In this document: positions 1 through 32,000 of the stretch, in pieces
Layout: the number at the start of each line of letters is the position of its first letter
Position numbering within the stretch: position 1 is the first letter of the stretch
Source: Comamonadaceae bacterium
GTDB lineage: Bacteria; Pseudomonadota; Gammaproteobacteria; Burkholderiales; Burkholderiaceae_C
Reading direction: 5' to 3'
Assembly (NCBI GenBank): GCA_947447615.1
Contig: CANFJQ010000007.1
Location: 10,428 to 42,427 of the forward strand
DNA: 32,000 bases
Translations under genes and position numbers: made by a program
Notes under the pieces: generated by a model
Seen by the model: only the letters and a program-made list of their open reading frames with translations
Database searches by the model: none
Told to the model about the DNA's origin: nothing

Positions 1-1239
1 GCAATTTTCAGCCGCAGCTGGGGCGTCGAAAACGGCAAACCTAAATCCTTCGACAAAATAGTGATGGAGCATCCGATTGGCAGCGGCCCCTACAAGATCG
101 GGCCGGTCAAGTTCGGCAAAGACATTACCTATGTGCGCGATCCCCAATACTGGGCCAAAGATCTCAATGTGCGACAAGGAACTGCGAATTTTGACCGGGT
201 CACGATAAAAATTTACAAAGACAACACTGCCAGGCTCGAAGCCGTGAAAGCCGGAGAGTTCGACCTGATGCGCTTTTTTTCTGCCGGCGACTGGGCACGC
301 AGGGTAAACGGTAAGCGCTTTGACAGCGGCGAATTGGTCAAGGCTGAATTCAAGCACCGCCTGCCGACCGGCTTTCAAAGCTTTGTGTTCAACACCCGGC
401 GTCCGCTATTTCAGGATGTGCGGGTGCGCGAGGCTATCGGCCTGGCCTTGGACTACGAGTGGATGAACCGCCAGATGTTTTATGGCGCCTACCAGCGCGT
501 GGTCGGCCTGTTCGGCAATACCGACTGCCAGGCAAGCGGTATGCCCGCCCAGGAAGAGCTGGCCCTGCTGGAGCCTTGGCGCAAGCACCTACCCGCCGCC
601 AGCTTTGGCCCTATGGCCAAGCCGCCGCGTACCGACGGAGACGCGTCTTTGCGCGGCAATCTGCGCCGGGCACTGGTCTTATTAAAAGGAGCGGGCTGGG
701 AAGTACGCGACGGCAAACTGCGCAATGACAAAGGAGAAATTTTTCGCATCGAGTTTCTCGACAGCAACGAAGGCTCCGCCAGGTTGACGGCGCCTTGGGT
801 GCGCAATTTGGAAAAAATTGGCATTGAAATGAATTTCAGGGCCGTTGACTTTTCTTTGTACCAGGAGCGGCTGCAAAAATTTCAATTCGATATCGTGTCC
901 ATCGCCTACCAGGGAACCAACAACCCTGGCCAGGATTACGTGGATTTATTCGGCAGCAAGGCAGCCGATACCGAGGACTCTGGCAATTTGACCGGCATTA
1001 AAAACCCGGCGGTTGATGCACTGCTGGAACGCTTGACTAGCGCGAAAAGCAAGGAGCAGATGCTCCATGCCTGCCGAGCGCTGGAACGCGTGGTCGCTCA
1101 CAGCCATATATTTGTTCCGCAATGGACCGCAGGTACGCATCGCATTGTGTATAGCGCCAAGCGCTTAGCGCTCCCTCCTAGCATGCCCCCGTATGCAGCC
1201 AATGAATTATGGGCAGTCCAAACTTGGTGGGCGAAATAA
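1..1239 (+). CDS. yejA: ABC transporter periplasmic substrate-binding protein, family 5 (YejA-like); 5' end lies outside the window
   Basis: Frame 1 is open from nt 1 with no stop before the listed ATG at 61. The protein has the size and character of a family-5 solute-binding protein. It is followed by two permeases and a fused double ATPase in the same order as E. coli yejABEF. Confidence 0.8.
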   Translation, partial: AIFSRSWGVENGKPKSFDKIVMEHPIGSGPYKIGPVKFGKDITYVRDPQYWAKDLNVRQGTANFDRVTIKIYKDNTARLEAVKAGEFDLMRFFSAGDWARRVNGKRFDSGELVKAEFKHRLPTGFQSFVFNTRRPLFQDVRVREAIGLALDYEWMNRQMFYGAYQRVVGLFGNTDCQASGMPAQEELALLEPWRKHLPAASFGPMAKPPRTDGDASLRGNLRRALVLLKGAGWEVRDGKLRNDKGEIFRIEFLDSNEGSARLTAPWVRNLEKIGIEMNFRAVDFSLYQERLQKFQFDIVSIAYQGTNNPGQDYVDLFGSKAADTEDSGNLTGIKNPAVDALLERLTSAKSKEQMLHACRALERVVAHSHIFVPQWTAGTHRIVYSAKRLALPPSMPPYAANELWAVQTWWAK

Positions 1240-1241
1240 AT

Positions 1242-2267
1242 ATGTTTCAATATATTCTTAAGCGTATTTTGTTGATGATCCCGACGCTGCTGGGCGTGTT
1301 GTTTGTCACCTTTGCGGTGATTCAATTTGTGCCCGGAGGACCGGTAGAACAATACTTGGCAGAGGCCAAAGCGGCCGGCCCTGGGGCGGAGGGTGCCGGT
1401 ATGTCTTACCGCGGATCGCAAGGTGTTGATACCAAGCGTTTGGAGCAAATCAAAGCACTTTACGGATTCGACAAGCCGCCTAGCGAGCGCTTTATCCAGA
1501 TGATCGGGCAATTTGCGCGCTTTGATTTGGGTAAAAGCTTTTTCCAAAACAAGGATGTCAGTACCTTAATTATTGAGAAGCTACCGGTATCGATCAGCCT
1601 GGGCCTCTGGACTTTTTTCATCAGCTACCTGGTGGCGGTGCCACTGGGTATCGCCAAAGCGGTGCGTGCCGGTACCCGGTTCGATTTGCTCACGAGCGTG
1701 CTAGTGCTGCTCGGTTATGCGATACCCGGCTTTGTCCTGGGCGTGGTGTTGCTGGTTGTTTTCGGGGGGCAATTGCAATGGTTTCCGCTGCGTGGATTGA
1801 CCTCCAGCAATTGGGAAGAATTAACTTGGGGCGCGCGCATCGTGGATTACCTTTGGCATATCGTGCTGCCTGTTACGTCCATGGTATTGGGCAGCTTTGC
1901 AGTGATCACTATGCTAACCAAAAACGCATTTCTAGAGGAAATTCGTAAGCAGTATGTAGTCACCGCACGCGCCAAAGGCCTTGCGGAGCGCCAGGTACTT
2001 TGGAAGCATGTCATGCGCAACGCTTTGATTCCGATCGTGACCCATTTTCCAGCAGCCTTTGTCGGTGCGTTTTTTACCGGCTCACTGCTGATTGAAACCT
2101 TGTTTTCTCTTGATGGCCTGGGCTTGCTCAGCTTTGAGAGCGTAATTCGGCGTGATTACCCGGTCGTACTGGGCACTTTGTACCTCTTCACCCTGATCGG
2201 ACTGGTCACCAAGTTGATTTCCGACCTGTGCTACGTGTGGGTAGACCCGCGCGTGCGATTTGATTGA
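1242..2267 (+). CDS. yejB: ABC transporter permease (YejB-like)
   Basis: The ATG at 1242 lies 3 nt after the upstream stop and gives MFQYILKRILLMIPTLLGV, a typical DppB/OppB/YejB N-terminus. Multiple TM segments are present. It is in frame with listed ORF 1209..2267. Confidence 0.85.
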   Translation: MFQYILKRILLMIPTLLGVLFVTFAVIQFVPGGPVEQYLAEAKAAGPGAEGAGMSYRGSQGVDTKRLEQIKALYGFDKPPSERFIQMIGQFARFDLGKSFFQNKDVSTLIIEKLPVSISLGLWTFFISYLVAVPLGIAKAVRAGTRFDLLTSVLVLLGYAIPGFVLGVVLLVVFGGQLQWFPLRGLTSSNWEELTWGARIVDYLWHIVLPVTSMVLGSFAVITMLTKNAFLEEIRKQYVVTARAKGLAERQVLWKHVMRNALIPIVTHFPAAFVGAFFTGSLLIETLFSLDGLGLLSFESVIRRDYPVVLGTLYLFTLIGLVTKLISDLCYVWVDPRVRFD

Positions 2268-2298
2268 TCGACAGGTGCGCCAATTGAACCAGGCAACC

Positions 2299-3363
2299 AT
2301 GCAAACCACCACACTCAGCCTCTCCCCAGGGCGCCGCGCATGGTTGCGCTTTAAACGCAATAAAGTAGGCTACTGGAGCCTGCTTATTTTTTGCTGCATG
2401 GTGGCGCTCAGTTTGTGCGCTGAGTTGATCTCCAACGACCGCCCCTTGGTCGTCCGCTACCAGGGCAAGACCTATTTCCCGGTGCTGCACGAATATCCAG
2501 AAAAAACATTTGGGGGCGATTTCGATACGCCTACTGATTATCTGGATCCTTTTATACGTGAGGCACTTACGAAAGAGGGGAACTGGGCAGTTTTCGCTCC
2601 CAATCCTTACGGCTACAAAACGCTCAATTATTTTGCGAAAGAACCGAATCCTTCCCGCCCCACCAAAGACAATTTCTTGGGCACCGATGACCGGGGGCGC
2701 GACTTATTAGCCCAGCTGATTTACGGATTCCGCGTCAGTGTGCTTTTTGCGCTGGCCCTGACGATCAGCGGAACCCTGTTGGGAGTCATCACCGGCGCGA
2801 TTCAAGGCTTTTTCGGTGGCCGCACCGATCTGGCATTTCAGCGCTTTATTGAAATTTGGGGGTCCATGCCCGAGCTGTATTTGCTCATTATTTTCAGCGC
2901 GGTGTTTGCCCCTAGCATTGTGCTGTTGCTGGTATTGCTGAGTTTGTTTGGCTGGATGGGGCTTTCCGACTATGTGCGCGCCGAGTTTTTGCGCAACCGC
3001 CAATTGGACTATGTGCGCGCGGCACGCGCCTTGGGTGTTAGCAACTGGCGCATCATCACCCGGCATATATTGCCCAATAGCATGACGCCGGTGGTCACCT
3101 TTTTACCGTTTCGCATGAGCGGGGCGATTTTGGCGCTGACATCGCTGGACTTTCTCGGGCTGGGCGTTCCGCCAGGCACGCCGTCTTTAGGAGAGCTCTT
3201 GCTTCAAGGCAAAAACAGCATCGATGCCTGGTGGATATCGGTTTTCACTTTTTTGGTCTTGGTGGTCACTTTGTTGCTGCTGACCTTTATGGGTGATGCA
3301 CTGCGCGATGCGCTCGACCCGCGCAAGGCAGATCAAGACGCTCCTGCGGGAGGGCCGCAATGA
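2299..3363 (+). CDS. yejE: ABC transporter permease (YejE-like)
   Basis: Starting at the ATG at 2299, the N-terminus (RRAWLRFKRNKVGYWSLLIF...LCAELISNDRPLVVRY) is colinear with my recollection of E. coli YejE. The C-terminal PSLGELLLQGKN motif is also present. A TTG at 2260 is an alternative start. Confidence 0.85.
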   Translation: MQTTTLSLSPGRRAWLRFKRNKVGYWSLLIFCCMVALSLCAELISNDRPLVVRYQGKTYFPVLHEYPEKTFGGDFDTPTDYLDPFIREALTKEGNWAVFAPNPYGYKTLNYFAKEPNPSRPTKDNFLGTDDRGRDLLAQLIYGFRVSVLFALALTISGTLLGVITGAIQGFFGGRTDLAFQRFIEIWGSMPELYLLIIFSAVFAPSIVLLLVLLSLFGWMGLSDYVRAEFLRNRQLDYVRAARALGVSNWRIITRHILPNSMTPVVTFLPFRMSGAILALTSLDFLGLGVPPGTPSLGELLLQGKNSIDAWWISVFTFLVLVVTLLLLTFMGDALRDALDPRKADQDAPAGGPQ

Positions 3364-4955
3364 CACTGCTGAGCGTCTCCAATATGCGGATCCACTTTGG
3401 CCCTAAAGAGGTTGTCAAAGGCATAGACTTCTCCATTGCCCCCGGAGAAAAACTGGCGCTGGTGGGCGAGTCGGGCTCGGGTAAGACGGTTAGCGCGCTC
3501 AGCCTCTTAGGCCTGCTGGGCAACGGGCGTTGCTCTGGCACCGCAAAATTCAATGGTGCCACTGGCGCAAAAGAACTTTTCTCTTTGTCAGAAGAAGCCA
3601 TGCGCGCCGTCCGAGGGCAAGAAATTGCCATGATTTTCCAAGAGCCGATGACAGCCTTAAATCCGCTCTTCTCCATTGGCAATCAAATTGCCGAAGTAGT
3701 CCAACTCAAACTCGGCCTGAACGCCTCACAAGCAGCGAAAGCCACGATTGAATTGCTAGAGAAAACCGGCATGCCGGAGCCAGCGCGCCGCGCCAATGCA
3801 TTCCCGCACCAGTTGTCTGGCGGTCAGCGACAACGCGCGATGATTGCGATGGCATTGGCCTGTAAACCGCGTCTGTTGCTTGCCGATGAGCCCACCACCG
3901 CCTTAGACGTGTCCGTACGAGCGCAAATTTTGGATTTACTCCAAGACCTACAGCGTGAAACCGGCATGGCGGTTTTGATGATTACCCATGACCTGAACTT
4001 GGTGCGCAAATTTGCCGATCGGGTAGCCGTGATGGAAAACGGCCATCTGGTGGAGTCTGGCAGTGTCGCTGAAGTGTTTGCGCATGCCCAGCACGCCTAC
4101 ACCCGCAAGCTGATTGACAGCAGGCCCAGCCGAGACCCCCTGGAAGCTGCCGCCATTGCAGGCCCCGCTTTGTTGGAGGCCAAAGATGTGAAGGTGGATT
4201 ACCCGGTACCGCTACCAGGTTGGCGTGGGTGGTTTAAAAAAGGCAGTTTTACGGCGGTGCACCAGGCTAGTTTTTCGATTGGTATGGGGCGCACCTTAGG
4301 CGTCATTGGTGAATCCGGGTCGGGCAAGTCCAGCCTTGCGCTGGCGGTCTTGGGCTTGCATCCACATGGTGGAAAGATACGCTTTGATGGCCAAGGCTGG
4401 GGCAAAAACAAATTGTCCGATCAGCGACTACGTCGCGCCATGCAAGTGGTTTTTCAAGACCCATTTTCATCACTCTCACCGCGCATGACCGTGGGAGAAA
4501 TTGTAGGCGAAGGCCTGCTGGTACACCACACCGAATTAGGCCCAGCGCAGCGCCAAGAACGCGTGTTGCAAACCCTGGCCGAGGTGGGCTTGACTGAGGC
4601 GCAGTTTCCCAACTTGCTGGCGCGCTACCCACACGAGTTTTCGGGGGGGCAGCGCCAGCGCGTGGCGATTGCGCGGGCCCTGATTGTCGATCCGCGCTTG
4701 CTGGTCCTCGATGAACCCACCAGCGCGCTAGACGTGACGATTCAAAAACAGGTGCTGAGCTTGCTGCAGGGCTTGCAGCGCAATCGGGGCTTAAGTTATT
4801 TGCTGATCACCCACGATGTGGCGGTGATTCGGGCCATGGCCCATGAGGTCTTGGTAATGAAAGATGGACAGGTGGTCGAAATGGGTGCCACCGACGCAGT
4901 GCTCAATGAATCGCAACACCCCTACACCAAGACCTTGATCGCTGCTAGTGCTTGA
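3360..4955 (+). CDS. yejF: ABC transporter ATP-binding protein with two fused ATPase domains (YejF-like)
   Basis: Two Walker A motifs ([16 protein letters not shown]) and two LSGGQRQR signature motifs. The start overlaps the upstream stop in an ATGA junction. Confidence 0.9.
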
Positions 4956-5017
4956 ACCCTGCGGGCGCAGGCTTTAACTGCGCCAACCGCTAATCGCATC
5001 CTCCGCGCGCTATAGCC

Positions 5018-5048
5018 AAAAAAATGCCACCCGAAGGTGGCATTTTTG
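5018..5048. terminator. Bidirectional rho-independent terminator between convergent genes
   Basis: Stem atgccacc (5024-5031), loop cgaa, stem ggtggcat (5036-5043). An A-run lies upstream and a T-run downstream. It sits between the yejF stop and the stop of the CDGSH gene. Confidence 0.75.
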
Positions 5049-5060
5049 CTGGAGCAAAAT

Positions 5061-5324
5061 TTAGGCCAGTGCTTTGTGCGCACCATCACACAAGGGCTTG
5101 GCAGCGCTGTGTTTGCAACCGCAAAAATACACCGTCTTGGTTTCTTCGGTGTGGTATTTCACCGGAGTGAACGCGCTGCCTTTGTGCGAACCATCGCAAA
5201 ATGGTTGCGACTTGCTTTGCCCGCAGGAGCACCAGTAGTAATCTTTACCCGCCTCCACATTGCTGGCGTACGGGGACTTTTGGGCGATATGGGGTTCCAT
5301 GGGCTTTTCCTTCTTGTTAAACAT
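5061..5324 (-). CDS. CDGSH iron-sulfur domain-containing protein
   Basis: Two CDGSH-type motifs: CSCGQSKSQPFCDGSHKG and CGCKHSAAKPLCDGAHK. Confidence 0.85.
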   Translation of the reverse strand: MFNKKEKPMEPHIAQKSPYASNVEAGKDYYWCSCGQSKSQPFCDGSHKGSAFTPVKYHTEETKTVYFCGCKHSAAKPLCDGAHKALA

Positions 5325-5382
5325 TTTTCAAGGTCACAGGCCACGCCGTGGTATGCGCTGCGTGCGGGCTATAGCCCACCCA

Positions 5383-6327
5383 TTATGCGCCCGGCCCCAG
5401 GCCTGGCGATGCACGCCAAAAAGGCGCCAAACGCGCCACAAACCCCGGTGTATCTTCAAAATACGGCAGTGCGCCGCCTGGCACTAAAGCGGACTGCCAG
5501 CGCTTGCGTGTTTTGAGCAAGGCCAGGCCCCGGTAATCGGTGAAGTCGCCGCGCGTGGCCATGGAAACCCATACCGGGCATGGCAGGGCTTCGTAAACGG
5601 TGTGAATGTCAGTACTGAACATGGCCATGGACAAAAAACACAAGGGCGCGTGGCGAGCACCCGGCTGGCGCGCCGTGACTACGCAGTAGTGCCACAGGCT
5701 TTCGTCGATGGCCTCGCTACCAAAAGTGCGGCGCAGGAAATAGCGCACCACACCAGGCCGCGTAAGCAACTCAAACAAAGCTTGCGACCACAATGGCCGT
5801 TGCAAAAACGCGTGTACGCCTGCCTTGTACAAAGTGCTGCCTAAGGGCGCTTTACGCACGCGGCGCCCACTGAGACCCGTGGGGCTGACCAGTGCCAAGT
5901 GCGCAATGCGATGTGGCGCTTCCATCGCCGCCCTTGCGGCAAACTCCGAAGACAGGGACACCGCCAGAACATCGATAGGGACATCACCATGGCGCTGGGC
6001 CATCGCTGCCAGCACGGCATGGATGGCATCGGTCATCAGCCTGGGCGTGTAGAGCTGCTCGGCTCGCTCTGAAAATCCAAAGCCTGGAAGCTCCATGGCC
6101 AACACAATGCGCTCTGCGCTGTAGTGGCGAAACAGCGGCGCTACTTCGGCAGCCGATGCCGCCGCATTCACGCTGTGAATCAGTAGCAGCGGCGCCAACT
6201 GCACATCGGCCTTTTCGGGTAGCGACCAATAAACACTGACTCGCCCGGCCGCCGTGTCCAGTTCTACGCGTGCCGCGTCTATGCAAGGGCTTAGCGCTTG
6301 GGCCATGGCATTCATGGTGTCCATCAT
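5383..6327 (-). CDS. alpha/beta hydrolase fold protein
   Basis: 314 aa with an LLLIHS oxyanion-type segment and a nucleophile-elbow-like AVSLSS. It overlaps the folK stop by 4 nt, suggesting the same operon. Confidence 0.65.
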   Translation of the reverse strand: MMDTMNAMAQALSPCIDAARVELDTAAGRVSVYWSLPEKADVQLAPLLLIHSVNAAASAAEVAPLFRHYSAERIVLAMELPGFGFSERAEQLYTPRLMTDAIHAVLAAMAQRHGDVPIDVLAVSLSSEFAARAAMEAPHRIAHLALVSPTGLSGRRVRKAPLGSTLYKAGVHAFLQRPLWSQALFELLTRPGVVRYFLRRTFGSEAIDESLWHYCVVTARQPGARHAPLCFLSMAMFSTDIHTVYEALPCPVWVSMATRGDFTDYRGLALLKTRKRWQSALVPGGALPYFEDTPGFVARLAPFWRASPGLGPGA

Positions 6328-6857
6328 GCACGCCCTGCGCTACTTTGCGCCACGCCTTGCGGGCTGGCTGCCAGTTCGCGCAAAAGCGGCTCGGCGACAG
6401 GTTCTATGGCCTGGTCAGCCACGGCTTGCAACGCTTGCGCGCTCACCAAAGCAGGCGCAATATCGGCCAAAGGACGCAAAACAAAAGCCCGCTGGTACAT
6501 ACGCGGATGCGGCACGGTCAGGCGTGGGCTGTCGATACGCGCGGCGCCATAGAGCAAGATATCCAAATCCAGCGTACGCGGGGCATTGCGGTAGGGGCGT
6601 TCGCGCCCGGCACCACGCTCCAATTGGTGCAAGCGGTCTAGTAATTCGGGAGCGCTCAGGCGCGTGGAAATTTGCAGCACGGCGTTGAAGTAGTCCGGGC
6701 CGCTGGAATCCACGGGCGCGCTGCGGTACAGCGGGGATGCAGCATGCAACTGGCAGTGTTCAAACGCGCCGATGGCACGCACAGCGTCTTGCACCGCCTG
6801 GCGTGCGTCGCCCAAATTGGCGCCCAGGCCAATGGTGGCAATTAGCGGCTCGCGCAT
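6324..6857 (-). CDS. folK: 2-amino-4-hydroxy-6-hydroxymethyldihydropteridine diphosphokinase (HPPK)
   Basis: HPPK motifs IGLGANLGD, SPLYRSAPV and RTLDLDILLYG. It lies directly downstream of pcnB, as in the E. coli pcnB-folK operon. Confidence 0.9.
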   Translation of the reverse strand: MREPLIATIGLGANLGDARQAVQDAVRAIGAFEHCQLHAASPLYRSAPVDSSGPDYFNAVLQISTRLSAPELLDRLHQLERGAGRERPYRNAPRTLDLDILLYGAARIDSPRLTVPHPRMYQRAFVLRPLADIAPALVSAQALQAVADQAIEPVAEPLLRELAASPQGVAQSSAGRA

Positions 6858-6869
6858 CGGACGGCTTAT

Positions 6870-8492
6870 TTAATTAGATGCGGCAGGGTCGCCCTGCAAT
6901 GGGCCATCGCCCGCTGCACGACCAGCACCACCACGACGACGTCGACGGCGTTTTTTGGGGGCCAGCCCGGCATCGTCAAAGCCGCCTTCTTCACCAGCGG
7001 CAGCGCGCGTCGGAGCTTGCGCTTGGGGCGTGGCGCCCACGCTATCGCCAGAATCGGCAGAAGGGCGCGGCGCGGACGCAGGCCGGGGTGCGCGCACCGC
7101 ACGCGGGCGCTTGAGGTTTTCTTTGCGCACCTGGTCCACCAAGTCTTCGCGCATGGCATCGTCGCCGGTGGAGAATTCTTGCCACCAGTCAGCCAGCACT
7201 TCGTCCACTTCGCCAATATCGGCGCGCAGGCGCATAAAGTCAAAAGCGGCGCGAAAGCGCTCTTGCTGCACCAGACCAAAAGGTGCACTGCCCACGCGTT
7301 TTTCAAAGCGCGGTTGCATCATCCAAATCTCGCGCATATCGGCGGCCAATTTGCCACGCCCGGACACATCGCCAATGCGGGCGTTAAACACATCGTCTAT
7401 CGCATCCTGCAAAGCCGGGTGCGCGTGCTGGCCCTGGGCCTGGCGCGCGGCCCAGCCGTCGCGCACATCGGCCCAGAGTACGCAGGCCAGCAAAAAGCTA
7501 GGCGCTACCGGTTTGCCCTCGCCCACGCGGCGGTCGGTGTCTTGCAAAGCGGTGGTGACAAACGCGTGGTCGGCACGCTCGACCACCAGATCGAGCAAGG
7601 GATAAATGCCGCGCTCCAGCCCGAGCTTGCGCAATTGCGCAATCGAGGCCAGTGCATGCCCGGTTTGCAAGAGTTTGAGCATCTCGTCAAACAAACGGCT
7701 TTGCGGCACATCGGCCAGCAGTGGCAGGCATTTGCGCAAAGGCGCTGCGGTTTTGCTGTCCACCTTAAAGCCCAGCGGCGCCAACTTGGCCGCAAAGCGC
7801 ACTGCGCGGATGATGCGCACCGGGTCTTCGCGGTAGCGCACACCGGCGTCACCAATCATCTTGAGGGTTTTGTTTTTCGCGTCTTTGATGCCACCGTGGT
7901 AATCCACCAGCACTTGCGTTTGCGGGTCGTAGTACATCGCGTTGATGGTGAAGTCGCGGCGCACCGCGTCTTCTTCTTGCGGACCCCAGACGTTGTCGCG
8001 CAGCACGCGGCCTGTAGAGTCCACGGCGTGCTTCATACCGGCCAGCTCACTCTTGCTGGTTTTTTCATTGCCCGCCACTTGCTCGGCAGCGGCATTGTCC
8101 AAATAGGCGCGGAAGGTGGAGACCTCGATCACTTCATGCTCGCGCCCACGGCCATAGACCACGTGCACGATGCGAAAGCGCCGCCCAATAATGAAGGCGC
8201 GGCGGAACAGGGATTTGACTTGTTCGGGCGTGGCGTCGGTGGCGACATCAAAGTCTTTGGGGCGCAGGCCCAGCAGCAAATCGCGCACCGCGCCGCCGAC
8301 GATGTAGGCCACAAAACCGGCGTCTTGCAAAGTACGCACCACGTTGGCGGCGCGCTCATCGACGAGCGAGGGGTCTATGCCATGGGTTTTGACCGGCACG
8401 TCCACGCGCTTGCCCAAAGCGGGTTTGCCACCGGGACTGGTGTTGCCGCCAGTAGCTTTTGCCAACAAGTCTGTAATAAATTTTTTGATCAT
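6870..8492 (-). CDS. pcnB: poly(A) polymerase I
   Basis: Nucleotidyltransferase motif YIVGGAVRDLLLG...KDFD, RRDFTINAMYY, and a long basic Arg/Ala-rich C-terminal tail. Context is with folK. Confidence 0.9.
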   Translation of the reverse strand: MIKKFITDLLAKATGGNTSPGGKPALGKRVDVPVKTHGIDPSLVDERAANVVRTLQDAGFVAYIVGGAVRDLLLGLRPKDFDVATDATPEQVKSLFRRAFIIGRRFRIVHVVYGRGREHEVIEVSTFRAYLDNAAAEQVAGNEKTSKSELAGMKHAVDSTGRVLRDNVWGPQEEDAVRRDFTINAMYYDPQTQVLVDYHGGIKDAKNKTLKMIGDAGVRYREDPVRIIRAVRFAAKLAPLGFKVDSKTAAPLRKCLPLLADVPQSRLFDEMLKLLQTGHALASIAQLRKLGLERGIYPLLDLVVERADHAFVTTALQDTDRRVGEGKPVAPSFLLACVLWADVRDGWAARQAQGQHAHPALQDAIDDVFNARIGDVSGRGKLAADMREIWMMQPRFEKRVGSAPFGLVQQERFRAAFDFMRLRADIGEVDEVLADWWQEFSTGDDAMREDLVDQVRKENLKRPRAVRAPRPASAPRPSADSGDSVGATPQAQAPTRAAAGEEGGFDDAGLAPKKRRRRRRGGAGRAAGDGPLQGDPAASN

Positions 8493-8543
8493 AAAACTAG
8501 GGTTGCGCCTGGCCTGCGTGTGCGGGGATAGGGCGCGTCGCCT

Positions 8544-9230
8544 TTAGGCGAAGAGTTCGAGTATGCGCCATCCGCGCGCTTGGGCAATCGCGCGCAGCGG
8601 CTCATCCGGGTTGGTGGCCACTGGCACATTGGCCTTTTCTAAGAGCGGCAGGTCGTTGATCGAGTCGGAGTAAAACGTGCTGTGCACGTCCTGCCAGCCC
8701 AAATTACGCGCGGCCAGCCACGCTTGCACACGCGCCACCTTGCCTTCGCGAAAGCTGGGCACGCCGCGCACTTCGCCGGTAAACCAGCCGCTGCCGCCGG
8801 GCGTAGTGTCGCGCTGCAAATCGACAGCCATTAATTCGTCCGCGCCCAGGGCAGCAGCAATCGGGCGGGTGACAAATTCATTGGTCGCCGTCACCACAAT
8901 CACGGTGGCACCATCGGCTTTGTGCTGGCGCACCAAGTCAAAAGCTTGTGGCAACAAGCCGGGCTTGACCACTTCTTCCATATAGCGCGCATGCGCCTGG
9001 CGCGCAGCAGCTTCGCCACGCTGCACAAATGCGGCGGTGGCGAAGCGGGCGTATTCAAAAATGTCCAAGGTACCGGCTTTGTACTGGGCGTAAAAAATAT
9101 CGTTGCGCCGGGTGAACTCCACCGGGTCGGTCCAACCCAGGCGGGCGGTGAACTGGCCCCAGCTGTAATCAGAATCAAAAGGGATTAGCGTGTGGTCCAG
9201 GTCAAACAGGGCCAGCTTGGGCAAACTCAT
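8544..9230 (-). CDS. HAD-IB family hydrolase (phosphoserine-phosphatase-like)
   Basis: HAD motif I FDLDHTL at the N-terminus, motif II VVTATN, and motif IV-like YSDSINDLPLL. Confidence 0.8.
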   Translation of the reverse strand: MSLPKLALFDLDHTLIPFDSDYSWGQFTARLGWTDPVEFTRRNDIFYAQYKAGTLDIFEYARFATAAFVQRGEAAARQAHARYMEEVVKPGLLPQAFDLVRQHKADGATVIVVTATNEFVTRPIAAALGADELMAVDLQRDTTPGGSGWFTGEVRGVPSFREGKVARVQAWLAARNLGWQDVHSTFYSDSINDLPLLEKANVPVATNPDEPLRAIAQARGWRILELFA

Positions 9231-9916
9231 GTGTTCTCCAACATAGAACGAATCAAGGGGATGGTGATGGCGCGCTGGGTTTGTAGCGCGTAGCGGTCTA
9301 GCTCGTCGAGCAAGGCCAGCAGGCTGCCCAGGTCGCGGCTGAAGCGGCGCAAGGTGTAGTCCATCACTTCATCGCTTAAAAACAAGCCGCGCGCATCGGC
9401 CGCCTGGCGCAGCACAGCACGGCTTTGCGCTTCGCCCAGGGGCTGCATCAAAAATATATGGCCCCAGCCTAGGCGGGTGCGCAGGTCTTCTCGCAAGAGC
9501 AAATCGGCCGGTGCGCTGCTGCCAGCGGCCAGCACCGGGCGTTGCAGGCTGTGCGCCTGCACAAACCACTGAAAAGCGGTGTGCTGCTGAGCGGCGGAAT
9601 ACAGATGCACATCGTCCATCAGCACCATGGCCCAGGATTCGTCAAACTCGGGCGGCGTGGCGCCAGATGCATCCATGCACCCGGCGCTGGCGCCGCGTGC
9701 GCGCAGGCCTTCTTCTACCGCGCGCAGCAAATGCGTCTTGCCGCTTCCTTCTGGGCCCCACAAATAGGTCGGCACGGCGAGCGCGTCAGGTGCTGGCTGG
9801 CCTTGTAACAGGCGCTGCAAGTGCGCATGGACGGCGCTATTGGGGCCGGGGAAAAAATTGTCCAGCGTCGCCGGGCCGGGCATGGCGATGTCGAGCGCGA
9901 TTTGCCGCATCACCAT
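9227..9916 (-). CDS. hda: DnaA regulatory inactivator Hda
   Basis: Walker A-like GPEGSGKTHLL. The C-terminus RAITIPLIRSMLEN resembles the E. coli Hda end (KLTIPFVKEILKL). About 229 aa. An alternative ATG lies two codons downstream. Confidence 0.8.
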   Translation of the reverse strand: MVMRQIALDIAMPGPATLDNFFPGPNSAVHAHLQRLLQGQPAPDALAVPTYLWGPEGSGKTHLLRAVEEGLRARGASAGCMDASGATPPEFDESWAMVLMDDVHLYSAAQQHTAFQWFVQAHSLQRPVLAAGSSAPADLLLREDLRTRLGWGHIFLMQPLGEAQSRAVLRQAADARGLFLSDEVMDYTLRRFSRDLGSLLALLDELDRYALQTQRAITIPLIRSMLENT

Positions 9917-9919
9917 GAA

Positions 9920-10996
9920 TTAGCGCTGGTACAGGCCACTGGCCATGTAGCTATTACGCAAACGGCGTATCGCGACCAGCAACACGGCACTGGCCGGCAA
10001 GGCCACCAAAATGCCGACAAAGCCAAACACCTGGCCAAAGGCCATGAGCGCAAAAATCACGGCCAGAGGGTGCAGGCCGATGCGCTCGCCTACCAGGCGC
10101 GGCGTGAGGAAAAAGCTCTCAAGTACCTGGCCCAGGCCAAAGACCACGGCCACCATGGTCAGCGCATAAGTGGGGCCGGAAGTGGCGGAGAACTCCAGCA
10201 GCCCGGCCAGCAGCGCCAGCACCATGCCCAGCCCAAAACCCAGATAAGGCACAAACACCGCCAAGCCGGTAAAGGTGCCAATGGGCAGCGCCAGGTCCAA
10301 TCCAAACAAGGCCAGGGCCACGCTGTAATAAACCGCCAGCACGCCCATGACCACGATTTGCCCGCGCAGGTATTCGCCTAACACCTGGTCGGCATCGACC
10401 AAAAAGCTTTGGGTGTTTTCGCGGTAGCGCGGCGGGATGAGGGTGCGCAAGCCGACCATAAAACGGTCCCAGTCCATAAGCAGATAAAACAAAACCACGG
10501 GAATCAGCACCAAATTGCCAGCCACCGCCAATGCTGCACTGCCACCGAGTTTGATCGAGGAAAGAAAGGAGCCCATCACGTCTTCCACGTTGGCGCTCAG
10601 GTAGGTCATGACAAAGGCTTTGATACCTGCCGGCTCAAGGCTGAAGTGCAGGCCCAATTTGCGCAGCGTGGGCTGGATGGCCGCATTGAGTTGCTCCAGG
10701 AAGCCGGGCAGTTGCTCGCGCATCAGCGGCAGTTCCTTCACCAATATCGGCACCAGCAGCAGCACCAAGCCCACCAGCAGCACCAACACCAGCAATTCCA
10801 CCAGCACCACAGCCAACACGCGGGGTACGGTACCGCGCAGGCGGGCATCGAGCCAATCGACCAGCGGGGTAAGCGCGTAAGCCAGTACGGCGGCGACGGC
10901 AAAAGGCGCCAGCACTGGCGCCAACAACCAGAGGGTCAGCACGCAAAAGGCAATCAGGGCTGCCCAGGCGGCGGCGCTTTTTTGGGAGTCCGTCAA
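9920..10996 (-). CDS. AI-2E family transporter (PerM-like permease)
   Basis: Multi-TM protein with the typical AI-2E C-terminal half (GLHPLAVIFALMAFGQVFGFVGILVALP). I prefer the TTG at 10996, which has a GGAGAA 5 nt upstream. The listed ATG at 11113 would overlap the purM start and adds a non-membrane, low-complexity leader. Confidence 0.75.
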   Translation of the reverse strand: MTDSQKSAAAWAALIAFCVLTLWLLAPVLAPFAVAAVLAYALTPLVDWLDARLRGTVPRVLAVVLVELLVLVLLVGLVLLLVPILVKELPLMREQLPGFLEQLNAAIQPTLRKLGLHFSLEPAGIKAFVMTYLSANVEDVMGSFLSSIKLGGSAALAVAGNLVLIPVVLFYLLMDWDRFMVGLRTLIPPRYRENTQSFLVDADQVLGEYLRGQIVVMGVLAVYYSVALALFGLDLALPIGTFTGLAVFVPYLGFGLGMVLALLAGLLEFSATSGPTYALTMVAVVFGLGQVLESFFLTPRLVGERIGLHPLAVIFALMAFGQVFGFVGILVALPASAVLLVAIRRLRNSYMASGLYQR

Positions 10997-11105
10997 TGCT
11001 TCTCCAGAAGGGGCCGGGGTAAGACCGTAAAATCGAAGGCTGATTCTATCGGGCGCGCCCCGATTCCCCTCTCGCAGGCACGCCTGCCCCAGCCCCGCCC
11101 ATTCC

Positions 11106-12158
11106 ATGACCACTTCGCCCCCGCCCGCCGCCAGCCCTTTGTCCTACAAGTCTGCCGGGGTGGACATAGCCGCTGGGGATGCATTGGTCGAGCGTATCAA
11201 GCCCTTGGCGCGCAAAACCATGCGCGAAGGCGTGCTGGCGGGCATTGGCGGCTTTGGCGCGCTATTTGAGGTGCCCAAACGCTATAAAGAGCCGGTGTTG
11301 GTCAGCGGCACCGACGGCGTGGGCACCAAGCTCAAACTGGCGTTTGAATGGAATATGCACGACACCGTGGGCATCGACCTGGTGGCCATGAGCGTCAACG
11401 ACGTGCTGGTGCAAGGCGCCGAGCCCCTGTTTTTTCTGGACTACTTTGCCTGCGGCAAGCTGGACGTGGACACTGCAGCAGCGGTGATTGGCGGGATTGC
11501 CAAGGGCTGCGAGCTGTCGGGCTGCGCGCTGATCGGCGGCGAAACCGCGGAAATGCCGGGCATGTATCCGGCAGGCGAATACGACCTGGCCGGGTTTGCG
11601 GTGGGCGCGGTGGAAAAATCCAAAATCTTGAGCGGCGCCGATGTGAAGCCAGGCGACGTGGTGTTGGGACTGGCCTCCAGCGGCGTGCATTCCAACGGTT
11701 TTAGCCTGGTACGCAAATGCATTGAGCGCGCCGCCGGGCAATTGCCCGCCACCTTAGATGGCAAACCCTTTAAGCAGGCCTTGATGGAGCCGACCCGCCT
11801 TTATGTAAAAAACGTATTGGCCGCGCTGGCCGCGCACCCTATCAAGGCCTTGGCCCACATCACCGGCGGCGGTTTGCTGGAAAACATCCCGCGCGTGCTT
11901 CCAGAAGACTGCGCCGCCCAGCTAGTTAAAGGTAGCTGGGCGCAAACCGAACTCTTTGCCTGGCTACAAAACACCGCCGGGATTGACGACATAGAGATGA
12001 ACCGCACTTTTAATAACGGCATTGGCATGGTGGTGGTCATCGACGCCGCCCATGCCGCCGCTTGCGCCCACACGCTGCGCGATGCGGGCGAAGCCGTGTA
12101 CGAGATCGGGGCAATCGTGCAGGCGCAGGTGGGAGCGGCCAAGGTAACGGTGGGGTGA
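11106..12158 (+). CDS. purM: phosphoribosylformylglycinamidine cyclo-ligase (AIR synthetase)
   Basis: Colinear with E. coli PurM motifs [35 protein letters not shown] and [11 protein letters not shown]. Confidence 0.95.
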
Positions 12159-12219
12159 TTACGCGGCTGACACAATAGGTCGTTAGGATGCGCGCCTGTT
12201 GAATAGAAAGGGACTTTGC

Positions 12220-13014
12220 ATGCACCAAAAGAAACCTTATTTTGCGCACTTATTTTGCGGACTTGGCGCACTCGGACTGCTTGCATTTTTTAATGCAGCC
12301 ATAGCCCAAAACGCAGTGCCCGCAGCGCAAGCCGCCAGCGGCGCAGTTACTGCGGTGGTGACGACCAACCCCTACGGATTAGAAGCCCTTTGGGAAGGCT
12401 CGGACCTGGTAACCAAAATGGTCTTGCTGCTGCTCCTGATCATGAGCATGGGTAGCTGGTACATCATGATTGTCAAGGTGCTGGAGCAAAGCAAGATGGG
12501 CCGCCAAGGCAAAGACGCCCAAGCATTTTGGAGTGCTGCCACTGTGGCCGAAGGCACGGCAGCGTTATCGCAAGAAAGCCCCTACCGTTTCTTAGCCGAT
12601 GCCGCTGGCGCGGCGGTCAACAAGCACCACGGCCTGATGGGCCATATCCCTCTCAATGACTGGATCGCCATGGCCATCCAGCGGGCGGTGGACCGGGTGC
12701 AGAGCAATACCCAAAACGGCCTGGCCTTTTTGGCCACCGTAGGCTCCACCTCTCCCTTTGTCGGCTTGTTTGGCACGGTCTGGGGCATCTACCACGCGCT
12801 CACTGCCATCGGCATCTCCGGCCAAGCCTCTATCGACAAAGTAGCCGGCCCCGTGGGCGAAGCGCTGATCATGACAGCCATCGGCCTGGCAGTGGCCGTG
12901 CCCGCAGTGCTGGCCTACAACTGGCTAGTGCGCCGTAATAAAGCGGTGATGGACGAGGTGCGCGCCTTTGGCAACGACCTGCACGCCGTGGTGCTGGGCA
13001 CCATCAAGAACTAA
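12220..13014 (+). CDS. exbB: MotA/TolQ/ExbB proton-channel protein
   Basis: Channel motif GLFGTVWGI...GPVGEALIMTAIGLAVAVPAV. The ATG at 12220 is preceded by agaaaggg. It is followed by two exbD genes and tonB. Confidence 0.85.
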   Translation: MHQKKPYFAHLFCGLGALGLLAFFNAAIAQNAVPAAQAASGAVTAVVTTNPYGLEALWEGSDLVTKMVLLLLLIMSMGSWYIMIVKVLEQSKMGRQGKDAQAFWSAATVAEGTAALSQESPYRFLADAAGAAVNKHHGLMGHIPLNDWIAMAIQRAVDRVQSNTQNGLAFLATVGSTSPFVGLFGTVWGIYHALTAIGISGQASIDKVAGPVGEALIMTAIGLAVAVPAVLAYNWLVRRNKAVMDEVRAFGNDLHAVVLGTIKN

Positions 13015-13044
13015 GGCCCGCTTTTTCTTCGCAGGCGCAGCACT

Positions 13045-13473
13045 ATGGCAATGAACGTGGGCCCTGGCCCTGATGACAACGACGCGGTCATCTCTACCAT
13101 CAACACCACGCCTTTGGTCGATGTGATGCTGGTCTTGCTGATCATCTTCCTGATCACCATCCCCGTGGTCACCACCGCCATCCCGGTGACCCTGCCCAAA
13201 GAGCGCATTGAGGTGCGCGAGACCAAGCCGGAGAACGTCATCATCTCGGTGGATGCGCAAAGCAATATCTTTTGGTACGAAGCGCGCGTGAGCAACGTAG
13301 AGGCGCTAACCGAGAAGCTGAAGAAAGTCGCCACCCAAAAGCCCCAACCCGAGGTGCAAATCCGGGGTGACCTGGCCGCGCGCTACGAAGGCGTAGGCAA
13401 GGTGCTGCTGGCCTGCCAGCGCGCAGGCATTGTCAAGGTGGCCTTCATCACCGAACCGCCTCCCCTGAATTAA
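13045..13473 (+). CDS. exbD: biopolymer transporter ExbD (copy 1)
   Basis: ExbD/TolR signature INTTPLVDVMLVLLIIFLI; 142 aa. Confidence 0.9.
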   Translation: MAMNVGPGPDDNDAVISTINTTPLVDVMLVLLIIFLITIPVVTTAIPVTLPKERIEVRETKPENVIISVDAQSNIFWYEARVSNVEALTEKLKKVATQKPQPEVQIRGDLAARYEGVGKVLLACQRAGIVKVAFITEPPPLN

Positions 13474-13495
13474 AGCGCAGCAGGACACTTCCACC

Positions 13496-13921
13496 ATGGC
13501 CATGAACATTGGAAACCGCGGCGCCAGCGACGAGCCAGAGCTGATGATGGAGATCAACACCACGCCGCTGATTGACGTGATGCTGGTCTTGCTGGTGATG
13601 CTGATCATCACCATCCCCATCCAGCTGCATGCGGTGAACCTGGAAATGCCGGTGGGCGCGCCGCCGAATCAGCAAAAAATGGAAAAAATCCAGATCGATA
13701 TTGATTCGGCCAGCGTGGTTTATTGGAACGGGCTCGCGATGTCAGGCACAGAGTTGGACCAAAAAATGCAGGCGATTGGCCAATGGGCCGTGCAGCCGGA
13801 GGTGCATATCCGCCCCAACAAGGATGCGCGCTATGCGGTGTTTGCCCATGTGCTCTCGGGTACCAAGCGCCACGGGCTGACCAAGATTGCCGTGATCGGC
13901 GCTGAGCAATTTGTCCAATGA
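13496..13921 (+). CDS. exbD: biopolymer transporter ExbD (copy 2)
   Basis: ExbD/TolR signature INTTPLIDVMLVLLVMLII; 141 aa. It overlaps the tonB start by 4 nt. Confidence 0.9.
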   Translation: MAMNIGNRGASDEPELMMEINTTPLIDVMLVLLVMLIITIPIQLHAVNLEMPVGAPPNQQKMEKIQIDIDSASVVYWNGLAMSGTELDQKMQAIGQWAVQPEVHIRPNKDARYAVFAHVLSGTKRHGLTKIAVIGAEQFVQ

Positions 13922-14694
13922 GCGCTTTGGGTGAATTGGCGACCTCTAGCCGTGGCGCCAGCAGCGCCTGGCCTCACGGTTTTGGGCAGCAGGACAAAAG
14001 CCGCAGGCTCAAAGGCATTGCCTTTGTGCTGGTCGTGCATTTGGTGGTGGGCTATGTACTGATCTCCGGCCTGGCGCGCCAAGGGTTGACAATTCTCAAA
14101 AAGCCGCTTGAGGCGGTACTTATCCAAGAGGTAATCATCCCACCGCCACCACCGCCGCCTCCCCCACCGCCCAAGAAAATCGAGCCGCCGCCCGAGATGC
14201 CCAAGGTACAGGCGCCGCCGCCACCTTTTGTGCCGCCGCCGGATGTTCCGCCACCGGTAGCGACTACCGCACCAGTAATTCAAGCTGCACCGACACCGCC
14301 GCCCACGCCGCATGTGATTGCGCCGCCACCTCCTCCCGCCCCTCCGGCACCGCCTGCGCCTGCGCCTGCGCCTGCGCCTGCGCCAGCGCCACCGGCGCCA
14401 CCCCCACCCGCACCAGCGGTCTCACCGACACCCAAGGCAGTAAGTAATGTGTGCCCTAATGCAAATGCAGCTGAAAACAAACCCAATTACCCCCGTCGCG
14501 CATTTCAAGATGGTGTGCAAGGGGAAGTCGTCGTGCAAGCATTGATAAAAAACGGGCGCATACAGGAAGTCAGTTGGGTGTCAGGCCCCAAGGTTTTTAT
14601 GAATGAAATCAAGGCCGCCATGGGCAAGTACAAATGCAATGGCGACTACGAAGGCCTGGTGCCCGCTGTTTTTTCCTTCAAACTGGATGAATGA
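13918..14694 (+). CDS. tonB: energy transducer TonB
   Basis: N-terminal TM anchor, a very long Pro-rich spacer (PPPPPPPPPPPKK, APAPAPAPAP), and a C-terminal TonB domain (YPRRAFQDGVQGEVVV). Confidence 0.85.
   Translation: MSALGELATSSRGASSAWPHGFGQQDKSRRLKGIAFVLVVHLVVGYVLISGLARQGLTILKKPLEAVLIQEVIIPPPPPPPPPPPKKIEPPPEMPKVQAPPPPFVPPPDVPPPVATTAPVIQAAPTPPPTPHVIAPPPPPAPPAPPAPAPAPAPAPAPPAPPPPAPAVSPTPKAVSNVCPNANAAENKPNYPRRAFQDGVQGEVVVQALIKNGRIQEVSWVSGPKVFMNEIKAAMGKYKCNGDYEGLVPAVFSFKLDE
14351..14392 (+). repeat. Tandem hexanucleotide repeat (cgcctg x5, then cgccag and cgccac) inside tonB, encoding (Pro-Ala)n
   Basis: Read directly: cgcctgcgcctgcgcctgcgcctgcgcctgcgccagcgccac. Confidence 0.9.
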
Positions 14695-14709
14695 TCCAGT
14701 AGGGGCGAC

Positions 14710-15585
14710 TCAATTGGACTCGCGCCGTTTGCCCAATTGCCGTCTCAGCAAATCCACTTGGCTGCTGATAGCCTCAGCATCAACCACGTCATTGGCATTG
14801 ACGACGTAGCACTCCAGGTCTGCCAGTGCTTCCCCGTGGTTACCAAGCATAGCGTGGGCCAGGCCCCGGTCGCGGTATTCGGACCAGGCTTCGGGCGCCA
14901 GCACGATCAGCCGCTCTTGCACCGCAAGCCATTGGCTGCCGTGTTTTTGGCTGCGGAAAATCTCTTTCAAATTACGCAGCATGCGCGTCAGGATGTCGCG
15001 CGGTGGGGAGGCTTGCAAATACAGGCCTAGCGGCACCTCAAAATCCGCCCCGTGCTTGCCGCCCAAGCGGTAGGGTTCGAGCATTTCCTTGAGCTCTTCG
15101 CGGCTGAAAGACTGCCCGTTCATCGGGTCGATAACCGCCTGCCCTGCGGGCAGCGGCACCTTGATTAAAAAATGCCCGGGGAAGCTAACGCCCTTAGCAT
15201 CGAGCCCCAGGCCTTGCGCCAGTTCCAACCAGATGACGGCCATCGAGATGGGGATACCGCGCCGCGTCTCCATGACCTGGTGTAGATAGCTGTTATCGGG
15301 TGCGTAATAGTCGTTGAGGTTGCCGGCAAAGCCTAGCTCTTGGTAGAAAAAGCGGTTGAGTGCCATCAAGCGGGCCATGCCCGCAGCATCGGCGGGCACG
15401 CGCTTGCGTAAGCGCATTTGCCATTGGTCCATGCGCGAAAGTGTGGCTTGCACGTCCAGGTCGGCATCGCGCATATAGCCCAATGCGGCAGCAGCTTCAA
15501 ACAGGGGAAAGCCGCCGTCGCTGTGCACCAGGGACGCGAAATACGCCAAGGGGCTGGGCGGTTCAAAAGAAAAATCCATGCGCAA
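14710..15585 (-). CDS. SirB1/YchA-like protein (transglutaminase-like N-domain plus TPR-like C-domain)
   Basis: 291 aa. The call rests on recalled family resemblance (VIWLELAQGLGL...GVSFPGHFLIK, followed by a helical TPR-like tail). It has not been verified by search. Confidence 0.55.
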   Translation of the reverse strand: MRMDFSFEPPSPLAYFASLVHSDGGFPLFEAAAALGYMRDADLDVQATLSRMDQWQMRLRKRVPADAAGMARLMALNRFFYQELGFAGNLNDYYAPDNSYLHQVMETRRGIPISMAVIWLELAQGLGLDAKGVSFPGHFLIKVPLPAGQAVIDPMNGQSFSREELKEMLEPYRLGGKHGADFEVPLGLYLQASPPRDILTRMLRNLKEIFRSQKHGSQWLAVQERLIVLAPEAWSEYRDRGLAHAMLGNHGEALADLECYVVNANDVVDAEAISSQVDLLRRQLGKRRESN

Positions 15586-15616
15586 CTCTATCGCAAATCA
15601 GCCAAATTGCGCAGGC

Positions 15617-17176
15617 CTAGCGCCGTAAAAATTGGCGCAAATTCAGCCCCAGCGCCAGGATGCTGCCCAGGTACAAGAGCGCGGCACCGGCCAATACTAA
15701 AGCCACCCACAACACCCGCTGCAGCGGACCGCCGGGCATGTCCAACCACGTAAACGCTTGCGCCGCCCAAGCCAGATAGGCGCCCAAAGCCACACACGCA
15801 AGCAGGACTTGCAGCGCAAAGCGGCCCCAGCCGGGTTTTGGCTGATAACTGCCCCGCACCCGCAGCCCACGCAATAGCCACAACGCATTGAGCAATGCGC
15901 CCAGCGATATCGACAAGGACAAAGCCGCGTGCCGGAAATAAGGCACCAGCGCCCAGTTGAGCACCTGGGTAATAACGAGCACCAGCACCGCAATGCGCAC
16001 CGGCGTCTTCACGTCCTGGCTCGCGTAATAGCCAGGTGCCAGCACTTTGATTGCCACCAAGCCCACCAGGCCCACACCCCAACCGGTGAGGGCCAAGGCA
16101 GTTTGCTGTACATCAAAAGCGGTGAAGGCGCGGTAATGAAACAACACCGCGACCAAGGGCTGCGCGAACAACAAAAGCGCAACCGCGCAAGGTGTGGCAA
16201 GCAAGACCACGATACGCAAACCCCAATCCAGCAGCGCGGAATAGTCGTCGGCATTGGCCGTGGCGCGCGCTGAGGCCAGCCGGGGCATCAGCACCACGCC
16301 CAGCGCCACGCCCAGCATGGCGGTGGGAAACTCCATCAAGCGGTCGGCATAGCTGAGCCAGCTGACGCTGCCAACGGCCAGGTGGGAAGCAATCTGGGTG
16401 TTGATGAGCAAAGAAATTTGCGCCACGCTCACACCAAGCAAGGCGGGGCCCATGAGGCGCAAAATCGTGCGCATGCCGGGGTCCTTCCAGGCCGCGCGCA
16501 GCGCGGACCAGCCCAAGCCCAGTCGCGGCAGCAAACCCAAAGCCGCTAACGCAGGTATTTGCAGGCCTAGCTGCAAGAGGCCACCGGCCATCACCCCCAC
16601 CGCCATGGCAAAAATCGGCTCTATGCCTTGCGCGCCAAACCAAGGCGAAAGCCACCAAGCCGCCGCAATCGTGCTGACGTTAAGCAGCACCGGGGTGGCC
16701 GCCGGAATGGCAAAGCGCTTGTAGGTATTCAAAATCCCCGAGGACAGCGCCACCAGCGACATGCAGCCGATGTAGGGGAACATAAAGCGCGTCATCCACA
16801 CCGCAGCATCAAAGCCCGCTGGTGGCAAGCCGCTGGCCATGGCCCAGACCATCCAGGGCGCAAGCAATACGCCTGCCACACACACCAGCACCATGGCCCA
16901 GGCCAGCAGCGTGGCTACTTGGTCGATCAGGACTTTGGTGGCGGCATCGCCGTTTTGCGCTTTGCTGGCGGCCAGCACCGGAACAAATGCCTGGCTGAAA
17001 GCGCCTTCGGCAAACATGCGGCGAAACAGATTGGGGATGCGAAAGGCGACATTGAACGCGTCGGTCAGGGCGCTGGCGCCAAAGAGCGCGGCCATCAGGG
17101 TTTCGCGCAGCAAGCCGGTGACGCGCGAGGCCAATGTCCAGGCGGACACGGTAGAGGCGGACTTGAGGAGGCTCAC
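15617..17176 (-). CDS. murJ: lipid II flippase MurJ (MviN)
   Basis: The N-terminus SRVTGLLRE...[28 protein letters not shown] is the classic MurJ signature. Predicted to be a polytopic membrane protein (multiple hydrophobic segments); 519 aa. It is divergent from rpsT, as in many proteobacteria. Confidence 0.92.
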
Positions 17177-17260
17177 GGCGGGAGTTTAGCCGCTACCCCC
17201 TGCAAGGCTATAATGGTGGGCTTTGCTGGCAACATCCACAGACAACTAGGAAATACATTT

Positions 17261-17560
17261 ATGGCATCCGGAAAACCCAAGAAAAAGAACCCGCGCTTAG
17301 CGTCGGGCCGCAAACGCGTCCGCCAGGACGTCAAAATCAATGCAGCCAACACCTCGCTGCGCTCCAAATACCGCACCGCGGTGAAGAACGTTGAAAAAGC
17401 CGTTCTCGCCGGTGACAAAACCAAAGCAGCCGAGCTGTTTGGCAAGATGCAGGCCGTGGTGGACACCATCGCCGACAAAGGCATCTTCCACAAGAACAAA
17501 GCCGCCCGCGACAAGAGTCGTTTGGCCACCAAGGTAAAAACCTTGGCACTCGCCGCCTGA
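17261..17560 (+). CDS. rpsT: 30S ribosomal protein S20
   Basis: The last 99 codons of listed ORF 16628..17560, starting at the ATG at 17261: [23 protein letters not shown]...[13 protein letters not shown]. The upstream part of the listed ORF is a GC shadow of murJ. Confidence 0.92.
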
Positions 17561-17630
17561 TTCTTCAGGTGCACAGCCCGAATCCTCCCGCAGGATTCGC
17601 CGTTTGAATCGGGTGCGCTGCCAGCAAAGC

Positions 17631-17657
17631 AAAAAGCCGTCGCAAGACGGCTTTTTT
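17631..17657. terminator. Rho-independent terminator shared by convergent rpsT and the flavin reductase gene
   Basis: Stem aaaaagccgtc, loop gcaa, stem gacggcttttt, followed by a T-run. Confidence 0.75.
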
Positions 17658-17694
17658 GTGGGCGCAACATCGGCAAACCGTGGCGAAAACGCCG

Positions 17695-18315
17695 TCAGCG
17701 CGGCCGCACCATGCGAAATAGCTGTTCCGGGCCGATGCTGAAATAGTCCGACGGACCGCCGCCGCGCAGTATGGGGCGGGCAGCCGCCGTGTCGTAGATA
17801 CCGCCTTGCAGGAGCGCGCTGGCGATATGCACTTTGACTACTTCGCCAAACACCATCCAGGTGTTCAGTTCCTCGCCCTGTGCCGAACGCAAGGGCATGT
17901 GCTGGCTGACTTTGCATTCAAAGCTAACCGGGCTTTGGGCCACACGCGGCGCCCTGACCAGGTCGGAAGGCAGCGGGCTCAATCCGGCTAAGGCGAATTC
18001 GTCCACTTCGGGGGCCACATGGGCGCAGGTCTGGTTCATGGCTTCGGCCAGGTCTTGGGTGGCTAAGTTCCAGACGAATTCGCCGGTTTCAATGGCATTG
18101 CGCACCGTGTCTTTGTAGCCCAGGCTGCTAAAGCCGATGATGGGCGGCACGTAATTGAAAGCATTGAAAAAGCTGTAGGGCGCCAGGTTCAACACGCCGC
18201 TGAGGCTGCATGTGGAAATCCAGCCGATCGGGCGCGGGCCGACGATGGCGTTAAACGGGTCGTGCGCCAGGCCGTGGCCCAAGCGGGGTTCGTAGGAGTG
18301 GATGCTTGTGGTCAT
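17695..18315 (-). CDS. flavin reductase family protein
   Basis: Flavin_Reduct-type N-terminal segment PRPIGWISTCS...NLAPYSFFNAF; 206 aa. Confidence 0.8.
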   Translation of the reverse strand: MTTSIHSYEPRLGHGLAHDPFNAIVGPRPIGWISTCSLSGVLNLAPYSFFNAFNYVPPIIGFSSLGYKDTVRNAIETGEFVWNLATQDLAEAMNQTCAHVAPEVDEFALAGLSPLPSDLVRAPRVAQSPVSFECKVSQHMPLRSAQGEELNTWMVFGEVVKVHIASALLQGGIYDTAAARPILRGGGPSDYFSIGPEQLFRMVRPR

Positions 18316-18454
18316 TTATCAATGGTGGAGAAGGAGCGCATTTGCGCGGCGGGCTTGCTCATAGGAGAAGGTGGGGCCATGCGCGCCATGGTAGCGCCAC
18401 TGCGCTAGGCCGCGTTCTGCGGACAAGCCGCGCCTTCAGCAGGGTGCGCGGCAC

Positions 18455-18766
18455 TTATTTCGACAATTCCGGCGGCAGGCCCTCGCTGGTCTGCAAATCG
18501 TTATCGCGCGCGAAGTTCAGGCAAAAGTCCCAGGCCATGACCTCGTGGTCGCGCAAATCGGGGTGGATGATGACGCATTTGGTGTCCCCAATGCTGGTGG
18601 GTATGCACCAGGGCGAATAGCCCAAATGGCTGCCCGGCTGCGGGCCGCCAGGGCGGAATTGGCTCATCACGCCGGCCAGGCGCTCGGCCCAGTCGCTGGG
18701 GCGAAATGCCCGGCCCTGGCGCGTTAGGCCCAGGATATAGATTTCTTTGGCGAGGGTGGTAGCCAT
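18455..18766 (-). CDS. DUF3579 domain-containing protein
   Basis: Starting at the ATG at 18766 the protein reads MATTLAKEIYILGLTRQGRAFRPSDWAERL. I recall this family as a small conserved betaproteobacterial protein found next to argD. The upstream extension in the listed ORF is unlikely to be real. Confidence 0.6.
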   Translation of the reverse strand: MATTLAKEIYILGLTRQGRAFRPSDWAERLAGVMSQFRPGGPQPGSHLGYSPWCIPTSIGDTKCVIIHPDLRDHEVMAWDFCLNFARDNDLQTSEGLPPELSK

Positions 18767-19013
18767 GTGCTCGGGATGGGCCGCTGTCAGGGTGGCAGGC
18801 GGCAGGTTTGCATTCCTGCGGATCGCGGGCGTGTTGCACCGCACCAGGCAGTTTACCTGTTGCGTGTGCGCATCAAGTTACACAATATGAACAATTGCAG
18901 GCCTGCGCCGCCAAAAGGCGCAGACTCTAAAATCCGCCTTCAACGGCCCAACTCGCGTTGGGCTGACTGCTTTGTAGCACCGCGCTTTTGCATTTTTTCC
19001 CCGGAGTGAGCCC

Positions 19014-20228
19014 ATGACCGCCCCCGCCTCCCCATCAGCCGCCGCGTCCCCGCATGTGATGACCACCTATGGCCGTCTGCCATTTGCCCTTTCCCACGGC
19101 CAGGGCTGCCGCGTCTGGGATACCAAAGGCCGCGAGTACCTGGACGCGCTGGGCGGTATTGCTGTCAACACCCTAGGCCATAACCACCCGGACCTGGTGG
19201 CCGCTTTGCAAGACCAGGTGACCAAGCTGATCCACACCTCTAATTACTACCACGTGCCCTTGCAAGAAGCGCTGGCGGCCAAGTTGGTGGAGCTATCGGG
19301 TATGGAGAACGTATTTTTCTGTTCCAGCGGGCTGGAAGCCAACGAGGCGGCGCTGAAACTGGCACGCAAATTTGGGCATGACAAGGGCATAGCCAAGCCG
19401 CAGATCGTGGTCTATGACAAAGCCTTTCATGGCCGCAGCATTGCCACGCTGAGCGCCACCGGCAACCCTAAAGTGCAAGCCGGTTTTGGTCCGCTGGTGG
19501 AGGGATTTATCCGCGTGCCTTTGAACAATATCGACGCCTTAAAGGCCGCGACCGAAGGCAACCAGAACGTGGTGGCGGTGTTTGTGGAGGCGATTCAAGG
19601 CGAAGGCGGCGTCAACCCCTTGCACATGGATTATTTGCGCGATTTACGCGCCTTGTGCGATGCGCGCGACTGGTTGCTGATGATTGACGAAGTGCAATGC
19701 GGTATGGGGCGCACCGGCAAATGGTTTGCGCACCAATGGGCCGGTATCGTGCCCGATGTGATGCCGCTGGCCAAAGGCCTGGGTTCGGGCGTGCCGGTGG
19801 GCGCTATTGTGGCCGGGCCGCGTGCGTCCAAAGTGCTGGGCTTGGGCAACCATGGCAGCACTTTTGGCGGGAACCCGTTGGCCATGCGCGCCGGGGTGGA
19901 AACCATACGCGTGATGGAGCGCGACGGCCTGCTGGCCCATGCCCAAAACGTGGGCGCGCACCTGAAAGCAGCCTTAAGCAGCGGCCTAGCCAAAGAGTTG
20001 GCAGCGGGTACCGTGAAAGAAATTCGCGGCCAAGGCTTGATGCTGGGCATTGAGCTGTCTAAGCCCTGCGGCGCGCTGATGCAACAAGCGGCTGACAAGG
20101 GCCTGCTAATTAGCGTGACGGCCGATTGCGTGGTGCGCCTGGTGCCTTCGCTGATTTTGACGGCGGCAGAGGCCGAGCAGATCGCCGCTATTTTGTGCCC
20201 GCTGATTAGCGCGTTTTTGGCGGCCTGA
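19014..20228 (+). CDS. argD: acetylornithine aminotransferase (class III PLP aminotransferase)
   Basis: Motifs SGLEANEAALKLARK and DEVQCGMGRTGKWFA, followed by STFGGNP. It lies adjacent to argF. Confidence 0.88.
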   Translation: MTAPASPSAAASPHVMTTYGRLPFALSHGQGCRVWDTKGREYLDALGGIAVNTLGHNHPDLVAALQDQVTKLIHTSNYYHVPLQEALAAKLVELSGMENVFFCSSGLEANEAALKLARKFGHDKGIAKPQIVVYDKAFHGRSIATLSATGNPKVQAGFGPLVEGFIRVPLNNIDALKAATEGNQNVVAVFVEAIQGEGGVNPLHMDYLRDLRALCDARDWLLMIDEVQCGMGRTGKWFAHQWAGIVPDVMPLAKGLGSGVPVGAIVAGPRASKVLGLGNHGSTFGGNPLAMRAGVETIRVMERDGLLAHAQNVGAHLKAALSSGLAKELAAGTVKEIRGQGLMLGIELSKPCGALMQQAADKGLLISVTADCVVRLVPSLILTAAEAEQIAAILCPLISAFLAA

Positions 20229-20277
20229 GCACGCTGGATTTTGCGCCCGGTCGGCTTATATATTTGGTAACCCTCTC

Positions 20278-21189
20278 ATGCAACATTACCTGCAATTCAA
20301 AGACTTCAGCGCCGACGAATACGCGTATTTGTTTGCGCGCGCGGCGCTGATCAAAAAGAAATTCAAGGCCTACGAAAAGCACCATACCCTGGTGGACCGC
20401 ACGCTAGCGATGATTTTTGAGAAGGCTTCCACCCGCACGCGCGTGAGCTTTGAGGCCGGCATGTACCAGCTGGGCGGCAGCGTCGTGCACCTGACCACGG
20501 GCGACAGCCAACTCGGGCGGGCCGAGCCGATAGAAGACAGCGCCAAGGTAATCAGCCGCATGACCGACCTGGTGATGATTCGCACCTTTGAGCAAACCAA
20601 AATCGAGCGCTTTGCGGCCAATTCCCGCGTGCCGGTGATCAACGGGCTGACCAATGAGTTTCACCCCTGCCAGGTGCTGGCCGATATCTTTACCTACATA
20701 GAGCACCGCGGCTCCATCGCCGGCAAAACCGTGGCTTGGGTGGGCGATGGCAACAACATGGCCAATACCTGGCTGCAGGCGGCCGATTTATTGGGCTTTA
20801 CCGTGCATGTCAGCACGCCCAGCGGCTACGAGGTGAACCAGGCCGTGGCCGGTTTGCGCTCCAGCGACAGTTACCGCGTGTTCACCGACCCGCTGCAAGC
20901 CTGCCAAGGCGCGCATTTGGTAACCACCGATGTCTGGACCAGTATGGGCTATGAAGCGGAAAACGAGGCCCGACGCGCGGCCTTTGCATCCTGGTGCGTA
21001 GACCGCACCATGATGGCAGCCGCAGCGCCCGACGCCCTGTTTATGCACTGCCTGCCCGCGCACCGGGGTGAAGAGGTGGAAGCCGAAGTCATCGACGGCC
21101 CACAAAGCGTGGTGTGGGACGAAGCGGAAAACCGCATGCATGCGCAAAAAGCGCTAATGGAATATTTGCTGCTGGGCCGCGTGGCCTAG
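20278..21189 (+). CDS. argF: ornithine carbamoyltransferase
   Basis: Motifs STRTRVSFE, HPCQVLAD and HCLPAHRGEEV. Confidence 0.92.
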   Translation: MQHYLQFKDFSADEYAYLFARAALIKKKFKAYEKHHTLVDRTLAMIFEKASTRTRVSFEAGMYQLGGSVVHLTTGDSQLGRAEPIEDSAKVISRMTDLVMIRTFEQTKIERFAANSRVPVINGLTNEFHPCQVLADIFTYIEHRGSIAGKTVAWVGDGNNMANTWLQAADLLGFTVHVSTPSGYEVNQAVAGLRSSDSYRVFTDPLQACQGAHLVTTDVWTSMGYEAENEARRAAFASWCVDRTMMAAAAPDALFMHCLPAHRGEEVEAEVIDGPQSVVWDEAENRMHAQKALMEYLLLGRVA

Positions 21190-21515
21190 TGGTGGGCCGC
21201 CGGAGGCGCCGCTTTTTTCTCTTCCTTGATCGTCTGCCGGATCTTGGTTTTCAGCGGCGTCGGGCACTTACCAATGGCCGAGTTACTGTATACCTGAAAC
21301 ATCTTGGAGTGATCTGGATCGCGACATATATATAGGCAAATAAATTGCCCTTTCTCGGCTGCGACTTCACTGGAATCGAAGTCGCAGACAGCGTCAATAA
21401 TTCGAAAAGGCTTTTTTGTCGCTGCTTTTTTGTCCTCAGCCACGGCATTGCCCATGCCGGCCAGCAGGCATAAGCTTGAAACAAATATTAAATGAAAGAA
21501 TTCGTTTTTTTTCAT
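21186..21515 (-). CDS. small secreted protein, function unknown (signal peptide, 4 Cys in the mature part)
   Basis: N-terminus MKKNEFFHLIFVSSLCLLAGMGNAVA-ED looks like a Sec signal peptide. The gene is low GC. Its stop overlaps the argF stop region by 4 nt. Confidence 0.55.
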   Translation of the reverse strand: MKKNEFFHLIFVSSLCLLAGMGNAVAEDKKAATKKPFRIIDAVCDFDSSEVAAEKGQFICLYICRDPDHSKMFQVYSNSAIGKCPTPLKTKIRQTIKEEKKAAPPAAHH

Positions 21516-21784
21516 AGGATTAGCAACAAATCAATGGCCCCAAAGAAGCGCTTTGGGGCATGCAGATAGGCTCAGCCAGTTTATACGGCATTTATATCGG
21601 GGATGTACTGAATTTTGTCTGAACCGACTAAGGGCGGGCGGCAAAGTCGTAGAAATTTCTCGTTTTAAAATTCCGCGCCCTGCGCCGTTGGACTATTCTT
21701 AGCTTAACCTCATCTATAGTGTCACGTAATCAGAGGATAACCTCCTGCGTGCGCGGAGAGGAACATCCTTGGAGCTCAGCGCCA

Positions 21785-22651
21785 ATGCCCTCTCTTGACC
21801 CTATTTCCGTGGTGGTTACCACCTACAACCGAAGCGAAGCGCTAGTGGCTGTTTTACGCGGCCTAGCAGCGCAAGATGATGGTGACTTTGAGATCATCAT
21901 CGCCGACGACGGTTCACTGCCAGACCATGTCCAAGCCATGCAGCGGGCGGTTAACGAACTGGGTCTTGCAGCCATTCATGTTTGGCATCCGGATATTGGT
22001 TTTACGGCCGCCAGAGTCCGCAATTTGGGTGTATCGCTTTGCAGCGGCCGATACATCGTATTTTTAGACGGGGACTGCGTACCGGAAACGGACTTTATAA
22101 GTCGCCACCGGCAGTTGCGCGAAGATGGTTGTTTTGTTAATGGTAGTCGCGTGTTGCTCAGTCCCAGCCTGACTAAGGCAGTGGTCGATGGCCGAGAACG
22201 GATCCACGGCCGCAATTTAAGTTATTGGTTTTCCCGCTGGCGAGAGAAAAGTGCCAATAAATGGACGTCGCTCATCCGATTTCCTGATCTTGGAGTGCGA
22301 AAAAAGTCCAAATTTTCTTGGCGGCGCATCCGAAGCTGTAACTTCGGTTTGTGGCGTTCGGATTATGAAGCCGTAGATGGATTTGACGAGTCCTTTGTGG
22401 GATGGGGCCATGAGGACGCCGACCTGGTTTTGCGGTTGCATCATCACGGAGTTGTCAGAAAAAATGGCTTTTTCTTCACGGAGGTTTACCATTTGTGGCA
22501 CCCGGAGGCCAGTCGTAATGAGGAGTCGCTAAACGCCCAGCGCGTCCGGGATCGAATGCAGTCTTCCCAAATCAAGGCAGACCGCGGCTTGAGCCAATGC
22601 CGCATTGATGAGCAGGTAATTGTTGAAAGATGGGGCCAACACTCCAAATAG
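21785..22651 (+). CDS. family 2 glycosyltransferase
   Basis: GT2 N-terminal signature SVVVTTYNRSEAL...IIIADDGS and the DxD-type FLDGDC. The C-terminal WGHEDADLVLRL resembles the galactosyltransferase C-terminal motif. The ATG at 21785 is preferred over the listed GTG at 21719. Confidence 0.8.
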   Translation: MPSLDPISVVVTTYNRSEALVAVLRGLAAQDDGDFEIIIADDGSLPDHVQAMQRAVNELGLAAIHVWHPDIGFTAARVRNLGVSLCSGRYIVFLDGDCVPETDFISRHRQLREDGCFVNGSRVLLSPSLTKAVVDGRERIHGRNLSYWFSRWREKSANKWTSLIRFPDLGVRKKSKFSWRRIRSCNFGLWRSDYEAVDGFDESFVGWGHEDADLVLRLHHHGVVRKNGFFFTEVYHLWHPEASRNEESLNAQRVRDRMQSSQIKADRGLSQCRIDEQVIVERWGQHSK

Positions 22652-22715
22652 CTATCACCTAAGTAAGAGGTTAAATAATTTTTTATGGAGGTGCTGTGAG
22701 GATCGTCCACTTGGC

Positions 22716-23114
22716 TTACACAAAAAAACGGACACCCTCTGTTTTACCCGACTGTCCCAAGTGATCTATTCGGCTGCGCCTAGTATTCTTTGTGGATTCT
22801 GCACGGCTGTAGTAAAAATCAGCCTTCTTTAGTAGTTCCAAATAACTATCAAGTTCATCGGGTCTTGAATCATTGAGCATTTCCTCTTCGTCACGCAGGT
22901 AACCATTGGCTTGTTCAAACTCATCCCACTCCTGTTCGGTAAGTGCATTTTGCAAGTGCCTGCGAGCAATGTCTGCACCTTCGTTCATTCGGGTGAGTAA
23001 TTTTTGCAATCGCTTTAATCGCCGTGCTGCAACCTTTGGTTCATGTTCAACCGGAGCCAAATCATTGCCAGCGCCTCGCTGCAATTTCGCCCTAATTTCG
23101 CTTATGGTGGTCAA
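22716..23114 (-). CDS. hypothetical protein (acidic and helical)
   Basis: 132-aa ORF with a TTG start, 6 nt after the stop of the integrase 3' fragment. No recognisable domain. An internal ATG (MNEGADI) is an alternative start. Confidence 0.4.
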   Translation of the reverse strand: MTTISEIRAKLQRGAGNDLAPVEHEPKVAARRLKRLQKLLTRMNEGADIARRHLQNALTEQEWDEFEQANGYLRDEEEMLNDSRPDELDSYLELLKKADFYYSRAESTKNTRRSRIDHLGQSGKTEGVRFFV

Positions 23115-23120
23115 AGAGGC

Positions 23121-23228
23121 TCAAGCCAACCTATCAGTAGCCGTTAATTTGCTGTATTGCCGCTCAATCATCGCCGCACTATTGCCCATCTGCCTAGCCA
23201 GCGTTTGTATGTCCGTGCTGTTAGCCAT
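23121..23228 (-). pseudogene. Orphan 3' fragment of a tyrosine integrase gene (last ~35 codons)
   Basis: Encodes MANSTDIQTLARQMGNSAAMIERQYSKLTATDRLA*. This parallels the C-terminus of the integrase at 23794-23910 (MDIYTLARQMGNSAAMIERHYSKLTATMAAARLA*). The DNA-level similarity is readable by eye, with one indel block. Confidence 0.8.
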
Positions 23229-23268
23229 TTGTTGAATTTACCGAAAATTGATGACTCTAAAATGAGAA

Positions 23269-23742
23269 TTACTCTCTTCTTTTTGGAAGAGCGGGGGTGG
23301 TTGTATCTGATTTGGTAAACCCTTTAACAACGCCACGAAATCCTTTTACTTGAACACAAAAATCTTGAACCCATGGAAGTGGCTCGTTAGTTGCAATACT
23401 CCAAGTCGGATTTACTAGAATATCGGAACTTTGATCTTTTGCATTTGCAATCCTGAGGGCATCGAACATAGCAGCAGCCTTTGCTCTATCCAATGGAGTC
23501 TTGGGTTCATTGCCTGAGGTACTTAGGAAGGTGGTGTCTCCTTGGTTATAAAAAGCAAACCACTGACGAGCACAGCCCCTTCCTGCTATCGCTTCCATAA
23601 TTTGAACATCAGCAATTGAGTCTTGTGTATAAATAGTTGGCGCGAAAAAATCAGAAGTTTTATTTGTATCGACAACTGAAGAGCATCCATATAAAAAAAA
23701 TATTGCGCTTGCAATTAAAAGCAAAGAAATAAGTTTTTTCAT
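23269..23742 (-). CDS. lipoprotein, function unknown
   Basis: Signal peptide with lipobox MKKLISLLLIASAIFFLYG-C. Very AT-rich; 157 aa. Confidence 0.7.
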   Translation of the reverse strand: MKKLISLLLIASAIFFLYGCSSVVDTNKTSDFFAPTIYTQDSIADVQIMEAIAGRGCARQWFAFYNQGDTTFLSTSGNEPKTPLDRAKAAAMFDALRIANAKDQSSDILVNPTWSIATNEPLPWVQDFCVQVKGFRGVVKGFTKSDTTTPALPKRRE

Positions 23743-23774
23743 TTTTAAAACTCCAACATTTATATAATCCTAAT

Positions 23775-23791
23775 TGTCGTTTAAAACAGCA
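23775..23791. repeat. Near-copy of the TGTCGT-N5-ACGACA palindrome (tgtcgtttaaaacagca)
   Basis: Shares 13 identical nt (tgtcgtttaaaac) with the copy at 26185. It lies directly after the integrase stop codon. Confidence 0.6.
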
Positions 23792-23793
23792 CC

Positions 23794-25923
23794 TCAAGCC
23801 AACCTTGCCGCCGCCATAGTGGCAGTCAGTTTGCTGTAGTGCCGCTCAATCATCGCTGCACTATTGCCCATCTGACGAGCCAGTGTGTATATGTCCATCC
23901 TGTTCGCCAGCAGTACCTGCGTCGCATAGGTGTGTCTTAGCGAATATAGGGTTCGGATTTTCTCTGCCCCATCCACGAATAAGCCAGCATCCCTAAGCAG
24001 CCGTCTAAATGTTCCATTGAAACTCAAAGGCTGATAACCATTATGGATGCGAAATAATTTCTGACATAACCTCTGCTGGAATAACGCTTCAAACTCTATG
24101 TGCTGTATGTTTGCTTGCCTTAGGTGCAGCCGCTTTAATACTGCGACCGCCTCGTGCCGGGCTATCAACCACCTGCCCCCGGTCTTTCCATCCACCCACA
24201 CCCGCAAATACCTCGTGCCCTTGTCCGTGTGCCACTCCAAGTGCCGCCAGCATATGCCCATAGCCTCTGTGCCGTGCCGCATACCGGTGTAGAGCAGCAT
24301 TTACACGTAATCCACTAGCAGGTAGCGGATTTCGCCTTCCACTGCCTTGACCGCCCGATCCTTCCAAGTCTCCATATGAAAAGCCGGCTCTGACCAAGCG
24401 GCTCTCAGTACGGCAAGTGTATTTACAAATGCTGGCCAGATTCTGGACCATCCGCGCAATTTATCGTCTGGTCGCATACGGTTACTTTGTCCTTGGTGCC
24501 ATGCACTGAGTGCTTGGATTATCAATCAGGCGTATTCCACTGCAAATTGGCTAAAAAATATCAAGGCACAGACAGCGCCGTTATTTATTCAAGATACTTT
24601 CCACCACCCTGGGAGACTTTTTGTGACCGTAAGAATTATATAAATGATAGCGTGGCGCAACATAGATATCGCTTATGTCTGTAGGCACATCAGTAAATAA
24701 TTTATCGTATTCTCGGTTAATAAAAAAAGCATTCGCGCCATTATGCGAGTTGCAACAAATCAACCTATATCCATATTTGTCAAACATTTCCACCAAGTTT
24801 GTTAACGCTGCGCCAAAATAGTCGTCTCCACTCCACAGATGTTCCGGATCGTAGGCTATCTGGAATTTTGCTGGAGGAATAAATTTACCATTATATTCAG
24901 CGATGAATAACTTCGGGTGAATATCATTAGCCAATAATTTTTCCAGAAAATAAATATCGTTACCATCTAAGTCAAGAGACAATATGTCAATCTCACTTGC
25001 ACCCAAGGCTTTCATGCCTGAATGCGCGTGTACCAAAACGTTATCGATGGTAATCCAAGATTGGATATTATGGAACTTAGTGGCTTTACTGTAGTCAAAA
25101 ACCAAGTCCTCTCCACCAACCCAGAATCCCTTCCAACCACAGGCTGCAAGTATTAGGGTATTGTTTTCAAGACCATTGCCCACGCCAAATTCAGCATAAA
25201 CGCCACTTGATAAACCCAACCTTCGCACAATTTCCAAAGTAATGCCATCCTCATCCGTCTGGGAAAAGCATTTTTTTCCGAAACTGTTCAGGGGATTTTT
25301 ATGGGCGGCTTGTAACTGCTTGGTTTGAAAATCCAACTGCAAATCTTTAAATTGCGCCAATAAGCGCAACATCGACTGCTGAATTTGGGCGCTCGCAAGA
25401 ATATTTTTATCAATATTTTCGATTCGCAAATCAAAATTCTTTAAGACGTCTAAATCAGTCATAAATCTCGCGCCCTCAAAATTCGTTGTTAAAGTCGTTA
25501 CTACCGCGCATGCTTAATGCGCCAGATAAACGATGCCGAGCTTGAAGTGTAAGGGGTCAATTTTGGGTGGCATTCAACAGCCAGTGTCAGTTGGGCAATC
25601 TGTGCAAACAGGTGTGTTCGGTGTGCTAAGCCCAACCTGGTGCGGTAGCGGGCTTCATCGTATATATCGCAGGCACGGGCTATGGCTGCTTCTATGCTGC
25701 TCGCTCCAGTAGTCTGTCTGTGCCAAGCACCTGAGGGAAGACGGAAGCGGCATTGGTAGCGTTGGCTGCGGCTGCGGCGATAAACCGTCAATGCACCATC
25801 ACGCAGGACTATCTGTTTGGGTGGGTTGGTGGCGGACGATGGAGGGGTGTGGCGGACTGGGGCGGCGGCTTGGGCTTTAAGGGTAAGCGACTCAATCACC
25901 ACCGCACCTGACTGGACAAACAA
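23794..25923 (-). pseudogene. Tyrosine recombinase (phage-type integrase), disrupted
   Basis: The N-terminal piece (25501..25923) carries LTVYRRSRSQRYQCRFRLPSGAWHRQTTG...YDEARYRTRLGL. The middle piece (24301..24525) and the catalytic C-terminus (23794..24300: LLYTGMRHGTE, LRHTYAT, ERHYSK) are in one frame but separated by a TAA at 24301-24303. The stretch 24526-25500 is replaced by an unrelated low-GC gene. Confidence 0.8.
24581..25462 (-). CDS. SAM-dependent methyltransferase-like protein (FkbM-type, tentative)
   Basis: EFGVGNGLENNT resembles SAM-binding motif I. IDILSLDLDGNDIYFLEKL...PKLFIAEYN resembles the FkbM-family core. This gene contains the lowest-GC lines I hand-counted (about 30-45%). 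Confidence 0.55.
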   Translation of the reverse strand: MTDLDVLKNFDLRIENIDKNILASAQIQQSMLRLLAQFKDLQLDFQTKQLQAAHKNPLNSFGKKCFSQTDEDGITLEIVRRLGLSSGVYAEFGVGNGLENNTLILAACGWKGFWVGGEDLVFDYSKATKFHNIQSWITIDNVLVHAHSGMKALGASEIDILSLDLDGNDIYFLEKLLANDIHPKLFIAEYNGKFIPPAKFQIAYDPEHLWSGDDYFGAALTNLVEMFDKYGYRLICCNSHNGANAFFINREYDKLFTDVPTDISDIYVAPRYHLYNSYGHKKSPRVVESILNK

Positions 25924-25986
25924 GCATCCAATCCCACAAAGACAAAAGCCACCGCAGGGTCACGGTGGCTTTTGCAAGTATGAATC

Positions 25987-26031
25987 TGGTGGGACGTGCG
26001 GGGGTCGAACCCACGACAAACGGATTAAAAG
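25987..26031 (-). other. 3' half of a tRNA-Lys(UUU) gene, from anticodon loop to CCA; att-site remnant, not a functional tRNA
   Basis: The reverse complement reads CTTTTAA-TCCGT-TTGTC-GTGGG-TTCGACC-CCCGC-ACGTCCC-A-CCA. That is anticodon loop, 3' anticodon stem, variable loop, T arm, 3' acceptor strand, discriminator and CCA. No matching 5' acceptor strand (GGGACGT) or D arm follows. Confidence 0.75.
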
Positions 26032-26184
26032 TGCTTATGCAATTGATAATTCTCCAATGTTTGCAATGTTCTTTCGCCCCCACGCCGTCTTGGTGTGCAG
26101 CAAATTGTGTAGGACAAGTTTTTTGAATGCGGTGCGTGATGGGGCTTGGAAGTATTTGAACTATACCTGTCATGCGTGCGTCAG

Positions 26185-26201
26185 TGTCGTTTAAAACGAC
26201 A
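26185..26201. repeat. Palindrome TGTCGT-ttaaa-ACGACA (exact)
   Basis: Read directly. Intergenic, about 150 nt from the att remnant. Confidence 0.9.
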
Positions 26202-26288
26202 TGTAAATCGCTGCCAATACCCACGCTTTTATGGGGTTCTTGCATGGTTAGCAGCCATTTACTACCCTTAACACCCAGCGTAGCAAGC

Positions 26289-26501
26289 CTATAGCCCAGT
26301 GCTGATACTGCGTTGCTGTCGCTGCCTGCGTTCGTTTTCACGCTGCTGCCGCTGCCTGTCCCGTTCAGCCTGTAGTTGTTGTCTGTCCGTTTCAACATTT
26401 TGTTTCAGCGTTGCTATGCGTGCCTGTGCCGGATTTAGGGGTGGCTTGGGTTTGATGGGTTTGATAGTTATTTCGGCAATACGCATCAAGTATTTACGCA
26501 C
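26289..26501 (-). CDS. hypothetical Gln/Arg-rich coiled-coil protein
   Basis: 70-aa ORF with a GTG start (an ATG lies 5 codons in). It is the last gene of a minus-strand trio. The RBS is weak, so confidence is low. Confidence 0.35.
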   Translation of the reverse strand: MRKYLMRIAEITIKPIKPKPPLNPAQARIATLKQNVETDRQQLQAERDRQRQQRENERRQRQQRSISTGL

Positions 26502-26525
26502 TTGCTGCGTACTGCCTTTTTTGCA

Positions 26526-26672
26526 TCAATCCATCTGCGTGTAGTTCAGCACCATCCCTACACCATACTGAGCCTCTGCTAACTGCTTAGCAGCCCAAGC
26601 ATTCTCAGCGTAGATAACGGTGTTGGCGGTTTGGTAGGGGTTGATGCGTACCCATATCAAGTACTTGTTCAT
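26526..26672 (-). CDS. small hypothetical protein, 48 aa (too short for the ORF track)
   Basis: Hand translation gives MNKYLIWVRINPYQTANTVIYAENAWAAKQLAEAQYGVGMVLNYTQMD*. Its ATG overlaps the TGA of the upstream gene in an ATGA junction, suggesting translational coupling. Confidence 0.45.
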   Translation of the reverse strand: MNKYLIWVRINPYQTANTVIYAENAWAAKQLAEAQYGVGMVLNYTQMD

Positions 26673-27115
26673 TTCCCAAAGCCTGCACGAAGTTTTACTG
26701 ATGCTGCGTCCAGTGCTGCATCCAACTCACCAGCCAGTACCGCCGCCTTAATCAAGTCCAGTGTTGCGGGTAAGTCCTTCTCAGCGGCAATCTCCACTGC
26801 GTACTTCCCACGTGCAAGTTCAAGTAATTTCGTCCCATACCTAACACTCAGGCTCAACTTGCCCGTGTCAGCGACGAACCACCACTGCTTGATGCGTTTG
26901 TTGGTTTGAATGCTTTGGCGTGTGCCAGTGTGCTTGTCCGTAATAGTGCGATAGCGGGTGGGACTAAAGGTAGTACCCGCTGCCTGTGCCCGTGCCAGTT
27001 CTGCCTGTTCCCACAGCCGCTTGGCAAGTTTGTTGCGGCGTAGTTGCACAGGGCTCACGTGCGTGGGCTTTTGTGCTGCTGTCAGTTTCAATCCGGTTAG
27101 TGTTGCAGTAGTCAT
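26669..27115 (-). CDS. hypothetical protein, 148 aa
   Basis: Good RBS (aaggaa about 8 nt upstream of the ATG at 27115) and plausible protein composition (KQWWFVADTGKLSLSVRYG...). No function recognised. Confidence 0.6.
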   Translation of the reverse strand: MTTATLTGLKLTAAQKPTHVSPVQLRRNKLAKRLWEQAELARAQAAGTTFSPTRYRTITDKHTGTRQSIQTNKRIKQWWFVADTGKLSLSVRYGTKLLELARGKYAVEIAAEKDLPATLDLIKAAVLAGELDAALDAASVKLRAGFGK

Positions 27116-27332
27116 TGCTGGTTTCCTTTCTTAGTAGCAATGCAGACAACTTTAGTTTCGGATTTGGCGATTGAGCAACCTCTTTCTGCCACATCAAACT
27201 AATTTACCCAAAACCCTCTAAAAACACCAAATATCGCACCAGTTTTAGCCAGTAATTTCTTTGGTAGTGATAAATAAATGCGAGTGGCGAAGTGAGTTGC
27301 GATGAGTGGCTATGTCACAAGAAACTAAAAAA

Positions 27333-27565
27333 GTTACTTGTTGCAAGTTACACGTAACAGGTTACCCGTTACTTGTTACACGTCACACATGTCACTCGTT
27401 ACCAGTGACTGCGGTGACACAGGTGACGAGTGACACAGGTAACTGGGTAACCAGCAACCAGTAACCGGCAACGCCTTTTTGGCTCTCTGTGACAGAGCAA
27501 CTAAAAGGCAACAGAGGTAACAGGTAACCAATAACGACACAAGCAACTACGCCACTCCAAGTAAC
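27333..27565. repeat. Array of about 20 GTNAC pentamers plus GCAAC variants with 7-9 bp spacing; the orientation of the central base switches near 27403
   Basis: GTNAC start positions: 27333, 27347, 27354, 27361, 27368, 27375, 27382, 27391, 27398 | 27405, 27414, 27423, 27430, 27439, 27447, 27461, 27489, 27517, 27524, 27561. GCAAC starts: 27454, 27468, 27497, 27508, 27543. Confidence 0.9.
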
Positions 27566-27590
27566 TTCAATCATTTAAGGAGATAAAAAT

Positions 27591-28052
27591 ATGAAGAGCC
27601 AAAGAGAAATCGCAGTACGTCTGTACGCCAATCCCAAACTGGGAACCACCTACGCTAAAGGCATGTACCACTCAGCAGTATTTAACGCCGCTGCAGATGT
27701 TAAACATCCCTATGCCAAGTACCTGCTGGACTACCACACCTATGAGCGATGGGAGCATTCAGCCAAAACGGATGAACAGATGCAGGTGCTGCGTGAGACA
27801 CATGGCATGACTGCCACTGATGCACTTTTTAGTTGGGTGGTGCAGTACGACCCCAGCACCAAAGCCAAGCAGCCCGTCTTTGGGTTTAGTTACCTGAACC
27901 TGGCAGACAACTCACTGGGCTTACTGGTAATGCCTGAAGGTGAGGACGAACCCGCACAATGGATACTGACTGCCAAGCCCTGCAAAGAACGCATGGGCTG
28001 CAAGAGCCCTACCCTGCTGGCTACCAACGCAGATGACTTGGGCAGTTGGTAA
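27591..28052 (+). CDS. hypothetical protein, 153 aa
   Basis: Strong RBS (taaggagataaaaatATG). No domain recognised. Confidence 0.65.
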   Translation: MKSQREIAVRLYANPKLGTTYAKGMYHSAVFNAAADVKHPYAKYLLDYHTYERWEHSAKTDEQMQVLRETHGMTATDALFSWVVQYDPSTKAKQPVFGFSYLNLADNSLGLLVMPEGEDEPAQWILTAKPCKERMGCKSPTLLATNADDLGSW

Positions 28053-28660
28053 TTAAACAGCCCAGCGGGTTTAGCGTATTTAAACCGCCAAATCCGCTGT
28101 CCTAGCACCTGCCCTGCTACCCATGTAGGGCTATTCAGTGTGTGTCTATGTAGGTGTATGTAATTCCACGTGCAGTCACATTGCTGTTCATCAAAACACA
28201 AATGACATGCCACGTCCTAAGTGGGAATAGGTGATGCACATGACAGGTGACTTAGATTAAAACCACCAGCACTGATTAAACAGAAACCACGCAGATTATG
28301 CACAGCAGGTTTTTTGACTGCTGCTATAGAGGGGGCGGACTACTTTGCACAGCAGCACCTCAAATCCAGCGATAGTGCGGCGATACACCACCTAGCAAGG
28401 GCTTGGGTGCTGGGCACTGCGTAGGCTACGTGTAGGGCGTTTTACGCTGTACGTCTGCATCTGTTCCGCATCTGTGTCCGCTGCCCCACACCCAGCACTA
28501 AATAGTCAATACCAAAGAGAATTAGTAATCTACTTGCTCGGCAGTGCAAGTCATTGAAATTGAACGAATCAGCAATACACCGCCACTTTGGCGGGTTTCG
28601 GTTGCCCTCTCTGCGGCTAAGACTACATACTGCAACAACACAAACTATTTGGAGAAAAGA

Positions 28661-29233
28661 ATGGCAGCAGCAAAATCCCTAACCCCCGCAGAAATTGAGC
28701 GTGTTTTGCAATACATGTCCCACCGCTCTTTTGCACAACGCAATCGTGCCATGCTGATGATGACGGTGGCAGCGGGCTTGCGGGTTGGAGAAGTGGCGGG
28801 ACTTACGCTGGGTGATGTGCTTGAGGACGATGGCTCCGTGCGTGGCGAGATTTACCTTGCAGCACATCGCACCAAGCACAACCATGCAAGAACCATTTAC
28901 CTCAACACCAGGCTACAGGCGGAACTGGCTGCTTACATCCAACAGAGAACCGTTCGTCCCGCAAACTTTCCCCTGTTTCCCACCAATAGGGGCGATAGGT
29001 GTGCGTTCAGTGCAAATACCCTCACCCAGCACTTCTTTTGGATTTACAAGCGGGCTGGGCTAAAAAATTGCAGTTCGCACAGCGGACGCAAGACATTTAT
29101 AACCTCACTCGCATCGCAAGGGGTTAGCGTGTTTGTACTCGCTTCCCTCGCCGGGCACCTATCCATTGCTACCACCCAAAAATATGTGACTGTGAATGAC
29201 GACATCAAGCGTAGGGCGGTGGAGTTGGTTTGA
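28661..29233 (+). CDS. minimal tyrosine recombinase, catalytic domain only (~190 aa)
   Basis: The ATG at 28661 is preceded by ggagaaaaga. Catalytic pattern: AGLRVGEV (Arg), HSGRKTF (H-x-x-R), and GHLSIATTQKY (His...Tyr). The listed upstream extension from 28544 is unlikely to be real. Confidence 0.8.
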   Translation: MAAAKSLTPAEIERVLQYMSHRSFAQRNRAMLMMTVAAGLRVGEVAGLTLGDVLEDDGSVRGEIYLAAHRTKHNHARTIYLNTRLQAELAAYIQQRTVRPANFPLFPTNRGDRCAFSANTLTQHFFWIYKRAGLKNCSSHSGRKTFITSLASQGVSVFVLASLAGHLSIATTQKYVTVNDDIKRRAVELV

Positions 29234-29581
29234 CTATTTGCCAATGTAGAAAACGACATCGGCTTTCTTAACCTTACGTACCCTTGCTTTGGACATGTCA
29301 ATTTGAAATATTGGACCGCGTGTCTTTAGCCTGTGCTTGAACCACAGACAATACACTTCTACATCCTGCCATCCATCAAAATCAGTTAGAACCTTTTCGG
29401 GCTTAGCCAGTACAAAGGTGCCGCCGAAATGTGCGTTTCTATAGGTTGCATGTGGTGCGTCAATCACTGTCATGTTTTCCACAGTGATGGAATCCACAGT
29501 TCTACCTTTAGGATATGTGTGAGGACAACGGTGCTTGGGTACATCATCGTTCCAAATCGGTGCTGAAAAATACTCATTCAT
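29234..29581 (-). CDS. hypothetical protein, 115 aa
   Basis: The ATG at 29581 has aggag 9 nt upstream. It lies downstream of, and on the same strand as, the 244-aa regulator gene. Its stop codon directly abuts the recombinase stop codon. Confidence 0.55.
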   Translation of the reverse strand: MNEYFSAPIWNDDVPKHRCPHTYPKGRTVDSITVENMTVIDAPHATYRNAHFGGTFVLAKPEKVLTDFDGWQDVEVYCLWFKHRLKTRGPIFQIDMSKARVRKVKKADVVFYIGK

Positions 29582-29628
29582 ACTTGGCACTCCTACCAAA
29601 AATTGTTAATTAGCAAGACACACCCTAT

Positions 29629-29645
29629 TGTCGGGTAACACGACA
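29629..29645. repeat. Near-copy of the palindrome (tgtcgg-gtaac-acgaca)
   Basis: One mismatch in the left arm. Intergenic, between the 244-aa gene stop and the 115-aa gene start. Confidence 0.7.
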
Positions 29646-29647
29646 CC

Positions 29648-30382
29648 CTAGCGGCTATTTGGAAACTGCCCCTTACCCGTGTTGGCGACGATGCGGGCGG
29701 CATCTTTGAAATAGCGACTAACGGTGGCTGCCATCACGCTTCTCTTATCCATCGCCTCACTGACGGTGTCTTTGGGGTTGGGCATGGCGGTTTTAACCAA
29801 ACCCAAGTCAGCACCAATTTTTGCTAATGTCTTTTTTACCCCTCCCCGCCGCACCGCCATCACCTCGTCATAGACAGCCAGTTGCTGCTTAAGCGTTTTA
29901 GTGCTGACATTGCGGTGCAGTTTGTATCGGGCGTTACTTGCATCTTTGTCACTTAGGGCTTTACGCCCCCGCTTACCTCCATGTCGCTGCTTTAACAAAC
30001 GGGCGAAAAATCCCTGCAAGTAGCGTTTAGATATGTCCAGCGGCACAGCCACCACCATCACCTTGTCCTTAGTCCATGCAGCATCCCATTCGCTGGGATT
30101 TGCAAGTTCCATCAATTTGACGGGTTTGGACTTTTCCGCAAACAGGCGGTATCCATGTTGTCCCCACCACTGCTTAAAGGTGTCGTGTGAAACGACACCA
30201 AAGTCAGCGTACAGGGCTGCCATCTCACCCGTGCCGCCAGCAGCACAACAGGCGGCATAGGCTTCATTACGCCGCAAGAACTCCCACCACCAGTAGTAGG
30301 GGCTGTCCTCCTGCGTACCTGTAAGGGAAGACTTCTTTCCACGTCCCCACGTAGGGTGCTGTCCTTTAAAAACTATGCCCAT
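29648..30382 (-). CDS. putative transcriptional regulator with an N-terminal YYWWWEFLRRN motif and a C-terminal HTH-like segment
   Basis: The W-E-F-L-R-R-N motif is one I recall from an uncharacterised N-terminal domain of regulators on integrative/conjugative elements; this is unverified. KTLAKIGADLGLV looks like an HTH. Confidence 0.6.
   Translation of the reverse strand: MGIVFKGQHPTWGRGKKSSLTGTQEDSPYYWWWEFLRRNEAYAACCAAGGTGEMAALYADFGVVSHDTFKQWWGQHGYRLFAEKSKPVKLMELANPSEWDAAWTKDKVMVVAVPLDISKRYLQGFFARLLKQRHGGKRGRKALSDKDASNARYKLHRNVSTKTLKQQLAVYDEVMAVRRGGVKKTLAKIGADLGLVKTAMPNPKDTVSEAMDKRSVMAATVSRYFKDAARIVANTGKGQFPNSR
30181..30197. repeat. Palindrome TGTCGT-gtgaa-ACGACA (exact; extended form ggtgtcgt...acgacacc)
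   Basis: Read directly. It lies inside the 244-aa gene, where it encodes G-V-V-S-H-D-T. Confidence 0.9.
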
Positions 30383-30420
30383 ATTGTATTAACACTCTAA
30401 TTACATCTAATGTACTGCTA

Positions 30421-30450
30421 CTGACACAAGGTGACTATACCAAATATAAT
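30421..30450 (+). promoter_or_regulatory. Candidate sigma70-type promoter for the 294-aa gene
   Basis: ctgaca (30421-30426), then 18 nt, then tataat (30445-30450), in an AT-rich divergent intergenic region. Pattern match only. Confidence 0.35.
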
Positions 30451-30605
30451 TTACCCATGTTCAACGCATCGCCGTTTAACTGAAAAGTTCATTAAAAATC
30501 AACGACTTATATACCTTAAACGTCTTCTGACGCTAACGCCTTGTGCGTATCTTTGTATCTCTTTTGGGTTCTTTATTTTTAACATTCTATTTGAAAGAAA
30601 ATTGT

Positions 30606-31487
30606 ATGACTACTTCTACTATCAACTCTGCCGCTAACGCAACCGCCAATGCTGCAACACCTGTCGTGTCACACGACACCCCCGCTATCAGCCCGCTAAT
30701 GGCTGCTGCACTGACTGCCGCCAACAAGGGCGTCAATGAAGCAATTTTCACGCTGGAACGCTTGGAAGGGGAACGTGAGACTTGGGAGACAAAGGAATTG
30801 GCTGCCAGCCGCAACCGTCTGTACTCCCTGCTGACGGACTGCTACTCCTACTACCTGTCTATGAAAACGGACAACCGTGCCGCAGTGCGGGAACAATTCA
30901 AAAAGGGATTGGAAACCTTCATCACCGTACGCAAATACACCTTTACCCCTACATCGCACGACATTAACAAAATCGTTAAGTCTGTGTTTGGGGTGGAACG
31001 TCGTCGTGTCAGTGCCTACAGCCTGGCACTTCGTGCAGCACTCACTGGTGGTGCAAAGGACGCACAAGGTAAGCAGCACCCCGTGCCTGCTGCTGACTTG
31101 GCGGCTTGGTTGGAACAGCAAGGCGGCGTGGAGGAGGTGCGTATGGGTAGCAAAAACGCAGGCATGACTGTGAAAGAACGTGCAGACGTTGCAAAAACCG
31201 CACTTCAATCTGCGGTGCTTATGACGCTTAAGGCTGACGCAAAAGTCATGCCCTTTGACACGGATGACGTGGATAAGATGATGGTGCTAGTTGCTACCTA
31301 CCGCCCCAACGGTGAATTGGACATTAGTGCTGTCGTAAAAAACGACACCGCCGTACGTGCCGCACTGGCTGCGTATTACAGCGGCAACAAAGAGGGTGTG
31401 CAACAGGCTGCTGACAAGGCGGCAAACGAACCTGCACCTGAGAGTGCCATCACGCTGGCACTGGCACAAACCGCCTCTGTCCAATAA
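30606..31487 (+). CDS. hypothetical protein, 294 aa
   Basis: The ATG at 30606 is preferred over the listed GTG at 30543. Ala-rich and helical, with no domain recognised. It contains two copies of the palindrome. Confidence 0.6.
   Translation: MTTSTINSAANATANAATPVVSHDTPAISPLMAAALTAANKGVNEAIFTLERLEGERETWETKELAASRNRLYSLLTDCYSYYLSMKTDNRAAVREQFKKGLETFITVRKYTFTPTSHDINKIVKSVFGVERRRVSAYSLALRAALTGGAKDAQGKQHPVPAADLAAWLEQQGGVEEVRMGSKNAGMTVKERADVAKTALQSAVLMTLKADAKVMPFDTDDVDKMMVLVATYRPNGELDISAVVKNDTAVRAALAAYYSGNKEGVQQAADKAANEPAPESAITLALAQTASVQ
30662..30678. repeat. Palindrome TGTCGT-gtcac-ACGACA (exact; 8-bp arms)
   Basis: Read directly. It encodes P-V-V-S-H-D-T in the 294-aa gene. Confidence 0.9.
31331..31347. 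repeat. Palindrome TGTCGT-aaaaa-ACGACA (exact)
   Basis: Read directly. It encodes A-V-V-K-N-D-T in the 294-aa gene. Confidence 0.9.
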
Positions 31488-31509
31488 ACAATCAACTTCA
31501 ACTTAGGAC

Positions 31510-31536
31510 ATGGGAGGGGCAACCCTCCCATTTTTA
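31510..31536 (+). terminator. Rho-independent terminator after the 294-aa gene
   Basis: Stem atgggaggg, loop gcaa, stem ccctcccat, followed by ttttt. Confidence 0.8.
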
Positions 31537-31541
31537 TTGCT

Positions 31542-32000
31542 ATGAACATTTATCCATCAAACTTTAATAGCCCCTTTAAACCCACCGCACTGGCAGACTT
31601 TGTCATCAGCGATGACGCATCCCGCACCCAGTTGGACAGCATCGTTAATGGACGGCTGCCATTTCCCCTGTTTGGTAAGAACGCAATCTGCCTGTGGGGT
31701 ATTAACGGCAGCGGCAAAAGCACACTGGCACTGATGCTGCCTCAACTATTGGAACAATCAGCCCGCCTGATTGGTTCGCAGCGGGCAGCAGGTATGTTTG
31801 CAAGTTCTCACTACTGGGAACTGACGGAGTGTGCAATTGGTATGAACAGCCTGTCCATGCTTACGGACTTGAACAAGCGTTGCAAGGACATGATGGCGAC
31901 AAGTCCCAGTGGCTGGCACTATGAGGTGTTGGACGAAGTGGATTTGCTAACCCCTGCTGCAATGGCGGGGCTGAAAACTGCCATCACGTTTGCAAACAGC
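31542..32000 (+). CDS. AAA+ ATPase, clamp-loader (T4 gp44 / RFC small subunit)-like; 3' end lies outside the window
   Basis: Hand translation gives MNIYPSNFNSPFKPTALADFVISDD...GRLPFPLFGKNAICLWGINGSGKSTLALML...HYEVLDEVDLL. That is a KP-x-x-L-x-D-F box, Walker A and Walker B in the RFC/gp44 order. It is open to the end of the window and is not in the ORF track. Confidence 0.6.
   Translation, partial: MNIYPSNFNSPFKPTALADFVISDDASRTQLDSIVNGRLPFPLFGKNAICLWGINGSGKSTLALMLPQLLEQSARLIGSQRAAGMFASSHYWELTECAIGMNSLSMLTDLNKRCKDMMATSPSGWHYEVLDEVDLLTPAAMAGLKTAITFANS

Follow-up and report, generated by a model that had tools for sequence, protein, structure and literature searches.

A 17-bp palindrome, TGTCGT-N5-ACGACA, recurs along a ~10-kb tRNA-integrated mobile element (element 2) in the window, the whole 32,000-nt stretch of DNA analysed here, and is shared by about 100 related elements; the pattern first noticed is thus genuine and widespread. 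On balance, the palindromes probably represent distributed recognition sites for a dimer of an element-encoded 293-aa protein, which would work in a KorB/ParB-like manner while standing outside that family.

An initial sequence-only reading had listed four exact copies (26185, 30181, 30662 and 31331), a copy with one mismatch at 29629 and a degenerate copy at 23775 in a neighbouring decayed island (island 1), and a motif scan confirmed them all, with two mismatches in the last. The sites are as follows.

23775..23791, degenerate site TGTCGTTTAAAACAGCA, island 1, 2 bp past the stop of an integrase pseudogene
26185..26201, S6, TGTCGTTTAAAACGACA, intergenic, 3' of a 70-aa gene and ~160 bp inward of the att/tRNA fragment
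29629..29645, S1, TGTCGGGTAACACGACA (one mismatch), 2 bp past the 244-aa gene stop and 47 bp 5' of the 115-aa gene start
30181..30197, S3, GG-TGTCGTGTGAAACGACA-CC, within the 244-aa gene, residues 62-68 (GVVSHDT)
30662..30678, S2, TGTCGTGTCACACGACA, perfect 8-1-8 palindrome, codons 19-25 of the 293-aa gene (PVVSHDT)
31331..31347, S4, TGTCGTAAAAAACGACA, C-terminal beta-strand of the 293-aa protein (AVVKNDT)

The number of exact copies is beyond chance, as had been argued from the letters alone: none arose in 100 dinucleotide-preserving shuffles, versus four in the real sequence. Allowing two mismatches gives 8 matches versus 0.64 expected, six of them within or next to the element; the two at 8231 and 21431 are no more than chance would yield. 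The copies at 29629, 30181, 30662 and 31331 share a rightward continuation, ACGACACC, in agreement with the first reading, and the 26185 copy continues as ACGACATG. At 30181, TGTCGT is preceded by GG, which makes the site the full GGTGTCGT...ACGACACC; the other copies have different dinucleotides there. The kinship noticed between the island-1 copy and the 26185 copy holds as well, with TGTCGTTTAAAAC in common, and S1 and S6 are indeed the two intergenic copies of element 2, past the 244-aa stop and near the att tRNA fragment. The extended palindrome is GGTGTCGTGT-N-ACACGACACC (17-21 bp), composed of two inverted half-sites with the consensus RSTGTCGTKT.

The sites are distributed among the following features.

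23794..25923, minus strand, integrase pseudogene of the family of the relatives' 430-aa integrase, in a decayed sister element (island 1)
25982..26027, minus strand, 3' ~46 nt of a tRNA (CTTTTAA anticodon loop, T-arm, CCA), att junction of element 2 and island 1
26669..27115, minus strand, DUF6641 protein, conserved core gene, apparently not the determinant of site specificity
28661..29233, plus strand, 190-aa tyrosine recombinase (catalytic domain only), conserved core gene, apparently not the determinant of site specificity
29648..30382, minus strand, 244-aa protein bearing a DUF6499-like motif (WWWEFLRRN) and, at the C-terminus, a possible extended-turn helix-turn-helix, divergent from the 293-aa gene
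30421..30463, overlapping divergent sigma-70-like promoters (11/12 and 9/12 matches), about midway between S3 and S2 (centres ~13 bp apart)
30606..31487, plus strand, 293-aa protein, best candidate for the site-specific binder, tracked by motif class
31542..32000, plus strand, 5' part of the gene for an AAA+ ATPase of RFC/clamp-loader type, which runs off the window

The integrase pseudogene is split by a 40%-GC ORF (24581-25462), and the relatives adjoin complete tRNA genes. A GTNAC array lies at 27314-27565.

A scan of homologous elements had been proposed as a check, and the motif is present in them: around 80 metagenomic homologues of the 293-aa protein, 235 sites occur in 463 kb versus 13.7 expected. 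Relatives in freshwater Betaproteobacteria carry the identical half-site. In particular, a Limnohabitans element (L001) contains seven exact copies and one near copy, with none in its flanks, and in the window no copy with one mismatch or fewer occurs in the host part, all of them lying within the element. These comparisons, in which motif frequency in the host was scored on the DNA flanking the elements, support the view that the palindromes are element-specific and conserved in homologous elements.

Within the relatives, the sites occupy recurrent slots, whose counts overstate independent events because many sites are homologous copies of few slots: a site is found past the 244-aa gene stop in 44 of 60 class-A loci (S1-type), in the first 210 nt of the 293-aa homologue ORF in 55 of 72 (S2-type), in the last 240 nt of that ORF in 15 of 72 loci (S4-type), and past the AAA+ gene stop in 44 of 62. 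The S1-type slot lies 2-5 bp past the stop in classes A, C and D and at the ORF end in class B. Extra copies are located past the integrase and small-recombinase genes and near att; in three relatives (L010, L031 and L032), intact sites just past the integrase stop correspond to the position of the island-1 copy. Variant palindromes keep the GTC-N9-GAC geometry (GTCCAG/CTGGAC, GTCCTG/CAGGAC, GTCAWT/AWTGAC and GCGTCGATTT...GGACGC), and 14 loci have identical half-sites spaced 2 bp wider. At L010 and L012, sibling elements of different motif classes lie side by side in one genome.

The reading frames originally given for the three in-gene copies are correct. The rule drawn from them, that the frame is always the same, survives as a strong tendency but not as a law: the frame in which GTC encodes Val and GAC encodes Asp is used by 93 of 100 exact intragenic sites across relatives, against 53-56% for look-alikes with 3-4 mismatches, and only about 10-12 of the positions are independent. 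The further proposal that a constraint on the DNA shapes protein sequence is borne out at two sites. In the S2 slot at the 5' end of the 293-aa gene, identical half-sites are read as VVxNDT at N5 and as VVSNTT at N7; in the 244-aa family, the ancestral FGDVRxDDF is replaced by FGVVS(H/N)DTF in the window, L001 and L033, and this change of a conserved Asp to Val completes S3. Because the peptide switches with spacing and the Asp is lost at S3, the conserved entity is the DNA and not the peptide. S2 lies within the hypervariable, disordered N-terminus of the 293-aa protein, and the S4 peptide VVK(N/S/D)D is conserved in its 293-aa clade.

Palindromes of this kind might instead form functional hairpins in single strands, whether of RNA (as 3'-end stabilisers, terminators or nut-like elements) or of DNA during transfer or replication; the first reading had already raised the version in single-stranded DNA. 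Every exact copy folds as DNA into a stem of 6-8 bp (-5.5 to -9.1 kcal/mol), many copies lie directly 3' of stop codons, and boxB-type hairpins are similar in size to these stems. However, at variable positions of 172 unique sites, complementarity between the arms is not in excess (0.52 vs 0.49, 0.56 vs 0.62 and 0.30 vs 0.36 expected), and changes in degenerate copies go uncompensated. The stems in the window are not followed by T-runs, the sole overlapping terminator-like match (31363-31342) is a different stem that covers only half of S4, and no HUH/relaxase gene was found in the element. Moreover, the sequence itself, not just its pairing, is conserved across >100 elements and changes with the protein module. 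Since the arms vary independently, the sites are better understood as paired half-sites on double-stranded DNA, and hairpins are very unlikely. Such independence supports the behaviour expected for a dimeric binder of double-stranded DNA; the original idea of sites for a dimeric DNA-binding protein thus appears sound with respect to specificity, conservation and independent half-sites, but the 244-aa protein, proposed there for binding tests, is not supported as the binder.

The 244-aa protein could bind the palindromes as its operators if it were an FseA/RovC-like activator (DUF6499 plus an extended-turn helix-turn-helix) whose dimer sits on inverted hexamers. It has the WWWEFLRRN motif and a weak match to PF20109 (E 0.0095), FseA dimers bind inverted hexamers (PMC10359603), and a site is found at or within 5 bp of the gene end in every motif class and inside the gene in some elements. 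However, the Pfam score of 16.7 is below the cut-off of 23.8, DUF2285 was not detected, a fold search with the AF2 model (pLDDT 79) recovered neither RovC nor any other PDB match, and the hexamers of FseA are 15-16 bp apart versus 5 bp here. The motif also dissociates from the protein both ways: 48 class-A loci encode 244-family proteins that share just 25-30% identity with that of the window, and 16 loci whose 244-aa proteins are 41-73% identical have no class-A motif (L032 likewise shows dissociation). This HTH-like protein is therefore not supported as the binder, as the motif type follows the 293-aa and AAA+ module, and the operator explanation is distinctly improbable. S2 lies ~200 nt downstream of a predicted promoter, and no palindrome is present in the predicted promoter region (30421..30463), an arrangement atypical for a simple repressor.

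Identity within versus between motif classes is 54% versus 24% for the 293-aa family and 58% versus 26% for the AAA+ protein; the corresponding values are 57% versus 50% for the small recombinase and 54% versus 48% for DUF6641, and the DUF6641 proteins of two L010 elements of differing motifs are 84% identical. Class-A elements use five different tRNA targets, and thus the integrase is not the determinant of the motif. The putative recognition helix of the 293-aa family differs by motif class, and no repeated GTC-N9-GAC palindrome was found in four loci with no detectable 293-family or AAA+ gene (L009, L020, L021 and L022). These correlations suggest that the motif type follows the 293-aa protein and the RFC-like AAA+ protein, not the 244-aa protein, the small recombinase, DUF6641 or the integrase. 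The AAA+ gene is always directly downstream of the 293-aa homologue; because the pair is never separated, the AAA+ protein or an unnoticed small gene of the module may be the determinant instead. The 293-aa family (1066 representative clusters) is uncharacterised, and comparison with Pfam, PDB and BFVD gave no match and no recognisable DNA-binding domain. Its structure model is of only moderate confidence (pLDDT 71), and residues 119-147 (INKIVKSVFG-VERRRVSAYSLALRAAL) form a putative helix-turn-helix.

The same module resembles a replication unit, in which the 293-aa protein would be an origin-binding initiator, the AAA+ protein a helicase loader or initiator ATPase, and the palindromes iterons, some within the initiator gene as in lambda ori; lambda O/P, DnaA/DnaC and split Orc1/Cdc6 with ORB boxes are possible models. 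The order of binder and then ~230-aa AAA+ protein is that of phage initiator/loader pairs, the AAA+ protein has weak DnaC-like and ORC/Cdc6-like matches alongside those to RFC, two sites lie within the binder's own gene, and a small replication module is present in similar cargo elements that target tRNAs (bioRxiv 10.1101/2020.12.28.424599). However, the sites are dispersed at ~0.1-1 kb over the whole element rather than clustered by an AT-rich unwinding region, and the best-conserved slots are the 3' ends of genes. No circular contigs were among those examined, and primase, helicase and polymerase genes were not found in the core. A replicative role is accordingly unlikely.

Alternatively, the palindromes might be crossover sites of the 190-aa tyrosine recombinase in a shufflon, invertase or resolution system, and inversion between the oppositely oriented, in-frame copies at 30181 and 30662 would give each of the two divergent genes the N-terminus and promoter of the other. 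A conserved FimB-sized recombinase does adjoin the module, and the 30181 copy, once reverse-complemented, matches the 30662 copy at 16 of 17 positions and shares its codon frame. Nevertheless, similarity of the recombinase ignores motif class (71% for an A-versus-C element, 61% for A versus B), and ~140 homologues of the 244- and 293-aa proteins (at least 80% query coverage) are all collinear, with no chimeras. The symmetry of the sites extends to a single central base, so that there is no asymmetric overlap of 6-8 bp, from which tyrosine-recombinase sites take their direction; moreover, central bases vary between copies of one element. Crossover is hardly credible.

Under the preferred explanation, a symmetric dimer of an element-encoded protein, most likely the 293-aa protein, would read the two inverted half-sites on double-stranded DNA, and the palindromes would mark the element as self. 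The sites would bracket and penetrate the divergent regulatory module, past the 244-aa stop, within the ~70 opening codons of the 293-aa gene and past the AAA+ stop. The AAA+ partner may assemble or remodel site-bound dimers into a higher-order complex. This complex might govern the element as a whole, insulating the 244/293 promoters and repressing them by a roadblock or loop, and/or hold or segregate the excised element, as KorB-OB or ParB-parS sets do. Divergence of half-site and spacing between sibling elements would prevent cross-talk, and where intergenic room is lacking, sites would enter coding sequence in one tolerated frame (GTC-GTN...NAC-GAC).

Among known systems, tycheposons, which are cryptic cargo elements that target tRNAs (bioRxiv 10.1101/2020.12.28.424599), and the 'additive' flexible genomic islands of streamlined plankton (PMC10872708) resemble the carrier element in layout, with an inward tyrosine integrase by a tRNA, partial-tRNA repeats, variable cargo, a small conserved module at the other end, and tandem and decayed copies. 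The words 'palindrom' and 'AAA' are absent from the text of the tycheposon preprint. FseA, a dimer on an inverted repeat, controls the mobility of an integrative element (PMC10359603). The 244-aa protein has the hallmark WEFLRRN helix and a possible long-turn helix-turn-helix as in FseA/RovC (DUF6499 plus DUF2285), but its Pfam match is sub-threshold, it has no structural match to RovC, and the motif does not track it; the FseA box is a single promoter-proximal hexamer pair 15-16 bp apart, whereas the 6-5-6 palindromes are dispersed. Lambda O has dyad iterons within its own coding sequence, followed by the gene of a loader-type partner. Dyad sites inside the gene of the candidate dimeric binder and a loader-type partner next to it recall this arrangement, and in both cases sites within the binder's coding sequence constrain the peptide. 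In lambda, the iterons form a cluster of four next to an AT-rich region; in contrast, only two of five sites lie in the 293-aa gene, 670 bp apart, and the most conserved slots are the 3' ends of other genes.

In KorB-OB (IncP, RK2) and ParB-parS, a short palindrome of 13-16 bp is repeated ~5-12 times per replicon, with many copies off promoters or in genes, among them the gene of the binder itself (as for parS in spo0J); the site is replicon-specific, an NTPase is the partner, and specificity variants separate co-resident replicons. Similarly, the palindrome described here (17-21 bp) is repeated, lies off promoters and inside genes, including that of the candidate binder, and is element-specific, with an NTPase partner and specificity variants between co-resident elements. 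Here, however, the sites are carried by a tRNA-integrated element of ~10 kb and not by a plasmid or the origin region of a chromosome, and the partner is an RFC-like AAA+ protein instead of a ParA/IncC Walker ATPase; proteins that bind centromeres or operators are not known to have RFC-like AAA+ ATPases as partners. Neither profile nor fold comparison matched the 293-aa protein to ParB/Srx or KorB. As such comparison revealed no ParB/KorA/KorB-type protein or ParA in the element, the KorA/KorB/parS idea of the first reading fails in family membership but fits in the distributed layout of the sites.

Four exact copies of the palindrome TGTCGT-N5-ACGACA lie in the window (starts at 26185, 30181, 30662 and 31331). 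None was found in 100 dinucleotide-preserving shuffles, which bears out the claim of the sequence-only reading that the exact copies exceed chance. When up to two mismatches are allowed, the window holds eight matches against 0.64 expected, six of which fall within 23775-31347, and the host part of the window has neither an exact copy nor one with a single mismatch. The copies at 29629, 30181, 30662 and 31331 extend beyond the core as ACGACACC, and in several copies the symmetry runs down to one central base (e.g., TGTCGTGT-C-ACACGACA at 30662); the full candidate site for the 293-aa protein encoded among these copies takes the form GGTGTCGTGTCACACGACACC. The integrated element that carries the set starts at approx. 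26028, extends past the right end of the window, and is organised as follows.

Features of the integrated element and its left junction
approx. 25982-26027, minus strand: 3' approx. 46 nt of a tRNA, att junction
26185-26201: palindrome copy S6
26289-26501, minus strand: 70-aa gene
26669-27115, minus strand: DUF6641 gene
27314-27565: dense GTNAC array
27591-28052, plus strand: 153-aa gene
28661-29233, plus strand: 190-aa tyrosine recombinase, catalytic domain only
29234-29581, minus strand: 115-aa gene
29629-29645: palindrome copy S1
29648-30382, minus strand: 244-aa gene, which holds copy S3 (30181)
30421-30463: divergent promoter-like pair (predicted)
30606-31487, plus strand: 293-aa gene, which holds copies S2 (30662) and S4 (31331)
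31510-31531, plus strand: intrinsic terminator
31542 onward, plus strand: start of the AAA+ gene

The terminator, which lies between the stop of the 293-aa gene and the AAA+ start codon, is strong (a 9-bp stem with 6 GC pairs, then TTTTATT), and its position suggests that expression of the ATPase is attenuated relative to its 293-aa partner. To the left of the tRNA fragment, island 1 (23124-25923) is what remains of a sibling element that has decayed. A 293-aa ORF of 40% GC (24581-25462), which gave no family match, divides the integrase of the island, a member of the family found in the relatives, into C-terminal (23794-24519) and N-terminal (25501-25923) portions. A 92-nt duplicate of the integrase 3' end (23136-23227) is 85% identical to 23818-23909, and the degenerate palindrome of the island is found 2 bp past the integrase stop. 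The divergent intergenic region between the DUF6641 and 153-aa genes contains 21 GTNAC pentamers in approx. 250 bp, partly with an exact 7-bp period (27347-27386); because the pentamer is at chance level over the whole window (75 found vs 77 expected), this is a local array, for which possible roles are a second set of binding sites or an origin. GTTAC palindromes also occur in two related loci, L014 (at 3584, in the equivalent DUF6641/153-aa intergenic region) and L023 (at 8170 and 13384). Elsewhere, a host ORF carries five copies of a 6-bp tandem repeat, GCCTGC/GCAGGC (14351-14381). The T-arm region of the tRNA fragment reads CACGACA (26012-26018), the right half-site of the motif, and the tRNA-Phe targets of relatives have GTGTCGG; the match may be a coincidence.

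Relatives of the element are numerous. More than 250 homologues of the 244-aa protein were found, mostly in freshwater metagenomes, and genome and metagenome scans yielded approx. 110 loci. Their common core order is tRNA, integrase, cargo, AAA+ (minus strand), 293/242-aa (minus), 244-aa (plus), small recombinase, DUF6641 and a 62-70-aa gene; the hosts are Limnohabitans, Polynucleobacter, Methylophilaceae, Dechloromonas, Polaromonas and Oxalobacteraceae, and the tRNA targets include Phe, Met, Pro and Cys/Gly. In a Limnohabitans element (L001), the palindrome occurs eight times (seven copies exact, one near), always within the element, and its flanks (approx. 10 kb) have none. Around 80 metagenomic homologues of the 293-aa protein, GTCGT-N5-ACGAC with at most one mismatch occurs at 235 sites in 463 kb, where 13.7 are expected, with the consensus RSTGTCGTK-N3-MACGACASY. 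The motif is conserved among relatives, and it is specific to the elements, the latter as had been proposed from the window. Moreover, its positions recur. In 74 loci with the motif type of the window (class A; denominators differ per slot), a site lies in the first 210 nt of the 293-aa ORF in 55/72, within 120 nt past the 244-aa gene stop in 44/60 (usually 2-5 bp away), after the AAA+ gene stop in 44/62, after the small-recombinase stop in 39/58, and in the last 240 nt of the 293-aa ORF in 15/72. Loci with variant palindromes fill the slot after the 244-aa gene as well: in classes C and D the site lies 2-5 bp past the stop, and in class B it falls where the ORF ends. Literature searches with the motif string and with DUF6641 returned nothing relevant; the finding is real, general and without earlier description in the sources searched.

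Searches of other collections were largely empty. Neither blastn of 26000-32000 nor tblastn of the 293-aa protein matched plasmids or phages; tblastn of the 244-aa protein matched three Bradyrhizobium plasmids and nothing else, and the context there was uninformative. IMG/VR yielded no relative of that protein, and the extended pattern gave seven single matches in it, on seven contigs; these are unclustered and fit chance, and there is therefore no helper-phage signal. No circular contigs were found among the element loci, PADLOC reported no defence system (the AAA+ protein gave only generic ATPase matches, TRIP13 and IetA), and Rfam returned a single weak, implausible match to a plant miRNA model. 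In L014, pairs of palindromes (AGCGTCGATTTAAGCGACGCT-like and TGTCGTTTTAAACGACA) 28-43 bp apart recur four times downstream of tRNA-Phe (11163/11205, 16539/16567, 17034/17076 and 20510/20553) and may be what is left of stacked element ends.

In other relatives the palindromes differ in sequence and keep the geometry GTC-N9-GAC: CGTCCAG-N3-CTGGACG, AGCGTCCTG-N3-CAGGACGCT, AGCGTCAWT-N3-AWTGACGCT and AGCGTCGATTTTTNGGACGCT. A further variant, AAGTGTAGGTT-N-AACCTACACTT, retains the outer GT/AC and has GTA...TAC instead of GTC...GAC. The second palindrome type of some relatives, AGCGTC-N9-GACGCT, is not enriched in the window. In addition, 14 loci (including L070, L072, L090, L096, L102, L105, L106, L109 and L112-L114) have a spacing variant, TGTCGTG-N5-CACGACA, in which the half-site of the window is kept and the halves stand 2 bp wider apart (N7 rather than N5 between them). 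The 293-aa homologues that accompany this variant make up a clade of their own; as the N7 loci group into a single clade whichever protein is compared, spacing is uninformative on candidate binders. Two loci, L010 (1761-5830 vs 8018-14415) and L012 (1235-5233 vs 6563-15037), each hold adjacent sibling elements in one genome that use different palindrome classes, as would be expected if divergence of specificity avoids cross-talk or incompatibility. A host global regulator acting through CRP, LexA or LacI-type boxes is rejected because siblings in one genome use different classes and because the host DNA compared has no copies.

The class of the motif tracks the 293/242-aa family and the adjoining AAA+ protein. 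Within-class and between-class identities are 54% and 24% for the 293/242-aa proteins, 58% and 26% for AAA+, 57% and 50% for the small recombinase, and 54% and 48% for DUF6641; the DUF6641 proteins of the two L010 elements are 84% identical despite their different motifs. No GTC-N9-GAC palindrome is repeated in L009, L020, L021 and L022, loci in which neither a 293-family nor an AAA+ gene was detected. In the 293-aa protein, the helix-turn-helix predicted for residues 119-147 shows conservation inside each class and divergence from class to class, reading RRRVSAYS (A), RKRAQGYG (B), RKRAYNYA (C) and RRRAHNYA (E). The HTH-like 244-aa protein, which the sequence-only reading had named for binding tests, is doubly dissociated from the motif and is not supported in that role: 48 class-A loci have 244-family proteins just 25-30% identical to that of the window, and 16 loci with 244-aa proteins 41-73% identical to it lack the class-A motif. 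The evidence is correlative; since the 293-aa and AAA+ genes never separate, we can only infer that a dimer of the 293-aa protein binds the palindromes. The 293-aa family comprises 1066 representative clusters and has no match in Pfam, the PDB (by fold and profile) or BFVD. The partner ATPase most resembles RFC small subunits and clamp loaders; it is without the collar domain.

The same palindromes could alternatively form hairpins on single-stranded DNA, as had also been suggested. Across 172 unique sites, arm complementarity at the variable positions is no higher than expected from base frequencies: 0.52 observed vs 0.49 expected at pair 6/10 (G or T, 53/45%), 0.56 vs 0.62 at pair 7/9, 0.30 vs 0.36 at flank -2, and 0.32 vs 0.36 at flank -3. 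Moreover, changes in degenerate copies are uncompensated in the other arm, which tells against the hairpin alternative. The modest stem energies of the copies are simply what any palindrome yields. Intrinsic terminators and selected hairpins were rejected on the chance-level complementarity and on the lack of any T-run after the palindrome stems in the window; the terminator scan gave one overlapping terminator-like match (31363-31342), which has a different stem and covers only half of S4. Judged by these substitution patterns, the palindromes behave as pairs of half-sites in double-stranded DNA, not as hairpins.

The constraint on DNA is written into proteins. Of the three intragenic copies, the one in the 244-aa gene encodes GVVSHDT and the two in the 293-aa gene encode PVVSHDT and AVVKNDT, exactly as first read. 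The 5' site of the 293-aa gene falls within a disordered, hypervariable N-terminus, where it encodes x-V-V-x-(N/H)-D-T in 47 relatives with N5 spacing and V-V-S-N-T-T in 13 relatives with N7 spacing and identical half-sites. In the 244-aa protein, the ancestral peptide FGDVRxDDF, present in all classes, is FGVVS(H/N)DTF in the window, L001 and L033; an otherwise conserved Asp has become Val (GAC to GTC), and further changes complete the S3 palindrome. The proposal that a DNA-level constraint shapes the peptides is upheld by both the spacing effect and this replacement. The accompanying claim that the reading frame is always the same stands as a strong preference and not as a rule: 93 of 100 exact intragenic sites are in the frame GTC = Val, GAC = Asp, against a codon-usage background of 53-56% for look-alike sequences and with only about 10-12 independent intragenic slots behind the count, and the copy in the integrase gene uses another frame (LSFETT). 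The simplest explanation is that proteins tolerate the site only where it is read as the benign Val-Val...Asp-Thr. The sites thus provide a clean natural example of dual coding, in which a DNA-binding code lies within unrelated proteins and the peptide shifts when the site spacing shifts.

Taken together, the comparisons show an element-specific, conserved set of paired half-sites that co-evolves with a protein module. A 293-aa dimer and its AAA+ partner would build a complex that spans the module together with both ends of the element. About midway between S3 (centre 30189) and S2 (centre 30670) lie the predicted divergent promoters, with no site inside them, and the two operons are bracketed by S1 and the post-AAA+ site. 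Such an arrangement is consistent with control by roadblock, looping or insulation, or with a centromere-like function, and does not fit a classical operator. The main functional rival is that the protein pair serves as a replication initiator; that the sites are dispersed and no iterons cluster counts against it. A more speculative proposal, which we regard as rather unlikely, is that the 293-aa protein and the RFC-like AAA+ form an undescribed element-maintenance machine. In it, a sequence-specific adaptor would read a distributed and rapidly diversifying palindrome code across the approx. 10-kb element, and an AAA+ motor, standing where known systems have ParA-type ATPases or CTP switches, would silence, insulate or segregate the element; divergence of half-sites and spacing would define incompatibility or immunity groups, allowing tandem stacking at tRNA sites in streamlined freshwater bacteria. 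A large family of entirely uncharacterised proteins, which numbers more than 1000 clusters at 50% identity, is tied together with its AAA+ partner to a precise candidate DNA site that has natural variants of specificity and spacing, and the biochemistry of the pair becomes directly testable. The palindrome also supplies a sequence signature by which a widespread family of small integrative elements with cargo can be found and typed in Betaproteobacteria that are abundant in fresh water (Limnohabitans, Polynucleobacter, Methylophilaceae), where such elements build "additive" genomic islands.

Several known systems offer points of comparison. Core sites of tyrosine recombinases (lox, FRT, dif, sfx) consist of inverted arms around an asymmetric overlap of 6-8 bp, the same in both partner sites. 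The palindromes are symmetric to one central base, and the central bases differ among copies of one element, so they were rejected as sites of this kind, as was the idea of inversion or a shufflon. Sites determined by a recombinase were also rejected: the small recombinase is 61-71% identical across motif classes (71% between a class-A and a class-C element), and the large integrases of class-A elements use five different tRNAs, because of which integrase arm sites are rejected as well. In a lambda-type origin, iterons cluster by an AT-rich unwinding element; here, the two sites within the 293-aa gene are 670 bp apart and the remaining sites are spread over at least 5 kb. The 244-aa protein contains WWWEFLRRN, with the WEFLRRN hallmark of DUF6499, as in FseA (PMC10359603). 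However, FseA/RovC proteins have a Pfam-threshold DUF6499 (AWEFLRRN), a DUF2285 extended-turn HTH and the fold of the RovC crystal structure, whereas the 244-aa protein scores 16.7 bits for PF20109, below the 23.8 cut-off, and does not match PF10074. Precomputed Pfam annotation is empty for all 120 of its homologues listed, a Foldseek search of its AF2 model (pLDDT 79) against the PDB gave no match with E < 4 and did not retrieve RovC, and a fold search against BFVD found nothing. The FseA site consists of promoter-proximal inverted hexamers 15-16 bp apart (PMC10359603), whereas the hexamers described here are dispersed and separated by 5 bp, and the predicted promoters contain none.

The KorB- or parS-like reading first offered holds for the sites and not for the proteins. 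As in ParB-parS and KorB-OB, the palindromes of the window and its relatives are multiple, distributed and replicon-specific, and some are intragenic. The binder in those systems has a ParB/Srx N-terminal (CTPase) domain and a ParB-type HTH, whereas no ParBc or KorB match was found in Pfam or NCBIfam for any element protein, nor for 35 diverse members of the 293-aa family; likewise, the partner there is a ParA/IncC-type deviant Walker ATPase, and the only NTPase of the core here is the RFC-like AAA+. By analogy, the palindrome set would work like KorB-OB or ParB-parS, but it belongs with neither by its binder or its ATPase. The carrier itself resembles in architecture the tycheposon-like or "cryptic" tRNA-targeting cargo elements and additive genomic islands, with an integrase adjoining a tRNA, a partial-tRNA repeat, cargo and a conserved mobility module.

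Follow-up and report, generated by a model that had tools for sequence, protein, structure and literature searches.

A conserved array of mutually complementary pentamers between a promoter-like box and the p153 gene, a candidate structured leader on small integrative islands

Short, regularly spaced repeats in an mRNA leader are read by multimeric proteins in the trp leader, bound by TRAP, and in the hut leader, bound by HutP, where the repeats are GAG/UAG triplets. Repeats also make up the RNA component of type III toxin-antitoxin systems, in which tandem direct repeats of ~34 to 45 nt precede a terminator and the toxin acts as an endoribonuclease. In ToxIN, CptIN, and TenpIN, the RNA repeats bind the protein stoichiometrically (PMC3401426, PMC8860590). 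At the level of duplex DNA, the omega operators of pSM19035 consist of contiguous, nonpalindromic 7-bp units in direct and inverted orientation, with one dimer bound to each unit and a minimum of four contiguous units required (PMC9499535). An earlier note on the 32-kb stretch of DNA analyzed here (the window) had reported a dense array of GTNAC pentamers between two divergent genes and had stated that no described element is known to carry this exact motif. The latter statement agrees with our searches: Rfam 15, queried with positions 27100 to 27700 and 16 related loci, gave only chance-level matches (miRNA-like hairpins, and potC at E values of 0.15 to 0.4, outside the leader), and the literature searched for GCAAC repeats yielded only a paper on the CA-motif aptamer. 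This (GCAACA)n RNA is an in vitro GTP aptamer that needs at least six perfect 6-nt repeats and involves no base pairing (PMC4156500); the element described below shares tandem GCAAC RNA repeats with it, but these are imperfect, spaced at 7 to 9 nt, and mostly paired, and we regard the likeness as a curiosity only.

The array is real. Between positions 27314 and 27565 (252 nt) there are 21 exact GTNAC pentamers, against a local expectation of 0.43 (Poisson P of ~2e-28), and the best 233-nt span holds 20. The rest of the window reaches at most 3 per 233 nt (mean, 0.4), leaving the array unmatched in the 32 kb. The pentamer as such is not enriched outside it: 54 copies lie in the remaining 31.7 kb, and the 75 in the whole window compare with 76.8 from shuffled sequence. 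With GCAAC and GTTGC taken as units, a contiguous run of 19 extends from 27333 to 27472, with spacings of 7, 7, 7, 7, 7, 7, 7, 9, 7, 7, 9, 9, 7, 9, 8, 7, 7, and 7 nt. The eighteen units previously counted from 27347 are actually 17 (15 GTNAC plus GCAAC at 27454 and 27468), and the accompanying list of spacings contained one 7 too many, but the spacing of 7 to 9 nt stands, as does the reported polarity: units are GTYAC up to 27398, apart from GTAAC at 27354, and GTRAC or GCAAC from 27405 on. The 9-mer ACAGGTNAC recurs as claimed at 27357, 27419, 27435, and 27520, but its outer copy begins at 28243 rather than 28244, and the three GGTNACC units in the array (27360, 27446, and 27523) are joined by 12 more elsewhere in the window. 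Tandem Repeats Finder saw the array as fragments only, with periods of 7, 9, 14, and 28. That the array holds a coding repeat or a small ORF (27306 to 27464, plus two ORFs on the minus strand) was rejected because the 7- to 9-nt periods are not multiples of 3 and these ORFs are known only from a mechanical ORF list.

The array occupies the space between a promoter-like box and a gene that we call p153, as follows.

27256 to 27276, + strand: promoter-like box TTTCTTTGG-N4-GATAAATA, with the putative -10 element, GATAAATA, at 27269 to 27276.
27282 to 27310, + strand: three 5' boxes, GAGTGGC, GAGTTGC, and GAGTGGC, with an 11-nt period; predicted 5' half of the closing helices.
27320 to 27332, + strand: purine/A-rich tract AGAAACTAAAAAA, complementary to the pyrimidine tract at 27473 to 27483 (inverted repeat I3).
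27333 to 27402, + strand: left arm, 10 units in GTYRC orientation (GTTAC, GTTGC, GTCAC, and one GTAAC) at 7- to 9-nt spacing.
27403 to 27416, + strand: hairpin apex predicted by folding, with the loop CUGCGG at ~27409 to 27414.
27405 to 27472, + strand: right arm, nine units in GYRAC orientation (four GTGAC, three GTAAC, and two GCAAC), from the unit listing.
27473 to 27483, + strand: pyrimidine tract GCCTTTTTGGC, a family landmark 90 to 110 nt ahead of the ATG.
27489 to 27565, + strand: distal GYRAC units at 27489, 27497, 27508, 27517, 27524, 27543, and 27561, from the array listing.
27551 to 27557, + strand: GCCACTC box, pairing with 5' box 1 (inverted repeat I17 and folds).
27578 to 27593, + strand: Shine-Dalgarno sequence AAGGAG (27578 to 27583) and p153 ATG (27591), read from the sequence.
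27591 to 28052, + strand: p153 gene, encoding a 153-aa protein of an uncharacterized family; the sole gene whose presence predicts the array.

In the repeat analysis the 5' boxes appear as direct repeat D7 and in inverted repeat I17, and the right arm is 72 to 89% complementary to the left (I1, I2, and I4 to I7).

Comparison of p153 loci indicates that a conserved element, so far undescribed, fills the interval from the promoter-like box to the p153 start and that the array is its densest copy. The p153 family comprises 42 clusters, with 109 representatives at E ≤ 1e-3, and GYRAC units lie upstream of all 88 homologue genes compared (87 loci), including two at the limit of sequence detection. 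The 450 nt upstream of each p153 gene contain 3 to 18 GYRAC units, against ~1.8 by chance, and, among genes with at least 220 nt of upstream sequence, 2 to 11 GTYRC units, again against ~1.8. Same-orientation clusters in 1.21 Mb of related loci number 174, of which 168 are directly upstream of p153; the other 6 are low-complexity stretches elsewhere in the loci, some within QR-rich ORFs, and these loci carry one cluster per island. Even the two homologues at the edge of detection (P0239 and P0267) have the same promoter-like box, 5' boxes of the form GGAGTTGC, both arrays, and the pyrimidine tract.

Across the family the element is ~180 to 320 nt long and is built of G(Y)RAC pentamers, mostly GCAAC and mostly spaced at 7 nt, which the promoter-proximal half carries as the complement, GTYRC; G and U predominate in the left arm, C making up 13%, and A and C in the right arm. 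The left purine tract and right pyrimidine tract recur, and the closing boxes read GAGTKGC at the start of the element and GCMACTC ~25 to 35 nt before the Shine-Dalgarno sequence, which is of the AAGGAG type in nearly all p153 homologues. Surplus unpaired units of the right arm reach up to it, the final unit lying 0 to 17 nt away (mode, 4; 11 nt in the window). In most relatives the apex is a conserved CATTGGGRACAAATGAG hairpin, absent in the window and in loci L071, L072, L059b, and L060. The window copy is an expanded outlier among p153 leaders. Judged by the units of its relatives, it is a GT-rich, expanded variant of an element whose family unit is GCAAC, and the palindromic look of "GTNAC" is an accident of the window lineage, the family-wide unit being the asymmetric GYRAC. 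A restriction or methylation palindrome can be dismissed, since relatives use GCAAC, GCGAC, and GAAAC and the unit is thus asymmetric. Separately, pentamer conservation exceeds what pairing alone explains, and a DNA-binding protein fits this equally.

Among the flanking genes, p153 alone co-varies with the array. The host islands are small and integrative, carry tyrosine recombinases, and are found in freshwater Betaproteobacteria; searches against E. coli genomes and plasmids gave no similar DNA. In the window, the gene diverging from p153 is DUF6641. A recombinase of ~190 aa adjoins the array, and the array keeps with p153 where this recombinase is the upstream neighbor and DUF6641 lies downstream. 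DUF6641, the recombinase, p244, and p314 are each also found without the array. Islands L001 and L002 carry a DUF6641 gene 98 to 99% identical and share the flanks at 90 to 94% but have neither p153 nor the array, which is absent from 64 of 70 DUF6641 loci; near-identical DUF6641 genes without it exclude a role as companion of DUF6641. The promoter-leader-p153 block looks like an exchangeable cassette between conserved flanks. The expectation that related elements would keep the array was borne out at the p153 start in every homologue, but the array is missing from islands without p153.

This distribution bears on the function proposed first, a viral- or satellite-type origin at which two opposed arrays of initiator sites serve island replication. 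Origins of SV40 (GAGGC pentamers), P4 (ori/crr octamers), and SaPIs do have short sites in two opposed blocks, and the element resembles them in form. However, an island's origin should not be dispensable, and sister islands L001 and L002 lack the array despite near-identical flanks; it is present only with p153. Nor is there an AT-rich unwinding element between the arms, where the center reads GTTACCAGTGACTGCGGTGAC and the array as a whole is 45% GC. The array has no initiator gene next to it, the flanking ORFs scanned included no recognizable initiator helicase or primase, and it fills the putative 5' untranslated region exactly, all of which distinguishes it from iteron-type origins. We consider an origin highly improbable and the earlier claim unsupported. 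A functionless by-product, namely, a quasi-palindromic microsatellite expanded by slippage and kept symmetric by template switching, seems to us just as improbable: units are gained and lost in blocks, the window copy is an expanded outlier, and a strand bias is absent (see below), as a by-product would allow, but place, landmarks, and unit sequence are kept in p153 homologues to the limit of protein detection, and neutral repeats do not persist over such divergence.

The upstream border of the element points to transcription. The GATAAATA box is kept upstream of all 36 nonredundant leaders, and the palindrome begins 5 to 6 nt past it and stops short of the Shine-Dalgarno sequence. At sister DUF6641 loci without p153, the box lies 5 nt ahead of the ATG of a conserved 100- to 140-aa ORF or ahead of another leader; the 5-nt distance makes the box look like a -10 element and implies a leaderless mRNA. 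Since a sigma-70 consensus scan called no promoter at the box, the promoter role of TTTCTTTGG-N4-GATAAATA is treated here as putative. An intrinsic terminator or attenuator at the T-run of the window is unsupported: a terminator scan of 27000 to 27700 gave no terminator-like site, the pyrimidine tract included, and within the rod the T-run is paired to the A-tract (I3).

The two arms of the element are complementary to one another, and in single-stranded form they are predicted to close up into an extended rod, in which 5-bp boxes in register alternate with short spacers that are partly mismatched. For the leader of the window, the folding energy is -114 kcal/mol (z = -7.1). Across the 36 leaders, cognate arms pair better than noncognate ones (-72.0 versus -59.9 kcal/mol), with the cognate partner usually near the top of the 36, and pairing is weaker once whole repeat blocks are shuffled within an arm (mean z = -2.9; 30 of 36 leaders below -2). 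Fully paired right-arm units are in exact register with a left unit in 170 of 183 cases, and insertions and deletions involve whole units, in several lineages on both arms. At the base of the rod, box 1 pairs over 5 to 7 of its 7 nt in the individual folds of all 36 leaders (7 of 7 in 31), with a partner 15 to 38 nt from the 3' end of the leader, and box 2 is paired in 34. At its position 5, box 1 has a G-C pair in 22 leaders and a U-A pair in 11, 5' GAGTGGC going with 3' GCCACTC and 5' GAGTTGC with 3' GCAACTC between clades, and box 3 shows C-G, U-A, G-C, and A-U alternatives, although such between-clade covariation may reflect few events and the pair table of each sequence was fitted by folding. 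RNAalifold, applied to a MAFFT alignment of 23 close leaders, recovered the outer helices only and found no double substitutions within this clade; the inner arms are unalignable by MAFFT on account of unit insertions and deletions, which explains the restriction to outer helices.

We hold with about even confidence that the array is transcribed into a structured 5' leader through which p153 is controlled; that the element, by whatever route, controls p153 is probable. If the GATAAATA box is a -10 element, the entire array would be transcribed, and the folded RNA could set the level of p153 by acting on the stability or processing of the mRNA or on how accessible the Shine-Dalgarno sequence is. 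The repeated boxes might be read by a multimeric protein at roughly one protomer per 7 nt, and the likeliest reader would be p153 itself, as the only invariant partner of the array, giving autoregulation. The leader form of TRAP and HutP targets is present in the element, for which transcription is inferred just from the box and from the sister ORFs that would be leaderless: many short repeats are separated by 2- to 4-nt spacers, the track reaches the translation start, and part of it can pair upstream. The element nevertheless differs in that its units are pentamers rather than triplets, repeats likewise make up the complementary half, no terminator was called between 27000 and 27700, and no TRAP or HutP homologue was found in Pfam or among PDB folds. 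The leader hairpins of ompA, with its 5' stem-loop, and of rnc and pnp, processed by RNase III, likewise pair the first nucleotides of the transcript, and the element shares with them a long imperfect duplex in the leader, but they are short and are not built of a periodic conserved motif.

The two strands are indistinguishable in folding. Minimum free energies are equal (20 of 36 leaders favor the plus strand; Wilcoxon P = 0.64), and G·U pairs number 189 on the plus strand against 201 on the minus strand, which speaks against RNA, since a selected RNA should accept G·U pairs solely on its own strand. The lack of strand bias in either measure is compatible with a DNA-level role such as an operator array. 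A small dimeric DNA-binding protein of the sort that recognizes 7- to 8-bp repeats, as do omega, ParG, and MetJ, could coat the opposed arrays as a duplex-DNA operator or roadblock downstream of the promoter and so repress p153, an alternative that we regard as possible but tentative. The 7-bp modal period and nonpalindromic units in two orientations match the omega operators, the array sits between promoter box and gene, and the pentamer sequence is kept, beyond the needs of pairing, over deep divergence. As in the omega, ParG parH, and MetJ sites, a spacing of 7 predominates, here in both arms, and the orientation flips once, at the center; the unit is GYRAC rather than the WATCACW of omega. 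Omega sites overlap the -35 and -10 regions of several promoters per replicon, whereas the element is a single site per island, downstream of the putative -10 box and not over it. Moreover, a duplex reader needs neither complementary spacers and unit order, which the omega arrays lack, nor covariation between 5' and 3' boxes, nor matched insertions and deletions in the two arms, and scans of the flanking ORFs (Pfam, NCBIfam, and PHROGs) linked no ribbon-helix-helix, helix-turn-helix, or ParA gene to the array. The alternatives offered in the earlier note, a multisite operator or a track for a multimeric RNA- or single-stranded DNA-binding protein, are compatible with these results.

A hairpin of 180 to 320 nt that folds equally on both strands might also act in single-stranded or extruded DNA, as a single-strand promoter or primer site (of the Frpo/ssi or sso type) or as a folded recombination site at mobilization. 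The small integrative islands with their tyrosine recombinases and the cassette-like promoter-leader-p153 block would suit such a role, yet we rate it as improbable. No relaxase or rolling-circle Rep was recognized in the islands examined, the small recombinase and the integrase are found in many islands that lack the array, and a function in DNA alone would not predict ends that match the putative start of transcription on one side and the Shine-Dalgarno region on the other. Integron attC sites are single imperfect palindromes of 57 to 141 nt, RYYYAAC...GTTRRRY, that lie 3' of a cassette ORF lacking a promoter and read AAC...GTT on either strand; the element instead reads GTT...AAC, is 180 to 320 nt long and multiunit, and lies 5' of its ORF with its own promoter box. 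An invertible promoter switch of the FimB/FimE type is excluded, since the apex motif, where present (74 leaders), always has the same orientation and the recombinase is widespread without the array. The strand asymmetry of the leader is fixed relative to the p153 gene, and it was counted for the leader reading.

The p153 protein offers few clues to its part in the proposed leader control. It had no match in Pfam, PHROG, or NCBIfam, among PDB sequences, or in tblastn searches of phages and plasmids, no relatives were found in IMG/VR, and no nucleic-acid-binding domain was recognizable. Its AF2 model (pLDDT, 87) had no fold match in PDB or BFVD, the top hit, a phage "ssDNA-binding protein" (E = 0.078; TM, 0.38), being not significant; the best Foldseek E value against PDB folds was 0.2, also not a match, and ToxN, CptN, and TenpN were absent among the 50 matches listed. 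The DUF6641 model (pLDDT, 71) likewise gave no fold match, and the literature searched held nothing on DUF6641.

A more specific and, in our judgment, unlikely version of the leader reading is that the leader is the RNA partner of p153: GCAAC boxes would bind protomers, one per heptad, and sequester or neutralize p153, while the complementary half would act as a competitor setting the number of exposed boxes. Like the type III systems, the element combines a repeat array and a small protein gene behind the same promoter on mobile DNA (PMC3401426, PMC8860590), with cotranscription presumed in the element. It departs from them in its 5-nt units at a 7- to 9-nt period, against far longer direct repeats, in its inverted arms, in the absence of a called terminator, and in a protein that gave no ToxN-like fold match and appears unrelated in fold. 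Should this version hold, the islands would carry a new RNA-protein pair akin to type III toxin-antitoxin or abortive-infection systems.

If the leader mechanism is correct, the element would represent a new architecture for leader control in bacteria, a rod of ~10 to 30 copies of one pentamer whose halves are mutually complementary, coupled to a protein family of no known fold or function. Should a protein instead read the duplex DNA, this would be a second, unrelated case of a heptad-spaced operator outside the omega family. Solving the leader would also open a first way into what p153 does and into the DUF6641 islands, which are widespread in freshwater Betaproteobacteria. The small promoter-leader-gene cassette makes the system tractable; several cultured Polynucleobacter strains have the element, among them P. 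acidiphobus (CP023277; locus L151, around position 10001), P. meluiroseus AP-Melu-1000-B4, and Polynucleobacter sp. Latsch14-2, and its repeat number varies naturally between lineages.

A dense array of GTNAC pentamers had been described in the earlier note, and a recount bears this out: 21 exact GTNAC lie within 27314-27565, against a local expectation of 0.43 per 252 nt (P ~2e-28). The densest 233 nt of the array contain 20 GTNAC, where the maximum elsewhere in the 32-kb window is 3 and the mean 0.4. The whole window contains 75 GTNAC compared with 76.8 expected from shuffles, so the pentamer is not enriched outside the array. If GTTGC and GCAAC are counted too, the uninterrupted run comprises 19 units between 27333 and 27472, spaced 7-9 nt apart; the eighteen units previously counted from 27347 become 17. 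The reported polarity stands, with GTYAC to the left of 27403 (27354 being the exception) and GTRAC or GCAAC to its right, and the extended motifs are correct as listed except that the copy outside the array lies at 28243, not 28244.

Genes adjoining the array in the window
26669-27115, minus strand: DUF6641 protein gene
27591-28052, plus strand: p153, encoding a 153-aa protein without family
Beyond p153: small tyrosine recombinase, 244-aa protein (p244) and 314-aa protein (p314)

Relatives of DUF6641 number more than 1,600, and we sampled 70 genomic DUF6641 loci from freshwater Betaproteobacteria (Limnohabitans, Polynucleobacter, other Comamonadaceae and Paraburkholderia). The GTNAC cluster is missing from most of them, including the related loci L001 and L002, though their DUF6641 proteins are 98-99% identical to that of the window. 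In the six loci of the 70 that carry a p153 homologue, the array precedes that homologue in every case. A metagenome scan using a p153 alignment added 80 further loci. All 88 p153 genes have 3-18 G[TC][AG]AC units upstream (chance ~1.8), and every p153 locus with 220 nt or more of sequence upstream also has 2-11 units in the complementary orientation (chance ~1.8). Unit density is highest in the window and its near-twin L071. Across 1.21 Mb of loci plus the window, 168 of 174 same-orientation clusters lie directly upstream of p153, the other six falling in low-complexity stretches elsewhere in the loci, some inside QR-rich ORFs. Where the gene order is rearranged to recombinase, array, p153, DUF6641, the array stays with p153, and it is present even at homologues near the detection limit, P0239 (profile E ~1e-8) and P0267 (~7e-4), whose loci keep the promoter-like box, the 5' GGAGTTGC boxes, both arrays and the pyrimidine tract. 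Because the array is found in all p153 loci and the recombinase, p244, p314 and DUF6641 are each common without it, p153 is its sole specific partner. The window also carries a 70-aa, low-complexity, Q/R-rich ORF (p70, 26289-26501), for which tblastn found homologues at just 5 of the 70 genomic loci. In L007, L024 and L027, Q/R-rich stretches with a p70-like reading lie downstream of DUF6641 and produce GYRAC clusters that are not leaders, a coding-repeat coincidence.

The order of landmarks is kept across the family from the box to the p153 ATG.

Landmarks of the array locus, 5' to 3'
1: box TTTCTTTGG-N4/5-GATAAATA
2: three GAGTKGC boxes, 11-nt period
3: purine tract
4: left units, GTYRC orientation
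5: apex, usually CATTGGGRACAAATGAG; replaced in the window
6: right units, GYRAC orientation
7: pyrimidine tract; GCCTTTTTGGC in the window
8: further units, including GCCACTC or GCAACTC
9: final unit, 0-17 nt (mode 4) 5' of AAGGAG
10: p153 ATG

The commonest right-arm unit is GCAAC (46%), followed by GTAAC, GAAAC, GCGAC, GCCAC and GTGAC, and the palindromic GTNAC form is particular to the lineage of the window. The left arm is rich in G+U (C 13%); the right arm is longer and rich in A+C. The modal unit spacing is 7. In the distant locus L158 (2730-2775) the left arm consists of GTTGCT repeated about six times with a period of 6 nt, showing that the unit period is not strictly fixed in the family. 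The two most distant loci, L155 (470-500) and L158 (2950-2985), have a GC-rich hairpin without a U-run between the last unit and the Shine-Dalgarno sequence; the corresponding hairpin is absent in the window's clade.

The two array halves are specifically complementary. In the window the inverted-repeat arms show 72-89% complementarity, and the leader has a predicted fold of -114 kcal/mol (z = -7.1). Among 36 non-redundant leaders, mean arm pairing was -72.0 kcal/mol for cognate versus -59.9 kcal/mol for non-cognate arms, and the cognate partner mostly ranked near the top. Shuffling the repeat blocks of the right arm lowered pairing (mean z = -2.9, with 30 of 36 leaders below -2). Fully paired right-arm units lay exactly in register with a left unit in 170 of 183 cases, and 66% of nucleotides were paired in boxes versus 52% in spacers. 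Box 1, at the predicted 5' end, has its partner site 15-38 nt from the leader 3' end in all 36 individual folds, and in 34 of the 36 box 2 is paired to the next unit further in. GAGTGGC at box 1 goes with a 3' GCCACTC and GAGTTGC with GCAACTC, while the box 3 pair alternates among C-G, U-A, G-C and A-U. Units are gained and lost in blocks among relatives, affecting both arms in several lineages.

The promoter-like box is also present in loci without p153, divergent from DUF6641. In L032 and L068 the ATG of a conserved ORF of 100-140 aa follows it after 5 nt, and sequence similarity places L025, L031 and L036 in the same arrangement; in L001, L017, L027, L033 and L034 it is followed by a different, non-coding leader. 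A box 5 nt from an ATG has leaderless-mRNA geometry, suggesting that it is likely the -10 element of the array's promoter, with a putative transcription start at ~27278-27281, just 5' of the first GAGTGGC box. As judged from sequence, the array is thus probably transcribed. A sigma-70 consensus scan called no promoter at the box, and its -10 role is inferred. The ORF after the GATAAATA-type box in L032, L068, L025, L031 and L036 begins MNxYKNxKDDALTADWLRxNG... and represents a third type of cargo. DUF6641 and the box are separated by a spacer (27116-27268) of 38% GC, whose A-rich blocks CAAACTAATTTNCCCAAAAC...CACCAAATATC are conserved in many DUF6641 loci, whether these have p153 or not; the spacer is probably the DUF6641 promoter/operator region.

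That the pentamer sequence is conserved points to a protein that reads it, whose target could be RNA, single-stranded DNA or duplex DNA. Both strands fold equally well, and G·U pairs are about equal on the two (189 vs 201). For 23 close leaders aligned with MAFFT, RNAalifold recovered the outer helices only and found no double substitutions inside that clade; the inner arms do not allow a column-by-column alignment. RNA is favored because the palindrome occupies exactly the stretch that begins at the putative transcription start and stops just short of the Shine-Dalgarno sequence, because array polarity and the direction of the apex do not vary with respect to the gene, because a duplex-DNA reader would need neither complementary spacers nor covarying outer boxes, and because each island has a single site. 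The array would then be transcribed as a repeat-built structured 5' leader whose folded form would control p153. Such a leader is the most likely identity of the element, in place of the island replication origin favored in the earlier note, which it most likely is not. We hold the linkage to p153 and the anatomy with high confidence and an RNA-level mechanism with moderate confidence, at roughly even chances; that p153 is itself the ligand of the leader is a low-confidence proposal.

Leaders made of protein-binding repeats are known from systems of the TRAP/HutP type, and these, together with type III toxin-antitoxin loci, in which repeats precede the gene, are closest in position. Closest in form are the omega heptad operators, with 7-bp non-palindromic units in both orientations (PMC9499535). 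Each known family compared fails in at least one defining feature tested. Rfam 15 gave no match to the element, and the literature searched held nothing on DUF6641 or such arrays, in agreement with the earlier remark that no element with this motif was described. Overall, this is a real, conserved and specific element that is apparently undescribed.

The p153 family is small (42 clusters; 109 representatives among 1.84 billion at E<=1e-3), without a Pfam, NCBIfam or PHROGs match and without relatives in phage, plasmid and IMG/VR collections. Its AF2 model is of high confidence (pLDDT 87), consists mostly of beta strands plus two helices and has no significant structural neighbor in PDB or BFVD; the best named BFVD match is a phage "single-stranded DNA-binding protein" (E = 0.078, TM 0.38). 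The family C-terminus, with acidic residues and a terminal aromatic residue, recalls the tails of single-stranded-DNA-binding proteins. These two hints of likeness to such proteins serve as leads only.

The carriers are integrative islands of ~9 kb. Besides DUF6641 and p153, those in L152-L154 encode a recombinase (190 aa), one AAA protein, three unknown proteins, one HTH_3 protein and an integrase of 435 aa. In L153 an ~8.8-kb island occurs twice in tandem (1-8267 and 9177-17866), reflecting either tandem integration or assembly of a circular form. Where the window has box, leader and p153 (27181-28129), L001 has an unrelated 727-nt segment (1299-572) between common flanks (window 25983-27180 at 94% and 28130-28551 at 90%); the block of box, leader and p153 thus behaves like a cassette that can be exchanged. 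The L001 segment has a CATAAATA box of similar kind, and ORFs in the direction 1299-572 do not exceed 53 aa. Its alternative leader, of a type that also follows the box in L017, L027, L033 and L034, may be a non-coding RNA cargo. The spacer 28130-28551, conserved in L001, could contain the site or the promoter of the recombinase. The recombinase ORF that follows (28544-29233) probably starts at ATG 28661, giving ~190 aa as in L151 and L152, a tyrosine recombinase of FimB/FimE size with the catalytic domain only.

ORFs at 23794-25923 in the window
23794-24300: 168-aa ORF, no Pfam match
24581-25462: 293-aa ORF of unknown family, between the other two
25501-25923: 140-aa ORF, no Pfam match

DNA of the 168-aa and 140-aa ORFs recurs beside the small recombinase in L071, and the two may be parts of one integrase gene that was disrupted. 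The adjoining stretch 25965-26050, at which ARAGORN called no tRNA, translates like the 3' half of a tRNA, and the region looks like an old attachment site and a decayed neighboring island.
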